A DNA stretch of 64,000 bases. It comes from Acidimicrobiaceae bacterium (GTDB lineage Bacteria > Actinomycetota > Acidimicrobiia > Acidimicrobiales > Aldehydirespiratoraceae). Of this stretch, positions 1 through 64,000 are shown piece after piece. The notes beneath the pieces were generated by a model. That model had not been told where the DNA came from. It made no database searches and was given only the letters and a program-made list of their open reading frames with translations. Position numbers and translations under genes: made by a program. How positions within the stretch are numbered: the stretch's first letter is position 1; every line of letters begins with the position of its first letter. The stretch is from assembly GCA_028819005.1 (NCBI GenBank), contig JAPPMP010000033.1, forward strand, positions 14,273 through 78,272, read 5' to 3'.

Positions 1-1
1 C

Positions 2-970
2 ACAGCCCAGAGTCACAGTGAGTTCCTGCAATCGCAGCTGAAGCGGCAACTCACTGCCGACACGATTCCTGGGGAGTGGAGCACCGTTTTCCTGCAGCCG
101 ACATCGAAAGCCTCACAGGCCACGCTGGACCGTGTCGAGAGCCTGCTGATGGAGAGGATCGGCGACCGGATCGTTGCCGCGGACGCGGTTGTCGAAGGCA
201 GCCGAGACGCTCTCGCCACCAGAAGGCTGGCTGCTCGCGGGCTGTTGCGCATGTCTGCATTCACCCCCACCGACGCCAGCCACGTGCTGGGCACGCAGTC
301 GACCCACGATGCTGCGGTTGCCCAAGCTGCCGCTGAAGTCTGGTCATGGCGTTGCGATCATCGCGGCAAGGCCATCGCCGACAGCCCAGAGGAGTTCGCC
401 GAAGCTGTAACGGCAGCGTTGGTGCGCCAGTCCGCTGAGAAGCTGCTCGCCACGGCCTTGACGAGCGATGGCCTGTCCGAACGGGCCGCTGCATCCGAGG
501 TGGTGGCCGCAGCGCTCGACGGCAGGCCGCGCACCTCTAAGCTGGTGGCCGGTTTAGCGGTCCCGTTGGTGGGCCTTGGCGCCCCCGCGGCCACCTATTA
601 CCCCGCGATTGGAGATCTGCTCGGCACGAAGGTTGAGATTCCCGAGCACGCAGATGTTGCCAATGCGATCGGTGCTGCCGTGGGCAAGGTCCGGTTGAGG
701 CGCCGTGTGACTGTTTCGTCTCCACGACGGGGGCTCTTCCGGGTCTATATCGGCGCGGAGCCGGACTCCTTTTTCGAACTTGAACCCGCCAGGGAGGCAG
801 CCATAGAGCAAGCCGGCGCGGCGGTGGCGTCGGCGATGGTGGCCGCGGGCGCGCCCGAGTTCGATCTGGAGACCCACTGGGACGAGAAATCTGTTGATGT
901 GGACGGTCGGGTCCTGTTCGTGGAAGGTGTCGCCACTGTCATCGGCACAGGTCGCCCGCAACTCGATTGA
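2..970 (+). CDS. hydantoinase/oxoprolinase-family protein, C-terminal part (5' end outside window)
   Basis: The frame is open from nt 2, upstream of the listed 149..970 ORF. Motifs such as FTPTDASHVLG and GLGAPAATYYP resemble hydantoinase_A-type proteins. Confidence 0.6.
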   Translation, partial: TAQSHSEFLQSQLKRQLTADTIPGEWSTVFLQPTSKASQATLDRVESLLMERIGDRIVAADAVVEGSRDALATRRLAARGLLRMSAFTPTDASHVLGTQSTHDAAVAQAAAEVWSWRCDHRGKAIADSPEEFAEAVTAALVRQSAEKLLATALTSDGLSERAAASEVVAAALDGRPRTSKLVAGLAVPLVGLGAPAATYYPAIGDLLGTKVEIPEHADVANAIGAAVGKVRLRRRVTVSSPRRGLFRVYIGAEPDSFFELEPAREAAIEQAGAAVASAMVAAGAPEFDLETHWDEKSVDVDGRVLFVEGVATVIGTGRPQLD

Positions 971-1033
971 TCTTCACTCGAATCGACCACACCTGATTGC
1001 CGCTGAACTTCTTCGGCGCCGTCGGTCTACGCT

Positions 1034-1549
1034 TTGACGATGGGATCAGAAGCAGAACTTGAAAGCGAACTCATCAACCGGGTCACCTGGAAAATCCCGA
1101 ATGCGTTGGCGCTGGTGGGGTCTCGAGCAGGCGATGAACGCAACGCAATGACCACGAGTTGGATCACACAGTTGTCGATGGAACCGGTGCTGATCGGTAT
1201 CGGAGTCGACAACACCGCGGTGACCCATCGGCTCATCTCCGACGGTGGTTCCTTCACGATCAACCTCTGGGACTCCGAGGACACGAGGGTCTTCGTCAAG
1301 TTCTCGAAACCGGCCCGCGATGACGGTGGTGCCTTGAACGGTCGGGCTGTTCGATCCGGCCGCACCGGAGCACCGATATTCACCGAAGCCATCGCCTGGA
1401 TGGACTGTGAGGTCCGCCATGCTATCGACCTGGGAACTCACACGCTTTTTGTCGGGGAACTTGTCGACGCGGCGATTGTCGACGATGCCAAGCGCTCCGC
1501 TTCCATGAACGACACCCGCATGAAATACGGTGGAGTGAGGCGCCACTGA
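1034..1549 (+). CDS. flavin reductase-like (FMN-binding split-barrel) protein
   Basis: 171 aa. NAMTTSWITQLSMEPVLIGIGV and THTLFVGELV are typical of the flavin reductase domain. Confidence 0.8.
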   Translation: MTMGSEAELESELINRVTWKIPNALALVGSRAGDERNAMTTSWITQLSMEPVLIGIGVDNTAVTHRLISDGGSFTINLWDSEDTRVFVKFSKPARDDGGALNGRAVRSGRTGAPIFTEAIAWMDCEVRHAIDLGTHTLFVGELVDAAIVDDAKRSASMNDTRMKYGGVRRH

Positions 1550-1560
1550 CAGCGGCACGC

Positions 1561-1628
1561 CGCAACCACAGAACAGGCGCAACTACAGAACAGACGCAAC
1601 TACAGAACAGGCGCAACTACAGAACACA
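1561..1628. repeat. four head-to-tail copies of a 17-bp unit CGCAAC(C/T)ACAGAACA(G/C)(G/A)
   Basis: Read directly: 1561-1577, 1578-1594, 1595-1611, 1612-1628. The array abuts GGGAGG (1629-1634) and the start of the next ORF. Confidence 0.9.
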
Positions 1629-1637
1629 GGGAGGCTG

Positions 1638-2213
1638 GTGCTGATGCGAGACAAAGATCCAATGCAGCGCTGGGTGGTCGTGGCTTGCCTGGCGACCATC
1701 GCCTATTCGGTGGTGATTGCCTTGATCCGGTTCGCCGGATCCGAGGGTGAGCCCGGAAGCCTGCGGATCTCGGTGTCGTTGGTGGCGCCATTCGTTGTTG
1801 CGGCCCTGGTCGCGCTGCTGACTCACTCGGTGGGCCGCGGACGGTTCGTCATGGCAGCAGGAGCTGGGATTATCCCCGCCGCGGTGATCTCGGTAATAGC
1901 GCTTCCGCTGTGGATCCCGGCGATCATGCTGCTGGTCGCGGGCTGGCGCCGGACGACGCCGGGATCGGCAAAAGAGATGGCGGCCAGCGTCTTCGTCACC
2001 ATCGGCATCTTCTCTGCCATGATCGCCCTGCTGGCGCACAGGGATCCTCTCGAATGGTCCGACGGATCTGTCGACCAGTATTCGAACAACACGATCACCG
2101 CCTCAGAATCATTGCTGTCGGCCACGATCCTCGGCCTGGTGATAATCGTCGCGTTGGCCGCGGCCCGCCCTCGGGCTGCCGTCGAAGCCGACGCCGACGA
2201 CCCCGACGGTTGA
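1638..2213 (+). CDS. hypothetical multi-pass membrane protein
   Basis: Several hydrophobic segments. A GGAGG sits upstream. The start may be ATG 1644 rather than GTG 1638. Confidence 0.55.
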   Translation: MLMRDKDPMQRWVVVACLATIAYSVVIALIRFAGSEGEPGSLRISVSLVAPFVVAALVALLTHSVGRGRFVMAAGAGIIPAAVISVIALPLWIPAIMLLVAGWRRTTPGSAKEMAASVFVTIGIFSAMIALLAHRDPLEWSDGSVDQYSNNTITASESLLSATILGLVIIVALAAARPRAAVEADADDPDG

Positions 2214-2218
2214 CAACG

Positions 2219-3226
2219 GTGGAGGTTCTGCTCAGGCCGTATCGGCGGTTGACGCCGCGGCGAGTGGACATGTTGTTGTTTGTGGCAGTAGTTGTAGCGG
2301 CAGGCACGGGGTTGTTGTCGTGGGGTGTGGGCACAGGCTGGGGCCGTTGGGTCACGGTTGTGCATGCGCTGGCCGGTCTGAGCTTGTTGGCGCTGGCCCC
2401 TGCCAAAATCAGCGGGTCGGTGCGCACCGGTTTGCGCCGCCGCCGGGCCACCCGCTGGCTCTCGTTGCTGCTCGGCGGGCTGGTGGCGGCCACGGTCGTG
2501 CTGGGCGTGCTGCACTCCACCGGACTCTGGTACGGGGTCGGCTACTGGTCGGCGTTGTGGACCCATGTGCTGTTGGCCGCAGTGCTGGCTGTGCTGGTGA
2601 TCTGGCACGTCGTCAGCCGCACCGGTCGGCCACGCGTCGCTGACCTCGATCGCAGGGCCGTGGCTGGGGGCAGCGTTGCGCTTGTGGCAGCGGCCGCGGT
2701 GTACGGCGTTCAAGAACTGGCCGTCGGCGGGAATCGGCGTTTCACGGGTTCCCATGAGACTGCCTCGTTCACTCCGTCGAAGATGCCCACAGTGACGTGG
2801 CTCAACGACAGTGCCCCAGATGTCCCGGCTCAGCAGTGGGATCTCAGCGTCGGCGGAGAGCCGGTTTCGATCGAGGCGCTTTGGGACTCGGCCCGGCCCG
2901 TGGAGGCCGATCTCGATTGCACCGGCGGTTGGTGGAGCCGCCAGAGCTGGGATGCGGTCCCGCTGTCGGAATTGATGCCGACCCTGGATGCACCCACGTT
3001 GGAGGTCACGTCGCTGACCGGTTACAGCCGTCTGTTCCCCGCCCGAGACGCCCAGAATCTCTTTCTTGGGGTCGGCTACGACGGCGAGCCACTGCGACGA
3101 GGCCACGGCGCGCCGGTGCGGCTCGTGGCACCGGGACGGCGCGGTTTCTGGTGGGTCAAATGGGTCAGCTCCGTTGAGCCCGTCAACCGGCGATGGTGGC
3201 TCCAGCTGCCCTTCCCGCTGGAGTGA
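2219..3226 (+). CDS. molybdopterin-dependent oxidoreductase (sulfite-oxidase fold) with N-terminal membrane domain
   Basis: The C-terminal half (CTGGWWS, GYDGEPLRRGHGAPVRLVAPGRRGFWWVKWV) matches the Oxidored_molyb domain and the N-terminal half is transmembrane. The listed ORF start 1910 overlaps the previous gene, so GTG 2219 or ATG 2270 is more likely. Confidence 0.75.
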   Translation: MEVLLRPYRRLTPRRVDMLLFVAVVVAAGTGLLSWGVGTGWGRWVTVVHALAGLSLLALAPAKISGSVRTGLRRRRATRWLSLLLGGLVAATVVLGVLHSTGLWYGVGYWSALWTHVLLAAVLAVLVIWHVVSRTGRPRVADLDRRAVAGGSVALVAAAAVYGVQELAVGGNRRFTGSHETASFTPSKMPTVTWLNDSAPDVPAQQWDLSVGGEPVSIEALWDSARPVEADLDCTGGWWSRQSWDAVPLSELMPTLDAPTLEVTSLTGYSRLFPARDAQNLFLGVGYDGEPLRRGHGAPVRLVAPGRRGFWWVKWVSSVEPVNRRWWLQLPFPLE

Positions 3227-3238
3227 CGACGACGGCCC

Positions 3239-4282
3239 TCACGTACTCTCAGCGCCGGTTTGGTTGCCGCGGCGGGCGCGCATGCGCTCCTTCATGCGGG
3301 CGTGGGCTTCAGGGGTGCCGTCATGGAAGGTTCCGAAGAGCTTGTCGATCGGCACCGGGCGGTTGCCGTAGTTGCATTCGAAATAACGGTGGTGGAGATG
3401 GTGGTAGTAGTCGGCGCCGGGAGCGGTCCGGCCCTGGCGTCGGCCGATCTCGAACTGATCGAAACCGGAGTGAGAGACGGCCGGTGACAGGCCGTTGAAC
3501 AACCCGCTGAGGATCACGATGAACGGGTGTGCTGGCACGACCCACCAGAGTAGAAAAACGCTGAAATAGATGACATGCTCGAGCGGGTGCATGGAGGTGC
3601 CGCTCCACGGCCCGGTGTTCACGTTGCGGTGATGCAGATAGTGGGCGTGGTCGTAGAACCAGCGCACGTGCAGCAGTCGATGGTTGAGATAGAAGTGGAT
3701 GACCGACCACAGGAACACGCCGACGGTGAGCGCCCCCAGGTACAGCCACGCCGAGTCCCAGCCTGTGGAAGCAACCCAGTCATTGGCGTATGCCCACAGG
3801 GTGAGTGATTCGTACACGGTCCAGATCCCGCAGCCGCTGACGAGGCTCCAGAACATGTTGTCCCGCGTCTGGTTGGTCCACAGGAACGACTTGTTGGTGG
3901 TGCTGAGCCAGCGCTGGTTGTACTTGTAGCGCTGCTGTTGGGCTTGGCGGCTGTACAGGAAAAGGTGGAGTGATCCCGCGACCAGACTCAACAGCACGAC
4001 ATTGCGCAAGTATATCTCTAGCATCCACGCCGGATGGAGGTCCGCCATGCGGTCCATCGACGGGGTGAGATAGTTCCAGGTCAGAGCCGCCAGTGCCACC
4101 CAGAAGATCCCGTAGGGCAGCATCACCGGTGTGAGCAGGTAGCGCAGCGTCGCCAGCGGACGCGGCGGCCAGTCAAGGATCGGCGACACCGTTATCGGCA
4201 CCGCCGGTTCGTAGCCCTTGGACTCGGGGCCCCGTCCCGTGTTGAGCGGTGCCGTGCTGTTCGTCGGGGACGTGTCTGCCAT
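3239..4282 (-). CDS. sterol desaturase / fatty-acid hydroxylase family membrane protein
   Basis: His boxes HFYLNHRLLH, HYLHHRN and HHLHH. Start is ATG at 4282, preceded by GAAGGAGG. The longer 587-aa ORF extension overlaps the next gene. Confidence 0.8.
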   Translation of the reverse strand: MADTSPTNSTAPLNTGRGPESKGYEPAVPITVSPILDWPPRPLATLRYLLTPVMLPYGIFWVALAALTWNYLTPSMDRMADLHPAWMLEIYLRNVVLLSLVAGSLHLFLYSRQAQQQRYKYNQRWLSTTNKSFLWTNQTRDNMFWSLVSGCGIWTVYESLTLWAYANDWVASTGWDSAWLYLGALTVGVFLWSVIHFYLNHRLLHVRWFYDHAHYLHHRNVNTGPWSGTSMHPLEHVIYFSVFLLWWVVPAHPFIVILSGLFNGLSPAVSHSGFDQFEIGRRQGRTAPGADYYHHLHHRYFECNYGNRPVPIDKLFGTFHDGTPEAHARMKERMRARRGNQTGAEST

Positions 4283-4380
4283 AAGGCGTGCGACCTCCTT
4301 CAAGCGGGCTGCTTGCCAGCCGAGCAGACACGCTCGACTGACACCGAATCGTACACCCTCGCCACGCCCGAAGGAACAGC

Positions 4381-6189
4381 TCAGCGGACGGCGTGAGCGG
4401 GTGCCGGCGCGATGGTGAACTCCATCACGTCGTCGTCGACCGGCTGGCGGCCGATGAACTTCCGGTCCCTCAGATAGTTCTGGGTGTTGAGCCAGGGCTC
4501 GCGGTCGCCCTGGCGAGGCAGCAGATGCATGGCCCGCTTGATGTAGCCCGCTGGGAAGTCGTCGATGAAGGGCCGCGGCGCCATGTCGTGGTCGGTCGGA
4601 CGCAGACGCGGCGTGCACTGGGTCGTCCCCGTTTCGCGCATGTGGTTCAGCAGGCGACAGACGTAGCCGGCGTTCAGGTCCACCCGCAGGGTCCAGGACG
4701 AGTTGATGTATCCGAAGGTCGTCACGAGATTGGGCACATCGGAGAAGGCCATGCCCTTGTAGGTCCAGGTCTCGCCCAGATTGACGGGTTGGCCGTCGAC
4801 TTCGAGCTCGACCTGCCCCAGCGCCACGAGCTGCAGGCCCGTGGCGGTGACGATGATGTCGGCTTCGAGTTCCGTGCCCGATTCGAGCAGGATGCCTTTC
4901 TCGGTGAACGTGTCGATCGTGTCGGTAACCACCGAAGCCGACCCGTTGCTGATGGATTCGTAGAGGTCGCCGTCGGGGATCAGGCATAGTCGCTGGTCCC
5001 AAGGGTTGTATTGGGGCGTGAAGTGGGTGTCGACGTCGTAGTCGGGTCCGAGAGCTTCGCGGGCGGCCTCAAGGAGCCGTTCTTTGAGACGCTCTGGTTT
5101 GGTGCGCGACATCCGGTAGATGAGGTGTATGCGGACGATGTTCTTCCAGCGGGTCAGCCAGTAGGCGAGCCGTTCGGGCAGCACTCGCTTGAGCCTCTGG
5201 TTGAACGGATCGACGGCGGGCGCGGGCGCCATGTAGGTGGGCGATCGCTGCAGCATGGTGATGTGCGCGGTCTTGGCGGCCATCGCCGGCACGAGGGTTA
5301 CCGCGGTGGCGCCAGAGCCGATAACGACCACACGCTTGTCCTTGTAGTCAAGGTCTTCGGGCCAGGCCTGCGGGTGGACGATCTGGCCACCGAAGCGCTC
5401 AACCCCCCGGAATTCGGGAGTGAACCCCTCCCGGTAGGAGTAGTAGCCCGAGCACATGTTCAAGAAGCCGGCCTTCATTGTGCTGTGCTCGCCGGTGTCG
5501 GTGTGTTCCACCGCGACCGTCCAGCGCTGCTCGGCGCTCGACCACGAGGCCCGCTGCACGCGCCGGTTGAAGTGAATGCGGCGAGCGAGGTCGTTCTCTT
5601 CGATGGTCTCTTTGAGATAGTCGAGGATTGCGGGTCCGTCGGCGATGGACTTGTCAGCGGTCCAGGGTTTGAAGCTGTAGCCGAGGGTGTGCATGTCGCT
5701 GTCGGAACGCACCCCGGGATACCGGAAGAGGTCCCAGGTACCGCCGACGTCGGGCCGTCCTTCGAGGATCGCGAACGTGCGGTCCGGGCACTGGTTCTGC
5801 AGGTAGTACCCCATCCCGATCCCCGAGATCCCCGCCCCGACCACAAGCACGTCTGTGTTGTTGCCGGGCGCGTTGCTTTCGCCGGGCGTAGCCGGAGCCC
5901 CGGAGGCGTTGTTGTTGCCTGGCGCGTTGTTGTTGCCGGGCGTAGCCGGAGCCCCGGAGGCGTTGCTTTCGCCGGGCGTAGCCGAAACTCCGGAGGCCGC
6001 GGGAGCCGCTGGGTCTTCATCCCGTCGGTGACCGCCCCGACCGGTCTGAGCCCCGGCGGCCGCGGGAGCCGCGGGATCCGTACTGTTGGCGGCGGTGGCG
6101 CTGGGAGAGCGGTCGTTCACGGGGTAAGTATGGCGGGTTGCGCGGGCTAGTCCTCGAAGAGGTGGTACATGGCAGCGGTCGCGCTGCAC
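4381..6189 (-). CDS. Baeyer-Villiger-type flavin monooxygenase with repeat-rich N-terminal extension
   Basis: DVLVVGAGISGIG, GGTWDLFRYPGVRSDSD and VVVIGSGATAVTL. The start is uncertain (6189 or GTG 6120). Confidence 0.85.
   Translation of the reverse strand: MQRDRCHVPPLRGLARATRHTYPVNDRSPSATAANSTDPAAPAAAGAQTGRGGHRRDEDPAAPAASGVSATPGESNASGAPATPGNNNAPGNNNASGAPATPGESNAPGNNTDVLVVGAGISGIGMGYYLQNQCPDRTFAILEGRPDVGGTWDLFRYPGVRSDSDMHTLGYSFKPWTADKSIADGPAILDYLKETIEENDLARRIHFNRRVQRASWSSAEQRWTVAVEHTDTGEHSTMKAGFLNMCSGYYSYREGFTPEFRGVERFGGQIVHPQAWPEDLDYKDKRVVVIGSGATAVTLVPAMAAKTAHITMLQRSPTYMAPAPAVDPFNQRLKRVLPERLAYWLTRWKNIVRIHLIYRMSRTKPERLKERLLEAAREALGPDYDVDTHFTPQYNPWDQRLCLIPDGDLYESISNGSASVVTDTIDTFTEKGILLESGTELEADIIVTATGLQLVALGQVELEVDGQPVNLGETWTYKGMAFSDVPNLVTTFGYINSSWTLRVDLNAGYVCRLLNHMRETGTTQCTPRLRPTDHDMAPRPFIDDFPAGYIKRAMHLLPRQGDREPWLNTQNYLRDRKFIGRQPVDDDVMEFTIAPAPAHAVR
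5863..5997. repeat. imperfect tandem repeat (about 45-54-bp units) encoding ASGAPATPG(E/N)(S/N)NAPGNN
   Basis: Units read at 5863-5907, 5908-5958 and 5959-5997. The region lies inside the 5' part of the monooxygenase ORF. Confidence 0.8.
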
Positions 6190-6923
6190 ATCATGTCGAC
6201 CCGGTCCGAGCGCTCGACGGTGGCGGCGAACTTCAACCCGTCGTCGCCGAGCCAGCGGCCGCCCTCGCCGAGTGCATCGAGCGCAGGAGCAACGACCGTA
6301 CGCGGGTCGACAGGCGGACCTCCCATGCGTTCATGGTCGGGATTGCTGGAACGGAGGGCTGGGGTGTCCATGCTCGGAGCGACGATGGCCAACGTGTCGA
6401 CGCCGGAGTCTTTCAGTTCCCAGCCGATCGCCTCGATCAGGTTGATGGAGAACGCCTTGGTCGCGCTGTAGAGGCCCACACAGGCGGTGCCTGCCAGCGC
6501 GGAGCCCGAACTGGTGACAACGAAACCGCCGCGACCGCGCTCGGCCATGGCCGGCAGCGCCCACGAAGCCAGATCGACAGTTGCCCTGCAGTTGACGTCG
6601 AGGGTCTTGCGACGCATCTCCGCGTCCATGTCGAGAAACGGGCGAACATACGAGACGCCCGCGTTCGCCACCGCGATTCCGATCTCAAGCCCAGCGGTCT
6701 GCTCGGTGAGCACGTCGATCCATCCGGGGTCGCTCACATCGGTGATGACCGTGCGGGTCCTCCCGCCGAGTCCGGCGGCGGTCTCTACGACTCCCGGCGA
6801 GATGTCGACCATCACGACCCCGACTCCCCGGGATATCAGTTCCTCGGTGTACGCCAGTCCCACGCCGGCGCCCGCCCCTGTCACCACACCCCACGGACCG
6901 TATTTCTCAGCAAAGCCTGTCAT
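6147..6923 (-). CDS. SDR-family short-chain dehydrogenase/reductase
   Basis: The N-terminal GVVTGAGAGVG motif, the downstream YSATK motif and a length of 258 aa fit this family. Confidence 0.85.
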   Translation of the reverse strand: MTGFAEKYGPWGVVTGAGAGVGLAYTEELISRGVGVVMVDISPGVVETAAGLGGRTRTVITDVSDPGWIDVLTEQTAGLEIGIAVANAGVSYVRPFLDMDAEMRRKTLDVNCRATVDLASWALPAMAERGRGGFVVTSSGSALAGTACVGLYSATKAFSINLIEAIGWELKDSGVDTLAIVAPSMDTPALRSSNPDHERMGGPPVDPRTVVAPALDALGEGGRWLGDDGLKFAATVERSDRVDMMCSATAAMYHLFED

Positions 6924-6977
6924 GGCACAACCTTGCCAGAGCCTGTACCGATCAGTCGAAACGGGTACCGAGGGCCG

Positions 6978-7382
6978 CTAAGGCCAGGAGCGCCATGCGC
7001 TCACGTCGAGCGCGATCACCGGACCGGGCGGTCGTGCGGAGCGATACTGCGGGTACTTGCCGGCTAGCAGGTCCAACGCCCTGTTGCGCTCGTCGCCGTC
7101 GGTCAGCACCCGTGCGGTGCAGTCCAGTCGGATCCACCAGAGCTCCGACCAGTCGTCTTCATAGTGATCAACCAGCAAGCAGGCCTCCGGGTGGGCGGCG
7201 AGGTTGTCCAGCCGGCGCAACGCCGGCGTCGACTTCGGTTTGGCGTCCACGGCCGAGTACACGATGTCCCCGTCGAGCACGAAGCAGCACGGCACCGCAT
7301 GCGGCCGTCCGTCAGCGGTGATCGTGCTCAAAACCCCCGACCGAGCTTCCGACGCCCGTCGCCGCATCTGCGTTGAACCCAC
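6978..7382 (-). CDS. PPOX-class (pyridoxamine 5'-phosphate oxidase-like) probable F420-dependent protein
   Basis: 134 aa. GVLSTITADGRPHAVPCCFVLDGD and WWIRLDC are typical of this split-barrel family. Confidence 0.7.
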   Translation of the reverse strand: MGSTQMRRRASEARSGVLSTITADGRPHAVPCCFVLDGDIVYSAVDAKPKSTPALRRLDNLAAHPEACLLVDHYEDDWSELWWIRLDCTARVLTDGDERNRALDLLAGKYPQYRSARPPGPVIALDVSAWRSWP

Positions 7383-7452
7383 GCCTCAACCCTACGCAAC
7401 GAGCGAGCGCTATGGCTATGCAAATGTTGGCCCGCTGTATTGTTACGACGTA

Positions 7453-7493
7453 CAACCGCCAGTTTATTGGATAGTCAACCGCCACTTTATTGG
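7453..7493. promoter_or_regulatory. two direct 18-bp repeats CAACCGCCA(G/C)TTTATTGG in an AT-rich leader
   Basis: Repeats at 7453-7470 and 7476-7493. The second contains the inverted repeat CCGCCA-n7-TGGCGG. They lie 54-94 nt upstream of the ATPase start. Confidence 0.4.
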
Positions 7494-7546
7494 CGGATAT
7501 AACTATTTTTGATGTATGATAATGGTTTCTGAACAAAGGAAGCACC

Positions 7547-8857
7547 GTGGATCCCGTCAACATAGAACACAATGGTTCCGGTACGAGCGAGATCGGGCCG
7601 GCCGGATACCTGCCGCGGCTGGTAGACGAACGAATGAGCGTGGCGCTGCGGACTATGCCGGCGGTTGTCGTAGAGGGTCCCCGAGCGTGCGGCAAGACAT
7701 GGACTGGCAGGCATTTCGCGGCCAGTGCCGTCTACCTCGATGAACGAGTGAATGCCGCGCTGGCAGCGGGAATTGATCCGGCGTCAATCCTCGACGGGGA
7801 GACACCCCGTTTGCTGGACGAATGGCAGATCGCTCCCGCCGTGTGGAACACCATGCGGCGCGCTTGCGATGCCCGCGGCCTGCGCGGCCAGTTCATTCTC
7901 ACCGGTTCCGCCGACCCGCCTGACGACATCACTCGGCATTCGGGAGCCGGGCGGATCATGCGCGTGCCGATGCGGACGATGAGCTTGTTCGAGAGCGGGG
8001 AATCGAGCGGTGACGTCTCGTTTCAGAGCCTGATCGACGGTGAGCCATGTACCGCAGCGGACGGGGGTTTGTCACTGGGCGATGTAGTTGCGCTGGCATG
8101 CCGCGGTGGATGGCCCCAGCAACTCGCCGCCGATCTGCCGACTGCGACGGGCGCCGCCCGCGCTTACTTGGATGAGATCAGCCGTACTGACGTGTCACGG
8201 GTCGACGGCGCCGAGCGAGACCCGACGCGAGTGCGAAGATTGCTCGCATCAATTGCGCGAAACGTGGCCACCGAGGTGCGGCACACGGTGCTTGCGGCAG
8301 ACACCGCGACAGCAGGGGAGCCTCCATTGGAGCGACGGACCGTCGCGAGCTACCTCGCAGCATTGGGGCGCTTGTTCGTTGTCGAAGAGATTCCCGCGTG
8401 GAGACCTCACATCGCCTCTCGGGCTCAGGCCCGCAACTCTGCGAAGATCCATCTCGTTGATCCGTCGCTAACCGTGGCAGCCTTGCGGCTCACGGTCGAC
8501 ATGCTCATGCGCGACCTCAGCTTCGTTGGGCGGCTGTTCGAGTCGATGGCACTGCGCGACCTGCAAATCTACGCGGCAGCCATCGAGTGCTCGTTGTCGC
8601 ATTATCGCGACAGTCACCACCTTGAGGTCGACGCGATCATCGAACACCCGGATGGCAGATGGGCGGCCGCGGAGATCAAGCTCGGAGGCTCGGAGGCGAT
8701 CGACAAGGGCGCCGAGTCGCTCTTGCGGTTGCGGGCCAGGCTGAAGGGAGGCCGCACCGGCGCCCCGGCACGGCTCGCCGTCGTCACCGCCACGGGCTTC
8801 GCCTACGAGCGACCCGATGGCGTCTGCGTGGTCCCACTCACCTCGCTGCGCCCATAG
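7547..8857 (+). CDS. AAA-family ATPase with C-terminal DUF4143 domain
   Basis: Walker A GPRACGKTW, the KIHLVDPSL motif and a DUF4143-like tail (YRDSHHLEVDAII...AAEIKLG). Confidence 0.8.
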   Translation: MDPVNIEHNGSGTSEIGPAGYLPRLVDERMSVALRTMPAVVVEGPRACGKTWTGRHFAASAVYLDERVNAALAAGIDPASILDGETPRLLDEWQIAPAVWNTMRRACDARGLRGQFILTGSADPPDDITRHSGAGRIMRVPMRTMSLFESGESSGDVSFQSLIDGEPCTAADGGLSLGDVVALACRGGWPQQLAADLPTATGAARAYLDEISRTDVSRVDGAERDPTRVRRLLASIARNVATEVRHTVLAADTATAGEPPLERRTVASYLAALGRLFVVEEIPAWRPHIASRAQARNSAKIHLVDPSLTVAALRLTVDMLMRDLSFVGRLFESMALRDLQIYAAAIECSLSHYRDSHHLEVDAIIEHPDGRWAAAEIKLGGSEAIDKGAESLLRLRARLKGGRTGAPARLAVVTATGFAYERPDGVCVVPLTSLRP

Positions 8858-8899
8858 ATCCCGATTCGCTCGACCAACCGCCCAGGACGCGTTGTGTTG

Positions 8900-8973
8900 T
8901 CGGGCAGGCGGGATTTGAACCCACGACCTCCTCGTCCCGAACGAGGCGCGCTACCAACCTGCGCCACTGCCCG
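8900..8973 (-). tRNA. tRNA-Pro (anticodon CGG)
   Basis: The 74-nt cloverleaf was folded by hand. Acceptor CGGGCAG/CTGCCCG, anticodon loop TTCGGGA, T-loop GGTTCAAAT. CCA is not encoded. Confidence 0.9.
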
Positions 8974-8991
8974 TGTTGCAGAACTGCGAGT

Positions 8992-9372
8992 TTATCGGCT
9001 CTCGGTGAGCGACGCGAGCGCTTTGTTGATCGTTCGCAGAGTGCTGAAGGCGTCGAGCGGCTTGATCAGCCACCCGTCGGGAGCTGCTCGGCCGGCCAGG
9101 AAGACATCGGCCTCTCGGTCGAGCAGCAGGTAGATGACGCTGGGGTCGAGTCGGCCCGCCTCCTCCTCCTGGCGGACCGCCAGACACGCAGCTACGCCGC
9201 CCATGTTGCCGATCTGGAAGTCGAGCAGCACAAGATCGGGGTTTATCTCAGCGATAGCAGGCACGACGTCGGCACCGTTGCTCACCCGGTGAATGAGATG
9301 AGTGCCCCCGACTGCGGCCTCGATGTCGTCGACCAACCAGTCGGCGTCTGTCGCAAGGAGGATGTCGGACAC
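8992..9372 (-). CDS. single-domain response regulator (receiver only)
   Basis: DLVLLDFQIGNMGG and WLIKPLD receiver motifs. Start is GTG 9372; the longer ORF extension is not supported. Confidence 0.7.
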   Translation of the reverse strand: MSDILLATDADWLVDDIEAAVGGTHLIHRVSNGADVVPAIAEINPDLVLLDFQIGNMGGVAACLAVRQEEEAGRLDPSVIYLLLDREADVFLAGRAAPDGWLIKPLDAFSTLRTINKALASLTESR

Positions 9373-9451
9373 GGGCCGAAGCGTACACCGCAGCGGCGGC
9401 GACCGCGATGTCGGCGAACGGTCAGAGACAACAACGCAACAAACAAAGAAC

Positions 9452-9745
9452 GCGCGCAAATTGGCGGGCCTTCGAGTTGCAGCCCGTTGTTCCCCGCTCC
9501 TGGTTCGCTGCGCTGCGTTTCCCGCTCTTGTTCGCTGCGCTCACCGGGCCGTTCGGTCCGCGGGCGGGCTCGGTCTGGCAAGGCCCGGCTCGTCACGGCC
9601 GCGGGCGGGCCCATCCTCTCCATCGAAGTCGTCAACGGGCTCAGCCCGGCTCGTCACGCCCGCGGGCGGGCCGCTCGGGCCACGGCCCGCAAATCAAGCT
9701 GCTCGCACTCGGAAGTCCTCTGCCAATTCGCGGGGCCTCTAGGAT
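9452..9745. mobile_element. MITE-like intergenic element, copy 1 (about 290 bp) with terminal inverted repeats
   Basis: The 5' end GCGCAAATTGGCGGGCCTTCGAGTTGC matches the reverse complement of the 3' end (GCGAATTGGCAGAGGACTTCCGAGTGC). A second copy lies at 44074-44280. Confidence 0.6.
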
Positions 9746-9756
9746 ACGATGCGCTT

Positions 9757-10101
9757 GTGCTTGAGATCTCAGCTAGCCGCGTCAGCGAGGGCAACTATGT
9801 TGTGCTTCGCCCCCAGGGAGAACTCGACGCTTACTCCGTCGCTCAGTTCCGTGAGGCTTTCGCCAAGGTTTCCGAGGAGCAGCGGCTGTTGGTGGACCTC
9901 TCGGGTGTGCAGTTCATGGATTCGGCGGGTCTTGGAGCCTTGATCGGCGGTATCCGCAAAGTTCGCGACAACGAAGGCCGGATCGCAGTTTTCAGCGATC
10001 GTGCGGCGATCTCCCGGTTGCTTCACACGACCGGGTTCGACCGGATCGTTCCCGTCAAAGAAGACGTGCTCGAAGCCGTTGCTGCTCTGAGCGAAACCTA
10101 A
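9757..10101 (+). CDS. STAS-domain anti-sigma-factor antagonist
   Basis: LDAYSVAQFREAF, DLSGVQFMDSAGLGALIG and FDRIVPV. GTG 9757 is the first plausible start in the frame of the 480-aa ORF. Confidence 0.8.
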   Translation: MLEISASRVSEGNYVVLRPQGELDAYSVAQFREAFAKVSEEQRLLVDLSGVQFMDSAGLGALIGGIRKVRDNEGRIAVFSDRAAISRLLHTTGFDRIVPVKEDVLEAVAALSET

Positions 10102-11222
10102 AGCGGGTCTTGCACGAGCAGCTCGGCGATATCGCCGAGCGCGGATATGTCGTGCACGTCGCTCGACAGCAGTGGAACTTTTGTGAGGGTGGCGTCGGGG
10201 ACGTGGGCCATGATCTGTGAGATTCTGTCTTCGTCGCCTGCGGAGGCGTGGACATGGTCGACGAGAGCCTGCGCAGCGCCGGCCAGAGGGCCTGCGCCCA
10301 ACCTGGCTTGAAGCTGTGCAGCCTCGTCGCCTGATGCTGATAGCGCTGCGAGCATGCGATTCGCCACTACCGCAAGGACCGACAGGTCGGCGTCGGCGAG
10401 CCTGTTGAGGAAGTAGAGCGCTTCGGCGATCGTGTCGCTGCGGGGCGAGGCGACGAGCACGAAAGCGGTGTCGTCGGAGGCCAGCAGCGACAGGGTCTCA
10501 TCGGCTCGTTTCTTGAAGCCCTCCTCCATGCCCTGAAACGTCTGAAAGAACTCGATGGCGTCATCGACGACCTCGGCGCCGACCACCCTCGCCAGACGGC
10601 GAACCACGCCACTCGCAGCCCTGTTCACGGCCTGCCGGACCCCGGGCCGCGGAGATATCAGCAGTTTGTAGATGGTGTTGTTGAGCAGCCTTGTCAGCAG
10701 TTTGGGGGCTTCGAAGAAGGCGAGAGCATCGCGGGTCGGCGGAGTGTCGACGACCACGAGGTCCCAGTCGCCCGAACAGTGCAGTTCATTCAGCTTCTCC
10801 ACCGCCATGTAGTCCTGGGTGCCCGGCAGTTCGGTCGACACGTTCACGTAGAAACGATTGCTGAAGATGTGCTCGACCTGCTCCTTGCTGGTGGCGTGGC
10901 GGGTGACCACATCATCGAAAGTGGCCTTGCTGTCGAGCATCATCGCCCCGAGAGTCCCCGTCCAGGCACCGTCGATCACGGTCGGCGTGTTGCCGAGTGC
11001 ATCGATTCCGAGGGCGTCGGCCAGGCGTTTGGCGGGGTCGATCGTGACCACCACAGCGCGCCGCCCGGCTCGGGCCGCGGCGACAGCGGTGGCCGCGGCC
11101 ATCGTCGTCTTGCCGACGCCGCCGGTGCCGCAGGCGACGATCACCCGCTTCCGGGCGACCAGGTCACCGTAGTTGCTCGGTGGAGTGCTTATTGGCGGAG
11201 TACGAGTCATCAACCGGTTCAC
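10098..11222 (-). CDS. ArsA/Get3-family ATPase
   Basis: Deviant Walker A CGTGGVGKTT, IDPAKRLADALG and VVDTPPT. Confidence 0.85.
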   Translation of the reverse strand: MNRLMTRTPPISTPPSNYGDLVARKRVIVACGTGGVGKTTMAAATAVAAARAGRRAVVVTIDPAKRLADALGIDALGNTPTVIDGAWTGTLGAMMLDSKATFDDVVTRHATSKEQVEHIFSNRFYVNVSTELPGTQDYMAVEKLNELHCSGDWDLVVVDTPPTRDALAFFEAPKLLTRLLNNTIYKLLISPRPGVRQAVNRAASGVVRRLARVVGAEVVDDAIEFFQTFQGMEEGFKKRADETLSLLASDDTAFVLVASPRSDTIAEALYFLNRLADADLSVLAVVANRMLAALSASGDEAAQLQARLGAGPLAGAAQALVDHVHASAGDEDRISQIMAHVPDATLTKVPLLSSDVHDISALGDIAELLVQDPL

Positions 11223-11225
11223 ACT

Positions 11226-12230
11226 TCAGTCAGCCAACAATTTGATCGCTTCAATTGAGGCACTGGCTGCGTCGGCGAGCGTCTCGAGTTCGGCCAGACC
11301 GACCGAAGTGGTGAACAACTGCGGCAGACGTATCTGTGCAAGCGGCAGCTGCTGGGCCAGCGAGGCGAGTTGATCATCCTGCAACGACAGCCGATCCCGC
11401 CGGAAGTCGGCCGCCGTGATCAGGTCGCTGATCTCACCTGCGCTCAGCGCGTGCTCGGAGGCCCCGAATTCGGACGGATCAAGCTCAGAAGCCGTGTCGA
11501 GCGATTCGATCGACGGGAGAAGGCCGTTGACCACGACCGGGCCGAGCGCCAACCCCACCTCGTCCTCGACGGCGAACGCGGTTTCGACCAACTCCTTGAT
11601 CGGTGTCTCCTCCGCGATGGTGACCAGCAGAGCCCGGCACCGTTGGCTGTCACCCAACATTTCCAAGGTCTCGGTTGCCTGGCGCCTCAGCACTCCGGTG
11701 CGTGCGGTGTTGCGCACCGCCAGCGGTGCTTTCAAGAAGTTGAGCGCGTGGCCCGCCGCGGGAGCGTCCACAACAATCAGGTCGGCCGCACGACTCTGCT
11801 CGAGATGTTTGATCTGACCCAGTACCAGCAGTTCCTTGATGCCGGGAGTTGCAGTGGCGACGATTTCAAGCAGTCCGGACCTAGACATGCGCCTGACGAT
11901 CCGCGCAAAACCGTGGTTGCTCAACCATTCGACGAGCGCGGCGTCGGGGGTGATCGAGCGGCAGCGGACCTGACCGCGGTCGGGGTCGTCGTAAACGGTC
12001 TGCTCGTCGTAGCCTTGTGGATCGACGTCGAACATCGGCGCCGAACCCAACCTGCCGGCCACCTCCACAACCAGGACGGTGCGTCCGGTTCGAGCCGCCG
12101 CCAAGGCCAAGCCGGCTGAGGCGGCGGTCTTGCCCACGCCACCTTTCCCCGCCACGATCAGGATCCGCGACGATGCGAAGAATTGACCGGGATCCATTCC
12201 CCCCCTCGAAGCGATCGACACGATGGACAC
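11226..12230 (-). CDS. ArsA/Get3-family ATPase (paralogue, same operon)
   Basis: AGKGGVGKTA and VVDAPAAGHALNFL. It lies 3 nt upstream of the previous gene. The start may be ATG 12197. Confidence 0.8.
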   Translation of the reverse strand: MSIVSIASRGGMDPGQFFASSRILIVAGKGGVGKTAASAGLALAAARTGRTVLVVEVAGRLGSAPMFDVDPQGYDEQTVYDDPDRGQVRCRSITPDAALVEWLSNHGFARIVRRMSRSGLLEIVATATPGIKELLVLGQIKHLEQSRAADLIVVDAPAAGHALNFLKAPLAVRNTARTGVLRRQATETLEMLGDSQRCRALLVTIAEETPIKELVETAFAVEDEVGLALGPVVVNGLLPSIESLDTASELDPSEFGASEHALSAGEISDLITAADFRRDRLSLQDDQLASLAQQLPLAQIRLPQLFTTSVGLAELETLADAASASIEAIKLLAD

Positions 12231-12277
12231 GGCTGCGTCGTTCGGTCACGCTATCGTCTGCGGCCGCACTGCTAGCG

Positions 12278-13534
12278 ATGTCGCTGCTCGGCTGGTTCAT
12301 GCCCGCCCACGCTCAGCAGAGCTCGAGCCTCGCGGCGCAGAGCACGGCGGCCGACGAATACCCGACGTTCGACGTCATCGAGATAGCAGGGTTGATCGAT
12401 GAGATCGTCGCCGACTTCATCGAGGAGTTCATAGTCGATGCCGAGGCCGGCGGATCGGGTGGCGTCGTCCTTCAGGTGAACAGCAGCGGGCATGTGGTGA
12501 GCGATGAACGGTTGACAGAGGTGGCGCAGGCCATCGCTGACTCGACGGTCCCGGTGTACGCATGGGTCGGCCCGTCCGGCTCCTCAGCGCAGGGCGGGAC
12601 TGCTCAACTCGTGGCGGCGACCGAAGAGTTGTCGGTGGCGGTGGGAGCACGATTCGGGAACACCGGCGAACTGATCTTCCCGGAGCTTCTGTCGGATCAG
12701 TTCCTGCGTGCAGCCAGCGCCCTCGAGAACGGCACGGTCGATGAAGAAACCGTCGTCTCCCAGGGTCTCGCACACCGCGATTCACCCACTCTCTTGTCCT
12801 TTGTGCTGGATTTGCCCGGTTTTGCCAGCACGGTGGACAACAGCGGTGAGGAACCGGTGCGCGTGCCGGACTCACAAGTGCGCTTCTCCAAGCTTCCCCT
12901 CATCGACGGCTGGGTACACAGCCTCGCCAGTCCTGCGATGGCCTACCTGCTCTTCCTGATAGGGGCGGCGCTGCTCATATTCGAGTTCTACACCGCAGGC
13001 GTGGGGATTGCCGGGGCGATAGGGGCGGGTTGCTTCGTGGTCGGCTGTTATGGCTTCGATGTTCTGCCCGCTCGGAACTGGGCGATCGCGCTTCTCGTCG
13101 TTGCCATGTTCGGGTACGCCATCGATGTGCAGGTGGGAGTGCCGCGGGTGTGGTCGTGGATAGCGACGTTCTGTCTGATCGCTGGCTCGTTGTTCCTGTA
13201 TGAAGGGATGGTGATCTCATGGATAACGCTGCTGGTGGGCATCATCGGCATTGCGCTCTCGATGATCTCGGGCATGCCTTCGATGATCCGCACCCGCTTC
13301 GGAACGCCCACGATCGGCCGCGAATGGATGGTGGGGAAGATGGCTGAGGCCACAGAGGACATCAAGAAGGAGGGCATTGTCAGTGTCGACGGCGCTCCCT
13401 GGCGAGCACGTGTGAATCGCACAACCCCGATCTCAGCGGGCGATCAGGTCCGCATTGTTGCCATTGAGGGGCTCTACCTCGAGATTGAGCCGGAAACCGG
13501 CGGTGCTCGCGACTACCGCGAGATGCGGCATTGA
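12278..13534 (+). CDS. NfeD-family membrane-bound serine protease
   Basis: ClpP-like N-terminal domain, four transmembrane segments and a C-terminal OB-like NfeD domain (VDGAPWRARV...GDQVRIVAIEG). The start is uncertain: ATG 12278, or ATG 12173, which gives a better signal peptide but overlaps the divergent gene. Confidence 0.75.
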   Translation: MSLLGWFMPAHAQQSSSLAAQSTAADEYPTFDVIEIAGLIDEIVADFIEEFIVDAEAGGSGGVVLQVNSSGHVVSDERLTEVAQAIADSTVPVYAWVGPSGSSAQGGTAQLVAATEELSVAVGARFGNTGELIFPELLSDQFLRAASALENGTVDEETVVSQGLAHRDSPTLLSFVLDLPGFASTVDNSGEEPVRVPDSQVRFSKLPLIDGWVHSLASPAMAYLLFLIGAALLIFEFYTAGVGIAGAIGAGCFVVGCYGFDVLPARNWAIALLVVAMFGYAIDVQVGVPRVWSWIATFCLIAGSLFLYEGMVISWITLLVGIIGIALSMISGMPSMIRTRFGTPTIGREWMVGKMAEATEDIKKEGIVSVDGAPWRARVNRTTPISAGDQVRIVAIEGLYLEIEPETGGARDYREMRH

Positions 13535-13594
13535 TCCACGATGTTGATCCACGATGTTGATCCAATGGGATCGAATGGTTCAGATGTTGACCCA
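13531..13594. repeat. tandem TTGATCCACGATG units plus a further GATGTTGACCCA copy
   Basis: Units at 13531-13543 and 13544-13556, a degenerate unit at 13557-13569, and a related 12-mer at 13583-13594. The array begins within the nfeD stop codon in the lower-G+C whiB leader. Confidence 0.8.
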
Positions 13595-13688
13595 AAAACT
13601 ACTGACAGTGGTTATTTCTCTGTAGTTCGCACTCAAAACGTTTGCCCAACGTCGATCTGTCTGGTAGCCAAACATCTGAAGAAACGGA

Positions 13689-13949
13689 GTGCTGATGATC
13701 AAGCAATTTGACGCTGTCGATTGGCAATTGCGCGCAGCTTGCCGCGGACCTCAGTCGGCGATCTTTTTCCCTCCTGCGTCGCCCGAGCGACGAGATGAGA
13801 AGCGGGCCCGCGAACGGCACGCAAAGGCGATCTGCGAAACCTGCACCGTGCGCGACGACTGCTTGGCCCATGCCCTCTCCATTCGCGAACAGCACGGCAT
13901 CTGGGGTGGACTGAGCGAAAGCGAGCGCCGCCAGCTGCTGACCGTCTAG
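13689..13949 (+). CDS. whiB: WhiB-family Fe-S transcriptional regulator
   Basis: Four Cys (C-x26-C-x2-C-x5-C), GIWGG and a basic tail. The start is GTG 13689 or ATG 13695. Confidence 0.9.
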   Translation: MLMIKQFDAVDWQLRAACRGPQSAIFFPPASPERRDEKRARERHAKAICETCTVRDDCLAHALSIREQHGIWGGLSESERRQLLTV

Positions 13950-13974
13950 CCCGAGCCCGCTAGGTCGACTCCCC

Positions 13975-15705
13975 TCAGGCCGATTCATCCAGTGGCGGCA
14001 GTCTGGGTCCGCCGATCCGCAGATCACCACGACGCCGGGTGATCCCGTTGTCGTCGAGACAGGACAGCAGCGGAATGGCGTACTTGCGGCTCGTTCCCCA
14101 CTCGTCACGGACCTCGGCCACCGTGACCCCGTCGGGTTGACGGCTCAAAAGAGCGGCCACGACTCCAGCCGCAGCCGCGACCGCGCTCTTGGCGAAATAA
14201 ACCCCGTGGGCTTCGATCACGTCACCCCTGCGAACCAGCTCACGAAGTTCAGCCCGGTCGACGCCGGTGGGATCGGGAGGGGCGAACGGCGAGGCCTCCA
14301 GAGCATCCACGAAGGGATGCCCGGTCAATGTGTCGACCGCGTCGACAGCCCTCGCGTGGCCGTGGTCCACGGTCACGCCGACAAGGGTGTCCAACAACGC
14401 TCGTCCGAAGTCGTCGAGGGTTGCAATGTCTAGTCCTAGCGGCCCCGCTGCGGAGACGGCCTCGCCGAGCTCGACCCGACGGGCCTCCAACACCGCAGGG
14501 TCCACCGCCCAGTTCCCCACATCGGGTTCACGCCGCTCACCGGTCAGTCGCAGCAGATGGTCGACGTCCACTCGACCTCGTTCGGCGATCACCCGGTCCA
14601 AGCTCCGATCAGGCCGGGCTTTGGCAGCGGCGACTATCGGGTCGACGTCCAGGATCTCCCCTCCCCCGAGCGTCTCCCCCCGGCCCGATTCGCGAAGGAT
14701 GAACCGGTCCCCGGGCAACAGAGGCAGCCCCACCGGCAGATGCAGGCGAACCGCGCCCTCTGTGCCGGGCTGAATCTCCGAAGGGCCGAGCACACGGAGC
14801 CTGACCGGGAACTCCCCGGAGCCCAGATAGGCCATGTGAGCACCCCGTCGGGTGACCGGATGGTCAACGGCGTCAAGGACCTTCAACTGGCCGTCGATGC
14901 GCCGGGTGACATGCCACTGGTCGGCCCCTACGAGCACATCGCCGCGGGTCAGCTCGTCATGGCTGACCCCGGACAGGTTCAGTGCAACCCGGTTCCCCGG
15001 TCCCACCTTCGATCGTTCGGCATACAAGCTCTGCAGCGCCCGGACCCGTACAGCCCGCCGGTTGGGCAGAGCAGCCAATTCATCGCCTACCCGCACCCGG
15101 CCGCCGGTGAGGGTCCCCGTGACCACGGTCCCCGATCCCTTTGCGGCGAACACCCGGTCGATCCAGAGCCGCGGCCGCTTGTGGTCGACCGCTGTCGGTG
15201 TGCTCTCCAGCAACTCGTCGAGTGCTTGCTGGATGTCCTCGACGCCGGACCCGTCCAGAGCGTCCACGTCGACAATCGCCGCACCTTCCAGAAAGGTGCC
15301 CTCCGCGCGTTCCTCCACGTCGAGGCGCGCCAGTTCTCGCAAGTCCTCATCGGCCAAGGAGGCTTTCGTGAGCGCCAGCAGCCCGTGTTTGATCCCCAGC
15401 AGATCCAGGATCTGCAGATGTTCCTCGGACTGGGGCTTCCAACCCTCGGTGGCCGCCACCACGAAAACGCAGGCGTCTACGCTGCCAACCCCGGCCAGCA
15501 TGTTCTTGAGGAAGCGGACATGGCCGGGCACGTCGATGAACGCCACGCCTCTGCCGGAGGGGAGTTGCGTTGAAGCGAAGCCCAAGTCGATGGTGAGTCC
15601 GCGTGCCTTCTCCTCAGACAGCCGATCCGGGTCGGTGCCGGTCAGCGCCTTGACCAGGGTCGACTTGCCGTGGTCCACATGCCCGGCCGTAGCCACCACA
15701 TGCAT
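13975..15705 (-). CDS. selB: selenocysteine-specific translation elongation factor
   Basis: GTPase motifs AGHVDHGKS and DVPGH, followed by EF-Tu-like domains and winged-helix C-terminal domains. It lies immediately downstream of selA. Confidence 0.9.
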   Translation of the reverse strand: MHVVATAGHVDHGKSTLVKALTGTDPDRLSEEKARGLTIDLGFASTQLPSGRGVAFIDVPGHVRFLKNMLAGVGSVDACVFVVAATEGWKPQSEEHLQILDLLGIKHGLLALTKASLADEDLRELARLDVEERAEGTFLEGAAIVDVDALDGSGVEDIQQALDELLESTPTAVDHKRPRLWIDRVFAAKGSGTVVTGTLTGGRVRVGDELAALPNRRAVRVRALQSLYAERSKVGPGNRVALNLSGVSHDELTRGDVLVGADQWHVTRRIDGQLKVLDAVDHPVTRRGAHMAYLGSGEFPVRLRVLGPSEIQPGTEGAVRLHLPVGLPLLPGDRFILRESGRGETLGGGEILDVDPIVAAAKARPDRSLDRVIAERGRVDVDHLLRLTGERREPDVGNWAVDPAVLEARRVELGEAVSAAGPLGLDIATLDDFGRALLDTLVGVTVDHGHARAVDAVDTLTGHPFVDALEASPFAPPDPTGVDRAELRELVRRGDVIEAHGVYFAKSAVAAAAGVVAALLSRQPDGVTVAEVRDEWGTSRKYAIPLLSCLDDNGITRRRGDLRIGGPRLPPLDESA

Positions 15706-15740
15706 CGGTCAACACCCCCCGACGTGTGGCGAGCGGATCA

Positions 15741-17009
15741 TCAGTCAGAGCCGGGGGTCAAAGCAGCGGCAATCTCGGAGTCGTCGTCCGGGTGAACGGT
15801 GCGGAGATCGATGACGGTGCGCCCGTCGACGACCCGGGCAATTATCGGGCGCCGGTGGTTGCGCAGACGGTTGCGCTGGTCGCCTTCGACCGCCACGCCC
15901 GCAGACGGGATCTCCACTCCCGGCAAGGTCCCGCCACCTGGCGTGGAAGCGACGTCCACAACGACCCCGACGCCGATTTCCTGGGCTCGGGAGCGCAGCT
16001 CATCTTGGGACAGAGACGCCATTCGCCAAAACGGGATGGCGTCGCCGTCGCGATTCAGGTAGGCCAAAGCGGTGGCCTGCAAAGCCCCGAGGACCAGGGA
16101 GCCGGGTCTGAGGGCACGGGCCAGCGGATGGGCCGCGCACGCTGCCACCAGATCAGCGCGGCCCGCGATGATGCCCGCTTGTGGACCACCGAAGAGCTTG
16201 TCGCCGGAGAACGTGACCAGATCGGCGCCCGCCTCAAGCGTCTGACGAGCGGCTGGTTCGTTGTCCAGCCACCCGGGGGGTCCACCGGGCAGCCAGGAGC
16301 AACGGCTGTCGGCGAGTCCCGAACCGATGTCGGAGACCAGCGGGCGGCTGAGCGTGGCGAGCTCGGCGGTCCGGGGGGCTTCGGTGAAGCCGACGATCTT
16401 GTAGTTCGACTGGTGTACCTGCAGCACCACAGCGGCGGCATCGCCGTGCTGCTCGACCGCTCGTTTGAAATCGGCCAGCCTCGTGCGATTGGTGGTCCCG
16501 ACCTCGATGAGTCGTGCCCCCGAACGTTCCATCACGTCGGGAACCCGAAAACCCCCGCCGATCTCCACCAACTCGCCGCGGGAGACCACTACTCCTGAGC
16601 CCTCGGCGAGACTCGCCAACACGAGCAGCACCGCTGCCGCGCAATTGTTCACCACAATCGCAGCTTCAGCCCCGCAGACCTGGGCGATCAGCGCCGGAGC
16701 GGCGTCCATGCGCGAGCCGCGTTCTCCAGTCGTCAGATCGAACTCGAGATTCGAGTACTGCTCGGCTTGGTCCCAGCTGATCGGGGCACGACCGAGGTTG
16801 GTGTGCAGCAGCGTGCCGGTGCCGTTGATGACCGGGCGCAGCAGGCGGCGCCTGGCCGCGTCGTCGGCGATCTGACGTGCGCTTTCGGGGGCTCCGGCGT
16901 TGATCGCGGTGCGGGCCGCCTCCACGAGCATCGGGTGAGGAAGGCCGGTGTCGTGCAACGACCGGGCCAGCCGGTCGACCGACGGAGGGCGCGAAGTCTG
17001 TTCAGTCAC
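15741..17009 (-). CDS. selA: L-seryl-tRNA(Sec) selenium transferase
   Basis: The PLP-lysine motif FSGDKLFGGPQAGII, the N-terminal VDRLARS motif and a length of 422 aa fit SelA. Confidence 0.9.
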   Translation of the reverse strand: MTEQTSRPPSVDRLARSLHDTGLPHPMLVEAARTAINAGAPESARQIADDAARRRLLRPVINGTGTLLHTNLGRAPISWDQAEQYSNLEFDLTTGERGSRMDAAPALIAQVCGAEAAIVVNNCAAAVLLVLASLAEGSGVVVSRGELVEIGGGFRVPDVMERSGARLIEVGTTNRTRLADFKRAVEQHGDAAAVVLQVHQSNYKIVGFTEAPRTAELATLSRPLVSDIGSGLADSRCSWLPGGPPGWLDNEPAARQTLEAGADLVTFSGDKLFGGPQAGIIAGRADLVAACAAHPLARALRPGSLVLGALQATALAYLNRDGDAIPFWRMASLSQDELRSRAQEIGVGVVVDVASTPGGGTLPGVEIPSAGVAVEGDQRNRLRNHRRPIIARVVDGRTVIDLRTVHPDDDSEIAAALTPGSD

Positions 17010-17090
17010 GACCGGATCAGCCTAGAGCACCAGTGCGCCCACGGGGTTCTGCGGTGCACGTACCCTGAATCCCCGTAGGATGGCCGCATC

Positions 17091-17645
17091 TTGGGCATCC
17101 TCTTTGTTCTGTTTCTTGTGGTCATGGTAACCGAGGGCTATCTGATCCTCGCGTTCGCCGCAGCCTTCGGCGGGTGGAACACCGTGGGTCTGATCGTGCT
17201 GACCTCTATGGTCGGCGCCGTTCTCGTCAGGAGCGAGGGTCTCAGCGTGCTGCGCCGGGCGCAGCAGTCGCTCGACAGGGGCCAGATTCCGACCAACGAA
17301 TTGATCAACGGCGTGTTGTTGTTGGTCGCCGCAGCGCTGATCCTGACGCCGGGGTTCTTGACCGCAGGTGTCGGACTGCTCCTGTTGTTCCCTCCGACTA
17401 GGGCGGTCGTGCGGGAAGTGCTCAAGCGCCGCTTCGCCGGTCGGGTGATGGCCCGTGAGACGTTTCGCGGGTCCGGAGTGCATTTCGGCCAATGGACCGA
17501 TGTGAACGCAACCGATGTCACCGATGCAGGTGAAGCAGGCTACGGCGACAGCGGGGGCTCGGCGATCGAACTGGGCGCGGCGTCTGAGGAGGACACGAAC
17601 TCCGATGCGGACGGAGGCCCCGGCGCAGGTCCCCGACAACGCTGA
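17091..17645 (+). CDS. fxsA: FxsA-family cytoplasmic membrane protein
   Basis: LLLVAAALILTPGFLTAGVGLLLLFPPTR is the family signature. Confidence 0.8.
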   Translation: MGILFVLFLVVMVTEGYLILAFAAAFGGWNTVGLIVLTSMVGAVLVRSEGLSVLRRAQQSLDRGQIPTNELINGVLLLVAAALILTPGFLTAGVGLLLLFPPTRAVVREVLKRRFAGRVMARETFRGSGVHFGQWTDVNATDVTDAGEAGYGDSGGSAIELGAASEEDTNSDADGGPGAGPRQR

Positions 17646-17652
17646 CAACCGC

Positions 17653-17685
17653 CGCGTTCAGTTCGCGTTCAGTTCGCGTTCGTTT
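17653..17685. repeat. three tandem 11-bp units CGCGTTC(A/G)(G/T)TT
   Basis: Units at 17653-17663, 17664-17674 and 17675-17685. They span the convergent junction of fxsA and mrp and include the mrp stop codon. Confidence 0.8.
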
Positions 17686-18853
17686 CGAACTCGTCCAACT
17701 CGTCGAGGGCAGTCATCGCGGCTTCAAGCATGCGGGCCGAGCAACCCGCCATCTCCACCGGGGGGATGTACTCCTCCGCAATGGCCGCGGCGATGGCCCT
17801 GATGGCATCGGCAGCGGGGCTGGAGCCGAGCACTGCCGGCGAGCCGTTGTCGCCTCCGACTGACACCTCAGCCTCGATCGGCACCGATCCGAGCAGCGGC
17901 ACACCCACGTCGTCGGCGAGTTGTTGGCCGCCTCCGCTTCCGAACAGATCGTGTTCGCTGCCGTCAGGGGCGACGAAGCTGGTCATGTTCTCGATGACGC
18001 CGACGATCCGCAGATAGTTCTTGCGACCCATGTCGGCCACCCGCGCGGCAACTTTCTGGGCATTGCTTGCGGGGGTGGTGACGATCAGCATCTCGGCGCG
18101 GGGCAGCAGTTTCGCCAGACCCATCTGCACATCTCCGGTTCCGGGCGGCATGTCGATCAGCAGGTAGTCGAGATCCTCGGACCAGGCGACGTCTTCGCAG
18201 AAGTGCCGGACTGCCCGGTCCAGCATGAGCCCGCGCCACATCAACGCAGAGTCCTCCTGTGCGACAAGGAAGCCCATCGACACGATTTCGAGGCGACCGC
18301 CGCCGATCTGGCGGATAAGGGGAGTGATCTTCCCTTCATGGGCGACCAGGTCGCCGTCGACCCCGAGCATGCGGGGAACCGAGAACCCCCAGATGTCGGC
18401 GTCCATCACGCCGACCGCGTAGCCGCTGTCGGCCAGCGCGGCTGCCAGGTTGGTCGTGATCGAAGATTTGCCGACTCCACCCTTGCCCGAGGCGATCATG
18501 ATGACTTTGGTGGTCGGCGGGATGGCCGTGGCCGGGGCGTCCTGGCTGACGTTGAATCGTGCCTTGGCCATGGCCTCAGACTTCTGTTCCTGGGTCAGTT
18601 CGCCCCAGTTGATCTTCACGCTGGCGACCCCGGGTAGCGACAGGAGACGGCTGCGGACGTCCTTTTGGATCTGTCCCCGCAACGGGCAGCCGCTGGTGGT
18701 CAGGGCGATCTCCAAAGTGATCCGACCGCTGTCGGCGACGTCCACGGAGCGGGCCATGCCGAGCTCGACGATGTCGCTGCCCAGTTCAGGGTCGACCACC
18801 CCGCGCAGCAACCCCATCACGTCATCAGCAGTGGGCAGCGCAGCGTCTGTCAC
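17669..18853 (-). CDS. apbC: Mrp/ApbC-family Fe-S cluster carrier ATPase with N-terminal DUF59 domain
   Basis: SGKGGVGKSS, the CxxC-type GCPLRG in the DUF59 part and DMPPGTGD. Confidence 0.9.
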   Translation of the reverse strand: MTDAALPTADDVMGLLRGVVDPELGSDIVELGMARSVDVADSGRITLEIALTTSGCPLRGQIQKDVRSRLLSLPGVASVKINWGELTQEQKSEAMAKARFNVSQDAPATAIPPTTKVIMIASGKGGVGKSSITTNLAAALADSGYAVGVMDADIWGFSVPRMLGVDGDLVAHEGKITPLIRQIGGGRLEIVSMGFLVAQEDSALMWRGLMLDRAVRHFCEDVAWSEDLDYLLIDMPPGTGDVQMGLAKLLPRAEMLIVTTPASNAQKVAARVADMGRKNYLRIVGVIENMTSFVAPDGSEHDLFGSGGGQQLADDVGVPLLGSVPIEAEVSVGGDNGSPAVLGSSPAADAIRAIAAAIAEEYIPPVEMAGCSARMLEAAMTALDELDEFETNAN

Positions 18854-18941
18854 CCCCCGAGGCTACCGCCGCAACCCGAGCGCGAGTTCTCTGTGCCGCA
18901 CAGCTCGTAGGTTCAGGGGGTCGTCCGTGCGGGTTGGGAGA

Positions 18942-19185
18942 TCAAGTAAGCGAGAACGACTTGTCGGTCTGCTGACCGAATGGCATTCCCTTGTAGATGC
19001 TCGAATACGAGTAGTCACCCTGACTCATCCTTCCGCCACGCTCCAAGACCGCGGCGGGAGCGATGTCACGGTCGCGCATCAGCAGGCATAGAGCGAGGGG
19101 GAATGTTGAGTTGAACTGGTTCTTCCCCCACAGATCCTTGCCATGGCGGTCTGAGTTCTCGGGACGGATACCGAACAGAGAGGGG
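18942..19185 (-). pseudogene. start-less 81-codon ORF directly after dcm; possible relic of a partner (restriction?) gene
   Basis: My hand translation reads SLFGIRPENSDRHGKDLWGKNQFNSTFPLALCLLMRDRD...KSFSLT*. There is no ATG, GTG or TTG before codon 37. It begins right after the dcm stop codon. Confidence 0.3.
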
Positions 19186-20157
19186 CTATGGCTGGGTTGT
19201 ATATTGGACTGCCTCAGCGACCCGCTCAGCGAGTTGCACTGGCACGGCGTTGCCGATCTGCAGTTCGGTGTCGGCGTTGCGGTTGCGTCCGTCCCACTCC
19301 CATTCGATCGGGAATGTCTGGACTCGTCCCCTCTCGCGCGTCGTCAGAGGCCGAACCTCCGATGGTGGGACGCTGTCGAGATGATTGCCGGCGTACTTTG
19401 GCGGCACAGGTCGGTTCACTCCGCGCACGGTTGGCGACGGTTCATGCACAGAGAACACTGATCGGCGCGAGTAGTTGCGAGGATGACGATAGTAGAACTC
19501 GATGTTGATCTCTCCGCCCATGTACTGCTTCACCGTGAGACGTTGAGTCGCCTTTTTCGCGTCCAGATACTGTTCGAAGCGTTCTCCTTGGTCTCCGTTG
19601 CCCAGATATCCGAAAGCAAAGAACCTCCGCCTGATTTGCGGCACTCCATACCAGCTCGCATCGAGCACCGTTTCAACCACGGTGTAGCCTTCCGCAGAGA
19701 CAGTCTGCCGCATCCGTTTGTACGTCTCGCTCAGTCTGACCTGGGGGACGTTTTCCATGAGGAAGGCTGGTGGCTTGCAGCGTGCCAGAATGCGGCCAAA
19801 GGCGATTGTGAGGTTGGCATGACCGGCTTCAATCCGTTTGCCCGCCGTTGAGAAGTCTTGGCATGGTGGAGCACCGACGACCAGATCGGGAGCAAGGCTG
19901 GATATTCGTTCGCTGGTAGCGTCAACGTCGGACAAGTCGAACTCGACGGCGTGCCCGCCGATGTTGTGAACATAGGTTTCGAGGGCTTGGGGCCAGCAGT
20001 CGTAAGCCTCTGCGACGTCGATGCCAGCGCTTATCAACCCTTTTGAGAGTCCGCCGCATCCGCAGAACAGGTCTACCGCTCGTAGTGCCGATAGAGCAGT
20101 TTGCCGGGGGGATATCACGCTGGTCATGCTCATTAGATTGGCGCTGGGGTATGACAA
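19186..20157 (-). CDS. dcm: DNA (cytosine-5)-methyltransferase
   Basis: Motif I DLFCGCGG, motif IV PPCQDFS, motif VI ENV and motif X QIGNAVP. Confidence 0.9.
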   Translation of the reverse strand: MSYPSANLMSMTSVISPRQTALSALRAVDLFCGCGGLSKGLISAGIDVAEAYDCWPQALETYVHNIGGHAVEFDLSDVDATSERISSLAPDLVVGAPPCQDFSTAGKRIEAGHANLTIAFGRILARCKPPAFLMENVPQVRLSETYKRMRQTVSAEGYTVVETVLDASWYGVPQIRRRFFAFGYLGNGDQGERFEQYLDAKKATQRLTVKQYMGGEINIEFYYRHPRNYSRRSVFSVHEPSPTVRGVNRPVPPKYAGNHLDSVPPSEVRPLTTRERGRVQTFPIEWEWDGRNRNADTELQIGNAVPVQLAERVAEAVQYTTQP

Positions 20158-20345
20158 CGGCTCATTGAGTTCGACTCCGGCTCTGCACGATGATGATCAT
20201 ATGGGCGGTTCGGTGGAGTGTCACGGCTGAAGAGTCAGTCGTGGGCACGCACCTAGTTCCGGCAATAGACGCGCCCGCCTGATCTTGAGCGGATCCATTG
20301 ATTGAACACGGCCCGACAGATTGCTGTGGTTGGTAGAGTCCGGCC

Positions 20346-20783
20346 ATGAGCACGCTTCCCCGTGAGTCTTGGGCCTCCTCTGCGGCGACGCGGAAGTCCA
20401 TGCAGGGGAATCGCAGTCGTGATACCAAGCCGGAGTTGGCAGCACGTTCTCTGATTCACGCGCAGGGGCTTCGCTACCGTGTGGGCGACAGGCCGCTGCC
20501 GGGGCTCCGGCGGACTGCGGATCTGGTGTTCCGCAGAGACAAGATTGCGGTGTTCTTGGACGGCTGCTTCTGGCACGGTTGCCCCGAGCACCACACTCAA
20601 CCGTCGACCAACTTCGAATACTGGTCCGCGAAGATAAGCGGCAACATCGAGCGGGACAAAGACACCAACGCCCGCCTTGAGCAAGCCGGCTGGAAAGTCC
20701 TGCGCTTCTGGGAGCACGAGCCTCCCGAAACGGTCGCTGAGGTCGTATCGCAAGCAGTTCGCGCGAGTCGGGCAGGGGATTGA
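20346..20783 (+). CDS. vsr: very-short-patch repair endonuclease
   Basis: TKPELAARS, GLRYRV, FLDGCFWHGCPEH and VLRFWEHE. It is divergent from dcm. Confidence 0.9.
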   Translation: MSTLPRESWASSAATRKSMQGNRSRDTKPELAARSLIHAQGLRYRVGDRPLPGLRRTADLVFRRDKIAVFLDGCFWHGCPEHHTQPSTNFEYWSAKISGNIERDKDTNARLEQAGWKVLRFWEHEPPETVAEVVSQAVRASRAGD

Positions 20784-20866
20784 GCCCAGAGACAGCGAGA
20801 CGATTGTGGGTGGCAGCCGGTAAGGTGGGGGCGGTATCGTAGTAGTTCTTCTAGAGAGGAAGTCCT

Positions 20867-21187
20867 GTGATCACACTGACCGATTCCGCCGTGTCGAAAG
20901 TCGATGAACTCCTCACCGCAGAGGGGGAGGAAGGGCTGGCTCTGCGTGTGTCCGTGCGCCCCGGCGGCTGCTCGGGTTTCTCCTACGAGATGTATTTCGA
21001 CAACGAGAAGGCTTCCGACGACACGATGGTCGCCTACGGCCCCGTAGACGTGGTTGTGGATCCGTCGTCCGCCCAGCTTCTCGAGGGCGCCACGCTCGAC
21101 TACAAAGACGGCCTCACCGACGCCGGTTTCTCGATCGACAACCCCAACGCTCAACGCACCTGCGGCTGCGGCCAGAGTTTCAGCTGA
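20867..21187 (+). CDS. erpA: IscA/ErpA-type Fe-S cluster insertion protein
   Basis: GGCSGFSY and a C-terminal CGCGQSF. Confidence 0.9.
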   Translation: MITLTDSAVSKVDELLTAEGEEGLALRVSVRPGGCSGFSYEMYFDNEKASDDTMVAYGPVDVVVDPSSAQLLEGATLDYKDGLTDAGFSIDNPNAQRTCGCGQSFS

Positions 21188-21208
21188 CCCCTCTACAGGA
21201 CAGGCTCG

Positions 21209-21673
21209 TCAGGTCGAGCCTTCGGTCCACAGCCGGTCGATTGGCAGGGCTATGATACGGTCGTCGTCTTCAAAGCGGGTGCAGTAATCGCCTGTGTAAA
21301 ATACAACGCCGACGACAAATCGCTTGTCCAGGGCCTCGCGTAGCATCCGCAGGCCGCGCCGGTCGCGTCGATGGACCCTTCCGCTGGCCTTGACTTCAAT
21401 TCCGATGACTGAGCCGTCGTGCCCGTTTTCTATGACCAGATCGACCTCAGCTCCGTCGTGGGTGCGCCAATGGCCGACATGAGGTCGGTGTTCAAGCCAA
21501 GACGCTTGCTTGAGCACTTCACCGACGACGAATGTCTCGAGGAGGTGCCCGAACTGTTGCAATGATGTGGGGTCCAGCCCGGCGAGCTTTTCGGGTTGAA
21601 GGCTCAACAGCCTGGCCGCGACCCCTGAGTCGATGATGCGCAGCTTGGGGCGTGAGGCTACAGCAGAATGGAA
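21209..21673 (-). pseudogene. 5'-truncated DUF4143 AAA-ATPase gene (AAA domain missing)
   Basis: The listed 132-aa ORF starts at TTG. In-frame homology continues upstream (RPKLRIIDSGVAARLL, compare PKFYWVDCGVVRAL in 22686..23834) up to a stop at 21674-21676. No start codon and no Walker A are present. Confidence 0.65.
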
Positions 21674-21716
21674 TCAGGATTTCCACAGTTTGAAGACGAA
21701 CGGCTACGGTCGCGGT

Positions 21717-22664
21717 ATGACTGAGCGATCCTATGATCCAGAGTTTCTTGAGATTCTGCCGTTGCTGCCCACGCTCTCAGGTTTCTCCGATCTCGAGGAG
21801 ATTCATGCCATGCGGGACTCGATGGGCCTGTTTTTCACCGAGGTTGAACCCCGCGATGATGTGATCCGCGAGGACCGTGCGGTGCCGGGTCTCGACGGCG
21901 ACCCCGATGTGCCTGTGCGGATATACCGTCCAGAGGTGGCTCCCGCCGACCTTCTGCCCGCAGTGCTGGAGATCCACAGCGGCGGGTTCATGGTCGGATC
22001 GATCGAGATGATGGACTTCTGGTGCGATCGCGTGGCTGCCGAATTCCCGGCGGCAGTCGTGTCGGTCGAGTACCGACTGGCGCCCGAAGATCCTTTCCCA
22101 GCGGCGATCCACGATTGCTACGCGGCGCTCTTGTGGTTGGCCGACAATGCCGCGGAGCTGGGTGTAGACCCCGAGCGCGTGGCCATCGCCGGTCAGAGTG
22201 CCGGCGGCGGCCTGGCCGCGGGCACCGCGCTCATGGCCCGCGACCGCGGCGGGCCACCCTTGTGCTTCCAACTGCTGGAAATACCCGAACTGGATCATCG
22301 TCTCGAGACGCCGTCCATGAAGGAGTTCACCGATACGCCATTGTGGAATCGACCCAACGCAGTCTGGAGCTGGAAGCACTACTTGGGACCCGACCACGAA
22401 GGGCCTGTCTCGCCGTACGCGTCGCCTTCGGTGGCCGAAGACCTCTCAGGTCTGCCGCCTGCTTTCGTGTCGGTGATGGAGTTCGACCCGTTGCGTGATG
22501 AGGGGCTGACTTACGCAATGCGACTGCTCGAAGCCGGCGTGTCGACCGAGATCCACGCCTACCCGGGGACGTTCCACGCTTCGTCCATGGTGGCTGCCGC
22601 ACAGGTCAGCCTCAACAGCGCCCGTGACGCCTCGGCCGCCCTGCGCAAAGCGCTCGGTGCATAA
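21717..22664 (+). CDS. alpha/beta hydrolase (hormone-sensitive-lipase-like esterase)
   Basis: HSGGF oxyanion motif and the GQSAGG nucleophile elbow. ATG 21717 is preferred over 21633 because 21633-21673 overlaps the ATPase relic. Confidence 0.8.
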   Translation: MTERSYDPEFLEILPLLPTLSGFSDLEEIHAMRDSMGLFFTEVEPRDDVIREDRAVPGLDGDPDVPVRIYRPEVAPADLLPAVLEIHSGGFMVGSIEMMDFWCDRVAAEFPAAVVSVEYRLAPEDPFPAAIHDCYAALLWLADNAAELGVDPERVAIAGQSAGGGLAAGTALMARDRGGPPLCFQLLEIPELDHRLETPSMKEFTDTPLWNRPNAVWSWKHYLGPDHEGPVSPYASPSVAEDLSGLPPAFVSVMEFDPLRDEGLTYAMRLLEAGVSTEIHAYPGTFHASSMVAAAQVSLNSARDASAALRKALGA

Positions 22665-22685
22665 GCGAACAATTGGGCAGCAACT

Positions 22686-23834
22686 TCAGGGCCAGAGTTG
22701 ATCCGTGCTCAGCGCTTGGTGAAAATCGCTGAGCGGCCACACCTCTATACCGTCGTCGGTGCAAAAGGCGCGGTCACCACCGTAGATGAGGATGCGTCTG
22801 CACAGCCCAGTCAGATCTTCCAGGTTGCGGAGTCCCTTGAGCATGGCGGTGTTGTAACGGTTTGCGGATTTGACCTCGACCGCGATGTGCGCTCCATCGC
22901 GGGTGAGCACAAAGTCGACTTCCGTGCGGGATTCTGCGGGCGCCCAGTAGCCGATGTCATCGAAGAGGTGCTGGTGTTCGTTGTGGGCCCTGAACAAGCT
23001 GAAAACCCAGCCTTCGAGCAACGCGCCTCTCTCCTCGGCGGTCACCGGACCCAGTTGGCGTTTGAGGGCGCGCACGACCCCGCAGTCGACCCAGTAGAAC
23101 TTGGGTCGTCGCCGTTCTCGAACCCGCATTTTGGCCTCGAACGCCGATAGTCGTGTCGTCAACAGGGTGTCCTCAAGGATTTCGAGGTAGCCGTTGACGG
23201 TGGCTCGAGCAATACCCGCGTCACGGGCGATCCCGGCTGCATTGAGCGTCTGTGCGTGCATCAGAGCAGCGACCGGCAGGAACCGAACGAAGCCCGAAAG
23301 GTTTCTGACCAGTGCTTCGGCCCGGATCTCTTCTCGCAGATAGAGCTGTGTGTAACTGTTGAGTGCCTCACGCCGGTCGGGCGCAGTCCAGACCAAGGGA
23401 ATCGTGCCATAGCGCAGCGCTTCGTCGAGGTTGAAGTCGCTGCCCAACTCGGCGGGAGTGAGCGGATGCATCGCCTTGTTGAGCGCCCGCCCGGCCAACA
23501 GGTTCGTTCCGGCTGTCTTGAGCTTTCTCGCACTGGAGCCCAACAGCGCAAACTTGATTCCCCGTTCCTCGATCAGCCGGTGAACCTCGTTGAGCAGCGC
23601 GGGGATGCGCTGCACTTCGTCTACAACGACCCAGTCGCCGGCTTGTTGCTTCGAGAGCAACTGGCGAAACAGCGACGGGTCTGCCAACAAGTCTGCGAAC
23701 AGGGCTTCGTCGAGCAGGTCGATTCGCAGCGCATCGGGCAATGCCCCGCGAACCCATGTGCTCTTGCCGACTCCTCGAATCCCGAGCAGGAAAAAGCTCT
23801 GCTCAGGAACTCGGTTCAGCCTTGTGTAAAGCAT
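22686..23834 (-). CDS. AAA-family ATPase with DUF4143 domain
   Basis: Walker A GIRGVGKST, PKFYWVDCGV and a DUF4143 tail (EVDFVLT...AVEVKSA). It is on the same strand as the giant helicase gene and 36 nt downstream of it. Confidence 0.8.
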   Translation of the reverse strand: MLYTRLNRVPEQSFFLLGIRGVGKSTWVRGALPDALRIDLLDEALFADLLADPSLFRQLLSKQQAGDWVVVDEVQRIPALLNEVHRLIEERGIKFALLGSSARKLKTAGTNLLAGRALNKAMHPLTPAELGSDFNLDEALRYGTIPLVWTAPDRREALNSYTQLYLREEIRAEALVRNLSGFVRFLPVAALMHAQTLNAAGIARDAGIARATVNGYLEILEDTLLTTRLSAFEAKMRVRERRRPKFYWVDCGVVRALKRQLGPVTAEERGALLEGWVFSLFRAHNEHQHLFDDIGYWAPAESRTEVDFVLTRDGAHIAVEVKSANRYNTAMLKGLRNLEDLTGLCRRILIYGGDRAFCTDDGIEVWPLSDFHQALSTDQLWP

Positions 23835-23870
23835 GCCATCTAAAATAGCCGAAAACCGACGGTATATCTG

Positions 23871-26800
23871 TCACTTTTGCGGATTCAGCGCCTCGATCAA
23901 CTTTTCTGGCACCCAGTCGTGGACATGCTGGGCCGTCCATCCGTCTTCAAACAGCTGCGAATCGCGATGCTCGTCACGGTCGAGGAGGATGGCCACTTGC
24001 TGATCCGGCCAAGCGACTTCAAGGACGTCTCCTGAAGAAGTCGCGAATTCAGCAACAGGCGTCGACGCACCAAGATCCGAGACTTTGCGAAGCAGGCCAT
24101 GGACCAGTGGACTGAAAGCCTTGAATTCGTCGGGCTTTCGAGTGCTGAGAATGTGGTCGATCAAGGCCTGTGCATAACCGCGTGACAGTTCGTCGTGAAA
24201 ATACTGGTTGCGGTAAGTCCTCAAGCAGCCATAACAAGACGCTGATTCCTGACAAGAGCACACAACAACTCTGCGGGCTGCCATGAAGAGGGCAGGCAGG
24301 TTGTCGAGAATCCGCTGGGCATGGCCGGCCCCACCGGGAACTGTGTCGAACAACACCATTGCCGAAGAAGAGTTTCGGCCCCGAAAGTGCATCGTGCCGT
24401 CGACCTCAGCACGATTGATCCCGATAGCGGGCACCGCGGCCAGCAGGGCACTGAGCAGGCTGGTCATTGAATTGCCGGGGAAGCGGGTTCGCGGCGTTCC
24501 TTCGAATTGGATTTCCAATACATCAGTCAGGTAGTCGTGTCCGAGCTGTGTGAATTGCATACGACCAGCACATTTCTTGCCGGGCCGGCGCAAATCGTCG
24601 TGGTCTTTGCTGGATCGGCCCGAAGCCCGTTCGCCCTTTCCGCACCATGGGCAGAACCTGTAGCCGTTGGCATTGATCGTGACGATTCGGCCGGCACTGC
24701 TGGCACGCGCCGAGACCGCCAAGGTGCTTGAGAGCTCAGGAATCTCGGCGAACTCGGGCGCAGCATCTCGGTAGGAACCGAAATAGGTTTGCGTGCCGGT
24801 TCGACGAGAAGGCGGACTGTGCGGTTCGCCTTCGTGTTTGCCGACGAAGCCGTACCGCGGGCTGATGAAGTGGCCTGCGCCTTTTTGAGATCTGGTCTTT
24901 TGGCAACCGCACTCTGGACATTCTGGACTCACCTCTTCGATATGCATGCGAAACGCTTCGCAGGCATGGCATACCTTCCAGTGGTACTTGGGAAGCTCTT
25001 CACCTCGATGTGGTTGGCGGATACCTTTCGCTACCCAGAGCTGACCGCCGGCCACCACGGATTCCCCGGGTGCGAATTCCGTTATTGCAACGCGGAGGTC
25101 GCGGTCAAGCTCAAGCGATTGTGATTCAGTCCCGGCGTCAGACAGGTGGAGCGGGACAACGTCGATCGGAAACCCATATTTCGGGAGTATGTTCCGACTC
25201 GCCAAGAATCCCAAGAGTGACCGAGCCTCGAGGTTCCGCTTGACTCTTTTGAGGCGGTCACCCTGGCTCCCACGCTGTTGGTCGAAAGCGTCCGCAATCA
25301 TTTCGCTGAGTGCCTCAGACTCTTCATCGACGTCTTCGGCGGCTCGTTTCATCCAACCGAAGGTCGGCTCTGAATCGTCGTGCTGGTACAGAGCCTCAAC
25401 CCAGCCCCAGCCGGCGATGTCCATTTCAGCAGATGCAGCGTCTGGCAGCACCCGCTGCAGCGCAGTCTGAATCGCAGTCGGCTTGCAATTCAGCCACGTC
25501 TGGAACGCATCAGCACCCGATTCACCTCGCTCCCGGAAGAACTTTCCGACCTGTGTGGCCGGTTCCAGCCCCCTGTCGGCCAGGTGGCGCTGAAACGCGG
25601 CGAACGCCACGGAGTGGGCATGTCTGCGCAGTATCGGGGTGTTCTCGAGATGGATCCTCGGAGGGTTGACATGTCCGTCGATCATCGTCATCGGATCGTT
25701 GAAGAACGTCCGGTCGTGGGACCGCAACTGTGCCATCGCAATCACCACCGCCGCGGAGTTCTGTCTGCGACCGGCCCGGCCCGCACGCTGAACATAGTTG
25801 GAGGCGCTGGGCGGAACGTTGCGCAACAAGACCGCTTGAACATCTCCAACATCCACGCCCATCTCAAAGGTGGTCGAACAGCTCAGCACGTTCAGCTTCC
25901 CGCGCACGAACCGGTCCTGGATCTCACTTGCTTTGTCGGGCCGCCATTGCGCGGTGTGCTCCTCCACCGACATCCCGATCACATCCAGCTTTCGATAGAG
26001 CTGCGCGTAGTGATTGGAATCTACAGTTGCTGCATCAACCAGTTCCAGTGTTCCTTCGCAGCGCCACGAAGGGCACTCCCCGGCGATGGTGCGCCACCAG
26101 ATATTGCGGCATTTTGCGCACTGGTATGCAGGGTTGTCGGTGGATGCGAGGCCGAACTCGAGTCGCGTATGGTTCAAGGCGAACGTCACACCACGATGAT
26201 CGTTTGATCTGGTGAACAGCCCGTCTCCGGCGGGACCGGTGATCTGCTCCCACACGTTCTTCAAAACGTCGACGGGTCCTGCTTCGACGGTCCGTCGAAG
26301 CAGGACTTTGCGCAAAATCTCAACGCGTCGGTTTGTAGAGCGGGCACCTGGCAGCCAGGAGAGAATTCCAGAAGCGGACCCTTGCTCGCGCATTGCGATC
26401 TGCACGTTTCGCGGGGCGAACATCTCGTGGCTGATATCCACACCATCAGGTGTCGAAACGGCACCGCTCAGGCGCAGAGTATCCAAGAGGATCTGCAGCA
26501 GGTCAAAACATTCGTCCCTCTCCAAGCCGAGCCGCAGTAACGAATCCGGAGGTTCCAAGAGACGCGGCAAGGCCGACCGGATGTCTACTAGCCCCAGTCC
26601 GTCAAGGCTCTGCCGTCGGTCGAGAGCCAAGGCTTCTCGCGTGACCCAGCGCTCGACAGTCTTCTGATTGGCGGCGCGACCATCGTCGGGGTTGAGCAGC
26701 ACATCTTCAACTGCCCGCCTCGCGTTGTCGACGACATCGTCGAATCGCGGAGCCTCACCATATCGCTTGCTGAGGTCTGAGATTGCTTGAAGTACCACTC

Positions 26801-28871
26801 GTCGGACCACAGCGCGCTCATATGTGCGATTCAGAAACGGAGCAGCGAAGGCTGCGTCTTGGCGGCTGTCGGCGAAAGAAAGCAGCTTCCTTCCTTTGCC
26901 GATCTCGTGCATCTGACCGGGGTCGGGTGATGGTGGAAGGTTCTGATACAGCGCGGTCGCAATTACCGAGAGTGGAGCGTCCCTGCCTGTTCGGTAAGGC
27001 GATACAACACCGTCACGACGTGAAGCGCTGCACACGACGCAGCGTTTCAGCTGACCGCTGTTGTCGGGCAAGTCGATTCGGGTGATTCTGACTTGATGCT
27101 TCTGTTGTTGTCTGGAGTCGCTGAGCAACCCACTCTCGACATCAAAATACTGGGTTGTGTCAGTCGGCAACTCCTGGTCGTCCAACAGCTCGTCTCCGAG
27201 CGCGTCGGCGTCCTCGTCGGTGAGGTCAGAGTGTTTGACGTCACTGATGTGCAAGTAGTCGAATTTTGGACCAGAGTGCAGTTGGAACTGCTCGCCGGCC
27301 CCGGTGGGTTCGATCCGGCCGATGGCGTACTCGCTTCCACACGACCGGCAGACGCCGATTTCAACCAAGTGTGACTGGATCCCCAAGTTCTGGCACCACG
27401 GACAGGTCTTGTGGCGTTCCATCTGGAGCCGGTTCGCTCCCGCGGGATGTTCGGGATGCTGGCACAGATAGCCGCCGTCAAGTGATTTGAGCCAATAGTG
27501 GTAACGAGCGGGCAGCAGTGGAGCGTCGTCAGGGCGAGGTTTGGCTGCCACAGCTAGATCGACGAGCTTGACGACGTCGTTGCGAGCACGGTCTCCCCCG
27601 AACGCATGGCGTGCAAGATCGTCAATCGAACGCGAGCCGCCCGATAACTGCTCCTGAACGGAGATCACCGTTTGTTCCTGGCCCAGCACGCGGTGTAGGT
27701 AGGCTTCGGGGGCTTCACCATCGCGAGAGTCAAGACTCGGAGCGTGCGCGAGAATCTGTTGCGCTAGTTCCGAAGCAGGTGCTCCGTTGCGAAAAGCCTG
27801 CTGCAGCAACCCGAAGGCTTCTTGGGGAAGCTTGAAGGCTGCGTCGTCGAGGACCAACGAGCGCCGCGTCGCTTCTACGATGTCCTGCCGGTTCAGGTCA
27901 TGGTCCACCCACTCGAACGGTTCATCGAACATCCGCTCGGCGAATTCAATGAGATCCGGGTAATCCTCCTGACCCTTTCCCATTGTGGCGCTTGTGGCGA
28001 AGCACTGAAGCCGGCCGGGTTCGCTGCTATGGATCCGATCGCGGACGCGACGGAGCAGCATCGCCACCTCGGTTCCCTGTGCGCCGTCGTACACGTGGGC
28101 TTCGTCCAGCACCAGATGACGCCACGCTTGGGCGTTGTCGCCATCGAAGAACGGGCTGTCCTTGGGTCGGAGCAGCAGGTATTCGAGCATCGCGTAGTTG
28201 GTGAGCAGCAGCGAAGGAGGATTCGCTTGGAGTTCTTCTCGCGAAAGCAGTTCGTTGGGAATGAGAGGCTCGGACGGGTAGCGGTGTCGAAATGCGTCCT
28301 CGGCCCCTTGTTTCGTGTAGCCGGTTTCTCCGACATAGCGTCCGAAAGTTATTTCGGGAAACGGCTCAAGCAACCGTCGAAGGCGCTTCACCTGGTCATT
28401 GGCGAGAGCGTTCATTGGATAGAGCAAGAGGGCGCGAACACCCGCGCGCGCAATCGACCCGCTTTCGATTTCTCTGAACAAACCGTTCAGGATGGGCAGC
28501 AGAAACGCCTCGGTCTTGCCGGACCCTGTTCCGGTCGCGACGATCAGGTTGCGGCCGCCTGCTGCCTTGCGGACCGCTGTCTCCTGATGAAGGTGCAGCG
28601 GGCGATCAATGGGGAAGGTCTGCGGGCTGAAACGAAGAAACAAATCCGACAGCAGCCCCTCCTCGACGAGTTCGCGAACCGAGCACCCTTGCTCGAATGG
28701 TGCGGATGCTTCAAGAAAAGGCCCTTTAGACAACTCTGCGTTTTTCATCGTCGACTCGAACTCGCGGGCTCTCCCGGGATGGCTGCCACGGAAAGTGGAA
28801 ATCAGGTAGCTCCGGTATGCGCTGTCGATCTGCTCGGTTGTCTTCAACGCGTCGAGTGTTTCAGTCTCCAT
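23871..28871 (-). CDS. 1666-aa DExH-box helicase with DUF1998-like zinc region and small C-terminal domain (DruE-like)
   Basis: ATGTGSGKT (28512-28538), DEAH (28095-28106), SAT, QRAGRAGRR (25764-25790) and Cys clusters at aa 1301-1323, 1407-1410 and 1538-1549. The gene-level call is firm; the DruE label is an inference. Confidence 0.85.
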   Translation of the reverse strand: METETLDALKTTEQIDSAYRSYLISTFRGSHPGRAREFESTMKNAELSKGPFLEASAPFEQGCSVRELVEEGLLSDLFLRFSPQTFPIDRPLHLHQETAVRKAAGGRNLIVATGTGSGKTEAFLLPILNGLFREIESGSIARAGVRALLLYPMNALANDQVKRLRRLLEPFPEITFGRYVGETGYTKQGAEDAFRHRYPSEPLIPNELLSREELQANPPSLLLTNYAMLEYLLLRPKDSPFFDGDNAQAWRHLVLDEAHVYDGAQGTEVAMLLRRVRDRIHSSEPGRLQCFATSATMGKGQEDYPDLIEFAERMFDEPFEWVDHDLNRQDIVEATRRSLVLDDAAFKLPQEAFGLLQQAFRNGAPASELAQQILAHAPSLDSRDGEAPEAYLHRVLGQEQTVISVQEQLSGGSRSIDDLARHAFGGDRARNDVVKLVDLAVAAKPRPDDAPLLPARYHYWLKSLDGGYLCQHPEHPAGANRLQMERHKTCPWCQNLGIQSHLVEIGVCRSCGSEYAIGRIEPTGAGEQFQLHSGPKFDYLHISDVKHSDLTDEDADALGDELLDDQELPTDTTQYFDVESGLLSDSRQQQKHQVRITRIDLPDNSGQLKRCVVCSASRRDGVVSPYRTGRDAPLSVIATALYQNLPPSPDPGQMHEIGKGRKLLSFADSRQDAAFAAPFLNRTYERAVVRRVVLQAISDLSKRYGEAPRFDDVVDNARRAVEDVLLNPDDGRAANQKTVERWVTREALALDRRQSLDGLGLVDIRSALPRLLEPPDSLLRLGLERDECFDLLQILLDTLRLSGAVSTPDGVDISHEMFAPRNVQIAMREQGSASGILSWLPGARSTNRRVEILRKVLLRRTVEAGPVDVLKNVWEQITGPAGDGLFTRSNDHRGVTFALNHTRLEFGLASTDNPAYQCAKCRNIWWRTIAGECPSWRCEGTLELVDAATVDSNHYAQLYRKLDVIGMSVEEHTAQWRPDKASEIQDRFVRGKLNVLSCSTTFEMGVDVGDVQAVLLRNVPPSASNYVQRAGRAGRRQNSAAVVIAMAQLRSHDRTFFNDPMTMIDGHVNPPRIHLENTPILRRHAHSVAFAAFQRHLADRGLEPATQVGKFFRERGESGADAFQTWLNCKPTAIQTALQRVLPDAASAEMDIAGWGWVEALYQHDDSEPTFGWMKRAAEDVDEESEALSEMIADAFDQQRGSQGDRLKRVKRNLEARSLLGFLASRNILPKYGFPIDVVPLHLSDAGTESQSLELDRDLRVAITEFAPGESVVAGGQLWVAKGIRQPHRGEELPKYHWKVCHACEAFRMHIEEVSPECPECGCQKTRSQKGAGHFISPRYGFVGKHEGEPHSPPSRRTGTQTYFGSYRDAAPEFAEIPELSSTLAVSARASSAGRIVTINANGYRFCPWCGKGERASGRSSKDHDDLRRPGKKCAGRMQFTQLGHDYLTDVLEIQFEGTPRTRFPGNSMTSLLSALLAAVPAIGINRAEVDGTMHFRGRNSSSAMVLFDTVPGGAGHAQRILDNLPALFMAARRVVVCSCQESASCYGCLRTYRNQYFHDELSRGYAQALIDHILSTRKPDEFKAFSPLVHGLLRKVSDLGASTPVAEFATSSGDVLEVAWPDQQVAILLDRDEHRDSQLFEDGWTAQHVHDWVPEKLIEALNPQK

Positions 28872-31800
28872 CGGGCGCCCCCCTCAGCGAACCCTGCTCG
28901 CGCAGGTGGTACAGCAGAGCGACCACGAGCTGGCGTTCAACTAGACGAGGCGCGAATTCGTAGGCCGCGGACAGGGCGTCGATCGCCATTGAATCGATCC
29001 TTGGATTGGTGTTGAAACAGACCAACTGGAGCGAAATTGCCAACAGGTCCGCCGGCAATCGCAACAGAGGGTCTGGTGCTTGACTCAGTTCAGCATGTGC
29101 GACGCGTGCCTGTTCTGGCCATTCGCCTTGGGATAGACCGAGCAGAGTCCTCTGCCCTTCTTGCCATCGCTGAGTCTCCGAATAATCGCCCGCTGACTGG
29201 AGCAACCACCGGACCATCGCTTCGAGGAACCCTGTCATTTGCAGTAATACGACCCTCTGGCTCGTGATTTTCGCGTAGGTCTTCCTCAAGGAACCGATTT
29301 CACGTTTGAGAATCTCTGTCTTCAACGGCTTGCCGTCGTATACGGGACCGTCGGTAAGAACCCAGCCGAGGTGGGTCTTCCAGCGAGACAGAGCCGCCTC
29401 ATCTACAGGCCGATCCATCGCTGCTGCAAGAACTGGTGAAACCTCCCACAGATCGCGGTAGTCGCGATCGTTGAGCGAGCCGGCACTGATCGGACAGTCG
29501 CAAGCTCCGGTTATCAGTTGCAAGACTGCAAGACGAGCGATGTGTTCCCCGAGGCGACCGGTCTGGTGTTCGGCAACGATGGCTTTCGCGAGTCGCGCCG
29601 GATCGTCCAAAAGCGTCTCGGAGCAGTGGTGTTTGACAAGGTCTTTGAGCGAATCATTGAGCTGACGCGATGACGCGACGACGAGAGTGATCGCCTGCAA
29701 TGCCTCAGACGCGAGGCGCATGGCCTCGGTCTCATCGGGCGCAGCTTCAATCGCTTCACGCGTAGGGAAGTTCGCAAGTTCATCTTGGCCCGACCGATCG
29801 GTGGACAGATCCTGGTCTGGCGAGACGTCGAATCGGCACATGTTCGCAGAATCGTGGCTTGGGAATCTGGTTTCGGCCACCTCCACGGTGAGTTCTGCGA
29901 TGTAGTGGCTCGGCGACAGATCCAAAGGACCAAGCAAGATTCGCTGTGAACCGTCGAGTCCGTCCAGAACCCGAAAATCAACCGGGTCGATCCACGGGCG
30001 CAGACTGTCCCAAATGCGAACGACGCGACCATCCGTCGTGGCGACCTCTTCGAACTCGCAGAACGCGTCGCCGTTGCCGTGCATAAACTCGAACCACCGG
30101 ACTTTGTAGTCTCTCCGAATCTCCAGAGCGGAACCTGCGACGGATTCGGCTTCGATCGAGACGACCAACAGAGGCTCTGATGTATGCCGCACCGTGTCGC
30201 GAAAGGACCGCAAATCGAGCCGAAGCCGGCCTGTGCGCCGCGAGGTGGTCTTCCAACTGCCTTGTTGCACGACAGCGTCGAATCGGTCCCGCAGGACAGC
30301 GCGGACTCGCGTTTCCAAACCTGTGTTGACCCAGAGAAACGGCTCAGAATCAAGGAACTCTTCTACGGTAACTGAAACTTTCTGAAGCCCGAAGCTCTCC
30401 GCGGCGATGTCGGGCCCGATGTCCCATAGCAGCCGCGGAATCTTGAATTGCAGCTCGGCCGCCTCTCTTGAAGTCGAAGCCGTGAGTTCGAGTGTGTCGC
30501 TGCCAGGGGCAAACTCATAAGCGTCCCGACCTGGTTCCGGTCCGCCAGGCCGGCCGAGATGAACCCCGTCATCCACCGTAATCGTGTTGACGAACGTCTC
30601 ATACGGAGCCACCACCTTGCTAGGAGGTCGGTAGTCGAGCCCTGAGACAACAATAAACTGCTGGTCCAAGTCACCACCGAGTGGCCCGCTGACCCGAATT
30701 CCGATTTGCGCCACCAACGGGATATCGTCCAGTTGATCCAGTGACCACAGGTTGTCGTCCTCTCCGAGCCTGGTTTCGATGCGTCCTAGCTGAGCTACCT
30801 GCCGGACTCCCCGTGGTTCGTCGTTGACATTCAGGCTTACAAACCACCGTTTCGGGTTGTCGCCGCGAGGGATCCGCAGCATCGGTAAGCCGTCATAAAC
30901 GGGCGTGTCGCGGTGGCCCGCAACGCCAGGCAGAGGTTCCCCGATCAGTGCAGCCCGCCCATTCTCTGAACCGCATCGCAGAATCACCTCAGAACGAATC
31001 GAATCGTCGTGACCGCCATATTCAACGGCCAGTTCGCAGTTCTCCCCAAGGTCTACGTCGACGACGGTGTAGCCGCCCCAATCCCCGCTCAAAGGCGCGT
31101 AGTTGGTGGAACGAACAAGCCTGCGGTTGCCGATGTGAAGGGTGGAGCCATCGGGCACAAGGGCTACCAAGTCATCCCCGGTCCACAGCCTTGAGGTGAC
31201 CGGCCGGCCATCGGTAAGCCCGAAGAGATAGACCCCTCCCGCTGAGGAGATGACGTCAAGCCTGCTCGCCAGCTCACCGTTGCAGCGGCCCTCGACAATC
31301 CAGCGGCTGGTCGCGGGCAGCGGTTGAATGCGTGTACGAAACCGGGAAGGCTGAAAGGAGTGCTGTTCGAAGTCACCCCGTAAGAGCCATTTGTCGATTT
31401 CGCTGGTTGGCGGAAGGACTAGTTCAGGCCCCGCTTCAGTCCAAGGGTCAAACAGGATCTTTGGTCGAGCCGCAGAAGATGTGACGGCAAGCGAGCGGGG
31501 CATGGTGACCTGGCCCATGACGTCGTCCAGATACTGCGCAAGCCCGAAATCCTCAGCGCTGACCTTCGCGTTCTGGACTCTCTCCTTCAATAGGAGTGCG
31601 AGTCGGTTGAGATAGTCTTCTGCAAGGTCGTCGCCGTAGCGAAGGAAGTGAAGGACCGGCTCGGGCAATGGCACACTGCGATCATCATGAAGCAGTGCGG
31701 TGTGTAACTCGGTACCGTTGGCCAGACCTTCGTTGAGGAACCCCGATACTCGCTCGAGCAGTCTTTGTGATGACTCTTTGGGCACGATCGCGTGGAACAT

Positions 31801-32235
31801 CACCTGGCTCACGTACCGCATGTGTGGTTCGTCCCGCAGGCGCTCAGCAGCGTCAAGAAGACGTTGTTCCTTAACGGCTTTCTCGAACGCTTGACCCGTC
31901 GCCGTCTGAAGGGAGGCTCGGCCGCCGACAAACGGAACATGCTTCCACAGCTCACCACCGTGACCGTGGTGAGCCCCGATTCCGGCTAGGTAGTACGCGA
32001 ACAGTGCCGGATGTGTCCTGGCGAATGCTTCGACACGACTCGCCATGTCGCGCTCAGTTGGTTTGGCAAAGTGCTCTTCGACTAGCTGTTTGGCCCGCGC
32101 AAACGCAGGTCCTTCGAATGGGAACTCACCGACCAGCCGCCGAGTGCTGAGCTTTGACTGGATGTACCTGTCAAGCTCAACCGGATACATGGACGCTATG
32201 TCTGTGCTGTTGGGACCGCGATTACCGCTTTCCAT
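28861..32235 (-). CDS. 1124-aa protein of unknown function, translationally coupled to the helicase (DruH-like position)
   Basis: A long uninterrupted ORF whose stop (28861-28863) overlaps the helicase start (28869-28871). I recognise no motifs. Confidence 0.8.
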   Translation of the reverse strand: MESGNRGPNSTDIASMYPVELDRYIQSKLSTRRLVGEFPFEGPAFARAKQLVEEHFAKPTERDMASRVEAFARTHPALFAYYLAGIGAHHGHGGELWKHVPFVGGRASLQTATGQAFEKAVKEQRLLDAAERLRDEPHMRYVSQVMFHAIVPKESSQRLLERVSGFLNEGLANGTELHTALLHDDRSVPLPEPVLHFLRYGDDLAEDYLNRLALLLKERVQNAKVSAEDFGLAQYLDDVMGQVTMPRSLAVTSSAARPKILFDPWTEAGPELVLPPTSEIDKWLLRGDFEQHSFQPSRFRTRIQPLPATSRWIVEGRCNGELASRLDVISSAGGVYLFGLTDGRPVTSRLWTGDDLVALVPDGSTLHIGNRRLVRSTNYAPLSGDWGGYTVVDVDLGENCELAVEYGGHDDSIRSEVILRCGSENGRAALIGEPLPGVAGHRDTPVYDGLPMLRIPRGDNPKRWFVSLNVNDEPRGVRQVAQLGRIETRLGEDDNLWSLDQLDDIPLVAQIGIRVSGPLGGDLDQQFIVVSGLDYRPPSKVVAPYETFVNTITVDDGVHLGRPGGPEPGRDAYEFAPGSDTLELTASTSREAAELQFKIPRLLWDIGPDIAAESFGLQKVSVTVEEFLDSEPFLWVNTGLETRVRAVLRDRFDAVVQQGSWKTTSRRTGRLRLDLRSFRDTVRHTSEPLLVVSIEAESVAGSALEIRRDYKVRWFEFMHGNGDAFCEFEEVATTDGRVVRIWDSLRPWIDPVDFRVLDGLDGSQRILLGPLDLSPSHYIAELTVEVAETRFPSHDSANMCRFDVSPDQDLSTDRSGQDELANFPTREAIEAAPDETEAMRLASEALQAITLVVASSRQLNDSLKDLVKHHCSETLLDDPARLAKAIVAEHQTGRLGEHIARLAVLQLITGACDCPISAGSLNDRDYRDLWEVSPVLAAAMDRPVDEAALSRWKTHLGWVLTDGPVYDGKPLKTEILKREIGSLRKTYAKITSQRVVLLQMTGFLEAMVRWLLQSAGDYSETQRWQEGQRTLLGLSQGEWPEQARVAHAELSQAPDPLLRLPADLLAISLQLVCFNTNPRIDSMAIDALSAAYEFAPRLVERQLVVALLYHLREQGSLRGAPDGD

Positions 32236-32292
32236 GTGGAGTCACTCGGCTCTTCTACGGGGTGGCGCATTGTCTACCACAGAAGTGTGACA

Positions 32293-32305
32293 TCGGATGA
32301 TCCGA
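32293..32305. promoter_or_regulatory. 13-bp palindrome TCGGAT-G-ATCCGA upstream of the giant-gene pair
   Basis: Read directly. It lies 58-70 nt upstream of ATG 32235 in the 93-bp gap. Confidence 0.25.
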
Positions 32306-32328
32306 CCGAGGCGACGAGCGCGTCCCGT

Positions 32329-33417
32329 TCAGTCGAGGAGGAACTCAGCGGCGTTGTGGTCGCTGATCGCGGTCATGGAGCGATTGAACATGTCGACTAT
32401 GAGCGCCCTGGCCCGGTCGTTGACGAGTTCGATGCGTCCAGCCTGGATCGGATAGCACAGGCAGAACATCGCGGTCGCCCGGTAGTCGTCCATCAACATG
32501 TCGTAGTCGTGGTCGACGCCCGCGGCCCGTAGCTCGTCGAGGTAGGCATCGATGAGTGCAGCCTCATGAGCCCTGCGGTCTTCGATGGTCAAGCTCTGCG
32601 TCATGAAGTAGGCGAGGTCGTAGGCGAAGGGTCCCTTGGCGCAGACCTGCCAGTCGATGGCCGTGACCCTGCCGTCGGCGGAGAAGAACAGGTTGTCGAG
32701 CCGGTAATCGCCGTGGACCAGGGTGATCGGGCGGCCCTCCTTGACGGTCAGCAGGGAACGCGCGGAGGTGGCGAAACGGTCCATGATCGCGACTAGCTCA
32801 TCGGTGACGAGTTCGGGGAACGACTCCTGGAACGGTCCCCAGGAATCGGCCATTCCCTGTATCACACCCTCGGGATTAGGCGAGTCCGAACCGAACGGCA
32901 CCCAGGCGAAGTCGGGATCGTCGAACAGCGCAGAATCAGCGAACGCTGCATGGTGACGAGCGATGTTCTGTAGCGTGAGCAGGGCCGCGTCAAGCGGACA
33001 GCCATCGACCTGACTGTGAACCGCCGCGTCACCGACGTCCTCGAGCAGGAGTGCGAAATCGTCGGTCTCAAGATCATGGTCAGCCGCGTAGCAGGCGGTG
33101 GTGGGGACCGGGGTCAGCGGCGCGAAGTGGCGGTAGAAACCGACTTCCTTCTCATAGAACCGAAAGACGCGCGACACATAGCGAGCCTGAGGGTCGCTGG
33201 ATGCGAGCTTCAGCACGACCGTTGCAGGACCAGCATCTTCGTTGTCATAGCGCAGCGACAGGCGGTACAGCAGCCCCATGATGCCGATCCCCATGCCGAT
33301 CGGCTCGATGTCGAATTCGGTCACCTGTGAGTCAGCGGCGAGAACTCCCCCCGAGCGCAGCGACTGCGTGAGCCACTGCGCCGCGACTTCGTCAATCTGA
33401 GTCGGGAACGTTGCCAT
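32329..33417 (-). CDS. phosphotransferase-family (APH/EcKinase-like) protein
   Basis: LVHGDYRLDNLFF and IDWQ motifs. Confidence 0.8.
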   Translation of the reverse strand: MATFPTQIDEVAAQWLTQSLRSGGVLAADSQVTEFDIEPIGMGIGIMGLLYRLSLRYDNEDAGPATVVLKLASSDPQARYVSRVFRFYEKEVGFYRHFAPLTPVPTTACYAADHDLETDDFALLLEDVGDAAVHSQVDGCPLDAALLTLQNIARHHAAFADSALFDDPDFAWVPFGSDSPNPEGVIQGMADSWGPFQESFPELVTDELVAIMDRFATSARSLLTVKEGRPITLVHGDYRLDNLFFSADGRVTAIDWQVCAKGPFAYDLAYFMTQSLTIEDRRAHEAALIDAYLDELRAAGVDHDYDMLMDDYRATAMFCLCYPIQAGRIELVNDRARALIVDMFNRSMTAISDHNAAEFLLD

Positions 33418-33449
33418 TGCGCCCGAACACTAGTCGTTACGATCAACTG

Positions 33450-35033
33450 GTGGAATCGGGTCGATCCATTGAGATTGTCGTCAACGGCCGCAACGTTGCG
33501 ATCGGCGAATCAATTGCCGAATCGGCGACGTTGCTCGACGTGCTGCGTGACGATCTCCACCTCACCTCGGTCAAGGACGGGTGCAGCCCCCAAGGGCAGT
33601 GTGGCTGTTGCACCGTGCTGGTGGACGGCGTGCCACGGGTGTCGTGCGTGACCCCGGTGCGGCGGGTTCGTGATCGCACCGTCACCACCCTCGAAGGACT
33701 CCCCGATGATCTCAGCGCGGCGTGGGCCGAATCGTTCGCTGCTGCCGGAGGAAGTCAATGCGGGTTCTGCACCCCCGGAATCATCTGCCGCTTCGAGGGA
33801 CTGCGGGCCAAGGGCGGGGACCACAATGACCGAGAAGCCGCGGCGAAGGCGCTGCAAGCACATCTGTGCCGGTGCACCGGCTGGCAGACCGTGGTTGACG
33901 CATGGGAGGCGTTCGACGACCATCACCGGACCCCGGACGCACCTGTTGATGTCCGCACGCTCAACCGAGACGGCGACGCGGCTCGCAGAGCGACCATCGA
34001 GGGAGGCGTCGCCCAGTCTGTGGGTCCAGCGGTCGCCGCGGGACTCGGTGGTTTCGCCGACGACTCCGCCCCCGTTGATGCACTCGTAGCGGTTCTGAAC
34101 AAAGACGGGCAATGGGTGCTCGCCGAGAACCGTGCTGAGGCTCTGCGTCTTGCGGGCAAAGTGCAAGGCCGTCGCACGACGGCGGTTTTCGACCCGCCGA
34201 TCGCGATGCCGGAAGGCACGTTCGACCTTGCGCTTCGCACTTCGTGGGTCGAGCCCGCCTACCTCGAAACCGACGCGTCCTGGTGCGTTCCGGGGGGCGA
34301 CCCGGTGTCGCCGTTGGCGAACGGGGGAGCATTCGGGGCGAAACAATCGAGCGAGGTCGCAGAGGCTGCGCGGCGTCTGGCCAACGAATCGGGACGCCCG
34401 GTGCGGGTGCTGTACTCCCGCGAAGACTCCGTGCGGCGCGGTCCCAAGCGCCCACCGCTAGCGGCGGGAGTAAACCGCGACGGAACGGGCGTGGTTCGGG
34501 TCGCCCGGACACCGGGCATCGGCGAAGCGATCGCCGGCGTCGCTCCCGGGTTGCTGGTGGAGGAAGTCGATGTGGCCGGCCCGCCGACCAGTACGGCCAT
34601 CCGCGGGGCCGGTTGGGTCGAAGCAGTCGTTCTGCTGGCCGGAGCACGAGGCGATGTCGGTTGGATCAAGGCACCCGGTGGAGGTGAGGCGACGGCCTCA
34701 GTCGGAGCGGATGGGACGCTGCACGTCTCTGTGCGCGCCGGAGCGGTTCTCGACGAGACTGTTCTTCGCTCGTACTGCATCGGAGCTGCGCATATGGCCC
34801 TGTCGTGGTTGACGAGCGAGAGTCTCGCCGTCGACGAGAACGGTGAACTCCACGATCTGACGATCCGTTCCTTCGGTGTGCTGCGCGCCGTCGACACGCC
34901 CTGCATCGAGATAACGGTCGAGCCTTCAACCGACGATCCGGTCAACGGCTCAGACGCAGTGCTCGCGTCGGTCGCTGCCGCTGTCTGGATTGATCGAGGC
35001 TGCCCGTCGCAGTGGCCGATCCGCGACCGTTGA
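33450..35033 (+). CDS. (2Fe-2S)-binding protein fused to a short xanthine-dehydrogenase-like domain
   Basis: GCSPQGQCGCCTV and CGFCTPG...CRCTG iron-sulfur motifs, then GGAFGAK and RPVRVLYSRED. The start is GTG 33450 or the listed 33411. Confidence 0.75.
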   Translation: MESGRSIEIVVNGRNVAIGESIAESATLLDVLRDDLHLTSVKDGCSPQGQCGCCTVLVDGVPRVSCVTPVRRVRDRTVTTLEGLPDDLSAAWAESFAAAGGSQCGFCTPGIICRFEGLRAKGGDHNDREAAAKALQAHLCRCTGWQTVVDAWEAFDDHHRTPDAPVDVRTLNRDGDAARRATIEGGVAQSVGPAVAAGLGGFADDSAPVDALVAVLNKDGQWVLAENRAEALRLAGKVQGRRTTAVFDPPIAMPEGTFDLALRTSWVEPAYLETDASWCVPGGDPVSPLANGGAFGAKQSSEVAEAARRLANESGRPVRVLYSREDSVRRGPKRPPLAAGVNRDGTGVVRVARTPGIGEAIAGVAPGLLVEEVDVAGPPTSTAIRGAGWVEAVVLLAGARGDVGWIKAPGGGEATASVGADGTLHVSVRAGAVLDETVLRSYCIGAAHMALSWLTSESLAVDENGELHDLTIRSFGVLRAVDTPCIEITVEPSTDDPVNGSDAVLASVAAAVWIDRGCPSQWPIRDR

Positions 35034-35085
35034 GCATGGTGCTTTTGCTCGTTTGCGAAGCTGCGTAACGGTTTTCCCGAAATCT

Positions 35086-35120
35086 GCGCGTTCAGCTACA
35101 TTAGATGTAGCTGAACGCGC
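35086..35120 (+). terminator. perfect 16-bp stem / 3-nt loop hairpin
   Basis: GCGCGTTCAGCTACAT-TAG-ATGTAGCTGAACGCGC, followed by TAATTT. It lies 53 nt after the stop at 35033 and could instead be an operator for ridA. Confidence 0.5.
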
Positions 35121-35183
35121 TAATTTCAGCGGTCGGCATGGCTTGGCGACAAGCAAGGAGTACATCATGAGCACACCCGCCGT

Positions 35184-35546
35184 ATGAGCACACCCGTCGG
35201 TCCGTATTCGCCGATCATGAGAGGCGGCGGCTTCCTGTTCACCGCCGGCCAGATCGGTATCAGCGACGGCGTGCTCGTCGAGGGCGGGGTGGAGGCCCAG
35301 ACCCGGCAGGTGTTCGCCAACTTGCGCTCGGTGCTGGCGTCGGCCGACGCCTCCCTCACCGATGTGGTGAAGGCCACCGTGTTCCTTGTCGACATCGACG
35401 ACTACGCGGCTGTCAACAAGATCTACTCCGAAGAGTTCGACGGGCACCGTCCGGCTCGATCGGCGGTCGCGGTGACCGCGCTGCCACTGGGCGCTCAGGT
35501 CGAGATTGAAGTGACAGCCGTCCGCACCGCAGATCTGGCAGACTGA
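35184..35546 (+). CDS. ridA: RidA/YjgF-family reactive-intermediate deaminase
   Basis: GPYSP, FTAGQIG and RSAVAVTALPLGAQVEIE. Confidence 0.9.
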   Translation: MSTPVGPYSPIMRGGGFLFTAGQIGISDGVLVEGGVEAQTRQVFANLRSVLASADASLTDVVKATVFLVDIDDYAAVNKIYSEEFDGHRPARSAVAVTALPLGAQVEIEVTAVRTADLAD

Positions 35547-35550
35547 CCCC

Positions 35551-35745
35551 ATGGACTTGGGAGCCATAGCGATCGTGGTGCTGCTGGTTGTGGTGATGCC
35601 CGTGGGTGTGCTGATGAGCATGGCTGCGCTGGCCGGTGCGCTCGGCACTCTGATCGGGCGTGACCGCGACCTCGACAACGTCACCGAAGACGGAGAACCA
35701 AACGAATATCTGGCGCTGTCTGAGACCAACCCGTATAGCGGTTAG
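35551..35745 (+). CDS. small hypothetical membrane protein
   Basis: 64 aa with a hydrophobic N-terminal half. It starts 5 nt after the ridA stop. Confidence 0.45.
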   Translation: MDLGAIAIVVLLVVVMPVGVLMSMAALAGALGTLIGRDRDLDNVTEDGEPNEYLALSETNPYSG

Positions 35746-35780
35746 CGCCGACAGCAGGTACCGGCAACTTGTGCCGACGA

Positions 35781-36458
35781 CTACCCCCAGCGGCTGCGGC
35801 CGAAGGAATACCCGACGGAACGGACGGTCTGGATCAGGTTGGCGTGCTCCTCGCCGAGTTTTGAGCGCAGCCGCCGCACATGCACGTCTACGGTGCGGGC
35901 TCCGCCGTAGTAGTCGTAGCCCCAGACCCGGTTGAGAAGCGTCTCGCGGGTGAAGACCTTTCCGGGATGCAAGGCCAGGAACTTCAGCAGTTCGTACTCC
36001 ATGTAGGTGAGATCGAGCGGCCTGGCGTCGATCGCGGCTTGATAGGTCTCAAGGTTCATCGCCAGCGGGCCGTACTCGATCAGCTCGACGTCGTCGGTGT
36101 GGCCACTCCGCCTGAACAGGTGTTTGAGGCGGATCTCCAGTTCCTGGGGATGGAACGGGTGCAGGCAGAAATCGTCGAACAGGTCGTGATGGGGGTCGAG
36201 GGATTGGAGATGACCGCCGTTGATCAGCAGAAGCAGCGAGCGGACGTCGACCTCGCCGTTGTGAACCGATCGGCAGAACCGCAGCGCCGGTTCGAGATCC
36301 GGACCTGCCATCACGATTGCGCCCACCCAGCCATCGGCCGGTTCGTCGGCCCGAGCGGCGGTGACGTCAGCAGCGGCTTTCCAAGCCCAACCCCCGATGT
36401 CGAGGGTCTGGGCCAGCTCCGGAGGCACCGGATCGGGAAAGACCAGCAGCGCTTTCAT
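35781..36458 (-). CDS. glnR: GlnR-like OmpR-family regulator with atypical receiver domain
   Basis: The C-terminal segment VFTRETLLNRVWGYDYYGGARTVDVHVRRLRSKLG...VRSVGYSF closely resembles the GlnR sequence I recall from Streptomyces. The gene is adjacent to glnA and glnII. Confidence 0.7.
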   Translation of the reverse strand: MKALLVFPDPVPPELAQTLDIGGWAWKAAADVTAARADEPADGWVGAIVMAGPDLEPALRFCRSVHNGEVDVRSLLLLINGGHLQSLDPHHDLFDDFCLHPFHPQELEIRLKHLFRRSGHTDDVELIEYGPLAMNLETYQAAIDARPLDLTYMEYELLKFLALHPGKVFTRETLLNRVWGYDYYGGARTVDVHVRRLRSKLGEEHANLIQTVRSVGYSFGRSRWG

Positions 36459-36522
36459 TGCCCGGCGTTCTGTCGGGGCTTCATATTGTTGAGGTCGAGC
36501 ATGTCTGCAACCTTATGCACAA

Positions 36523-37860
36523 CTACCAGGTGGGGAGGTATCGCTCCAGCTCGAAGGGGGTGACCGTGGACTGGTATTGGGACCACTCGGAACGTTTGTT
36601 GCGCAAGAACCATTCGAAAATATGATCGCCGAGAGAATCCCGCACGAGCTCGGAGCCCTCCATCACGTCGAGGGCTTCGTCGAGCGAGCGCGGCAGCGGT
36701 TCGATCCCCATCGCGGCACGTTCGTGATGGCTGAGGTCGTGGAGGTTGGCGCTTGTTTCGGCGGGCAGTTCGTATCCCTCGCTGATCCCGCGCAAACCCG
36801 CCGACAGCACCAACGAGAATGCCAGGTAGGGATTGCAGGCCGGATCCGGAGACCGGTACTCGATCCGAGCCGAGCTCGGCTTGCCCCTTCGCCGCACCGG
36901 CACCCTGACCAGCGCTGAGCGGTTGTTGCGCGCCCAGGCAATGTAGGGAGGCGCCTCGGACTTCTCCGAAAGGCGCTTGTAGCTGTTGACCAGTTGGTTG
37001 GTGACTGCGGTTATCTCACGGGCGTGGTGCAGAACGCCGGCAGTGAACTGTCGCCCCGTCTCTGAGAGCCCGTAGGCGTCGCTGCCATCGTGGAACACAT
37101 TGGCGTCGCCGGAGAACAACGACAGATGGACGTGCATCCCCGACCCCTGCACGCCGTTGAGCGGCTTGGGCATGAAGGAAGCGTAGGTGCCGCTCTCCAT
37201 GGCGATCTTCTTGACGACGAGTCGCAACGTCATGATGTTGTCGGCCACGTCGAGTGCTTCGGTGTAGCGAAGGTCGATCTCGTGCTGGCTGGGACTGTCC
37301 TCGTGGAACGAGTATTCGACAGGTATCCCCATGGCTTCGAGCATGTGAATCGTGCGCTTGCGGAGATTGCTTGAGACGTCGGCCGTGGTGAGGTCGAAAT
37401 AGGAGGCGCTGTCGAGCGGTTGCGGTTTTCCCAGAGACGGGTCGCCGGACGCGAAGTAGAAGAACTCGACTTCCGGTGCCGCAAAGAACGAGTAGCGGTC
37501 GGCTCTGGCCTCGTTGAGATTGCGGCGAAGAACCTGGCGGGGATCACCGTCGAAGGGGGTCTCGTCGAGATTCTGGATGTCGCAGAACATTCGGGCCGAC
37601 GGTTCGTCCCTGGTGGCCCAGGGGAGCAGCTCGAAGGAGGTTGCGTCAGGGCGGGCGAGAACATCGGATTCATGCACCCGGGAGAAGCCGTCGATCGAGC
37701 TGCCGTCGAACTGCACCCCCTCATCGAATGCGGCCTCGAGCTCGGCGGGGGTGATCGCCACCGACTTGAGCTTCCCGAGGACGTCGGTGAACCAGAGGTG
37801 GATCAGGCGCACGCCGCGCTCTTCAACACTGCGCAGCACGTATTGCTGGTCGCGTTCCAT
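36523..37860 (-). CDS. glnA: glutamine synthetase, type I
   Basis: FDGSSI, GSGMHVHLS and NPYL motifs. Start is ATG 37860 (MERDQQYVL...), preceded by GGGGGTG. Confidence 0.9.
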   Translation of the reverse strand: MERDQQYVLRSVEERGVRLIHLWFTDVLGKLKSVAITPAELEAAFDEGVQFDGSSIDGFSRVHESDVLARPDATSFELLPWATRDEPSARMFCDIQNLDETPFDGDPRQVLRRNLNEARADRYSFFAAPEVEFFYFASGDPSLGKPQPLDSASYFDLTTADVSSNLRKRTIHMLEAMGIPVEYSFHEDSPSQHEIDLRYTEALDVADNIMTLRLVVKKIAMESGTYASFMPKPLNGVQGSGMHVHLSLFSGDANVFHDGSDAYGLSETGRQFTAGVLHHAREITAVTNQLVNSYKRLSEKSEAPPYIAWARNNRSALVRVPVRRRGKPSSARIEYRSPDPACNPYLAFSLVLSAGLRGISEGYELPAETSANLHDLSHHERAAMGIEPLPRSLDEALDVMEGSELVRDSLGDHIFEWFLRNKRSEWSQYQSTVTPFELERYLPTW

Positions 37861-37942
37861 TCGTACACCCCCGTTGGTGGCCGGAACCGTTCGCCTCCAC
37901 GGTGCCGCAGCACGAGCCGGATTCTGCTGTGCGACGGCCCCG

Positions 37943-37980
37943 TTCACACACTGTTAACAATTGCGCAACCGGGTAGAAAC
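37943..37980. promoter_or_regulatory. candidate GlnR box (four 5-nt sites spaced by 6 nt)
   Basis: TTCAC-n6-TTAAC-n6-GCAAC-n6-GAAAC was read at 37943-37980 in the divergent glnA/glnII gap. It fits the gTnAc-n6-GaAAc x2 architecture. Confidence 0.4.
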
Positions 37981-38082
37981 TCGACTCTTGGACCCTAGGA
38001 TCTACCTGTTGGCCAACCTGACGCTGTTTGCATCAGGAGCCGCCGAACAGTCGACGACCAACAGTCAAGAGAGGTAATTCTA

Positions 38083-39096
38083 GTGGCTTATCGAGCTGAA
38101 TATCTGTGGATTGACGGGACCGAGCCGACCAACGAGATTCGTTCCAAGACGAAGATTCTGGCCGATGGCGAAGAGCCCGGCATCTGGGGCTTCGACGGTT
38201 CCAGCACAAACCAAGCTGCAGGCAGTGATTCCGACGTCGTCCTCGAACCGGTGTTCCAGTGTCACGACCCGATTCGCGGAGGCGACAACATTCTCGTCAT
38301 GTGCGAAACGCAGTTGACGGGGACTCTGGCGCCCCATCCGAGCAACACGCGTCAACAGGCGCGGGAGGCTTTTGGGCGCTACTCAGATCAGGAGCCGATC
38401 TTCGGGATGGAGCAGGAGTACACCCTGCTCGACCGCACCACGGGCTGGCCGGCAGGTTTCCCGCCCAATGGTTTCCCCGCCCCTCAGGGGCCGTACTACT
38501 GCGGTGTGGGCGCAGTGAAGATCCACGGACGTGAGCTGATCGAGCGCCACACCACTGCCTGTATCGAAGCGGGCCTGTCGATTTCGGGCACCAACGCCGA
38601 GGTCATGCCCGGGCAGTGGGAGTTCCAGATCGGCCCCATCGACACCCTGGCGATCGGCGATCAGATGTGGGTTGCCCGCTATCTCCTGTACCGCCTGGCC
38701 GAAGAGTTCGGTGTGGAGGTGTCTTTGGAGGCCAAGCCCATGAAGGGCGACTGGAACGGTGCGGGGATGCACACGAACTTCTCCACCAAGGCCATGCGCG
38801 AGTCGTTCGCCCCGATCATCGCGGCATGCGAGGCGATGGGTGCTGACGGCGTCCCCGAGAAACATATTCGGGGCTACGGGGTAGGCATCGAGGACCGTCT
38901 GACGGGAGCTCATGAGACGGAGAGGTACGACACCTTCTCATACGCTCCATCCGACCGCGGTGCATCCATCCGCATCCCTTGGCAGGTGGTGCAGAACGGC
39001 AAGGGCTACATCGAAGATCGTCGCCCCAACGCCAACGCCGACCCGTATGTTGTGGCCGCTCTGGTCACCGACACCATCTGCAGCGCCCTCGCCTGA
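38083..39096 (+). CDS. glnII: glutamine synthetase, type II
   Basis: The 337-aa sequence, with the N-terminal segment AEYLWIDG and the GAGMHTNFS motif, is typical of type II glutamine synthetase. Confidence 0.9.
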   Translation: MAYRAEYLWIDGTEPTNEIRSKTKILADGEEPGIWGFDGSSTNQAAGSDSDVVLEPVFQCHDPIRGGDNILVMCETQLTGTLAPHPSNTRQQAREAFGRYSDQEPIFGMEQEYTLLDRTTGWPAGFPPNGFPAPQGPYYCGVGAVKIHGRELIERHTTACIEAGLSISGTNAEVMPGQWEFQIGPIDTLAIGDQMWVARYLLYRLAEEFGVEVSLEAKPMKGDWNGAGMHTNFSTKAMRESFAPIIAACEAMGADGVPEKHIRGYGVGIEDRLTGAHETERYDTFSYAPSDRGASIRIPWQVVQNGKGYIEDRRPNANADPYVVAALVTDTICSALA

Positions 39097-39322
39097 TCAG
39101 CACGCCTGATCAGCAAGGGCCCGGCCCGGGGTCTTCGCGCAACTGGACCATTGCCCTGCCGGTGTTTCCGCCGGTGAGCAGCATGCCCGCTGATTCTCGC
39201 GTATTTCTGATTCACGGGGTCAACTTTCGTCACAGCCGTGCTGTGCGTGGCCGCGGGCTGCTTGTGACTGTCGTGCTGTGCGCAACTGCCGTGATACCGG
39301 CGGGTCGCCCTACCATGAAGGC

Positions 39323-41095
39323 ATGGCTTCAGATGCCGATGTCCTGCGAGTCGCCGTTTGCCAGATCAACCCGACAGTGGGTGATCTCGACGGCAACATG
39401 ACGCTGGCGCTGCAGGCGCTCGCAGAAGCCGAAGAAGCGAACGCCGACGTGGCGGTCATGCCGGAAATGGCAATCACCGGCTATCCGCCCGAAGATCTGG
39501 TGTTGAGACCGGCGTTCGTTGCTGACTGTCGGGCAACGGTCGAGAAGCTCGCGGCGCGAACCTCGCGTTGTGCTGTGGTGGTGGGGTTCGCTGACGGCGA
39601 TCCTTCGAACGAACGGCCCGTCGCTGACCTTGCCGTGGTCGTCGACGAGGACTCCGGCTGCAGCAGCGGGGTTTGGAACGCCCTGGCGATCTGTGTCGGT
39701 GGTCGCGTGGTCGGGACCTATCACAAGCGTCATCTGCCCAACTACGACGTGTTCGACGAACTCCGTCATTTCCAGCGTGGCGACGACCCGCTCACGCTGT
39801 ATGAGATCGCCGGCGCTGCTGTCGGGGTGACCGTGTGTGAGGACTCCTGGATCCCCGACGGCCCTGTATCGAGGCTGGCCTCAGCGGGTGCCCGCGTCGT
39901 GTTCAACGTCAACGGCTCGCCGTTCCGGACCGGCAAACAGCAGGTTCGGGAGCAGGTCATCAGCGAACGCGTGGCTGAAGCTGGGATACCGGTCCTGTAC
40001 ACCAACCTCGTCGGAGGTCAGGATGAACTGGTTTTCGACGGTGGCTCGTTCGTGGTCAGCCCGACGCCGCAGGGACCGAAGGTGACTGCGCGTTGTGAGC
40101 GTTTCGCGGAGCGTGTCGAGGTGGTCGACATCGAGTTGCCCCCTCCGCAAGAAGGGACTGAAGAGGTTCCGGTGGTGGCTGTCTCGGCGGCTCTCAGCGG
40201 GCATCGTGGGTGGCTCGCCCCGCCGCTGGCGGAGCCGTTGGGCGAGTTGGGCGAACAGTGGCGTGCTCTGGAGCTAGCCACCCGCGACTATGTCCACAAG
40301 AGCGGGTTCAGCGACGTTTGTGTTGGTCTTTCGGGCGGGGTCGACTCGTCGCTCACTGCCACGATTGCCGCGGATGCGCTCGGCGCGAGCCATGTGCACG
40401 GGGTGTTGATGCCGTCGCGGTATTCGAGCGATCACTCCTTGGCCGACGCCGAAGCTCTGGCCGCCAATCTCGGTATCGACATCCGTGCTGTTGCGATAGA
40501 GCCTGCCCATGCGGCGTTCACCGAGATGTTGTCCAGCGACGCCGCGACTCCCGGGAATCTGGGCGATTTGACCGATCAGAACGTGCAGTCGCGGATTCGC
40601 GGCGTGCTGTTGATGGCCCTGGCCAATGAACACGGCTGGTTGGTGTTGACCACCGGCAACAAGTCGGAGGCCGCGGTCGGTTACTCGACCCTCTACGGCG
40701 ACACGGCCGGTGCCTACGCGGTCATCAAAGACGTCTGGAAGCTCGCTGTCTACGAGTTGTGCCGATGGCGGAACAGTCGAGGTTCGCCTGTGATTCCCGA
40801 AGCTGTTCTGCGGAAGGCTCCGTCGGCTGAGCTGAGGCCTGATCAGCGTGACGACCAGTCGCTGCCGCCCTACGAAGTGCTGGATCCGATCCTGCGGGCC
40901 TATGTGGAGGACGATCTGGGGGTGGCTGAGATCGTGGAACGGGGCTTGGGCGGCCGTGATCTGGTCCAGCAGGTCTGTCGCCTTGTAGATATAGCCGAGT
41001 TCAAACGCCGCCAGACCCCTATCGGGGCTCGACTCAGCAGCAAGGCCTTCGGTCGTGATCGCCGGATGCCGATAGTCAACCGTTATCGGGGCTGA
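39323..41095 (+). CDS. nadE: glutamine-dependent NAD+ synthetase
   Basis: The N-terminal CN-hydrolase domain (VAVCQINP) is followed by a PP-loop (GLSGGVDSS). Start is ATG 39323 after GAAGG. Confidence 0.9.
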   Translation: MASDADVLRVAVCQINPTVGDLDGNMTLALQALAEAEEANADVAVMPEMAITGYPPEDLVLRPAFVADCRATVEKLAARTSRCAVVVGFADGDPSNERPVADLAVVVDEDSGCSSGVWNALAICVGGRVVGTYHKRHLPNYDVFDELRHFQRGDDPLTLYEIAGAAVGVTVCEDSWIPDGPVSRLASAGARVVFNVNGSPFRTGKQQVREQVISERVAEAGIPVLYTNLVGGQDELVFDGGSFVVSPTPQGPKVTARCERFAERVEVVDIELPPPQEGTEEVPVVAVSAALSGHRGWLAPPLAEPLGELGEQWRALELATRDYVHKSGFSDVCVGLSGGVDSSLTATIAADALGASHVHGVLMPSRYSSDHSLADAEALAANLGIDIRAVAIEPAHAAFTEMLSSDAATPGNLGDLTDQNVQSRIRGVLLMALANEHGWLVLTTGNKSEAAVGYSTLYGDTAGAYAVIKDVWKLAVYELCRWRNSRGSPVIPEAVLRKAPSAELRPDQRDDQSLPPYEVLDPILRAYVEDDLGVAEIVERGLGGRDLVQQVCRLVDIAEFKRRQTPIGARLSSKAFGRDRRMPIVNRYRG

Positions 41096-41138
41096 GGATC
41101 ACTCCAGCTATGGGCACTCTGCCAATGAGCAAACGGCT

Positions 41139-41738
41139 ATGAGCGGAGAATCAGGTCGGATGGACCCTGGCCGAACGTTGACGGCGGAGACGACCGCGGT
41201 GTTGGTGAGCAGTCTCCACTGGGCTTCGAAGAGCTTGTTCGAGCTTTTCGTCTCCTGGGCGAGCGAGGTTGAACCCGACCGCGGTGACGTCGCTTCCTGG
41301 TTGTCGAGCACCGGGCGCCACCTCGGTGAGCAGGCTCAGAGCCTTGCGGGTTTGATGCCGGATTCGGTGCTGCTCGCCGATTCAACAGGTCTCGCGGCGC
41401 CCTCGGTTGAAGCCGAAGAAGCTCTTCGCGCTGTTCGAGCGATTCCAGGTTCGGTGGTGCGCTTGGCGATAGCGCACCGGGTACTTCTGACTCAGCTTTC
41501 GGACGCGTGCGAGGCGTTGCAACAGCTGGCCGAGCCTCATGCGGATGCGCCGTTGCTCCGGGTGTTGGGTTTCCTGCTGCTCGACATCGCAAATGACCGG
41601 GAGCGAGCCGAACTTCTACTGGGTTCGTTTCGCGGTCCCGAGACTGATCCGCGACTAGACGAAGCGGTATCGGAGGTCGAGAACCGCCTCGCGTCTGCTG
41701 GCGGGCTTGTCCCCGCAGGCGTACTTCACGGAACCTGA
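41139..41738 (+). CDS. hypothetical protein
   Basis: 199-aa ORF whose stop lies 2 nt before the antiporter start. I recognise no motif. Confidence 0.5.
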   Translation: MSGESGRMDPGRTLTAETTAVLVSSLHWASKSLFELFVSWASEVEPDRGDVASWLSSTGRHLGEQAQSLAGLMPDSVLLADSTGLAAPSVEAEEALRAVRAIPGSVVRLAIAHRVLLTQLSDACEALQQLAEPHADAPLLRVLGFLLLDIANDRERAELLLGSFRGPETDPRLDEAVSEVENRLASAGGLVPAGVLHGT

Positions 41739-41740
41739 AC

Positions 41741-42904
41741 ATGGAACCCGGGGTCGATGTCCTGCTGATCGAGTTCGGCACCCTCGTCCTCGGTCTTGCC
41801 CTCATAGCACGCGCGGCACAGTGGCTCGGTCTTCCCGTTCTGCCGGTATATCTGCTTGCAGGCCTCGCGTTCGGCGAGGGCGGAATCGTGGATCTGGGCG
41901 CGTCGAGCGGTTTCATCGAGGTCGGCGCGCAGATCGGTCTCATCCTGATGCTGTTGACTCTGGGACTCGAGTTCTCAGCCCATGAACTCATCGACAACGT
42001 CCGCAAGTCGGCCAGCGCCGGGATCGTAGACCTGGTCCTCAACTTTCCACCGGGTTTCGTTGCGGGGCTGCTGCTCGGTTTTGACCCGATAGTGGCAGTG
42101 CTGCTGGGTGGAGTGACCTATATCTCCTCGTCAGGGATCGTTTCCAAGCTCGTAGCCGATTTGGATCGAGTCCGGAACCGCGAGACGCCTGTGGTGTTGA
42201 GCGTGCTGGTGATCGAGGACCTCGCAATGGTCCTGTACCTGCCTGTCGTGACGGCCGTGCTGTTCGGGGATTCGCCCGCGGCAACGGTGGTCACTGTCGT
42301 CATATCTCTCGCGGCGGTAACCGCGATCCTCGCCGTCGAATACTTCTACGGAGACCGGATCAACGCACTGATATTGAGCAACTCCCGTGAGGTGTTGCTG
42401 TTGACCCTGCTCGGAGCCACCCTGGCGATAGCGGGTCTGGCCGAGCGGATTCACCTGTCCTCCGCGGTGGGAGCATTCCTAGTCGGTGTGGTGCTGTCGG
42501 GCGAGGTCGTGTCGCGTGCCCGCGACCTGCTTCTGCCGCTGCGCCACCTCTTTGCCGCTTCGTTCTTCGTCTTTTTCGGACTTCAGGTCGATCCGGGGAT
42601 CATTCCCGACGTCGCCCTGCTGGCGGCCGCGTTGGCGGTCCTGACCGCTGTCACCAAGGTCGGCACGGGATGGTTCGCGGCACGTTCCAAGAAGCTCGAC
42701 ACGTCGGAGAGGTTCCGCGCGGGTTCGGCTCTGATCGCCCGTGGTGAGTTCTCCATCGTCATTGCGGAACTGGGCGTTGGGAGGGAGCCAGACCTCGGCG
42801 CGCTCTCGGCGGCGTACGTGATTCTGCTGGCAGTCACGGGAGGGCTCCTGTACCACTTCGACGGCGCGTTGTCTGGCATTGCCCGGCGTTGGTCACGGCG
42901 CTGA
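41741..42904 (+). CDS. cation:proton antiporter (CPA2/Kef-like)
   Basis: It has about 11 hydrophobic segments, and the N-terminal LPVLPVYLLAGLAFG is typical of Na_H_Exchanger proteins. Confidence 0.85.
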   Translation: MEPGVDVLLIEFGTLVLGLALIARAAQWLGLPVLPVYLLAGLAFGEGGIVDLGASSGFIEVGAQIGLILMLLTLGLEFSAHELIDNVRKSASAGIVDLVLNFPPGFVAGLLLGFDPIVAVLLGGVTYISSSGIVSKLVADLDRVRNRETPVVLSVLVIEDLAMVLYLPVVTAVLFGDSPAATVVTVVISLAAVTAILAVEYFYGDRINALILSNSREVLLLTLLGATLAIAGLAERIHLSSAVGAFLVGVVLSGEVVSRARDLLLPLRHLFAASFFVFFGLQVDPGIIPDVALLAAALAVLTAVTKVGTGWFAARSKKLDTSERFRAGSALIARGEFSIVIAELGVGREPDLGALSAAYVILLAVTGGLLYHFDGALSGIARRWSRR

Positions 42905-43061
42905 GTCCGCCGCGGAGTCCCGCAGTTGCCTGCTGTGAGCAGTTGATCGGCGGGAAAAGCGAGGTTCTGGGGCACAAAGACTTTCGTAAATTTCGGCGCG
43001 TTCGGAAGAAATCCATCGGTATCGTAAACCGAACGGGGCTGAAGCGACGAGAGGGACATCC

Positions 43062-43994
43062 GTGGCGAAGGAGCGTGTCGAGAGGGACGAAGAGGATCTG
43101 GTCCGGCTGTATCTCACGGACATAGGCCAGTACCCGCTCTTGACCAAGGAGGGCGAAGTTCGCCTGGCTCAAGAGATTGAGGCTGGGATCGAAGCGCGTC
43201 GCGAACTGGCCGAGTCCAGGCCTTCTCCCGCGCGCCGCCGTGAGCTTCGTCGACTCTCCCGCAAGGGTGAGGCTGCGACCCGCACCTTCGTCCAGTCGAA
43301 CCTGCGACTCGTTGTCTCTATCGCCAAGAAGTACCAGGCCTCCGGTTTGCCGCTGCTCGACCTGATCCAAGAGGGCAATCTCGGTTTGATGCACGCCGTC
43401 GAGAAGTTCGATTGGCGCAAGGGGTTCAAGTTCTCGACGTACGCCACTTGGTGGATCCGCCAGGCGATCACCCGCGGAATCGCCAACACCGGGCGCACGA
43501 TCCGCCTGCCGGTGCATGCCGGCGACACTCTGGCGCGCCTGCAGAAGGCCCGAACCCGCTTGGAGCTCAAGTACGGTCGACCCGCCACGCTAAGCGAACT
43601 GGCCGCCGAAGTTGAGATGCCTGAGGACAAGGTGACCGAGGCGTTGCGGTTCGCGGCCGAGCCGTTGTCGCTTTCTGAGCCGTTGCGAGAGGACGGGGAT
43701 GCTGAACTCGGCGACGTCGTGGAGGATCGCGGCGCTGACTCTCCGTTCGAGGTGGCGGCCACGGCTCTGTTGCCCGAGGAGATCTCTCGGCTGCTGTCTC
43801 CGCTCGACGAGCGTGAGCGTGAGATTCTCAAGCTTCGGTTCGGCCTCGACCGGGGTGAGCCTCGGACTCTTGAAGAAGTGGGGGAGCATTTCAACCTCAC
43901 CCGTGAACGCATCCGTCAGATCGAGGCCCGAGCGATGTCGAAGCTGCGCCACCCATCATCGGACACCGGCGCCCGCGACCTCCTCAGCATCTAG
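43062..43994 (+). CDS. sigma-70 family RNA polymerase sigma factor (group 1/2-like)
   Basis: Region 2 LIQEGNLGLMHAVEKFDWRKGFKFSTYATWWIRQAI and region 4 TLEEVGEHFNLTRERIRQIE. Confidence 0.9.
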   Translation: MAKERVERDEEDLVRLYLTDIGQYPLLTKEGEVRLAQEIEAGIEARRELAESRPSPARRRELRRLSRKGEAATRTFVQSNLRLVVSIAKKYQASGLPLLDLIQEGNLGLMHAVEKFDWRKGFKFSTYATWWIRQAITRGIANTGRTIRLPVHAGDTLARLQKARTRLELKYGRPATLSELAAEVEMPEDKVTEALRFAAEPLSLSEPLREDGDAELGDVVEDRGADSPFEVAATALLPEEISRLLSPLDEREREILKLRFGLDRGEPRTLEEVGEHFNLTRERIRQIEARAMSKLRHPSSDTGARDLLSI

Positions 43995-44073
43995 CTTGCA
44001 CATCCCGCTTGCAGGGGACGCAAGTCGCTCAGGCTAGATCCTGAGGAGGTCATGTGATTGCGAGTCATTCAGA

Positions 44074-44280
44074 GCGCGCAAATAGGCAGGCCTTCGAGTT
44101 GCAGTCGGTTGTTCCCCGCTCTTGGTTCGCTGCGCTGCATTTCCCGCTCTTGGTTCGCTGCGCTCACCGGCCCGCTCGGGCCGCGGGCGGGCCGCCGGCC
44201 ACGGCCCCGCAAATCAAACCGTTCGCACTCGAAACCGTTCGCACTCGAAAGTCATCTGCCTGTTTGCGTGGCCTCTCAGG
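44074..44280. mobile_element. MITE-like intergenic element, copy 2 (about 200 bp)
   Basis: It aligns with 9452-9745 at both ends. Terminal inverted repeats are CGCAAATAGGCAG..TTCGAGT and ACTCGAAA..CTGCCTGTTTGCG. An internal 16-bp unit is duplicated at 44219-44250. Confidence 0.6.
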
Positions 44281-44764
44281 TGGATGCCTTGTTGGACACA
44301 TGCAGTGTCAGTCCGCTCACCAGCAGGGTCCCGATGAACAGGCCTTGAGTCATTAAATGGTTCCTCTCGCCCAACAGGATCGCACCGGCTGACAGAAGTG
44401 CAAAGAACAGCACGCTGAGAGCGATGCAAGCGTGGCCGACTTCGTAGCGATGCGGTTTGCGGGTGACGAAAGCAATGAGCGACAGCAGGAACAGCAGGCC
44501 CAGCACCACCTCGATGATGCCGACGCCAGCGGCTAGAGGCGCTGCCAGCGACGTGTCCAACCCCAGTTTGGGCAGCATGTTTTGTTCGAGTCCCATTTTG
44601 AAGTTCACGCCGTAGAACTCTGCGCCGTTGAAAAACTTGTCGAAGCCGTTCAACAGCCAGAACAAGAACCAGTACAGGCTCAGCACCGCTCCGATACCGA
44701 CCTTCTCATTGATGCGAACAAGCATTCCCGCAATTCCGGGCGCGCCCGCAGTTCGATCATTCAT
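44276..44764 (-). CDS. DoxX-like membrane protein
   Basis: It has four hydrophobic segments and AAGGAGA lies upstream of ATG 44764. The family call is tentative. Confidence 0.55.
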   Translation of the reverse strand: MNDRTAGAPGIAGMLVRINEKVGIGAVLSLYWFLFWLLNGFDKFFNGAEFYGVNFKMGLEQNMLPKLGLDTSLAAPLAAGVGIIEVVLGLLFLLSLIAFVTRKPHRYEVGHACIALSVLFFALLSAGAILLGERNHLMTQGLFIGTLLVSGLTLHVSNKAST

Positions 44765-44938
44765 GTGCTGTCTCCTTTAGTCGTTGGGCCCGCGTTGACG
44801 TGCCTATGTGTTATGTGCAACCAGTCTATATGGAGCCGCTGATCGCGTGACTTGGAGAGTTGTCCATCGTGGTGCGGTCAACTGAGAGCAGATCGTTGAG
44901 TCGCAGGGGGCCGGTGCGCAAAGGTTTCGGTCGGCGGG

Positions 44939-46288
44939 TCAGCCGTGGACGCTCATGGAAGTGGCGGCTGCCTCGCGGTTGCGGCTGAAGAATCCGACTT
45001 CGATGGGCATGCCGGTGTAGCGTCCTGTCACCACGAGCGGGTCGTTGTCGTGGTCAAGGCCACTTTCGACCGCGGTGATCAACTCGGCCATCACATGTCC
45101 GGCAACGGATCCGTTCTTGTACTGGTTGCCACTGGTGCCGATGGCCACGTAGAACCCGTCGAGATCGGTGCGGTCATAGATCGGCACCCAGTCGTCGCTG
45201 ACGTCGTAAAGGTCGACGACGCCCTTCTTCTGGTGGGGGATCCCGAGTCCGGGAATCCGTCGTCCGGCGCGAAGCACCTGAGCCTCCCACTGGCTGTCGC
45301 TGATCCGGTTGTCGTAACTGTCGGGGTGAACCCATTGCTGCTCGTCGCAGGTCGGGTCGCCGCTGCCGATCAATATGTGGTTGCCGACCTCGGGCCGGTA
45401 GTAGACCCCGGTGTCGTCGTCGGCGGCGGTGAATCCCTGTGTCTCGTAGTCGAACCCGTCGGGGGCGGGCACGTGATGCACCTCGTGGCGCAAGGCTCGG
45501 GTCTTGATCTTCATCGAGTCGTAGACGCCGGCCATCTGGTTGATCAGATACGAGTGAGGTCCGGCGACGTTCACCACCACCGAAGCGCTGATTCTGGCGC
45601 CGTCCGCGAGCGCGACGCCCGAAACCCGTTGTGACGAGCGCAAGATCTCGACGATCTGCGAGTTGAACATGAAACACGCACCGGCAGCTTCGGCAGCTCG
45701 CTGAAGGTTGTGGACTGACAGCTGGGGGTCGTTGACGTACCCGGCCTCCGGTGAGTAGATCGCGCCGCGGAGCTGGGCTGAAGGCTCTTCCCAGAACTGT
45801 TCGTCGGACGGCAGTTTGGGCGGGCCGTAGCATCCCTGATCGAAGATCGGCAGGCGCCGAGCCAGGTCCTCGGAAGTCCACTCCTCAAAGGGAATGCCGA
45901 GTTCGTGCCACAGGGCTCGTACTCGTTGGGGGTGGTCGGTGTCGTCGCTGAGCAGCACCACCTGTCCGCATTGGCGGTATTCGATCAGCCCGAGCTCATC
46001 CTCGACGCCTGTGTAGTCGCGCCAATTGAGCCAGTAGTGGAGTCCTTCCCAGGCCAAAACGACTCCCGGCTTTGTCGAGTAGCTGAACCGCACGATCGCA
46101 CAGGAGTTGAGGGTCGACCCGGCGCCGGCGCTCGCAGCCTTGTCCACACACAGCACACGCCACCCCCGCCGTGCCAGTTCGAGCGTTGTGGCTGCGCCGA
46201 TAATGCCGGCGCCGATGACCACCGCATCGTAACTGTCGCTGCTTTCGGGTCCGGCAGGACCAACCGGCTTGGAGTTCGCATTCATCAC
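44939..46288 (-). CDS. FAD-dependent oxidoreductase (DAO / sarcosine-oxidase-beta-like)
   Basis: N-terminal DAVVIGAGIIGAATTLELARRG dinucleotide fold. Confidence 0.85.
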   Translation of the reverse strand: MMNANSKPVGPAGPESSDSYDAVVIGAGIIGAATTLELARRGWRVLCVDKAASAGAGSTLNSCAIVRFSYSTKPGVVLAWEGLHYWLNWRDYTGVEDELGLIEYRQCGQVVLLSDDTDHPQRVRALWHELGIPFEEWTSEDLARRLPIFDQGCYGPPKLPSDEQFWEEPSAQLRGAIYSPEAGYVNDPQLSVHNLQRAAEAAGACFMFNSQIVEILRSSQRVSGVALADGARISASVVVNVAGPHSYLINQMAGVYDSMKIKTRALRHEVHHVPAPDGFDYETQGFTAADDDTGVYYRPEVGNHILIGSGDPTCDEQQWVHPDSYDNRISDSQWEAQVLRAGRRIPGLGIPHQKKGVVDLYDVSDDWVPIYDRTDLDGFYVAIGTSGNQYKNGSVAGHVMAELITAVESGLDHDNDPLVVTGRYTGMPIEVGFFSRNREAAATSMSVHG

Positions 46289-46421
46289 GGGATCTTACCC
46301 ATGTCGCGATTTCAGCCCCATGGCCTGAAGACGGTTGGGGATTGTTGGGGCAGCGCAGAGGTTCGGGGGCACGCACTGGCGGCTTCGACGCCCGGCGCCT
46401 GCCGACGTGCTCTGCGGCGGG

Positions 46422-46632
46422 CTAGGCGTGGACAGTGAAGGCTTGGCGGCGGTTTCGGCCGAACCGGTAGATGAAATAGTCCTGATCAAATGAGATCGCC
46501 TCGTGAACGCCGAGGCGCCGCATGATCGACCAGTTTGTGCGATCGACGATTGAGAACTCCTAGTCGGTGAACGCGTCGTGAATCTGCGAGGCGATCTCAA
46601 GGTCAGCGATCGTGGCGACTTCCACGCGGGCC
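46422..46632 (-). pseudogene. duplicated 3' half of vapC (47341..47757) with an internal stop
   Basis: About 210 nt align to 47341-47551 with scattered mismatches. The codon corresponding to Q in TDQEF is TAG here, and there is no 5' half. Confidence 0.7.
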
Positions 46633-46643
46633 CGCTGATAAGG

Positions 46644-47036
46644 TCAGGGACCGGAGGGCCAGTGTTGAACTTCCAGTTCGGGCATCGGAAAGTCCGCAAC
46701 GTTTGCAGTGGCCAATACTGCACCCGCCCCGACAGCAGACGCCGCTATCAGGCAGTCTGCCTGATGCAGGGTGATACCGGCAGCGGCGTACTCTCGGCGC
46801 CAGCGGCCGGCGCGTTGGCCTTCTGCGCCACCCAGGGGCGCCATTCGTAGTGCTTGAACCAGGCGACGGGCCGCCGGCTCTTCCTCAGCCCGAAGGCCCC
46901 GCCAGATCTCTTCGACTGATACCGCGCACACCCACGGTTCCACACCTTGGCGCCGCATTGCTCGCAAGCGCTCCGCAGCGGGTCGACCTCTGAGCGCGTC
47001 GATCAGGACTGTCGAGTCGAGCAGAAGTCGTGACAC
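46644..47036 (-). CDS. vapC: PIN-domain toxin
   Basis: The N-terminal LLLDSTVLID motif is followed by QADCLIAASA and then ATANVADF. Start is GTG 47036, 2 nt after the antitoxin stop. Confidence 0.8.
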   Translation of the reverse strand: MSRLLLDSTVLIDALRGRPAAERLRAMRRQGVEPWVCAVSVEEIWRGLRAEEEPAARRLVQALRMAPLGGAEGQRAGRWRREYAAAGITLHQADCLIAASAVGAGAVLATANVADFPMPELEVQHWPSGP

Positions 47037-47038
47037 TC

Positions 47039-47278
47039 TCAGCCCGAACGCACCGGGTCGCTCCGCCGCTGCGCGCGAACCCATCCTTGAGGGTCTTCGT
47101 CCCAGTCATGCCCGGTGTCGGCGATCGACGCTAGAGACTCCTCAATCTCATCCCAGCGTTGCTCCTGCTCAAGACTGCGCCGGATCAGCGCTGCGATAAA
47201 CGCGCTCCGCCGCCGATGCCCCGCTCTCCGGTCCAGATCTGCTACCAGATCATCTTCAAGCTGAATGTGTAAACGCAT
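47039..47278 (-). CDS. vapB: ribbon-helix-helix antitoxin
   Basis: MRLHIQLEDDLVADLDRRAG...RSAFIAALI is RHH-like. It lies upstream of the PIN gene. Confidence 0.75.
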   Translation of the reverse strand: MRLHIQLEDDLVADLDRRAGHRRRSAFIAALIRRSLEQEQRWDEIEESLASIADTGHDWDEDPQGWVRAQRRSDPVRSG

Positions 47279-47340
47279 GTGCCTAATTATACACATAGAT
47301 CAGACTGTCACGACTCCGACTTTCGTCAAAGAGCTTGAGG

Positions 47341-47757
47341 CTAGGTGTGGACAGTGAAGGCTTGGCGACGGTTGCGACCGAACCGGTAGATGAAATAGTC
47401 CTGATCAAACGAGATCGCCTCGTGAACGCCAAGGCGCTGCATAATCGACCAGCTTGCGCGATCGACGATTGAGAACTCCTGGTCGGTGAACGCGTCGTGG
47501 ATCTGCGCGGCGATCTCAAGGTCGGCGATCGTGGCGACTTCCACGCGTGCCCCACCGGAGCGGACTGTTGCGATGAGTGTTTCGGCTGTATCGAAACCGA
47601 GCCGATTAGCCGCCAGGAACCAGGTCTCGACGAGCACATGATCGCTGGTCACCAGGTCTCCGGAGAACTCGCTGAGGCGTTCGACGGCTCGGTCGTGATG
47701 AATATCGCCGAGGTCCGCGGCTGCGTACCAAGCCGACGTGTCGACGAAGACGCTCAC
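47341..47757 (-). CDS. vapC: PIN-domain toxin
   Basis: FVDTSAWYAAAD, SDHVLVET and FSIVDRAS. It overlaps its antitoxin gene by 4 nt. Confidence 0.85.
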   Translation of the reverse strand: MSVFVDTSAWYAAADLGDIHHDRAVERLSEFSGDLVTSDHVLVETWFLAANRLGFDTAETLIATVRSGGARVEVATIADLEIAAQIHDAFTDQEFSIVDRASWSIMQRLGVHEAISFDQDYFIYRFGRNRRQAFTVHT

Positions 47758-47999
47758 CTCCGCGCGTCCCGATGAACTGTTATGGCTTCAGCCGTGGCTG
47801 TCTTGCGATCGACGGCGATGTTGCTGCCGCCGGAATCACCGATGCCGAAGATGGCAGTGATGTCGGAGTTCGGGCTCGTCTGAGCGAGGTCTTGCTCAAC
47901 GAGGCGGCGGATGTACTCGGCCATGCTGATGCCCAGATCGACGGCCTTGCGTTTGGCGAGTGCATGCTGTTCCGATTCGAGGTGGATCTGTGTACGCAT
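47754..47999 (-). CDS. vapB: antitoxin (RHH/VapB-like)
   Basis: The 81-aa sequence, with MAEYIRRLVEQDL, overlaps vapC in the ATGA manner. The palindrome ATGATG-CTA-CATCAT spans its start. Confidence 0.75.
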   Translation of the reverse strand: MRTQIHLESEQHALAKRKAVDLGISMAEYIRRLVEQDLAQTSPNSDITAIFGIGDSGGSNIAVDRKTATAEAITVHRDARR

Positions 48000-48105
48000 G
48001 ATGCTACATCATAACAGCATCGATGCGAATGGCTCAAGATCGAGCCGTTGTCACCATGGAAATACGCGTCCCATCGTTTCCATAAGTGTGATGCGATGTT
48101 GATGA

Positions 48106-48201
48106 TGGCGGAGGTGGACGGGAATCGAACCCGCCGGACAGGGATCACCCATCCCACCCGCTTTGAAGGCGGGGGAGCCCACCAGGCGCTCGGACACCTC
48201 C
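48106..48201 (-). tRNA. selC: tRNA-Sec (anticodon UCA)
   Basis: 96 nt. Anticodon loop CTTCAAA, long variable arm (GGGAT/ATCCC), 6-position D-stem with a short loop, 8-position acceptor plus 5-bp T-stem, discriminator G and an encoded CCA. Confidence 0.8.
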
Positions 48202-48402
48202 ACACAAGAAACTACAGGCAAATCAGTTGCGCTCGACCGTGTGAGAACCCCGGTGCGTCGATACCGTCATCGGAATGTCTAAGAACCGTCTGCTTCTGGG
48301 TGTCGTCTTGATCGTGCTGCTGGTGCTGCTGGGCCGAAAGGTCAAAGACGTCTGAGGCCGCGCTTGTGAGCCAGCGCCGCTGATATCAGTGCGTTTGGTG
48401 GG

Positions 48403-48430
48403 TTGACACTGCAATCTGTCCCATTAGGGT
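48403..48430 (+). promoter_or_regulatory. candidate sigma-70-type promoter for the Tad locus
   Basis: TTGACA (48403-48408), a 16-nt spacer, then TAGGGT (48425-48430), about 47 nt upstream of GTG 48477. Confidence 0.3.
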
Positions 48431-48476
48431 GTGACATACAACTTCCCCCGTCGAACATCGAGTTGCGGGAGTTGTC

Positions 48477-49130
48477 GTGTTTATTGTCTGCTGGTCACCC
48501 AAGGGTGGCTCAGGTACATCGGTTGTAGCCAGCGCTCTGGCGCTCAACCTTGCTTCATCGGGCCGAGAGACCCTGCTGGTCGACACGGTCGGCGACCTGG
48601 GCATGGTCCTCGGGTTGCCGCCGGGCGACGGCGACGGCTTGTCCGACTGGCTGCTGGCGCCGTCGGATGTATCGGCCGACGCGTTGTCGCTGCTCGAGGT
48701 GACTGCCGGGGAACGACTGCAACTCCTTGGCGCTGGAAACGCAACGCAGGCGGAAATCAACCCCGAGCGGACCGTGTTGGCCGCCGACCTGTTGTCTCGG
48801 TCAGCACGCTGGGTTGTGGTCGATGCGGGCAGCACCGGCACACCGGAGCCTTGGCTGGTGCAGGGCGCACGCTCGGTGATGATTCTGCGGGCCTGCTACC
48901 TCGGCATTCAGGCTGCCCTCGCGCGACGGCTGGCCCCGGGAACTTCAATTGTGGTCGTCGAAGAGCCTGGCAGGGCTTTGCGACTGGCTGACGTGACAGC
49001 GGTCTTCGCCGGACACAACGTTGTTTCAGTGCCCTGGGATCCAGCGGTTTCACGCGCTGTCGATTCCGGCCTGCTGGCGCACCGGATGCCGCGTTCGCTC
49101 AACCGTCTCGGCGAGGTGCTCGATGGCTGA
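48477..49130 (+). CDS. CpaE/TadZ-like (Ssd-type) ParA-family protein with degenerate P-loop
   Basis: SPKGGSGTS, and the position immediately upstream of tadA. Confidence 0.7.
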   Translation: MFIVCWSPKGGSGTSVVASALALNLASSGRETLLVDTVGDLGMVLGLPPGDGDGLSDWLLAPSDVSADALSLLEVTAGERLQLLGAGNATQAEINPERTVLAADLLSRSARWVVVDAGSTGTPEPWLVQGARSVMILRACYLGIQAALARRLAPGTSIVVVEEPGRALRLADVTAVFAGHNVVSVPWDPAVSRAVDSGLLAHRMPRSLNRLGEVLDG

Positions 49131-50226
49131 AGCACCACCCATGGCTGAGACAACACCGAAGGCTGAAGCGCCGCTGCTCGATCTTGCTGAGGCTGTCCAC
49201 GGCGACCTGTTGGACCAGGGAGGCGGCACCGCGGAGATCTTCAGCGCGATAGCCCGCCATGCCCCTCTGCTGGGCGCGCGCGAAAGAGAGTCGCTGCATC
49301 GTCAGGTCACCGCCCGGTTGGCTGGGCTCGGCTCCATCGAGCCGTTGCTGGTCGATCGGGAGATCAGCGAGATCATGATCAACGGGCCGGGCGTGGTTTG
49401 GCTGGAACGCAACGGGCGGATCGAACCGAGCGGGGTGGTGCTCAACAACAGCGAACTGGAGTTGCTCGTCGAACGGATCGTGGCGCCGATCGGTCGGATC
49501 GTGGATCCCAGGCGGCCCTGGGTGGACGGGCGCCTGGCCGACGGCAGCCGGGTCAACATAGTCGCACCGCCGGTGGCTATCGACGGCCCCTATGTCACGA
49601 TTCGCCGGTTCGTGCTGCGAGCTGAAGACGTGTCTGATTTCGGGCCGCCCGACGTCGCCTCGATGCTCTCGGAGCTGGTCAAAAGAAGGCGCAGCATCAT
49701 CGTCAGCGGCGGCACGGGTGCGGGCAAGACCTCGTTGCTCAACGCCCTCGCCGCGCACGTGGCTTCTGAAGCTCGCGTGATCACCGTCGAGGACGCGGCT
49801 GAGCTTCGCCTCCAGCATCCACATGTGGTGCGACTAGAGGCGCGAGCGGCCGGGGTCGAAGGGGTCGGAGCGGTGGAGATCCGCGACCTGTTGCGCAACG
49901 CGCTGCGAATGCGCCCTGATCGGATCGTGCTCGGCGAAGTGCGCGGCCCCGAAGCACTCGACCTGATTCAGGCTCTCAACACCGGGCATTCGGGGTGCCT
50001 GTCGACGATCCATGCGAACTCCCCGACCGATGCGCTGCGGCGATTGTCGTCTTTGGTGATGTCGGCGGGCACCGGCCTGCCCCATGAGGCGATCCGCGCC
50101 CAGATCGGTTCTGCGGTGGACGTGGTCGTGCAGGTTGAACGCACAGCATCCGAAGCACGCGAGGTGGCTGCAATTGTCGAGGTGGTCGACGGTGAGACGG
50201 TACGCCCCCTGTGGTGTGGGGAGTGA
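49123..50226 (+). CDS. tadA: TadA/CpaF-family secretion ATPase
   Basis: Walker A GGTGAGKTS, TVEDAAEL and GHSGCLSTIHAN. ATG 49123 overlaps the previous stop. Confidence 0.9.
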   Translation: MAEAPPMAETTPKAEAPLLDLAEAVHGDLLDQGGGTAEIFSAIARHAPLLGARERESLHRQVTARLAGLGSIEPLLVDREISEIMINGPGVVWLERNGRIEPSGVVLNNSELELLVERIVAPIGRIVDPRRPWVDGRLADGSRVNIVAPPVAIDGPYVTIRRFVLRAEDVSDFGPPDVASMLSELVKRRRSIIVSGGTGAGKTSLLNALAAHVASEARVITVEDAAELRLQHPHVVRLEARAAGVEGVGAVEIRDLLRNALRMRPDRIVLGEVRGPEALDLIQALNTGHSGCLSTIHANSPTDALRRLSSLVMSAGTGLPHEAIRAQIGSAVDVVVQVERTASEAREVAAIVEVVDGETVRPLWCGE

Positions 50227-50825
50227 CTGTGGTGCAAGGCGTGACCGTGGTGCGGGGTACGACGGTGAACCGCGCGGAGCGTCGTCGTCTCGCCGCGATC
50301 AGCCAACTTCCCGAAATGCTCGATGTGCTGGCACGTGAGTTGCGGGCCGGGCGCAACCTCCACGAAGCGATTCAGGCAGCGTCGATGTTGCCTTCGCTGT
50401 ACGGCTTGGGGCTCGACACGCTTGTTGCGCGCTTCGCATCGGGCGAACGGCTGGTGGAAGCGCTTGACCGTTGGGCCGGCGCGCTGAACCATCCTGACGG
50501 TGATCTGGTGCGGGCTGTAGTGAGCCTCGGGTCGGTCACCGGCGGTGCGCTCGCAGGATCCATGGAACGAGCCGCGTTGACTCTGCGGGAGCGGGCCGGG
50601 CTCGTCGATGAGGTGAGGGTACTGACCGCGCAGACTCGGGCTTCGGCGATGTTGCTGTTCGTGGCGCCCATCGGCTTCGTGGTTCTGCTCTCGATGTTCG
50701 ATCCGACGAGCAGCGCGGTGGTGTTCACCACCGGTGCAGGCCAACTTTGCCTGGGGCTGGGGCTGGTGCTCGATGTCGTCGGTTTCGTGTGGATGCGCTG
50801 GCTTGTGGCGACGGTGACCCGGTGA
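50211..50825 (+). CDS. tadB: TadB-like type II secretion system F-domain protein
   Basis: LPEMLDVLARELRAG and a C-terminal pair of transmembrane segments. There are several candidate GTG starts at 50211-50250. Confidence 0.75.
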   Translation: MVWGVTVVQGVTVVRGTTVNRAERRRLAAISQLPEMLDVLARELRAGRNLHEAIQAASMLPSLYGLGLDTLVARFASGERLVEALDRWAGALNHPDGDLVRAVVSLGSVTGGALAGSMERAALTLRERAGLVDEVRVLTAQTRASAMLLFVAPIGFVVLLSMFDPTSSAVVFTTGAGQLCLGLGLVLDVVGFVWMRWLVATVTR

Positions 50826-51640
50826 GCGCCTTGTTCGTCCTCGGTTGCTGCGCGCTCAGCGCGGTGTGGCTGCGTCCCTGGCGCACCCGGCCCCGACCTC
50901 TGGTGGAACCCCTGCCCACAGCGCACCGAGATGCGCTGCGGTCGACAGGCCGCTCAGCCCGTCGGCCGAGGAGCCGGTCAGCCGGTCGGTCAGAGGGCCG
51001 CTCAACGGGTCGGGCAACTGGCCGGTCAGCCGGTCGGCCGGGCTCGACTCGACGCCGAGCGCTATTGGTCGGAGTGATCCTCGGGGTGGTAATGGTCGGG
51101 TTGTCGCAGCCGGTGCTGGTCATCCCGCTGCTCTTGGTATACGCGGTCGTGGTGAGACGCCGTCGGCGAGCCGCAACCGACGACCACGCCGACGTGGTCA
51201 GGGCCCTGCCCGAGGTCGTGGACTTGGTGTTGGTGGGTGTGGGCGCCGGCCTGACGCCGAGAGAAACGCTGCACCGTTGCCAATCATGGTTGCCCGATCC
51301 CTTTGCGGAAGCCGTGGCCGGAGCACTGTCGAGGGCCGCGTCCGGGGCGACCTTCGCCGACGCGCTGGACAGAGGCATGACGCCGCTGGGAGACCGAGTG
51401 CGCCCACTGGTGGCAGCGCTCAATGCCGGCGAGCGCGATCACGCAATGCTGGCCCCCAGCCTGCTGCGGGTCAGCGACGAGGCTCGTCGCCAACGGCGGG
51501 TCGCCGCACAGGAGCGAGCGCGGCGTGTACCGGTCGCGATGCTCGGACCACTGCTTTTGTGCGTGCTCCCGTCGTTCGCACTGCTGACCTTGGCCCCGTT
51601 GATACTCGGCTCTCTCAGCGACCTGGGAGTGGTCGTCTAG
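50822..51640 (+). CDS. tadC: TadC-like type II secretion system F-domain protein
   Basis: LPEVVDLVLVGVGAGLTP and C-terminal transmembrane segments. GTG 50822 overlaps the tadB stop. An alternative start at TTG 51065 would give 191 aa and exclude the repeat region. Confidence 0.7.
   Translation: MSALFVLGCCALSAVWLRPWRTRPRPLVEPLPTAHRDALRSTGRSARRPRSRSAGRSEGRSTGRATGRSAGRPGSTRRRALLVGVILGVVMVGLSQPVLVIPLLLVYAVVVRRRRRAATDDHADVVRALPEVVDLVLVGVGAGLTPRETLHRCQSWLPDPFAEAVAGALSRAASGATFADALDRGMTPLGDRVRPLVAALNAGERDHAMLAPSLLRVSDEARRQRRVAAQERARRVPVAMLGPLLLCVLPSFALLTLAPLILGSLSDLGVVV
50948..51043. repeat. two tandem 48-nt units (GRSARRPRSRSAGRSE / GRSTGRATGRSAGRPG)
   Basis: Units at 50948-50995 and 50996-51043, sharing GCCGGTCAGCCGGTCGG. 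Confidence 0.75.
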
Positions 51641-51721
51641 CTCCGACTCGCATTGTCGCTTCCCTAACATCAAGCGCTTCCCCCACAGCAAAGACACAAC
51701 AAGCGAAACAGGAGGAACACG

Positions 51722-51949
51722 ATGTTGTTCCGTCAATGGGTAGCGATTGAGACGACCATGTTCACGGTTGCGGTCGAGGCAAAGGAGCGGTTGACCTGCG
51801 ACAGGGGCCAAGCAACAGCCGAATATGCGCTGGTGGTGCTCGGAGCGGCCACAGTAGCGATGATGCTGATCGCCTGGGCCACGTCCACGGGCAAGATATC
51901 GGGCCTGCTCAACAAGGTCGTCAATTCAATAGCAGACCGGGTTTCGTGA
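51722..51949 (+). CDS. Flp-type pilin-like small protein (DUF4244-like)
   Basis: A G/ATAEYALV prepilin-like motif is followed by a hydrophobic helix. AGGAGG lies 7 nt upstream of ATG 51722. Confidence 0.7.
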   Translation: MLFRQWVAIETTMFTVAVEAKERLTCDRGQATAEYALVVLGAATVAMMLIAWATSTGKISGLLNKVVNSIADRVS

Positions 51950-52314
51950 CGAAGCGCCGCGGCAGTCGCGGACAGGCGACGGTCGAGTTCGCGCTCCTGT
52001 TGCCAGTCGCGGTAGTTGCGCTGCTGGTGATCGCGCAGATCGGGCTCGTGGTTCGAGCCAGGGTCATGCTCACCCACGCGGCTCGCGAGGGAGCCCGGGT
52101 TGCGGCGGTCGGCGGATCGGACGCGGAGGTGGAGGCCGCGGTGGCCGATTCCGGCTCGCTGGACCCCGCGCAGCTGACGGTGGCCGTAACCCGCGGCGCT
52201 TCGACGGTCACAGTGCTGGTCGTCTACGTCATGCAAACCAATGTCTCCGTTGTCGGTGCGATGCTCGACGACCCTCAGATGTCGTCGGTGGCGACCATGT
52301 ACCGGGAGCAGTGA
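51946..52314 (+). CDS. tadE: TadE-family pilus assembly protein
   Basis: RGQATVEFALLLPV N-terminal TadE motif. The GTG start overlaps the previous stop. Confidence 0.75.
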   Translation: MTKRRGSRGQATVEFALLLPVAVVALLVIAQIGLVVRARVMLTHAAREGARVAAVGGSDAEVEAAVADSGSLDPAQLTVAVTRGASTVTVLVVYVMQTNVSVVGAMLDDPQMSSVATMYREQ

Positions 52315-52374
52315 CCGTGCCCTTCCAGGCCTGTATGAACCGGCAACGCGTGCTGGTCAGATACGGTTTCCGGG

Positions 52375-52707
52375 GTGCATTTGACTCGGACATTCCGCGA
52401 CGGTCCGTGGTGGGTCACTTCCGTCGCGGGGGAGCTTGACGTCGTCGGCGGACCCGAACTGCGTCAACATGTGATGGCTCAGGTCGACCAAGGCGGTCAT
52501 CGTCTGGTGCTCGACCTGAGTGGCGTCGACTTCATCGACTCGTTCGGGCTCGGGGTGATCGTTGGGGCGCTCAAACGAACACGGCTCCTTGATGGCGACC
52601 TGCGCATAGTGGTACCAGCGCCTCGGATTCGTAGAGTTTTTGAAGTGTGTGATCTTGACCGTGTCTTCGACCTTCATCGAACCGTGCAAGAGGCGGTCGC
52701 GGCCTGA
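52375..52707 (+). CDS. STAS-domain anti-sigma-factor antagonist
   Basis: DLSGVDFIDSFGLGVIVG and FEVCDLDRVF. Confidence 0.85.
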   Translation: MHLTRTFRDGPWWVTSVAGELDVVGGPELRQHVMAQVDQGGHRLVLDLSGVDFIDSFGLGVIVGALKRTRLLDGDLRIVVPAPRIRRVFEVCDLDRVFDLHRTVQEAVAA

Positions 52708-53249
52708 TGGCCCCGAGCCGAAGTCGCTCCGAGTCGTCCGACCCTGCCAGTTCAGAAACCGCTGGTTCAGACCCCGCTGATCCAGAAGCCGAGAGCGCTT
52801 GCACAGGCGAAGTCGTCCTCGCTATTCCGGCTCTCACCGAATACGTGTCGCTGGTGCGGCTGGTGGTTTCCAGTGCTGTACAGGTCCATCCCTGCATTGA
52901 CCCGGATCGGATCGAGGATCTCCAAGTCGCGGTGTCCGAGGCCACGACCAACGCCATCCGGTCCCACGAGAGCTCGGGCACAAATGCGCAGATCAGGGTC
53001 ACCTGCAACGTTGCGGAGGATCACATCGAAGTGATCATCCGCGACTATGGCGAAGGGTTCGACCCGGACGCCCTTCCAGTCCTCCCCGAACCGGGTTCGC
53101 CGGAACGGCTGCTGCATGAATCGGGGATGGGCCTCCGGCTGATGCGGATGCTCGCTGATGAGACAGAGATTTATCCGTCCTCATCGGGCACCTGCGTCCG
53201 CTTGGTATTCCACGGAACCAAGCGTCACCGCGCCGTCATGGGCCGATAG
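52707..53249 (+). CDS. anti-sigma regulatory serine kinase (RsbW/SpoIIAB-like HATPase)
   Basis: EATTNAIRH-type N box and DYGEGF / GMGLRLM G boxes. It overlaps the STAS gene by 1 nt. Confidence 0.8.
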   Translation: MAPSRSRSESSDPASSETAGSDPADPEAESACTGEVVLAIPALTEYVSLVRLVVSSAVQVHPCIDPDRIEDLQVAVSEATTNAIRSHESSGTNAQIRVTCNVAEDHIEVIIRDYGEGFDPDALPVLPEPGSPERLLHESGMGLRLMRMLADETEIYPSSSGTCVRLVFHGTKRHRAVMGR

Positions 53250-53263
53250 CGTCTCACATTGAT

Positions 53264-54628
53264 ATGTCAGACGATTCGGTCCAACATCTGCCGCCGAGAC
53301 GGCGAAGTCGAGAGTTTCGATTCGTTGAAGCCCTCGGCCGTCCGTTGCGCAAGTTCCTGCGGATCCAGGCGGCGGGTGGCATCCTGCTGCTGGCTGCCAC
53401 GCTCAGCGCTCTGATCTGGGCCAATTCGGCCTACAGCGACGTCTACCACGAGATTCTTGAGACCGACATCAAGATAGAGATCGGCTCCCATGAGCTTTTG
53501 GACCTGTCGCTGGAAGCTTGGATCAACGACGCCTTGATGGCGATCTTCTTCTTCGTCGTCGGACTTGAGATCAAGCGGGAGTTCGTGGTCGGCACACTCC
53601 GGGACCCCCGTGCGGCTGCTCTTCCGGCGATCGCCGCGATAGGGGGGATGGTCGTTCCAGCCGGGTTCTACTTCTTCTTCAACCCCAGCGGCATGGGTGC
53701 AGACGGTTGGGGCATTCCCATGGCCACCGATATTGCTTTTGCCATCGGTGTGGTGTCGTTGCTCGGCAACCGTGTGCCGAGCGCGATGAAGGTGTTCTTG
53801 TTGACCCTTGCCATCGTCGACGATATCGGCGCGATCGCGGTCATTGCGATCTTCTATACGAGCAACCTTTACGTCGACTGGCTGCTCGCTTCGGTGGCCG
53901 CCGTCTTTGTGGTGATCGGCATGCGCAGAGCCGGGATTGCGTGGACTCCCGCGTATGTGGTCGTGGGGTTCTTCATGTGGTTCGCGGTGCATGAATCAGG
54001 GGTGCATGCCACGATTGCCGGGGTGATTCTGGGCCTGCTTGCGCCCGCCCGCCCGTTGAACGAGGTGCAACCCGACGAAGAGCCGGTTCTCAGCGCGTTG
54101 CGCGGAAATGCGAACGCCATGGTCGTCCGCCGTGCGAACTTCGAGTTGAAAGACCAAGTATCGGTGGTTGAACGGCTTGAAGACCTGCTCCATCCAGTGT
54201 CGAGTTTCCTGATCATCCCGATCTTCGCTCTGGCCAACGCCGGGATCGAGCTGTCGACCGAGACAATCTCCGACGCCGCAACCAGTCCGATCACGATCGG
54301 GATCGCCGTCGGTCTGGTTTTCGGCAAGCTCATCGGGGTCACCCTCGCGACCTGGCTCGGCGTGAAGTCGGGGCTGACCTCGCTGCCTCCGTCGGCCACC
54401 TGGACCCATGTCATCGGGCTGGCGGCCACAGCAGGCATCGGTTTCACAGTGTCGTTGTTCATTGCCGGTCTGGCGTTCTCGGATCCGCTGTTGACCGAGG
54501 CGAAGATCGGGATAGTCGGCGCGTCCCTGGTCGCCGCGGTGATCGGATCGTCGATTCTGTTGCGGGCGAAAGAAGTCGAAGAGATCGAGACGGACGACCC
54601 GATGTTGGTGGGAACCTCCAGCCCCTAG
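53264..54628 (+). CDS. nhaA: Na+/H+ antiporter NhaA
   Basis: WINDALMAIFFFVVGLEIKRE and ATDIAFA. Confidence 0.9.
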   Translation: MSDDSVQHLPPRRRSREFRFVEALGRPLRKFLRIQAAGGILLLAATLSALIWANSAYSDVYHEILETDIKIEIGSHELLDLSLEAWINDALMAIFFFVVGLEIKREFVVGTLRDPRAAALPAIAAIGGMVVPAGFYFFFNPSGMGADGWGIPMATDIAFAIGVVSLLGNRVPSAMKVFLLTLAIVDDIGAIAVIAIFYTSNLYVDWLLASVAAVFVVIGMRRAGIAWTPAYVVVGFFMWFAVHESGVHATIAGVILGLLAPARPLNEVQPDEEPVLSALRGNANAMVVRRANFELKDQVSVVERLEDLLHPVSSFLIIPIFALANAGIELSTETISDAATSPITIGIAVGLVFGKLIGVTLATWLGVKSGLTSLPPSATWTHVIGLAATAGIGFTVSLFIAGLAFSDPLLTEAKIGIVGASLVAAVIGSSILLRAKEVEEIETDDPMLVGTSSP

Positions 54629-54688
54629 TGTTGCTTGACTACATTCGACGGCTACATTGCCCGACACTATTTCTAACGTTTGGATTGA

Positions 54689-57397
54689 TTGCTCCCTGTG
54701 ACAAACGCTCTGGTCATTGTCGAATCGCCTGCCAAGGCGAAGAAGATCGCGGAGTTTCTCGGCGCGGGTTACACCGTTGAGTCGTCGATCGGGCACATCC
54801 GCGACCTGCCGCGCAATGCCGCAGAGGTGCCCAAGGCCTACAAGAGCGAGCCGTGGGCGCGCACCGGGATCAATGTCGACGACGGGTTCAAACCGCTGTA
54901 TGTGGAGAACGCGGACAAGAGAGCGCACATTCGACTGTTGAAGCAGTTGGTCAAGGACAGCGACGAGTTGTATCTGGCAACCGATGAGGATCGGGAGGGT
55001 GAAGCGATCGCCTGGCATCTCATCGAGGTGCTCAACCCTCAGATACCGGTGAAGCGGATGGTGTTTCACGAGATCACCCCGGCGGCGATAGCGGCCGCTG
55101 TCAACTCTCCTAGGGAACTCGACCGCAAAATGGTCGACGCTCAGGAGGCCCGGCGCATCCTCGACCGGCTCTACGGGTATGAAGTGTCCCCAGTGCTCTG
55201 GAAGAAAGTGCTGCCCCAGCTGTCGGCGGGACGGGTCCAGAGCGTGGCGACACGGATCGTGGTCCAGCGTGAACGCGAGCGGATGGAGTTTCGGTCTGCG
55301 AACTACTGGAGCGTGAGCGGTGTGTTCGCCGCCGTTTCGGGCGACGCCCGCGAGTTCTCGGCTTCGCTCGCGTCGGTCGACGGAGTGAAACTGGCCACCG
55401 GTCGAGACTTCGGCGACGACGGCCGTCCTGCCCGTGAGGACGTGACGGTGCTCGACGAATCCGCCGCAGCGAAGCTCGTCGGCGAGTTGGAAGGAGTCGA
55501 CTACGAGGTTCGGTCCCGTGAGGCCAAGCCCTATCGCCGGCGCCCCGCCGCACCGTTCATCACCTCCACGTATCAACAGGAAGCGGGTCGCAAGCTCAAG
55601 ATGTCGGCCCAGATGGCGATGCGCGCAGCACAGGGACTGTACGAGAAGGGCTATATCACCTATATGCGAACGGACAGCACGACGCTGTCCGAGACTGCAC
55701 TGCAGGCGGCCCGTGCCACCATCAAGAACCGTTACGGCGCCCAATATCTGCCCGACTCGCCGAGGCGCTACACCAAGAAGTCGAAGAACGCCCAGGAGGC
55801 TCACGAAGCGATCCGGCCCGCCGGCGAATCGTTCCGCTCGCCCGCCGAGGTCGCCTCGGAGGTGCCCAGTTCCGAGGCACGGGCCTATGAACTGATCTGG
55901 AAGAGGACCCTTGCGTCGCAGATGACCGACTGCACCGGAGAGACCGTGCAGCTTCGACTCGGCGCAACTAGCCGCACGGGTGCCGATGTGGTGTTCAGCG
56001 CCAGCGGCACGGTGATTTCGCACCGTGGATTCCGCGAGGTGTACGAGGAAACCTCCGATGGGACCGGCGACGAGAACGAGGAACGGCGCCTGCCTTCGAT
56101 CAACGAGGGGGACGAAGTTCGCGCGAACGGTCCGCTGGAACCTGAGGGCCACGAAACCACGCCACCGGCGCGTTATACGGAAGCTTCGCTGGTCAAGCGG
56201 CTTGAAGAGCTCGGTGTCGGGCGTCCTTCCACATATGCGTCGATCATCAGCACGATCCTGGACCGTGGCTACGTCTGGAAGAAGGGCTCGGCTCTGATCC
56301 CCTCCTTCACAGCGTTCGCGGTCGTCAACCTGATGGAGAGGCACTTCCCGAACCTGGTCGATTATCGGTTCACCGCCCAGATGGAGGACGATCTCGACAA
56401 GATCGCCCGCGGCGCCGAAGAGTCCCAGCCTTGGTTGACGCGTTTCTACTTCGGCGGAGGTGAAGGAGCCGAGCCTGGTCTGAAGGAGAAGGTGTCGACC
56501 CGCCTAGCCGATATCGACGCCAGATCGATCAACACGGTTCCGTTGGGCATGAGCGACGACGGCCAGCCGATCGTCGTGCGGGTCGGCCGTTACGGACCTT
56601 ACGTGCAACGCGGGGAATCCGATGAGAATGGCAGCAGCAACGGCACCAACACCGCGTCGATCCCGGACGATCTGCCGCCTGACGAGCTGACCTTGGAGAG
56701 AGCGCTCGAGTATCTCGAAATGCCCAAGGCGGGACGCGTGCTCGGAACCGATCCGGACAGCGGCATGAACATCTATGCCAAAGCCGGCCGTTTCGGGCCG
56801 TACGTGCAGGTCGGCACCAACGACGAGCAGGAGGAGAAGCCTAAATCGGCTTCGTTGTTCGCGACGATGACCCTTGAGCGGGTCACGCTGGAGGATGCAC
56901 TTCAACTCTTGTCTCTGCCCCGCACCGTCGGGACCGATCCAGCAGACGGAGAGGTCATTTCGGCCCAGAACGGGCGCTATGGACCGTATGTGAGCAAGGG
57001 CTCCGAGAGCCGCAGCCTCGACGCCGAGGAACAGATCTTCACCATCACGCTCGAGCAGTGTTTGGCGCTGCTCGCCCAACCCAAGCGTCGGCGTGGTCAG
57101 GCCCCCAAACCGCCGCTGCGCGAGATGGGCGAAGATCCAGACACCGGAAAGGCCATGGTCGTGAAGGACGGTCGTTTCGGCCCCTACGTCACCGACGGCG
57201 AATACAACGCGTCTCTCCGCAAGGGCGACACCGTGGAGGAATTGAGCGTTGAGCGGGCCGCTGAACTGCTGGCCGAAAGACGGCTGAAGGGCCCTGCCAA
57301 GAAGCCCGTGAAACGCGCCGGCGCCAAGAAGAAAGCCAAGAAGAAGGCGACGAAGAAAGCCGCTAAGAAAACTGTCAAGAAGCGATCAGCGTCCTGA
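54689..57397 (+). CDS. topA: DNA topoisomerase I
   Basis: The sequence contains a TOPRIM domain (LVIVESPAKAKKI, ATDEDREGEAI), the active-site segment YITYMRTDS, repeated GRYGPYV elements and a Lys-rich tail. The start is TTG 54689 or GTG 54698. Confidence 0.95.
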   Translation: MLPVTNALVIVESPAKAKKIAEFLGAGYTVESSIGHIRDLPRNAAEVPKAYKSEPWARTGINVDDGFKPLYVENADKRAHIRLLKQLVKDSDELYLATDEDREGEAIAWHLIEVLNPQIPVKRMVFHEITPAAIAAAVNSPRELDRKMVDAQEARRILDRLYGYEVSPVLWKKVLPQLSAGRVQSVATRIVVQRERERMEFRSANYWSVSGVFAAVSGDAREFSASLASVDGVKLATGRDFGDDGRPAREDVTVLDESAAAKLVGELEGVDYEVRSREAKPYRRRPAAPFITSTYQQEAGRKLKMSAQMAMRAAQGLYEKGYITYMRTDSTTLSETALQAARATIKNRYGAQYLPDSPRRYTKKSKNAQEAHEAIRPAGESFRSPAEVASEVPSSEARAYELIWKRTLASQMTDCTGETVQLRLGATSRTGADVVFSASGTVISHRGFREVYEETSDGTGDENEERRLPSINEGDEVRANGPLEPEGHETTPPARYTEASLVKRLEELGVGRPSTYASIISTILDRGYVWKKGSALIPSFTAFAVVNLMERHFPNLVDYRFTAQMEDDLDKIARGAEESQPWLTRFYFGGGEGAEPGLKEKVSTRLADIDARSINTVPLGMSDDGQPIVVRVGRYGPYVQRGESDENGSSNGTNTASIPDDLPPDELTLERALEYLEMPKAGRVLGTDPDSGMNIYAKAGRFGPYVQVGTNDEQEEKPKSASLFATMTLERVTLEDALQLLSLPRTVGTDPADGEVISAQNGRYGPYVSKGSESRSLDAEEQIFTITLEQCLALLAQPKRRRGQAPKPPLREMGEDPDTGKAMVVKDGRFGPYVTDGEYNASLRKGDTVEELSVERAAELLAERRLKGPAKKPVKRAGAKKKAKKKATKKAAKKTVKKRSAS

Positions 57398-57438
57398 TCC
57401 AAGTTCGGCACAGCTTGATAACCGTCTAGTCTCGCACC

Positions 57439-58875
57439 GTGGACCAACATCGCCATTCGAGCAGCGCCACCCGTTTGGGGGAGGCTCTGACGGCGGCCCG
57501 CCAAAGGGGCCGCATCGAGGCGATGTTCGGTTCCAGAGAGTTCTTCAGGCTCTGGATTGCTCAGGTCATCTCCGCAACCGGTGACTGGCTGGGTTTGATT
57601 GCCATCATCTCGCTGGCCGACCGACTCAGCGACGGGTCTGAGGGTACGGCTATCGCTCTGGTGCTCGCAGCCCGCATCGCACCCGGGTTCTTCCTCGCGA
57701 CCGCGGCCGGGGTGCTTGTGGACCGGCTCGACCGAAAACGGGTGATGCTGGTCTGTGACGTCTCCCGGGCGCTGGTGCTGTTCTCGCTGCCGTTCGTGGA
57801 CAGTCTGCTGGGCCTGATCATTGCATCGTTCGCTTTGGAGATATGCACGATGATGTGGTCGCCGGCCAAGGAGGCGGTGGTCCCCAATATTGTCCCGACC
57901 GAGAAGCTCACCACCGCCAACTCCCTGAACGTAGCGGCTGCTTACGGCATGTTCCCTGTCGCCGCGGGTATCGCTGCCCTGCTGGCCAAACTCGCCGAGT
58001 CCTTCAGCGACGAAGGCTGGGTCAACACATTCCGGCTGAATCAGGAGGGCCTGGCTTTCTATGTCGACGGGCTCTCGTTCTTGACCACCGCGTTGATTGT
58101 CTGGACGATCGCCTTCCCGCGCCGCAGCCGGGAGGAACGAAAATCGACTGGCAAAACCGATTGGGAGCTGGGTGGCGCGATCCGCGAGTTGCGGGAAGGG
58201 TGGCAGTTCATCGCGGTCAACCCCATCGTGCGGGCCGTCAACGTGGGTTTGGCGGTCGGGGTGATCGGCGGGGGGATGCTGGTGCCGCTCGGCGCGCTGT
58301 TCGTCAACGACGTCATTTCCGGTGATGAAGCGGACTTCGACCTCCTTCTCTTCGCCCTCGGGCTGGGTATGGCGCTTGGTGTGATAACCGCCTCGGCGAT
58401 GCAGAACCGCATCAATCGTTCGAAGGTCTTTCCGCTGGCCCTGTTCATGGCGGGCAGCGCCCTGTTGGTCTCGGGTTCGTCCTCGCTGCTCGGAATTGTG
58501 GTGCCGGTGATCGGGATGGCGGGGTTTGCTGCAGGACCGATCTACGTCTTGGGCTTCACGCTGTTGCACGAGCATGTCGAAGACGAGTTGCGGGGCCGTA
58601 TCTTTGCCGCGCTCTTGGTGTTGGTCCGCTTCTGTCTGCTGCTGGCGCTCGCAGTCGCGCCTTTGCTGGCAGAAGCCTTCGGTGCTCTTTCGGAACGTTG
58701 GTGGGGCTCCGATTGGGACTTCTTCGGCGTGACCGTCGCGGTGCCCGGCGTTCGCCTGACTATGTGGCTTTCAGCGATCACGGTCCTGTCTGCCGGTGTG
58801 CTTGCGACTTGGAGCCTCCGCGGCAAGGGGATCCAAGCTGTTGAACAGACCGAAACGCAAGGAGAGAACGGGTGA
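57439..58875 (+). CDS. MFS transporter
   Basis: It has twelve or more hydrophobic segments and a DRLDRKRVM loop motif. The start may be ATG 57523. Confidence 0.85.
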   Translation: MDQHRHSSSATRLGEALTAARQRGRIEAMFGSREFFRLWIAQVISATGDWLGLIAIISLADRLSDGSEGTAIALVLAARIAPGFFLATAAGVLVDRLDRKRVMLVCDVSRALVLFSLPFVDSLLGLIIASFALEICTMMWSPAKEAVVPNIVPTEKLTTANSLNVAAAYGMFPVAAGIAALLAKLAESFSDEGWVNTFRLNQEGLAFYVDGLSFLTTALIVWTIAFPRRSREERKSTGKTDWELGGAIRELREGWQFIAVNPIVRAVNVGLAVGVIGGGMLVPLGALFVNDVISGDEADFDLLLFALGLGMALGVITASAMQNRINRSKVFPLALFMAGSALLVSGSSSLLGIVVPVIGMAGFAAGPIYVLGFTLLHEHVEDELRGRIFAALLVLVRFCLLLALAVAPLLAEAFGALSERWWGSDWDFFGVTVAVPGVRLTMWLSAITVLSAGVLATWSLRGKGIQAVEQTETQGENG

Positions 58876-59555
58876 CCGGGCGTTTGATCGTGTTTGAGGG
58901 AATTGACGGTTCGGGGAAGTCGACGCAGGTTCGCAGGCTCGGCGAACGATCAGATTTTGACGTCAAACAACCCGGGCAACTTTTTCTGGACTACAAGCAC
59001 GAGCGCGTTCGAGGGCTTGCAAAGGACCTTGATTTCGACGCCACGTTCCAGTTCGGGGCGACTGGCGTGGGCGAAGCGATCCGTTCGATTCTTCTGGATC
59101 CCGACAACGGTCAACTCGATGATCGAACAGAAGCCCTGCTGATCATCGCCGACAAGGCGCAGCATGTGAGCGAGAAGGTGAGACCCGCTTTGGAGGCCGG
59201 TCGCACAGTGGTTTCCGACCGGTACTGTGCATCGACTCTTGCGTACCAGGGGTACGGACGCGGATTGGACTTGGGACTACTTGCTGAGATCATGCGTTTC
59301 GCAACAGGAGGCTTGGAACCGGAGCTCACGGTGCTGCTCGATATCGATGTTGAGACAGCGATGGAGCGGCTCGGCGACCAAAAAGACCGCATTGAAGGTG
59401 CAGGAACAGGATTCTACCAACGGGTCCGCGACGGGTACCTCGCACTCGCCAAGCAGTCACCCGATTCGTGGGCTGTAATCGATGCGACCGCGACCGTCGA
59501 TGAGGTAACCGCTCAGGTTGAAGACGTTGTCGACAACTGGCTCCGAAACCCATGA
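58872..59555 (+). CDS. tmk: dTMP (thymidylate) kinase
   Basis: FEGIDGSGKST P-loop and DRYCASTLAYQG. GTGA overlap with the MFS gene. Confidence 0.9.
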   Translation: MTGRLIVFEGIDGSGKSTQVRRLGERSDFDVKQPGQLFLDYKHERVRGLAKDLDFDATFQFGATGVGEAIRSILLDPDNGQLDDRTEALLIIADKAQHVSEKVRPALEAGRTVVSDRYCASTLAYQGYGRGLDLGLLAEIMRFATGGLEPELTVLLDIDVETAMERLGDQKDRIEGAGTGFYQRVRDGYLALAKQSPDSWAVIDATATVDEVTAQVEDVVDNWLRNP

Positions 59556-60634
59556 CTTCTGAGGTGTGGGAACCGCTGGTCGGCCAGCCGGAGGCCGCGC
59601 GCCGTCTCAGTGCAGCGGTGTCGTCACCGGTGCATGCCTACCTGTTCGTCGGGCCCCGAGGCGTCGGCAAGCGCCAGGCTGCGCAGATCTTCGCCGGCGA
59701 GCTGCTGGCCGACGCCGATCCGAGCAGAGCGAGCCACCACCGGCGTTCGGCGGAGCTGACTCATGCCGACATTGTGGTCTTCGCGCCTGCGGGCAACAAT
59801 CTGCGCCTCGGCTCGCGCAGCGACCCGGGCGAGATCCCTGCGATCATCAGCGAGGCGACCCGGTCACCCACAGAGGCAAGCCGCAAAGTGGTGATTGTCG
59901 AGGACTTTCAGTCCGCTGACGCCCCGGCGTCCTCGGCTCTGTTGAAACTCGTGGAAGAACCGCCGGAAACCACGATCTTCGTGCTGTTGGCCAACGATGT
60001 GCCACCTCATCAAGCGACGATCGAATCCCGCTGCCTGCGGGTCGATTTTCTGCCTGTCAGCGCCGAGGCCATCGCCGCGGTCCTCGTGGCCGAAGAACTG
60101 ATTGACGCTGAGGGCGCGCAGGTCGTGGCGGCGGCGGCCAACGGCAGCGTGGAGCGGGCCCGTCTGCTGGTGTTGGACGAACGCCTGGCTTTGCGGCGAG
60201 ACGCCTGGTGGTCGATCCCTGACCGTCTCAACGGCACTGGCGCCTCGGTGGCGGAGGCGGTGGAGGAACTCAGAGGCCTGATCGACGATGCCTCGGAGGT
60301 CAAGGTCGCTCAGCATCAACGAGAGCTCGAAGAGCTGAACCGGAGCGAAGAACAACTCGGCGCCCGCGGTTCGGGCAGACGCACCCTCGAGGCCCGCCAG
60401 CGGCGCGAGCTTCGCCAGTTCCGCACCGAAGAGCTGCGGTTCGGGTTCGCCACGCTCGCGGCCCGCTACCGCGAGATGGTCGTTGCCTCGGCGGGTGGTG
60501 ATGCCGCGCTCGACGCGGTCGACCACCTCAACCACAGCACCGATGCGCTGGTCCGCAATCCTAATGAAGCCCTGCTGCTGCAAGCGCTGCTGCTGAAACT
60601 GTCACCGGTCGACCAACCGATCTTCGCTCGGTAA
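59552..60634 (+). CDS. holB: DNA polymerase III delta' subunit
   Basis: HAYLFVGPRGVGK, LLKLVEEPP and its position after tmk. Confidence 0.85.
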   Translation: MTSEVWEPLVGQPEAARRLSAAVSSPVHAYLFVGPRGVGKRQAAQIFAGELLADADPSRASHHRRSAELTHADIVVFAPAGNNLRLGSRSDPGEIPAIISEATRSPTEASRKVVIVEDFQSADAPASSALLKLVEEPPETTIFVLLANDVPPHQATIESRCLRVDFLPVSAEAIAAVLVAEELIDAEGAQVVAAAANGSVERARLLVLDERLALRRDAWWSIPDRLNGTGASVAEAVEELRGLIDDASEVKVAQHQRELEELNRSEEQLGARGSGRRTLEARQRRELRQFRTEELRFGFATLAARYREMVVASAGGDAALDAVDHLNHSTDALVRNPNEALLLQALLLKLSPVDQPIFAR

Positions 60635-60677
60635 CGCCGTGGATCCGCTGCGGTAGATTGGTACCTTTCGGTGTCTT

Positions 60678-60750
60678 GCCCGAGTAGCTCAGTCGGTAGA
60701 GCAACGCTCTCGTAAAGCGTAGGTCAGGAGTTCAAATCTCCTCTCGGGCT
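60678..60750 (+). tRNA. tRNA-Thr (anticodon CGT)
   Basis: The 73-nt cloverleaf was folded by hand. Acceptor GCCCGAG/CTCGGGC, anticodon loop CTCGTAA, T-loop GTTCAAAT. Confidence 0.9.
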
Positions 60751-60936
60751 CGTTTTTCAACCAGCGCACGAGCTTTGGCCTTACACTGACAGGCATGACA
60801 CTCGCAGTTGTTTGGCACTTCTGGATCGCAGTTCCTCTTGCTTTCGGAGCCGTCGTGGCCGTGATTGCGACGGTTGTGGGCTACCTCAACAAGGTCACCT
60901 CCACCCGTTACCCCCGAGACTGAACCGGGCTGCTGA

Positions 60937-62010
60937 GTGTCGAAGGATCCTGTCGACTGGGACATCGCCAAGAATGTCGCATACAGGACAGCGGGCCGCG
61001 ACCCCTACCAGGCGTCCTATTATCGCAGCGGCCTCGAGGAGGACTTCGACCGGTGCACGGCGCAAGCCGAGGAACTCGTTGCAGAGTGCACCGGGCTGCG
61101 TTCGCTCAGTGGCAGTGCCCGTGGTCGGGTAACGGACCGCAAAGGTTGGATCGATGCCAACCTGGCCTCGTTTCAACGGCTTCTGCGACCGATTGTCACC
61201 AAGCTCGGCGACCAGATCGATGACGGCGCGATGCGGGGGATGGGGGGCAAGATCGCCGGCGCCGAACTGGGTGCGATGCTCGGCTGGATGTCCAAGCGGG
61301 TGCTCGGCCAGTACGACCTGTTGGTGATCGAGGACGAGAGCCCTGAAGAGCAGGACATCGTCTATTACGTGGCGCCCAACGTGCTGGCCCTTGAACGTCG
61401 CTATGCCTTCCCGCCCCAGGAATTCCGGCTGTGGCTGGCGCTGCATGAGGTCACCCACAGGGCGCAGTTCACGGGCGTGCCCTGGATGCGGCAGCATTTC
61501 CTGGGGCTTGTCGAGTCGACGATGGATGGACTTGATCCCGATCCGAAGCGGGTCGTCGAAGCGGTCTCCCGGCTGATCGAAGCCCGTCGACGCGGTGAGG
61601 ACATAATGGGTCAGGGAGGGGTCATGGGCCTGTTCGCCTCGGAACAACAACTCGTTGTCATCAACGAAGTTGCAGGCCTGATGAGCCTCCTCGAAGGTCA
61701 CGGCGACGTCACCATGGATCGAGCGGGCATGGGTCTGGTTCCCTCGGCGCTCCGCTTCGCTCGTGTGCTTCGCAACCGTCGCCAGAACGTTCGCGGCTTC
61801 GCCAGGGTCTTTCAGAAACTCTCGGGGCTTGAAGCGAAGATGAAACAGTACGCCGAAGGCGAGCACTTCATCGCGGTGGTGGAGGATCACGGCGGCGCCG
61901 AACTGCTCGACAGGGTCTGGGCTGAGCCGGCCAATGTCCCCTCGATCAAAGAGATTCGGCAACCGGAACTGTGGATCGCTCGGGTTTCTGCTGCCGACGT
62001 TGCGGCTTGA
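60937..62010 (+). CDS. zinc-dependent metalloprotease (DUF2342-type)
   Basis: LALHEVTHRAQF HExxH motif. The length and N-terminal segment (VDWDIA) fit the family. Confidence 0.8.
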   Translation: MSKDPVDWDIAKNVAYRTAGRDPYQASYYRSGLEEDFDRCTAQAEELVAECTGLRSLSGSARGRVTDRKGWIDANLASFQRLLRPIVTKLGDQIDDGAMRGMGGKIAGAELGAMLGWMSKRVLGQYDLLVIEDESPEEQDIVYYVAPNVLALERRYAFPPQEFRLWLALHEVTHRAQFTGVPWMRQHFLGLVESTMDGLDPDPKRVVEAVSRLIEARRRGEDIMGQGGVMGLFASEQQLVVINEVAGLMSLLEGHGDVTMDRAGMGLVPSALRFARVLRNRRQNVRGFARVFQKLSGLEAKMKQYAEGEHFIAVVEDHGGAELLDRVWAEPANVPSIKEIRQPELWIARVSAADVAA

Positions 62011-62013
62011 GCG

Positions 62014-62961
62014 ATGGACGCCGCTGAACTGCTGGCTCGCTGTGACTTCGGCGATGACGACGAACTTGCGCTCGGCGTAAGCGGAGGCGCTGACAGCACG
62101 GCGATGGCTCTGCTGGCGGCCGAAGCCGGCAGGTCGTTCAGGATCTGGCATGTTCATCACGGCCTGCGGGACGCTTCTGACGCTGAGGTCGAGCTGGTCG
62201 CGAAGCTGGCGTCGTCTCTTGGCATGCCCTTCGAGCTGCGACGGCTCGAGTTGACCGACGGACCGGATCTTGAGGCGACCGCGCGTGAGGCTCGTTACGC
62301 CGTGTTGCCACCTGATGTGTGCGTGGCGCACACAGCCGACGACCGTGCCGAGACGGTCCTGTTCAATCTGTTGCGCGGCGCTGGTTTGGCGGGTGTGGCT
62401 GCGCCATTCGCCAGGGTGCGCCGCCCGATCATCGGTTTGCGTCGTGCCGAAACCCGCGCTTTGTGCGAGTTCACGGGCGTTGCGGTGGTTGACGACCCGA
62501 TGAACGACGATCCCCGCTTCGCGCGGGTGGTGGTGCGCAAGCAGCTGTTGCCGGCCGCTGCGAATGCTCTGGGACGCGACCCGGTTCCCTTGCTGAACCG
62601 CCATGCCGACCTTGTCGCGGACGCGCTCATTGTCATTCAGGATGCCGCTGCCGCGCTCGACGCAACCGATACCGCAGCTTTGCGAGCCGCTCCCCGGGCT
62701 GTGGCCTCAGAGGCGTTGCGTCAGTGGCTGATGGCTGAGACGGGCAACCGTCTGGCGGTTGACGCGGCTTCGATCAGTCGGGTCATGGATGTAGTGGTCG
62801 GAACAGCGCGAGCCACCGAAGTCGAAGGCGGCTTTCGAGTTGCCCGCACCGCCGGCCGCCTGCGTGCAGAGCCCCCACCAGGGGGGAACGAGGTGGTCGC
62901 CTCCCGCGGCTATCGCGCCGGCTATCATGTCGCGGAGCCGCCACCAGGGGGGAACGAGTAA
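62014..62961 (+). CDS. tilS: tRNA(Ile)-lysidine synthase
   Basis: The PP-loop GVSGGADS and the position upstream of hpt fit TilS. The C-terminal tail is repeat-encoded. Confidence 0.85.
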   Translation: MDAAELLARCDFGDDDELALGVSGGADSTAMALLAAEAGRSFRIWHVHHGLRDASDAEVELVAKLASSLGMPFELRRLELTDGPDLEATAREARYAVLPPDVCVAHTADDRAETVLFNLLRGAGLAGVAAPFARVRRPIIGLRRAETRALCEFTGVAVVDDPMNDDPRFARVVVRKQLLPAAANALGRDPVPLLNRHADLVADALIVIQDAAAALDATDTAALRAAPRAVASEALRQWLMAETGNRLAVDAASISRVMDVVVGTARATEVEGGFRVARTAGRLRAEPPPGGNEVVASRGYRAGYHVAEPPPGGNE

Positions 62962-62988
62962 CCGTTCTGGTTCGGCTCACGCGCCTGG

Positions 62989-63324
62989 CTACGCGGCGGG
63001 ATTCGGTTGGAAACCGATTTCCAGTCGTCCTTCGATGCGGGCCAGTCGTTCCCGAGCGTCAGCGAGACTCCTGTTCATCTCCGCAAGGCTTCCGGTCATC
63101 TCCGCGTGGTTCTTCTCGGTGACACGGCGCTGGTCCACGATTGCCTCGTGCAGATTCTGGTGGCTGGCTTCGAGGATCGTGGTCCGGGTTGCGAGCTCAC
63201 GGACCGCGTTGCTGTTCTCGTCGAGTTTGTCGCGGGTCTTGGCAGCCTCGCGGCGCTGGTCGAATGCACTGGCGAGGACAGCCGCGAACAATGCCGCGAC
63301 CATCGTCAACACAGCAGCATCCAT
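62989..63324 (-). CDS. hypothetical membrane-anchored coiled-coil protein
   Basis: 111 aa with an N-terminal hydrophobic helix followed by charged heptad-like sequence. It is wedged antisense between tilS and hpt. Confidence 0.5.
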   Translation of the reverse strand: MDAAVLTMVAALFAAVLASAFDQRREAAKTRDKLDENSNAVRELATRTTILEASHQNLHEAIVDQRRVTEKNHAEMTGSLAEMNRSLADARERLARIEGRLEIGFQPNPAA

Positions 63325-63444
63325 AGACCGCAGTCTAGTCGCACCCTCCCTCCGGGCGCAACTGTAAATACATAGAAAATAATGAAAGCTCTGATATGGT
63401 TGCTCTGGTCATGCTCTTTGCTCAGATTTGTCATGGTTTGCGAA

Positions 63445-63458
63445 CAACAAATTTGTTG
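63445..63458. promoter_or_regulatory. 14-bp perfect palindrome CAACAAATTTGTTG in an AT-rich gap
   Basis: Read directly. It lies between the divergent starts at 63324 and 63496. Confidence 0.3.
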
Positions 63459-63495
63459 GCGTTTGACTTCGGCCTCCGCGTAGGGTTAACCGGCA

Positions 63496-64000
63496 ATGAC
63501 GTTTCCGGAGGGGGACATCGGTCGAGTTCTGGTCGGTTCAGAGGAGCTTGCGGCGCGCGTTCGGGAATTGGGAGCACAGATCACCGAGGACTACGCGGGG
63601 CGCAGTCCGCTGCTCGTGGGTGTGCTGAAGGGCGCGTTCGTGTTCATGAGCGACCTTGCCCGCGAGATTCGTCTCCCGGTCGAGATGGATTTCATGGCGG
63701 TCTCCTCCTACGGCGCGTCCACGAAATCGAGCGGGGTGGTGCGGATCGTGAAGGATCTCGACGTGGACGTCGCAGGTCGGGATGTTCTGTTGGTTGAGGA
63801 CATCGTCGATTCTGGGTCGACCCTGCGTTACCTTCTGCGGTTTCTGGCAGAGCGGAACCCGGCGAGCCTCGAGGTCTGTGCCCTGCTCGTCCGCGATGGC
63901 GCCAGAACCGACGACATTGCCTATGTCGGGTTTTCGATTCCGGCTGATTTCGTGGTCGGTTACGGACTCGATGTCGCTGAGCATTATCGGGAACTGAGTT
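63496..64000 (+). CDS. hpt: hypoxanthine phosphoribosyltransferase (3' end outside window)
   Basis: The ORF is not in the track because no stop is reached. My translation reads [13 protein letters not shown]...[16 protein letters not shown]...[14 protein letters not shown]...GYGLD. Confidence 0.9.

Follow-up and report, generated by a model that had tools for sequence, protein, structure and literature searches.

The window analysed here (the whole 64,000-nt stretch, hereafter the 64-kb window) holds a non-coding sequence that lies between a receiver-domain-like gene and a STAS-domain gene and recurs beside a sigma factor gene. The question that this raises is whether the repeat is a mobile element, a structured RNA or regulatory module tied to its neighbours, or a product of metagenome assembly, and what its presence may mean for the genes that it adjoins. 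The window belongs to the metagenome ENA ROBB21-1_SAMN13943215, in which its STAS protein is encoded on scaffold_286 (137.7 kb).

Architecture of the two copies in the window

The gap between the receiver-domain-like gene and the STAS gene measures 384 nt (9373-9756) and is mostly occupied by copy 1 of the element. An earlier note on this DNA had placed a recurring element in this gap, which holds with nearly unchanged coordinates (9447/9449-9740 for copy 1 and 44071/44073-44276 for copy 2). The features of the first locus are as follows.

8992..9372, minus strand: divergent receiver-domain-like gene, 126 aa (weak Pfam Response_reg match)
9447/9449-9740, plus strand: element copy 1, long form, 292-294 nt (from homology to copy 2 and alignment to the empty sites of L042, L043, L063, L064 and L066)
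9447..9485, plus strand: 5' terminal inverted repeat (AGAACGCGCGCAAATTGGCGGGCCTTCGAGTTGCAGCCC), which pairs with 9697-9740
9489..9543, plus strand: unit A and unit B (TTCCCCGCTCYTGGTTCGCTGCGCT) in tandem, 27-28 nt each (from direct repeats and family alignments)
9542..9672, plus strand: G+C-rich hairpin module in amplified form, with ..CCGCGGGCGGGC.. in three versions (9542-9570, 9583-9611 and 9644-9672)
9697..9740, plus strand: 3' terminal inverted repeat (..CTCGCACTCGGAAGTCCTCTGCCAATTCGCGGGGCCTCT)
9757..10101, plus strand: STAS-domain gene, anti-sigma-factor antagonist type, 114 aa (called gene; Pfam STAS and STAS_2)

Copy 1 starts with AG (9447-48) followed by AACGCGCGCAAAT and terminates in GCGGGGCCTCT, after which a further AG stands at 9741-42. 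Family alignments identify unit B and the GGCC hairpin 3' of it as the core common to all family members, and the 3' terminus reads GGCCTCT wherever a 3' end is recognisable, the exception being copy E (CCCCTC), described below. The extra internal expansion reported earlier for copy 1 is borne out by the 29-nt repeats at 9583-9611 and 9644-9672, which are 97% identical and spaced 61 nt apart; this 61-nt unit is present twice in the window and once in the sister strain L041. The 126-aa product of the divergent gene scores 24.1 bits against Response_reg, below the cut-off of 30.2, and the match is weak in relatives too. An ordinary tRNA gene (8900-8973) lies just 3' of this gene, and several sister-sample contigs stop nearby.

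The second copy lies between a sigma factor gene and a convergent reading frame.

43062..43994, plus strand: sigma-70-family sigma factor gene, with its stop 76 nt 5' of copy 2
44071/44073-44276, plus strand: element copy 2, 204-206 nt, with CAG on either side (44070-72 and 44277-79)
44276..44764, minus strand: convergent ORF, 162 aa, presumed membrane protein (read from the sequence)

The two copies had been described as aligning at both their 5' and their 3' modules, and blastn agrees, with 119 nt aligned at 92% identity for the 5' modules (E 9e-44) and 56 nt at 86% identity for the 3' modules (E 3e-11). Core words of 16 and 18 nt have exact matches only at these two copies within the 64-kb window, and the 3-mismatch matches found elsewhere in it are weaker and look like chance. 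The convergent 162-aa ORF has no Pfam match. Its stop codon (TCA on the plus strand, 44276-78) straddles the final base of copy 2, and the reconstructed pre-insertion sequence gives an identical stop and an unchanged protein. If transcribed from either side, copy 2 would form a long hairpin, with a possible terminator-like or stabilising effect. A scan for promoter and terminator consensus sequences gave no site in or adjoining either element; three terminator-like sites in the second region (44554-44688) are inside the neighbouring gene.

Further copies in the same metagenome

One metagenome yielded at least six copies, of which four are near-complete and two are decayed, in ~103 kb on two contigs. 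The second contig, scaffold_48, putatively belongs to the genome of the window, as judged from its common sample of origin and matching G+C content (both 62.6%). The copies measure 136, 136, 175-177, 204-206, 252-254 and 292-294 nt, counting the 136-nt forms from the distant relative discussed below, and the 5' modules of those in the ~103 kb are 88-95% identical. When the contig of the window was extended by ~9 kb on each side, a decayed copy appeared on the left and nothing on the right; the remaining three came from scaffold_48.

L057 5311-5430, 9 kb left of the window: decayed copy between an unnamed gene and asd (from a profile search of fetched DNA)
Scaffold_48 region (L067) 10359-10610, plus strand: copy D
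Scaffold_48 region (L067) 9024-9198, minus strand: copy E
Scaffold_48 region (L067) ~1905-2010: copy F, decayed

The decayed copy in L057 consists of the core and a diverged 3' end, without the 5' repeat. Copies D, E and F were reached through an exhaustive HMMER search with a spurious ORF that runs across copy 2, the sole match of which was another spurious ORF lying over an element copy on scaffold_48; the 20.6 kb around this match were then examined. That same search, made with one reading frame of copy 2, found no other homologue, and a six-frame peptide query against a word-indexed protein database returned nothing, a search of low power in which low-complexity proteins filled the candidate list. 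The earlier statement that the element encodes no protein therefore stands, as it is too short for a transposase and its frames are without homologues.

The genes beside the other copies are asd, ParA-like, NifU/ABC, selA/selB and esterase genes. A link to sigma-factor genes, which the two copies in the window might have implied, was rejected since the other copies adjoin these unrelated genes. Within L067 (9024-10610), E on the minus strand and D on the plus strand bracket the ParA-like gene in inverted arrangement with their 5' ends pointing inward, which could be coincidence or a composite arrangement.

Empty sites, filled sites and strain variation

Relatives at graded distances were collected via the ArsA-like gene beside the STAS gene; the named homologues of the window's sigma factor and ArsA-like ATPase are nearly all from uncultured Acidimicrobiales or other actinobacterial MAGs. 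At the site of copy 1, the spacer is an uninterrupted 88 nt in L042, L043, L063-65 and L066 (counted as five relatives), with ArsA-like proteins 94, 88, 83 and 77% identical to that of the window among these empty-site relatives. When the element and one flanking AG are cut from the window sequence, it aligns again with the 88-nt spacers. As the spacers of the relatives are empty, copy 1 is a recent insertion.

The only relative carrying copy 1 is the 99%-identical sister strain L041, so that two strains have the element at this site and five relatives have the empty spacer. At 323 nt, against 384 nt in the window, the spacer of L041 has one 61-nt unit fewer, and the L041 copy carries ~15 substitutions (~5%, against a background of 1%). 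Some of its variants are typical of copies D and E, which suggests a mosaic arising from gene conversion or from read mixing between copies. Copy 2 is shared by all four assemblies of the species, that of the window and three others, at one and the same site, with an indel of a 20-nt hairpin unit and N-gaps within the element. It is absent from L039 and L040, whose sigma genes are 88% identical in nucleotide sequence and whose downstream gene content differs as well.

Some of these features could arise if the repeat were chimeric or duplicated sequence generated during metagenome assembly, as the element contains N-gaps and a duplicated flank in L045 and L046, and the L041 copy is a mosaic. 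Against this, the same insertions are present at the same sites in independent assemblies of three sister samples and an NCBI MAG, and related copies lie on 3.7 Mb long contigs from another study, so an artefact of this kind appears extremely improbable. The near-identical contigs (~99% in nucleotide sequence) come from two sister samples, a Logan assembly and the NCBI MAG GCA_028824095.1.

The interpretation of the repeat as a MITE-like element, put forward in the earlier note, is supported by both the further copies and the empty orthologous spacer in five relatives. The opposite outcome, in which only two copies existed and were conserved at orthologous sites, was named there as evidence against it, and neither half of that outcome was observed.

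A short form in a distant relative

Relative L066, represented by a 3.7-Mb contig from a different study and having an ArsA-like protein 77% identical to that of the window, contains two 136-nt elements that follow the same plan at other sites. Their ends differ from those in the window (5' AGAACGTGCGCGGATTGACC, 3' GGTCAATCCGCTCGGCCTCT), and their core is ~92% identical to that of the window's decayed copy. The first, L066A, lies between two minus-strand genes and is antisense to both neighbours, so the orientation of the element is not linked to the adjacent genes. The second, L066B, cuts the last codons of selA, provides a new stop codon and has GAG on both flanks. The selA site is uninterrupted (GCTGCTTTGACCCCCGG) in four other genomes and filled by L066B in one, and L066B is a second, independent comparison of filled with empty sites. 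It shows a family that predates the species and has inserted at different sites in different lineages.

Three further observations concern the selenocysteine loci. A ~150-nt G+T-rich tract (GGGTT/GGTTTGG motifs) lies between copy B and selB in L066 (5420-5570) and has no counterpart in the other genomes. In L043 (~5290-5560), four tandem 79-nt units hold the selB start codon and first codons, either as a real duplication or as an assembly artefact. In the window, the tRNA-Sec gene (48110-48201, minus strand) is ~31 kb from selA/selB (~13975-16931).

Across lineages, the interior core has changed less than the terminal repeats. It may be that the core is a functional cargo, a protein-binding or RNA module, and that the family is a portable regulatory cassette, possibly moved by an unconventional NAG-targeting recombinase that leaves almost no duplication. 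This reading draws on the ~92% identity of the core, which exceeds the ends in conservation, between genomes with ArsA-like proteins of just 77% identity, and it is considered doubtful here. If true, the cassette would at copy 1 have taken the place of the upstream promoter region of an anti-sigma-antagonist gene with a leaderless mRNA.

Inverted ends and the case for an RNA

The ends of the element are imperfect inverted repeats of ~35-40 nt with bulges, with gapless cores of 11-13 nt. The duplex between the two arms has an energy of -39.7 kcal/mol in copy 1, against ~-26 for shuffled arms (3 of 1000 as good), and of -46.6 kcal/mol in copy 2, against ~-23 (0 of 1000 as good); that of L066A also beats its shuffles, and the ends of L066B are degraded. 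These values agree with the earlier description of the ends of each copy as inverted repeats of one another. Over nine copies, 89% of cells are paired end to end; shuffles give 77%, and shifting the partner columns by 1-3 gives 32-45%. Two-sided changes occur in 12 of the 25 end pairs, compared with 5.7 in shuffles. Such kept complementarity would be expected if one protein recognised both ends, and is not by itself a sign of an RNA.

The alternative that the repeat is a structured cis-regulatory RNA or a small-RNA gene in paralogous copies, tied to sigma-factor control, draws on this long terminal stem maintained by compensatory changes, on the position of copy 1 before an anti-sigma antagonist gene and of copy 2 after a sigma factor gene, and on the conserved interior core described above. 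It is judged very unlikely, since the orthologous STAS and sigma loci of relatives are without the element, other copies stand beside unrelated genes and one copy is antisense to both its neighbours. The folding and Rfam checks that had been proposed earlier point the same way: folds of the whole element do not outdo those of shuffled sequences (z = +0.7 in copy 1, -1.8 in copy 2), neither strand folds better than the other, and the elements have no Rfam match at the gathering threshold, the best hits in permissive mode (E up to 10) reaching 20-22 bits against cut-offs of 59-78.

Flanking repeats and the search for a partner

Among the five complete copies, the flanking direct repeats are 1-3 nt long, being perfect over 3 nt in two (copy 2, CAG/CAG; L066B, GAG/GAG) and imperfect in three (copy 1, AAG/AGG, or AG/AG; L066A, AAG/AAA; D, AAG/AAA), with the first nucleotide matching in all five. 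The AG on the left is invariant and may belong to the terminus of the element (AGA...TCT), which would reduce the repeat to 1 nt; a 3-nt NAG duplication and a 1-nt repeat both fit. A 1-nt flanking repeat is atypical for IS transposases, and those of the IS3, IS30 and IS5 types make duplications of 2-4 bp. Of the two features that the earlier note had proposed to check by BLASTN, copy number came to at least six in the ~103 kb, and target-site duplications gave flanks of just 1-3 nt.

No partner transposase or IS with matching ends was found in the ~0.35 Mb fetched, where all called genes of the loci were covered, and the larger window ORFs at 19-33 kb have no transposase domains. An IS481-like element in L066 and an ISL3 element in L039 were considered as partners and rejected, as their ends are unrelated.

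The missing partner IS, together with the short flanking repeats and constant left AG, is what would be expected of an intergenic repeat dispersed by other means than a classical DDE transposase, whether as a REP/BIME-like sequence moved by a RAYT, through a site-specific recombinase acting at the NAG core, or by gene conversion. The conserved core does hold G+C-rich GGCC hairpins, the interior is modular and variable, and the L041 copy carries variants of other copies, as gene conversion predicts. However, matching inverted ends of 35-40 nt that span 136-294 nt are unlike the 20-40-nt REP palindromes, the precise insertions and empty sites suit insertion by cut-or-copy-and-paste, and the fetched loci (~0.1 Mb of the genome covered) revealed neither a RAYT nor a recombinase gene; overall, spread of this type is regarded as unlikely.

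Searches for the family beyond these loci covered several collections. Scans with GGCCTTCGAGTTGCAGNNNGTTG over one genome per species and with GGCNGGCCTTCGAGTTGCAG over a metagenome collection returned chance matches only, mostly in coding sequence; the sample of the window is outside both collections, and both patterns represent a 5'-end motif that is subfamily-specific, making them poor probes for the family. Three core patterns scanned against viral contigs gave 9, 0 and 0 matches, of which one was BLAST-matched over just 22 nt of the element, and the remaining eight were discarded as having no similarity outside the pattern.

Proposed origin

The repeat is most probably a non-autonomous, MITE-like DNA transposon family of an uncultured Acidimicrobiales lineage that is mobilised in trans. 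The repeat family itself, its inverted ends, its empty and filled sites and its strain-level length variation are direct observations, from which we infer movement by a transposase. The basic element would be ~136 nt long, with the core (TCTCCCGCTCTTGTTCGCTGCGCTCAC and GGCC hairpins) set between a 5' inverted repeat and a 3' one that ends in GGCCTCT. In the long forms of 204 and 292 nt, a 16-nt 3' unit would have been duplicated along with the core unit and the G+C-rich hairpin. These internal units may expand and contract by slippage between direct repeats, in a process that would still be changing their number between strains. A transposase encoded elsewhere presumably binds both matching ends and inserts the element, and insertion would leave a flanking repeat of 1-3 nt with the consensus NAG. 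Copy 2 would have been inserted exactly at the stop codon of the convergent gene, with the protein unaltered.

Copy 1 and the putative STAS promoter

Copy 1 ends 16 nt before the STAS start codon (9740 against the GTG at 9757), rather than about 12 nt as first estimated, and the interval contains a putative promoter element.

9745..9759, plus strand: -10-like hexamer TACGAT (9745-9750), 6-nt spacer and GTG at 9757 (recognised by conservation; candidate promoter function)

The arrangement TAC[GT]AT + 6 nt + GTG is kept in six lineages, and the sequence 5' of this block varies. Its geometry matches that of an actinobacterial -10 box driving a leaderless mRNA. With a conserved -10-like box 6 nt from the GTG, the STAS mRNA is probably leaderless, which would place copy 1 outside any 5' UTR. 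The suggestion in the earlier note that copy 1 could supply the leader of the STAS gene is, on this reading, probably wrong in detail. The end of copy 1 is 4 nt from the -10-like box, and we infer that the element replaced the upstream promoter DNA of the STAS gene, not its leader; inserted 4 nt 5' of this box, it would now supply all of the DNA upstream of the core promoter. The divergent gene has been moved 296 nt farther from the STAS gene by the insertion. Any effect of the element on expression is a prediction from sequence.

Comparison with known repeats and significance

MITEs range in size from ~50 to 800 bp (PMC11602168), and the criteria used to recognise them are size, inverted ends, an absence of coding capacity, multiple copies and evidence of insertion (PMC11602168, PMC10969869). 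The element described here is within this size range, has inverted ends (gapless cores of 11-13 nt, ~35-40 nt with bulges, where at least 10-15 bp are asked for), no coding capacity and several dispersed copies, and is accompanied by insertion evidence. It was compared with the bacterial MITEs Correia/NEMIS of Neisseria, ERIC/IRU of enterobacteria, RUP of pneumococcus and MITEAba12 (PMC10969869, PMC3184786, PMC11602168). In common with bacterial MITEs, the element is short (136-294 nt), non-coding and multi-copy, with terminal inverted repeats and both full and decayed copies; it is mostly intergenic, often abuts start or stop codons, has filled and empty sites among relatives and can form a long hairpin if transcribed. 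It differs in having no sequence similarity to any of those compared, in its host, an uncultured member of the Acidimicrobiales, and in its flanking repeat of 1-3 nt (NAG) rather than the typical 2-10 bp, the flanking duplication of Correia being TA. Like Correia, copy 1 is placed where a promoter could be altered. An interior core more conserved than the ends departs from the usual MITE pattern, and no partner IS was found in the DNA fetched.

Other classes of bacterial repeat share some of these features. MIRUs of mycobacteria are tandem direct repeats without terminal inverted repeats. The element resembles MIRU/VNTR loci as an intergenic actinobacterial repeat whose unit number varies between close strains (61-nt units in copy 1, a 20-nt unit in copy 2) and whose insertions touch the stop or start codons of flanking genes, but unlike MIRUs it is bounded by inverted ends, is single-copy and defined in its architecture, and inserts as a unit. 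REPs are single palindromes of 20-40 nt that cluster in alternating orientation and are associated with RAYT genes. The element has the G+C-rich palindromic hairpins, intergenic location and modular mosaic composition of REP/BIME sequences, whereas its hairpins are internal cargo of a larger unit bounded by long-range inverted repeats. Identity with REP/BIME was set aside, given a unit of 136-294 nt with such long-range inverted ends.

The element is a previously undescribed family of an ordinary kind of element, and searches of the literature on MITEs in Acidimicrobiia/Acidimicrobiales, and on the sample and MAG accessions, found no report. It adds a mobile-element family to the Acidimicrobiales, a widespread and mostly uncultured group, and leaves the general understanding of such elements unchanged. 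In practical terms, it breaks and corrupts metagenome assemblies (N-gaps, mosaic copies), its strain-variable internal units could act as a strain marker, and copy 1 offers a natural before-and-after promoter pair for the STAS gene, with an ancestral spacer of 88 nt to set against one of 384 nt.

Other repeats and gene islands

Several other repeats were observed in the window. Positions 46420-46633 and 47339-47552 form a 214-nt direct repeat (93% identity), which corresponds to a duplication of the 3' part of a PIN (VapC-like) toxin gene, in a cluster of small toxin-antitoxin-like genes. A 27-nt direct repeat at 62866-62958, at the 3' end of a TilS-like gene, encodes a duplicated C-terminal AEPPPGGNE motif. 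Four tandem 17-nt units (CGCAACTACAGAACAGG) at 1561-1626 lie between a flavin-reductase gene and the next gene, and this site differs among sister assemblies, L058 having 37 nt duplicated and L060 an N-gap.

Two islands were also seen. A Druantia-like defence island at 19189-32235 (minus strand) comprises a C5 cytosine methylase (PADLOC MTase_II/DruM-like), an AAA_14/DUF4143 ATPase (PDC-S01) and a DruE helicase of 1666 aa (627 bits), next to which a 1124-aa protein without a Pfam or PADLOC match stands where DruH is expected. The sister strain L058 carries a DarT/DarG-like (ADP-ribosyl) and UvrD-helicase island at 3989-7724, which is missing from the same place in the contig of the window, between the PNPOx-like and hydantoinase genes.

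Follow-up and report, generated by a model that had tools for sequence, protein, structure and literature searches.

A non-coding MITE family of Acidimicrobiia and the insertion of one copy at the stop codon of a membrane-protein gene

The repeat that separates a sigma-factor gene from a convergent membrane-protein gene in the window (the whole 64-kb stretch of DNA analysed here) is a real non-coding mobile element (MITE), inserted exactly at the stop codon of the membrane-protein gene. It very probably represents a prokaryotic MITE, that is a non-autonomous DNA transposon family of the Acidimicrobiia for which no host function is indicated. The original prediction had described a MITE-like element in two copies, and this description is borne out by its small size and non-coding nature, its terminal inverted repeats, a 3-nt target duplication, at least 32 copies in a related chromosome and an empty site.

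Results

Structure of the element

Alignment of 28 copies of the family sets the ends of the complete element, here called copy 2, at positions 44072 and 44275 on the plus strand, giving a length of 204 nt with GAG...CTC termini, in keeping with the shorter variant of about 200 bp that had been predicted; an element does lie at the limits first proposed for it, 44074 to 44280, although these did not give its exact ends. Direct reading of the sequence shows a TCA triplet on the left (44069 to 44071, plus strand) and the same triplet on the right (44276 to 44278, plus strand), and this right-hand triplet, read on the minus strand, is the TGA that terminates the membrane-protein gene. The GGCCTCT(C)AGG tail reported to be shared by both copies is present, but it had not been recognised as a composite of the terminus (GGCCTC, the last six bases of the element), the target triplet and a neighbouring G.

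The left terminal inverted repeat arm, GAGCGCGCAAATAGGCAGGCCTTCGAGT, occupies 44072 to 44099 and the right arm, ACTCGAAAGTCATCTGCCTGTTTGCGTGGCCTC, 44243 to 44275, both on the plus strand and both identified by pattern match and by their pairing in folds; the right arm is the best conserved module of the family. The repeats originally read from the sequence, CGCAAATAGGCAGGCCTTCGAGT (44076-44099) and ACTCGAAAGTCATCTGCCTGTTTGCG (44243-44268), are present and paired in the fold. Internally, TRF detects 2.2 copies of a 28-nt tandem unit (CCCGCTCTTGGTTCGCTGCGCT..., 44115 to 44177, plus strand), which occurs about once in the 144-nt form of the family, while the family member at locus L066 carries 6.9 copies of a 27-nt unit together with 4 copies of a 20-nt GC-rich unit. 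A GC-rich 11-nt unit follows in 2.1 copies (44177 to 44199, plus strand) and marks an allele-variable region, in which strains L002 and L004 have indels and the scaffolds of L002 and L003 have gaps. The tandem duplication of CCGTTCGCACTCGAAA described at 44219-44234 and 44235-44250 is exact and 16 nt long (44219 to 44250, plus strand); it is peculiar to copy 2, the sequence being single in the family consensus.

The neighbouring sigma-factor protein is encoded in four near-identical assemblies (ENA ROBB21-1_SAMN13943215_scaffold_286, a scaffold of 137.7 kb in which the window lies, and three others including GCA_028824095.1), and copy 2 is kept at the identical site in these four strains, the differences being indels (of 20 nt and 2 nt) in the internal GC-rich part only. 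The site is stably occupied. None of the four assemblies has a gene called in the spacer that holds the element, and its concatenated six-frame translation, compared with proteins, gave no match among the matches listed (8000 candidates), a weak negative; together with the 20-nt and 2-nt allele indels these results agree with the earlier view that the three open reading frames at 44054-44356 are artefacts. In the L002 and L003 assemblies runs of N fall within the element (equivalent to 44150-44260), and in L002 the flank is duplicated past the gap. Short-read assembly evidently breaks here because of the internal repeats of the element.

Filled and empty sites

The gene to the left of the element (43062 to 43994, plus strand) encodes a sigma-70 family factor with Pfam Sigma70 r1_2, r2, r3 and r4, and the gene to the right (44276 to 44764, minus strand) a conserved membrane protein with no Pfam family; both lie outside the element, and the stop codon of the second is the duplicated target. 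Two short metagenome contigs, L110 and L111 (from JGI and ENA), carry the same convergent membrane-sigma pair with a spacer of 104 nt and no element. Their membrane protein is the closest relative of that in the window (91% identity), and its gene ends ...KAST-TGA like the window's. When the element and one TCA are removed, the alignment of the window with L110 is colinear across the stop codon and on into the spacer, and in this empty site the TCA triplet is present once, as the stop codon. Comparison of the filled and empty sites gives the picture expected when an insertion duplicates a stop codon and the protein stays the same.

Between the stop codon of the sigma-factor gene and the element (43996-44050) there are two small hairpins, TCCC-GCTTGCAG-GGGA and CTCAGG-CTAGAT-CCTGAG, and the element-free relative has a comparable hairpin, CTAAGCCTGGATCCAGGCTTAG. 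The structures native to the 3' ends may be these small hairpins and not the MITE.

A second copy in the window

The other copy in the window (copy 1, 9448 to 9739, plus strand) is a long variant of 292 nt with extra GC-rich internal units. The existence of this second copy, also part of the original prediction, is confirmed by blastn, which aligns it to copy 2 with an E value of 8e-37 (139 nt at 88% in the left part, plus 77 nt at 80%) and, over the 64 kb of the window with its 62.7% G+C, finds nothing above noise beyond the two copies; weak spurious matches elsewhere in the window come from the GC-rich simple-repeat centre of the element. The degenerate dual-arm pattern ACTCGRAN{3,6}CYGCCNRTTYGCGNGS matches exactly four arms in the window and none in 100 shuffles. 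The blastn E value and the comparison with shuffles establish that the repeat is real and not a product of chance in GC-rich DNA. Copy 1 lies between divergent gene starts, is flanked by AAA and TAG without a matching duplication, and has GAA as its first three bases; given these flanks and this start it looks older than copy 2.

About 82 kb of the window's genome hold two complete copies and one decayed copy. The latter, approximately 3.5 kb upstream of the window start (L112 5327-5429), is an old 5'-truncated copy that corresponds to positions 45-144 of the consensus; present in three strains, it separates two genes of the same strand.

The family in a related chromosome

Scanning 185,579 species genomes with the dual-arm pattern returned 97 stretches. 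About 70 of them are scattered single matches in unrelated phyla, which is of the order expected by chance for the information content of the pattern, while 24 stretches (27 matches) belong to one record, OZ220692.1, the 3.55-Mb chromosome of an Acidimicrobiales MAG. In 24 blocks of 8 kb (192 kb) from this chromosome, BLAST with the window copies identified 26 complete and six 5'-truncated copies, dispersed from 0.32 to 3.37 Mb. Since the pattern matches only three of the eight copies other than those for which the blocks were chosen, we estimate that this suggests a total of roughly 30-70 copies in the chromosome. The blocks show no synteny with the window, the only link being a sigma paralogue at 41% identity.

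When the copies are aligned with their flanks, most of them end in GAG...CTC, conservation that extends beyond the limits originally given. The main form of the family is 144 nt (consensus GAGCGCGCGCAAATAGGCAAGCCCTCGAGTTGCAGCCCGTTGTTTCCCGCTCTTGGTTCGCTTCGCTCACCGGGCCGCTCGGGCCACGGCCCCGCAAATCAAGCCGTTCGCACTCGGAAATCCTCTGCCTATTTGCGGGGCCTC), and ten copies of this form have a mean pairwise identity of 94.7%, with certain pairs identical, so that amplification looks recent. The terminal inverted repeats of the consensus are about 30 nt long (left GAGCGCGCGCAAATAGGCA..CTCGAGT, right ACTCGGA..TGCCTATTTGCGGGGCCTC; ends of the GAGSSCSCGCAAATAGGCA type) and are conserved in 28 copies. Family lengths range from 137 to 367 nt, the copies of 190-367 nt having the same end modules with more internal units. 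Tandem arrays of the internal 27/28-nt and GC-rich units have expanded and contracted, giving rise to these 137-367 nt forms and to the 204-nt and 292-nt variants of the window; with their shared end modules and differing internal units, the 'short' and 'long' variants are alleles of a single modular element that differ in length.

Some copies in OZ220692.1 are arranged or composed differently. A chimeric variant found twice (L060, ~1430-1541; L063, ~1775-1885) combines the usual right arm with a different left module, GAGGCCGAGCGGACAG.TCACAGATTCTCATG.CCAAGAAGACTCAGA.AGCGAGGCCG; this could be a sister element or part of the parent, and is a hint that related elements exist or have recombined with one another. 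At L108 two copies (3532-3670 and 6482-6620) lie ~2.95 kb apart with identical flanks, which is better explained by a segmental duplication including the element than by two insertions. At L096 (1154-4166) three copies fall within 3 kb, the first inverted with respect to the other two, and bracket short ORFs; this may be a nest or a composite arrangement.

The duplicated target and stop codons

The triplets that flank the family are mostly TAA on both sides. Of 27 independent copies, 11 have identical triplets at left and right, where permutation of the right flanks would predict 5.4 (p=0.001). Three of the identical pairs are not TAA (TCA/TCA at L099 and at copy 2 of the window, TTT/TTT at L107), where 0.56 would be expected (p=0.011). 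Among the little-diverged 144-nt copies the flanking repeats are perfect in all but one, and mismatched pairs, mostly one base apart, occur in more diverged copies. About half of the copies, including copy 1 of the window, are without a matching triplet; as such copies are the more diverged ones, decay is the likely reason. A G usually follows the right triplet, which defines a target of about TNA-G. The symmetry of the ends (GAG/GAG) and the flanks at L066 (TAA|G versus TAA|A) favour a duplication of 3 nt rather than of the 4-nt TNAG, as judged from these sequences.

Many of the copies in OZ220692.1 abut stop codons of long ORFs. At L027, for example, a full-length DAHP synthase gene has the right triplet as its TGA, and the stop codon of the opposite gene, VWA/CoxE, is composed of two bases of the triplet and the first G of the element. 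The strong tendency toward stop codons, with the TNA duplication or the first G recreating a stop, and the expandable internal arrays could be taken to mean that the element has been co-opted in sponge symbionts as a gene-end module (an insulator, RNA-processing site or protein-binding array), or that it is moved by a transposase with a novel manner of targeting stop-codon context. We regard this as unlikely.

Genomic context and folding

Quite unlikely is the proposal that the repeat is a cis-acting RNA or DNA element of the host (a terminator, mRNA-stabilising hairpin or sigma-regulon leader), selected for its hairpin and spread by duplication. The copies at stop codons would suit such an element, as would the position of both window copies beside sigma-related genes, copy 2 adjoining the sigma factor and copy 1 a STAS anti-sigma antagonist. 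Across the family, however, the neighbours in OZ220692.1 are unrelated housekeeping genes and others (NAD kinase, RecN, DAHP synthase, phosphoglucomutase, a TetR regulator, a protease, acyl-CoA dehydrogenase), and the orientations of the flanking genes as obtained with a crude ORF caller (6 convergent, 12 tandem, 4 divergent) equal the random expectation; in view of this the sigma-gene adjacency of both window copies is most likely a coincidence. The triplet duplications and the empty site also speak against spread by duplication, as they indicate insertion.

The arms pair into a long stem in the folds of both window copies, yet the folding energies lie inside the range of dinucleotide shuffles. 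Copy 2 has a z score of -1.9 and copy 1 one of +0.6, and the consensus scores about -1.0 whether folded as RNA or DNA. Rfam covariance models find only two tRNAs and a tRNA-Sec in the window and no family in the element, and neither copy contains a T-run terminator-like or promoter-like site. Among the 26 to 28 copies scored, changes in the arms are mostly one-sided, several of them break pairs (A·C in six copies) and there is no covariation; a single double change keeps its pair, in copy 1 of the window. With one-sided changes predominating, it is apparently the sequence of the arms that has been conserved, as would suit a protein binding site, and not an RNA helix. The suggestion that the hairpin of copy 2 might serve as a bidirectional terminator between the convergent genes finds no support, there being no T-run past the hairpin and no more than ordinary folding energy, while copy 1 sits between divergent starts and the orientations in the family are random. 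Terminator and structured-RNA readings were rejected on the Rfam result, the T-run and promoter search, the folding z scores and the arm changes.

A REP or REPIN-type repeat, moved by a RAYT (IS200/IS605-like Y1) transposase acting on single-strand hairpins, would likewise be intergenic, GC-rich, palindrome-containing and mosaic in the manner of BIMEs. REP and REPIN elements make no target duplication, however, whereas in the family described here terminal inverted repeats of 28-33 nt, with GAG/CTC at their ends, are flanked by a duplicated 3-nt target. A GTAG-type 5' motif is absent, the units of at least 144 nt with distinct left and right subterminal modules are unlike a REP doublet, and neither a RAYT gene nor a RAYT-type Pfam family is listed among the genes of the examined loci, all of which makes this origin very unlikely. 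Chance or low-complexity GC-rich similarity without any repeat family, which the original prediction had itself named as the competing case, could appeal to the GC-rich simple-repeat centre and its weak spurious matches but is refuted by the E value of 8e-37 between the copies, the four pattern matches against 0 in 100 shuffles and 32 more copies in OZ220692.1 with conserved, AT-containing arms, and retains next to no probability.

Nothing in the sequence data indicates a host function for the element, and any effect on termination or mRNA stability would be incidental.

The host and its genome

The window belongs to an uncultured host within the Acidimicrobiia, with its closest named relatives in Candidatus Poriferisodalis. 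Homologues of the membrane protein carry the source names Acidimicrobiaceae bacterium or Candidatus Poriferisodalis sp., and the Candidatus Poriferisodalis and ROBB21 assemblies are presumably from marine sponges. A WhiB gene lies near the sigma/membrane locus of the window.

Several other features of this genome came to light. In strain SAMN13943214, ~2-6 kb upstream of the window start (L113 3989-7724), genes for DarT, a DarG-like ADP-ribosylglycohydrolase and a UvrD-type helicase lie between PNPOx and hydantoinase genes; neither the window's strain (L112) nor L114 has them, and the insert looks like a strain-variable DarTG-type defence island. Within the window, a 214-nt direct repeat (46420-46633 and 47339-47552, 93% identical) in a cluster of PIN-domain toxin-antitoxin genes looks like duplicated TA modules, and short tandem arrays occur at 1561-1626 (17-nt unit), 5856-5999 (54-nt unit) and 50939-51034 (24-nt unit). 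A tRNA-Sec gene (48110-48201, minus strand) is accompanied in the window by selA and selB genes at about 13975-16931, so that the organism appears to use selenocysteine.

Distribution

In about 120 kb from relatives with membrane-protein identities of 72-80% (L006-L012), at loci that are not syntenic, there are no copies. A strict pattern of 23 bases from the left arm, too specific to the window's lineage, had 0 matches in genome contigs and in JGI metagenome contigs, a strict right-arm pattern had 0 matches in JGI metagenomes, and a plasmid search with the family consensus returned no match. The absence of copies from these relatives and, with the strict patterns, from the JGI metagenomes indicates that the family is narrow, and its history is known from two lineages only. 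The literature search listed no paper that joins MITEs with sponge Acidimicrobiia, and a 2024 review of prokaryotic MITEs has no mention of the group. The family appears to be undescribed, yet it is a textbook MITE in kind, hosted by sponge-associated Acidimicrobiia.

Discussion

The arrangement described above can be accommodated by a mechanism in which the ~30-nt terminal inverted repeats (consensus GAGCGCGCGCAAATAGGCA... / ...TGCCTATTTGCGGGGCCTC) would be recognised by a DDE-type transposase whose gene lies elsewhere in the genome. The enzyme would cut out or copy the element and place it in a T-N-A triplet, most often TAA and frequently with a G after it, and the triplet would be duplicated in the process. 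At copy 2 the target was the TGA stop of the membrane gene; the duplication preserved the stop, and the protein remained the same. We infer that the transposase acts in trans and, by analogy, that it is IS5-family-like (IS1031-like), on the grounds that the 3-nt duplication and GAG ends are as in the IS1031 group. No autonomous or transposase-bearing element with matching ends was found through arm matches or long-range inverted repeats in ~400 kb of related sequence, which took in the 192 kb of OZ220692.1 and the ~82 kb of the window's genome.

Our understanding of MITEs as such is unchanged by this family. Its practical importance lies in annotation, as it accounts for spurious ORFs, scaffold gaps and contig breaks in sponge Acidimicrobiia MAGs, and in strain tracking in sponge microbiomes, for which it offers presence/absence and length-variable markers. 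It also points to a DNA transposon recently active in a symbiont lineage, and the stop-preserving duplication illustrates a way in which a TNA-targeting element may spread in a GC-rich, gene-dense genome without gene damage.

Among insertion sequences, the IS1031 group of the IS5 family, together with ISLxx6/IS1237-like actinobacterial elements, is the putative source of the transposase. GAG ends are attributed to the IS1031 group (ISfinder family table), and most copies of the family described here have them. The flanks of the present family favour 3 nt, a 4-nt duplication like that of the IS5 group proper being less likely. In the eukaryotic relatives PIF/Harbinger, with their Tourist MITEs, it is TAA/TTA that is duplicated. 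For the IS1031 group, an insertion site of three nucleotides is given in the literature (PMC2516522).

Like the prokaryotic MITEs reviewed previously (Correia, RUP, ERIC, Nezha, Chunjie, QMITEs; PMC10969869, PMC3184786), the family consists of small non-coding elements with terminal inverted repeats, a short target duplication and tens of mostly intergenic copies, and it resembles them further in its size variants, 5'-truncated copies, presence or absence among relatives and long-hairpin fold. It differs from the known examples in matching neither Rfam nor plasmids and in its host, the sponge-associated Acidimicrobiia. The duplication made by Correia, RUP and ERIC is TA, in contrast to the 3-nt TNA of the present family, and Chunjie duplicates 9 nt; Chunjie had been considered as a TWA-duplicating relative and was dropped in view of the 9-bp repeats given in the literature. 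From intrinsic terminators and SPRITE-like elements the family is set apart by having no terminator motif and no bias toward convergent gene ends across its members.

In architecture the element is also comparable to the BOX elements of Streptococcus pneumoniae, which range from 67 to 637 nt (PMC3184786), as both have conserved left and right end modules around a variable number of internal units, here within 137-367 nt. In sequence, host and internal units the two are unrelated, and unlike BOX the present family possesses clear terminal inverted repeats and a target duplication, which make it a classic MITE.

Follow-up and report, generated by a model that had tools for sequence, protein, structure and literature searches.

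Does a tRNA gene that appears to carry mismatches in its acceptor stem and D-stem, and that lies far from selA and selB, encode a working tRNA for selenocysteine? The question is raised by positions 48106-48201 of the window, by which we mean the whole 64,000-nucleotide stretch of DNA that was analysed. A sequence-only reading had folded this gene by hand as selC rather than tRNA-Ser, about 31 kb from selA-selB, and had warned that its mismatches might threaten tRNA-Sec identity. Our analysis places selC at exactly those coordinates and adds the strand, which had been left unstated and is minus.

Identity of the gene and its partners in the window

The tRNA gene and the two Sec pathway genes that accompany it in the window are as follows:

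48106-48201, minus: selC, tRNA-Sec(UCA), 96 nt including the encoded CCA (ARAGORN, Rfam RF01852)
15741-17009, minus: selA, L-seryl-tRNA(Sec) selenium transferase (Pfam PF03841 SelA, E=3.5e-99, model positions 1-366 of 367)
13975-15705, minus: selB, Sec-specific elongation factor (Pfam GTP_EFTU, GTP_EFTU_D2, Beta-barrel_SelB and SelB-wing_3)

The whole selC RNA reads, 5' to 3', GGAGGUGUCCGAGCGCCUGGUGGGCUCCCCCGCCUUCAAAGCGGGUGGGAUGGGUGAUCCCUGUCCGGCGGGUUCGAUUCCCGUCCACCUCCGCCA, and we number it so that tRNA position p lies at window coordinate 48202-p. Of the three tRNA genes that ARAGORN found in the window, one is a tRNA-SeC with anticodon tca at 48106-48201 on the minus strand, so the check with a tRNA finder that had been proposed returned the expected gene. 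Rfam matched RF01852 (tRNA-Sec) to 48110-48201 over the full model (1-91) with 64.0 bits (E=1e-10; gathering score 47), and retained the tRNA-Sec model over the general tRNA model in clan competition. The sequence-only reading had said that it should be given up if covariance models scored the gene as tRNA-Ser or a pseudogene, or if a better selC existed elsewhere. What the covariance model returned is tRNA-Sec, well above threshold and with a clade-typical score, and no second tRNA-Sec was found in the window by ARAGORN or Rfam.

Features of the RNA itself agree with these calls. A 7-nt loop, C-U-U-C-A-A-A at positions 34-40 with U33, presents UCA, and both SerRS identity elements, a long variable arm and G73, are present. 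That the gene is selC and not tRNA-Ser follows from the agreement of both tRNA finders, from the presence of selA and selB in the same window and from a set of features: the UCA anticodon, G73, the long variable arm, the 13 layers of the acceptor/T branch, and a D-stem of 6 bp capped by a tetraloop. We conclude that 48106-48201 is a genuine, typical selC; the identification is correct but ordinary, and the type of gene is already known.

Several kinds of tRNA resemble tRNA-Sec, namely opal-suppressor tRNA-Ser, allo-tRNAs (8/4 or 9/3) and the selC* tRNA-Cys(UCA). These look-alikes score well with tRNA-Sec covariance models, and they too have a long variable arm and D-stem (PMC5389517). We consider it extremely improbable that the window gene is one of them. 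The selC* tRNA-Cys carries U73 whereas the window gene has G73, allo-tRNAs have 12-bp branches (8/4 or 9/3) whereas the window tRNA has 13 layers, and tRNA-Ser has a 7/5 branch and a 3-4-bp D-stem in place of the 6-bp D-stem and tetraloop found here. Neither of the published marks of selC* and allo-tRNAs, U73 or a 12-bp 8/4 or 9/3 branch (PMC5389517), is found in the window tRNA. The outcome of the Rfam clan competition and the presence of selA and selB speak against a look-alike as well.

Pfam confirmed both partner genes, and selA lies 31.1 kb from selC, in line with the distance given earlier. Among the 46 window ORFs tested we found no selD, formate dehydrogenase (fdhA with an in-frame UGA) or other selenoprotein gene; selD and a selenoprotein gene are presumably located elsewhere in the genome. 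From selA and selB alone we infer that selC is used in the Sec pathway.

Fold of the tRNA and its variation among homologs

For comparison with selC of related taxa, a species-representative genome collection was scanned with the pattern CTTCAAAN{20,34}CGGGTTCGATTCCCG. This gave at least 120 loci, mostly from Actinomycetota (Acidimicrobiia, Streptomyces, Micromonospora, Mycobacterium, Pseudonocardia, Kocuria, Actinomadura and others), with a few from Myxococcota and other phyla. Since the inner T-arm and the anticodon loop were set by the pattern, the sample is biased and these columns carry no information. ARAGORN called tRNA-SeC in 115 of the 120 listed loci, and GCCA is encoded in 78 of 115 listed homologs. 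Alignment A1 contains 104 distinct sequences from the listed loci (hereafter the 104 listed homologs), in which pairs were counted under two fold models. An alternative model with a 7/6 junction and a bulged G15 pairs 97.4% of cells, compared with 88.9% for the model of the sequence-only reading. The covariation score under the alternative model is 0.531; shuffles give 0.148 and slid controls no more than 0.101, and 21 cloverleaf pairs are changed on both sides. Positions C28, G47, G67 and G73 are invariant; the CUUCAAA loop is invariant too, in part imposed by the search pattern.

The acceptor stem, the T-arm and the 3' end consist of the following elements:

48195-48201, minus: 5' strand of the acceptor stem, positions 1-7, GGAGGUG, pairing with 86-92 (A1)
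48110-48116, minus: 3' strand of the acceptor stem, positions 86-92, CACCUCC (A1)
48194, minus: U8, the "8th acceptor position", opposite C85 (A1 columns)
48117-48135, minus: T-arm, positions 67-85 (RNAfold, A1)
48109, minus: discriminator G73 (sequence; invariant in the 104 listed homologs)
48106-48108, minus: encoded CCA (sequence)

Seven acceptor pairs with U8 opposite C85, a discriminator G and an encoded CCA had all been described correctly and can be read directly from the sequence; the seven pairs form in 104/104 listed homologs, four of them with covariation. The T-stem can be drawn as GGCGGG/CCCGUC, 6 bp long with G67-C85, or as the 5 bp of 68-72/80-84 that had been reported (GCGGG/CCCGU, the first pair being G.U), closed in either case by the loop UUCGAUU. 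The 8+5 geometry that had been put forward is accordingly one of two possible readings, the junction being equally readable as 7+6. Both give 13 stacked acceptor/T layers, either 7+6 with G67-C85 or 8+5 with a U8.C85 non-pair, and by the 8:85 count a strict branch of eight Watson-Crick pairs plus five is not found in selC.

Position 85 is where the two readings diverge. In only 5 of the 104 listed homologs do positions 8 and 85 make a standard pair (three C-G, two U-A), whereas 67:85 is G-C in 93 and G.U in one. Put in terms of N85, its partner is G67 in 94, N8 in five, neither in five and both in none. The G67-C85 pair is thus backed by conservation and energy, without covariation since G67 never varies. 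RNAfold gave selC a minimum-free-energy structure of -48.8 kcal/mol with seven acceptor pairs, a 6-bp T-stem including G67-C85, and U8, C9 and C10 as connector. Energies of fixed structures were:

7/6 with the D bulge: -48.8 kcal/mol
U8, G67 and C85 unpaired: -46.4 kcal/mol
7/6 with the D register of the sequence-only reading: -46.8 kcal/mol
complete model of the sequence-only reading: -37.3 kcal/mol

On the aligned homologs and these modelled energies, a 7/6 junction with G67-C85 is moderately favoured over 8/5. The same gene, with the same function, might instead adopt the classical 8/5 fold, in which U8.C85 would form a stacked layer and G67 would remain unpaired between the variable arm and the 5-bp T-stem, and we regard this as a real if tentative possibility. 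It is the bacterial fold established by experiment (cited in PMC5330540), and the 8/5 register is used in relatives, because 8:85 is Watson-Crick in five listed homologs (C-G in three Myxococcota or delta-proteobacteria, U-A in two Actinomadura). U8, moreover, is kept in 91 of the 104 listed homologs while the linker positions 9 and 10 vary. This conservation is the main argument that suggests a structural role for the base, and it agrees as well with an 8/5 fold in which U.C stacks as a non-Watson-Crick layer. Set against this are the non-standard 8:85 in 99 of 104 and the pairable G67:N85 in 94 of 104 listed homologs, a nearest-neighbour energy that prefers 7/6 to unpaired U8, G67 and C85 by 2.4 kcal/mol, and a mycobacterial study that reads the same junction as 7/6 (PMC13449736).

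Where N85 is not C (loci L056, L101, L019, L037 and L110; A1 columns 8-10 and 89), position 8 often restores a Watson-Crick 8:85, as U-A in two Actinomadura and as C-G in a member of the Kofleriaceae and a delta-proteobacterium. The either/or pairing of N85, with G67 or with N8, suggests that the junction register may switch between lineages.

The remaining arms are listed below:

48175-48191, minus: D-arm, positions 11-27, GAGC-(G15)-CC/UGGU/GGGCUC, 6 bp with a 4-nt loop (Rfam, RNAfold, A1)
48187, minus: bulged G15 of the D-arm (insert in the Rfam alignment, RNAfold)
48157-48173, minus: anticodon arm, positions 29-45, 5-bp stem, loop CUUCAAA (ARAGORN, Rfam, A1)
48164-48166, minus: anticodon UCA (ARAGORN, Rfam)
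48174 and 48156, minus: C28 and U46, unpaired, flanking the anticodon stem (A1)
48136-48154, minus: long variable arm, positions 48-66, 7-bp stem, 5-nt loop (A1, RNAfold)

In the D-arm, the string GAGCGC/GGGCUC with a G-G mismatch is present as had been described, but the 5-nt-loop register drawn from it is less well supported. We rejected that register, with its G15.G23 mismatch, since 15:23 forms in 15 of 101 listed homologs and 16:23 in 101 of 104, the latter with covariation (C-G in 83, G-C in 10, U-A in 7); 17:22 is an invariant C-G. A 7-nt 5' D strand occurs in 90 of the 104 listed homologs, 86 of which reach 6 bp with one bulged nucleotide, and the rejected register gives six pairs in just 1 of the 90. 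The 6-bp D-stem with a 4-nt loop that SelA recognizes is therefore present in selC, with one bulged nucleotide. The anticodon loop CUUCAAA on a 5-bp stem is as described, and a sixth stem pair, 28:46, was discarded because it forms in just 4 of the 104 listed homologs and is unpaired in 100. The variable stem had been drawn too short: it has 7 bp rather than 5 (48-54/60-66, two of them G.U), while its 5-nt loop stands, and each of its seven pairs shows two-sided changes across the 104 listed homologs, with 99% of cells paired.

Three departures from an E. coli-type cloverleaf, U8.C85, the extra D-stem nucleotide and C28.U46, could be taken as signs of a decaying selC pseudogene whose mismatches arose from relaxed selection after it was parted from selAB. 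Its score of 64 bits lies below the 77-81 bits of mycobacterial genes, and the window ORFs tested include no selD or selenoprotein gene. We nevertheless judge decay highly improbable. Each of the three departures is the majority state among the 104 listed homologs, which removes the concern that they threaten tRNA-Sec identity. The score of 64.0 bits matches those of the nearest Acidimicrobiia-type genes (61.9-68.3 bits among the matches listed); of the higher-scoring mycobacterial genes, L017 (80.5 bits) and L022 (78.9 bits) both lack the D bulge, and canonical 8/5 tRNA-Sec from Myxococcota reach 70-76 bits (threshold 47). None of the seven acceptor pairs is broken, the four other stems (D, anticodon, variable and T) are likewise intact, as are G73 and CCA, and selA and selB have full-length domain matches.

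A different genome also bears on decay. L004, a Candidatus Aldehydirespiratoraceae MAG, carries a 96-nt tRNA-Sec that is 100% identical to the window selC. Over the 8 kb of L004, the only nucleotide-level similarity is the 99 nt between L004:1808-1906 and window 48105-48203; on the 5' side of the tRNA, its ParA-like gene and tadA share 48-57% amino-acid identity with the window genes. Because the tRNA is identical despite such dissimilar flanks, selC is under strong purifying selection.

In the established scheme of bacterial Sec biology, this tRNA would first receive serine from SerRS, which uses the long variable arm together with G73. SelA, reading the 6-bp D-stem and tetraloop, would then turn the serine into selenocysteine, and SelB, reading the acceptor/T branch of 13 layers, would bring the tRNA to those UGA codons that a SECIS follows. 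In the preferred 7/6 reading, the branch would most simply comprise seven acceptor pairs and six in the T-stem, including G67-C85, leaving the conserved U8 unpaired. Six pairs would make up the D-stem, interrupted by a single bulged purine and closed by the UGGU loop, and the anticodon stem would have five pairs, capped by the conserved C28/pyrimidine-46 non-pair.

Genomic context of selC and the rest of the window

In metagenome data, the window matches ROBB21-1_SAMN13943215 scaffold_286 (ENA ERZ23495468, 137,693 bp) and a Logan assembly of SRR10996925. Distance from selAB appears to be nothing unusual. In only about 31 of the 120 listed relatives, a lower bound because the blocks are not centred on selC, does selA or selB share an 8-kb block with selC, and an unlinked selC would be the usual state in this lineage. 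Within the 31 kb between selAB and selC lie glnA and another GS-like gene, nadE, a sigma-70 factor, Na+/H+ exchangers, and a stretch of lower GC (0.59) that carries defence genes. We rejected a single insertion that parted selC from selAB, given these core genes (glnA, nadE, sigma-70, Na+/H+ antiporters) in the interval and the usually unlinked arrangement in relatives. Taken together, the locus is very probably the functional selC of an uncultured Acidimicrobiia-like actinobacterium, its apparent defects being normal actinobacterial tRNA-Sec architecture and its distance from selAB the usual unlinked arrangement.

The typical position of selC in Acidimicrobiia relatives is 14-80 nt from an orthologous sigma-70 gene, with a ParA-like gene and tadA on the 5' side of selC. 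The window keeps this sigma-70/selC/tad order, but 4,111 nt separate the sigma stop (43994) from the 3' end of the tRNA (48106). This stretch, 43995-48105, is a variable spot among the matches listed, measuring 14-80 nt in about ten Acidimicrobiia relatives and 400-3700 nt in others. In the window it holds:

44276-44764, minus: membrane protein, 162 aa
44939-46288, minus: FAD-dependent oxidoreductase
46644-47084 and 47039-47296, minus: vapBC-like module, PIN gene and RHH gene, respectively
47341-47757 and 47754-47999, minus: vapBC-like module, PIN-like gene and RHH gene, respectively

A demonstrable integrase-mediated island at selC was considered and rejected, although roughly 4.1 kb of extra DNA lies on its 3' side compared with relatives. 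Searches with a 26-mer of the tRNA 3' end, allowing 3 mismatches, and with a 17-mer, allowing 2, found no repeat elsewhere in the window, and there is no integrase among the ORFs of the 4.1-kb stretch or neighbouring selC. Across the two PIN genes run wrong-frame ORFs (46295-46723 and 47283-47639) that share a near-identical peptide, AWKSPRS.TLRSPRR.TTRSPTRSSQSSIAQ. Such a near-identical wrong-frame peptide implies that the two vapC-like genes carry a duplicated DNA segment and would be recent paralogs.

A promoter and terminator scan around the tRNA found neither a consensus promoter nor a terminator for selC itself. Actinobacterial promoters often miss the consensus. The sole promoter-like site near selC, 48037-48008 on the minus strand, is downstream of the tRNA, in a place that suits the RHH gene starting at 47999. 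On the other side of selC, between it and the ParA-like/tadA/tadB genes (48477-51640), a 26-codon ORF on the plus strand (48275-48355) encodes the hydrophobic peptide MSKNRLLLGVVLIVLLVLLGRKVKDV; the ORF may be spurious, or it may specify a very short membrane peptide associated with tad.

Farther from selC, positions 19186-32235 hold a probable anti-phage defence cluster, with a GC content of about 0.59 between 24 and 32 kb. Its genes, followed by a paralog of one of them and the tRNA gene that this paralog adjoins, are:

19186-20157: type II C5 cytosine methyltransferase
22686-23834, minus: DUF4143/AAA_14 ATPase, adjoining the DruE gene; matches candidate system PDC-S01
23871-28871: helicase of 1666 aa, matching Druantia DruE (PADLOC E=1.9e-188; Pfam DEAD, Helicase_C, MZB/DUF1998)
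28861-32235: protein of 1124 aa, directly upstream of the DruE gene; no Pfam or PADLOC match
7547-8857, plus: DUF4143/AAA_14 ATPase, paralog of the 22686-23834 gene, adjoining tRNA-Pro
8899-8973: tRNA-Pro (ARAGORN)

The 1124-aa protein may be a DruH-like partner of DruE.

Comparison with known tRNA-Sec systems

E. coli tRNA-Sec has a Watson-Crick eighth acceptor pair (C-G), no bulge in its D-stem and a 6-bp anticodon stem (G27.U43). The window selC resembles it, and the RF01852 family, in its UCA within CUUCAAA, its G73, its long variable arm and the G.U first pair of its T-stem. Further points in common with E. coli selC are the 6 bp of the D-stem and its 4-nt loop, the 13 layers of the branch and a length of about 95 nt. 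Unlike E. coli selC, it has 8:85 unpaired, G15 bulged and C/U at 28:46.

The closest likeness in published work is with mycobacterial tRNA-Sec, which was described as having a 7-bp acceptor stem and a 6-bp T-stem, with the 13-bp domain kept, and as varying in its acceptor/D junction and D-stem (RNA Biol 2026, PMC13449736). The window selC shares the mycobacterial junction, GGAGGYG-U8 ... G67-GCGGG/CCCGU-C85, in which the 13 bp can be read as 7+6, as well as the UGGU D-loop, the 5-bp anticodon stem, the C28/pyrimidine-46 non-pair, G73 and CCA. Mycobacterial loci L017, L022, L053, L080 and L095 are among the rows of A1 and have these columns in common with it. The concern about mismatches is resolved because the irregularities are majority states of the clade and also fit this published 7/6 reading. 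A clean 6-bp D-stem, with 92 nt to the discriminator, is found in a group that includes L017, L022 and L095 together with L028, an unclassified Actinomycetota MAG, whereas the window selC carries an extra bulged nucleotide in its 5' D strand (93 nt), as do 90 of the 104 listed homologs, L053 and L080 among them. The arrangement also differs: in several mycobacterial loci one 8-kb block contains selC, selA and selB together, compared with a distance of 31 kb in the window.

Bacterial tRNA-Sec is classically 8/5. Published variants show that it can accommodate bulges and displaced stem boundaries: they include 12-bp branches, an additional linker nucleotide (7a) and, in Clostridiales, a bulge at 13a of the D-stem (PMC5330540), and 8/4 forms have been documented (Mukai et al., PMC5389517); the 12-bp branches in these two sources are 7/5 or 8/4. 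The D-stem bulge and 3-nt linker of the window selC fall within the variant spectrum of Secmarker (PMC5330540) and Mukai et al. (PMC5389517). Unlike the catalogued variants with 12-bp branches, it keeps 13 layers, and its D bulge is actinobacterial rather than clostridial.

Together these comparisons indicate that the putative 7/6-type junction is widespread in Actinomycetota beyond mycobacteria, which is a modest extension of the published observation and not a new kind of molecule. We see an even chance that a 7/6 branch is the default in tRNA-Sec across Actinomycetota (Acidimicrobiia, Streptomyces, Micromonospora, Pseudonocardia, Kocuria and others) and some Myxococcota, accompanied in most lineages by a conserved U8 that stays unpaired, a connector of 3 nt and a bulged purine in the D-stem. 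If so, the junction that SelA, SelB and RNase P read in these phyla would be displaced by one layer from that of E. coli. The either/or pairing of N85 fits this idea. For quality control, a hand-folded tRNA-Sec with apparent mismatches can be a bona fide selC, and in Actinomycetota these features are not defects. A comparative table of 8:85, G67, the D bulge and C28/Y46 carries the mycobacterial 7/6 reading over to Acidimicrobiia and to many further lineages of actinobacteria, and could guide the design of orthogonal Sec insertion or structure probing of tRNA-Sec other than that of E. coli.
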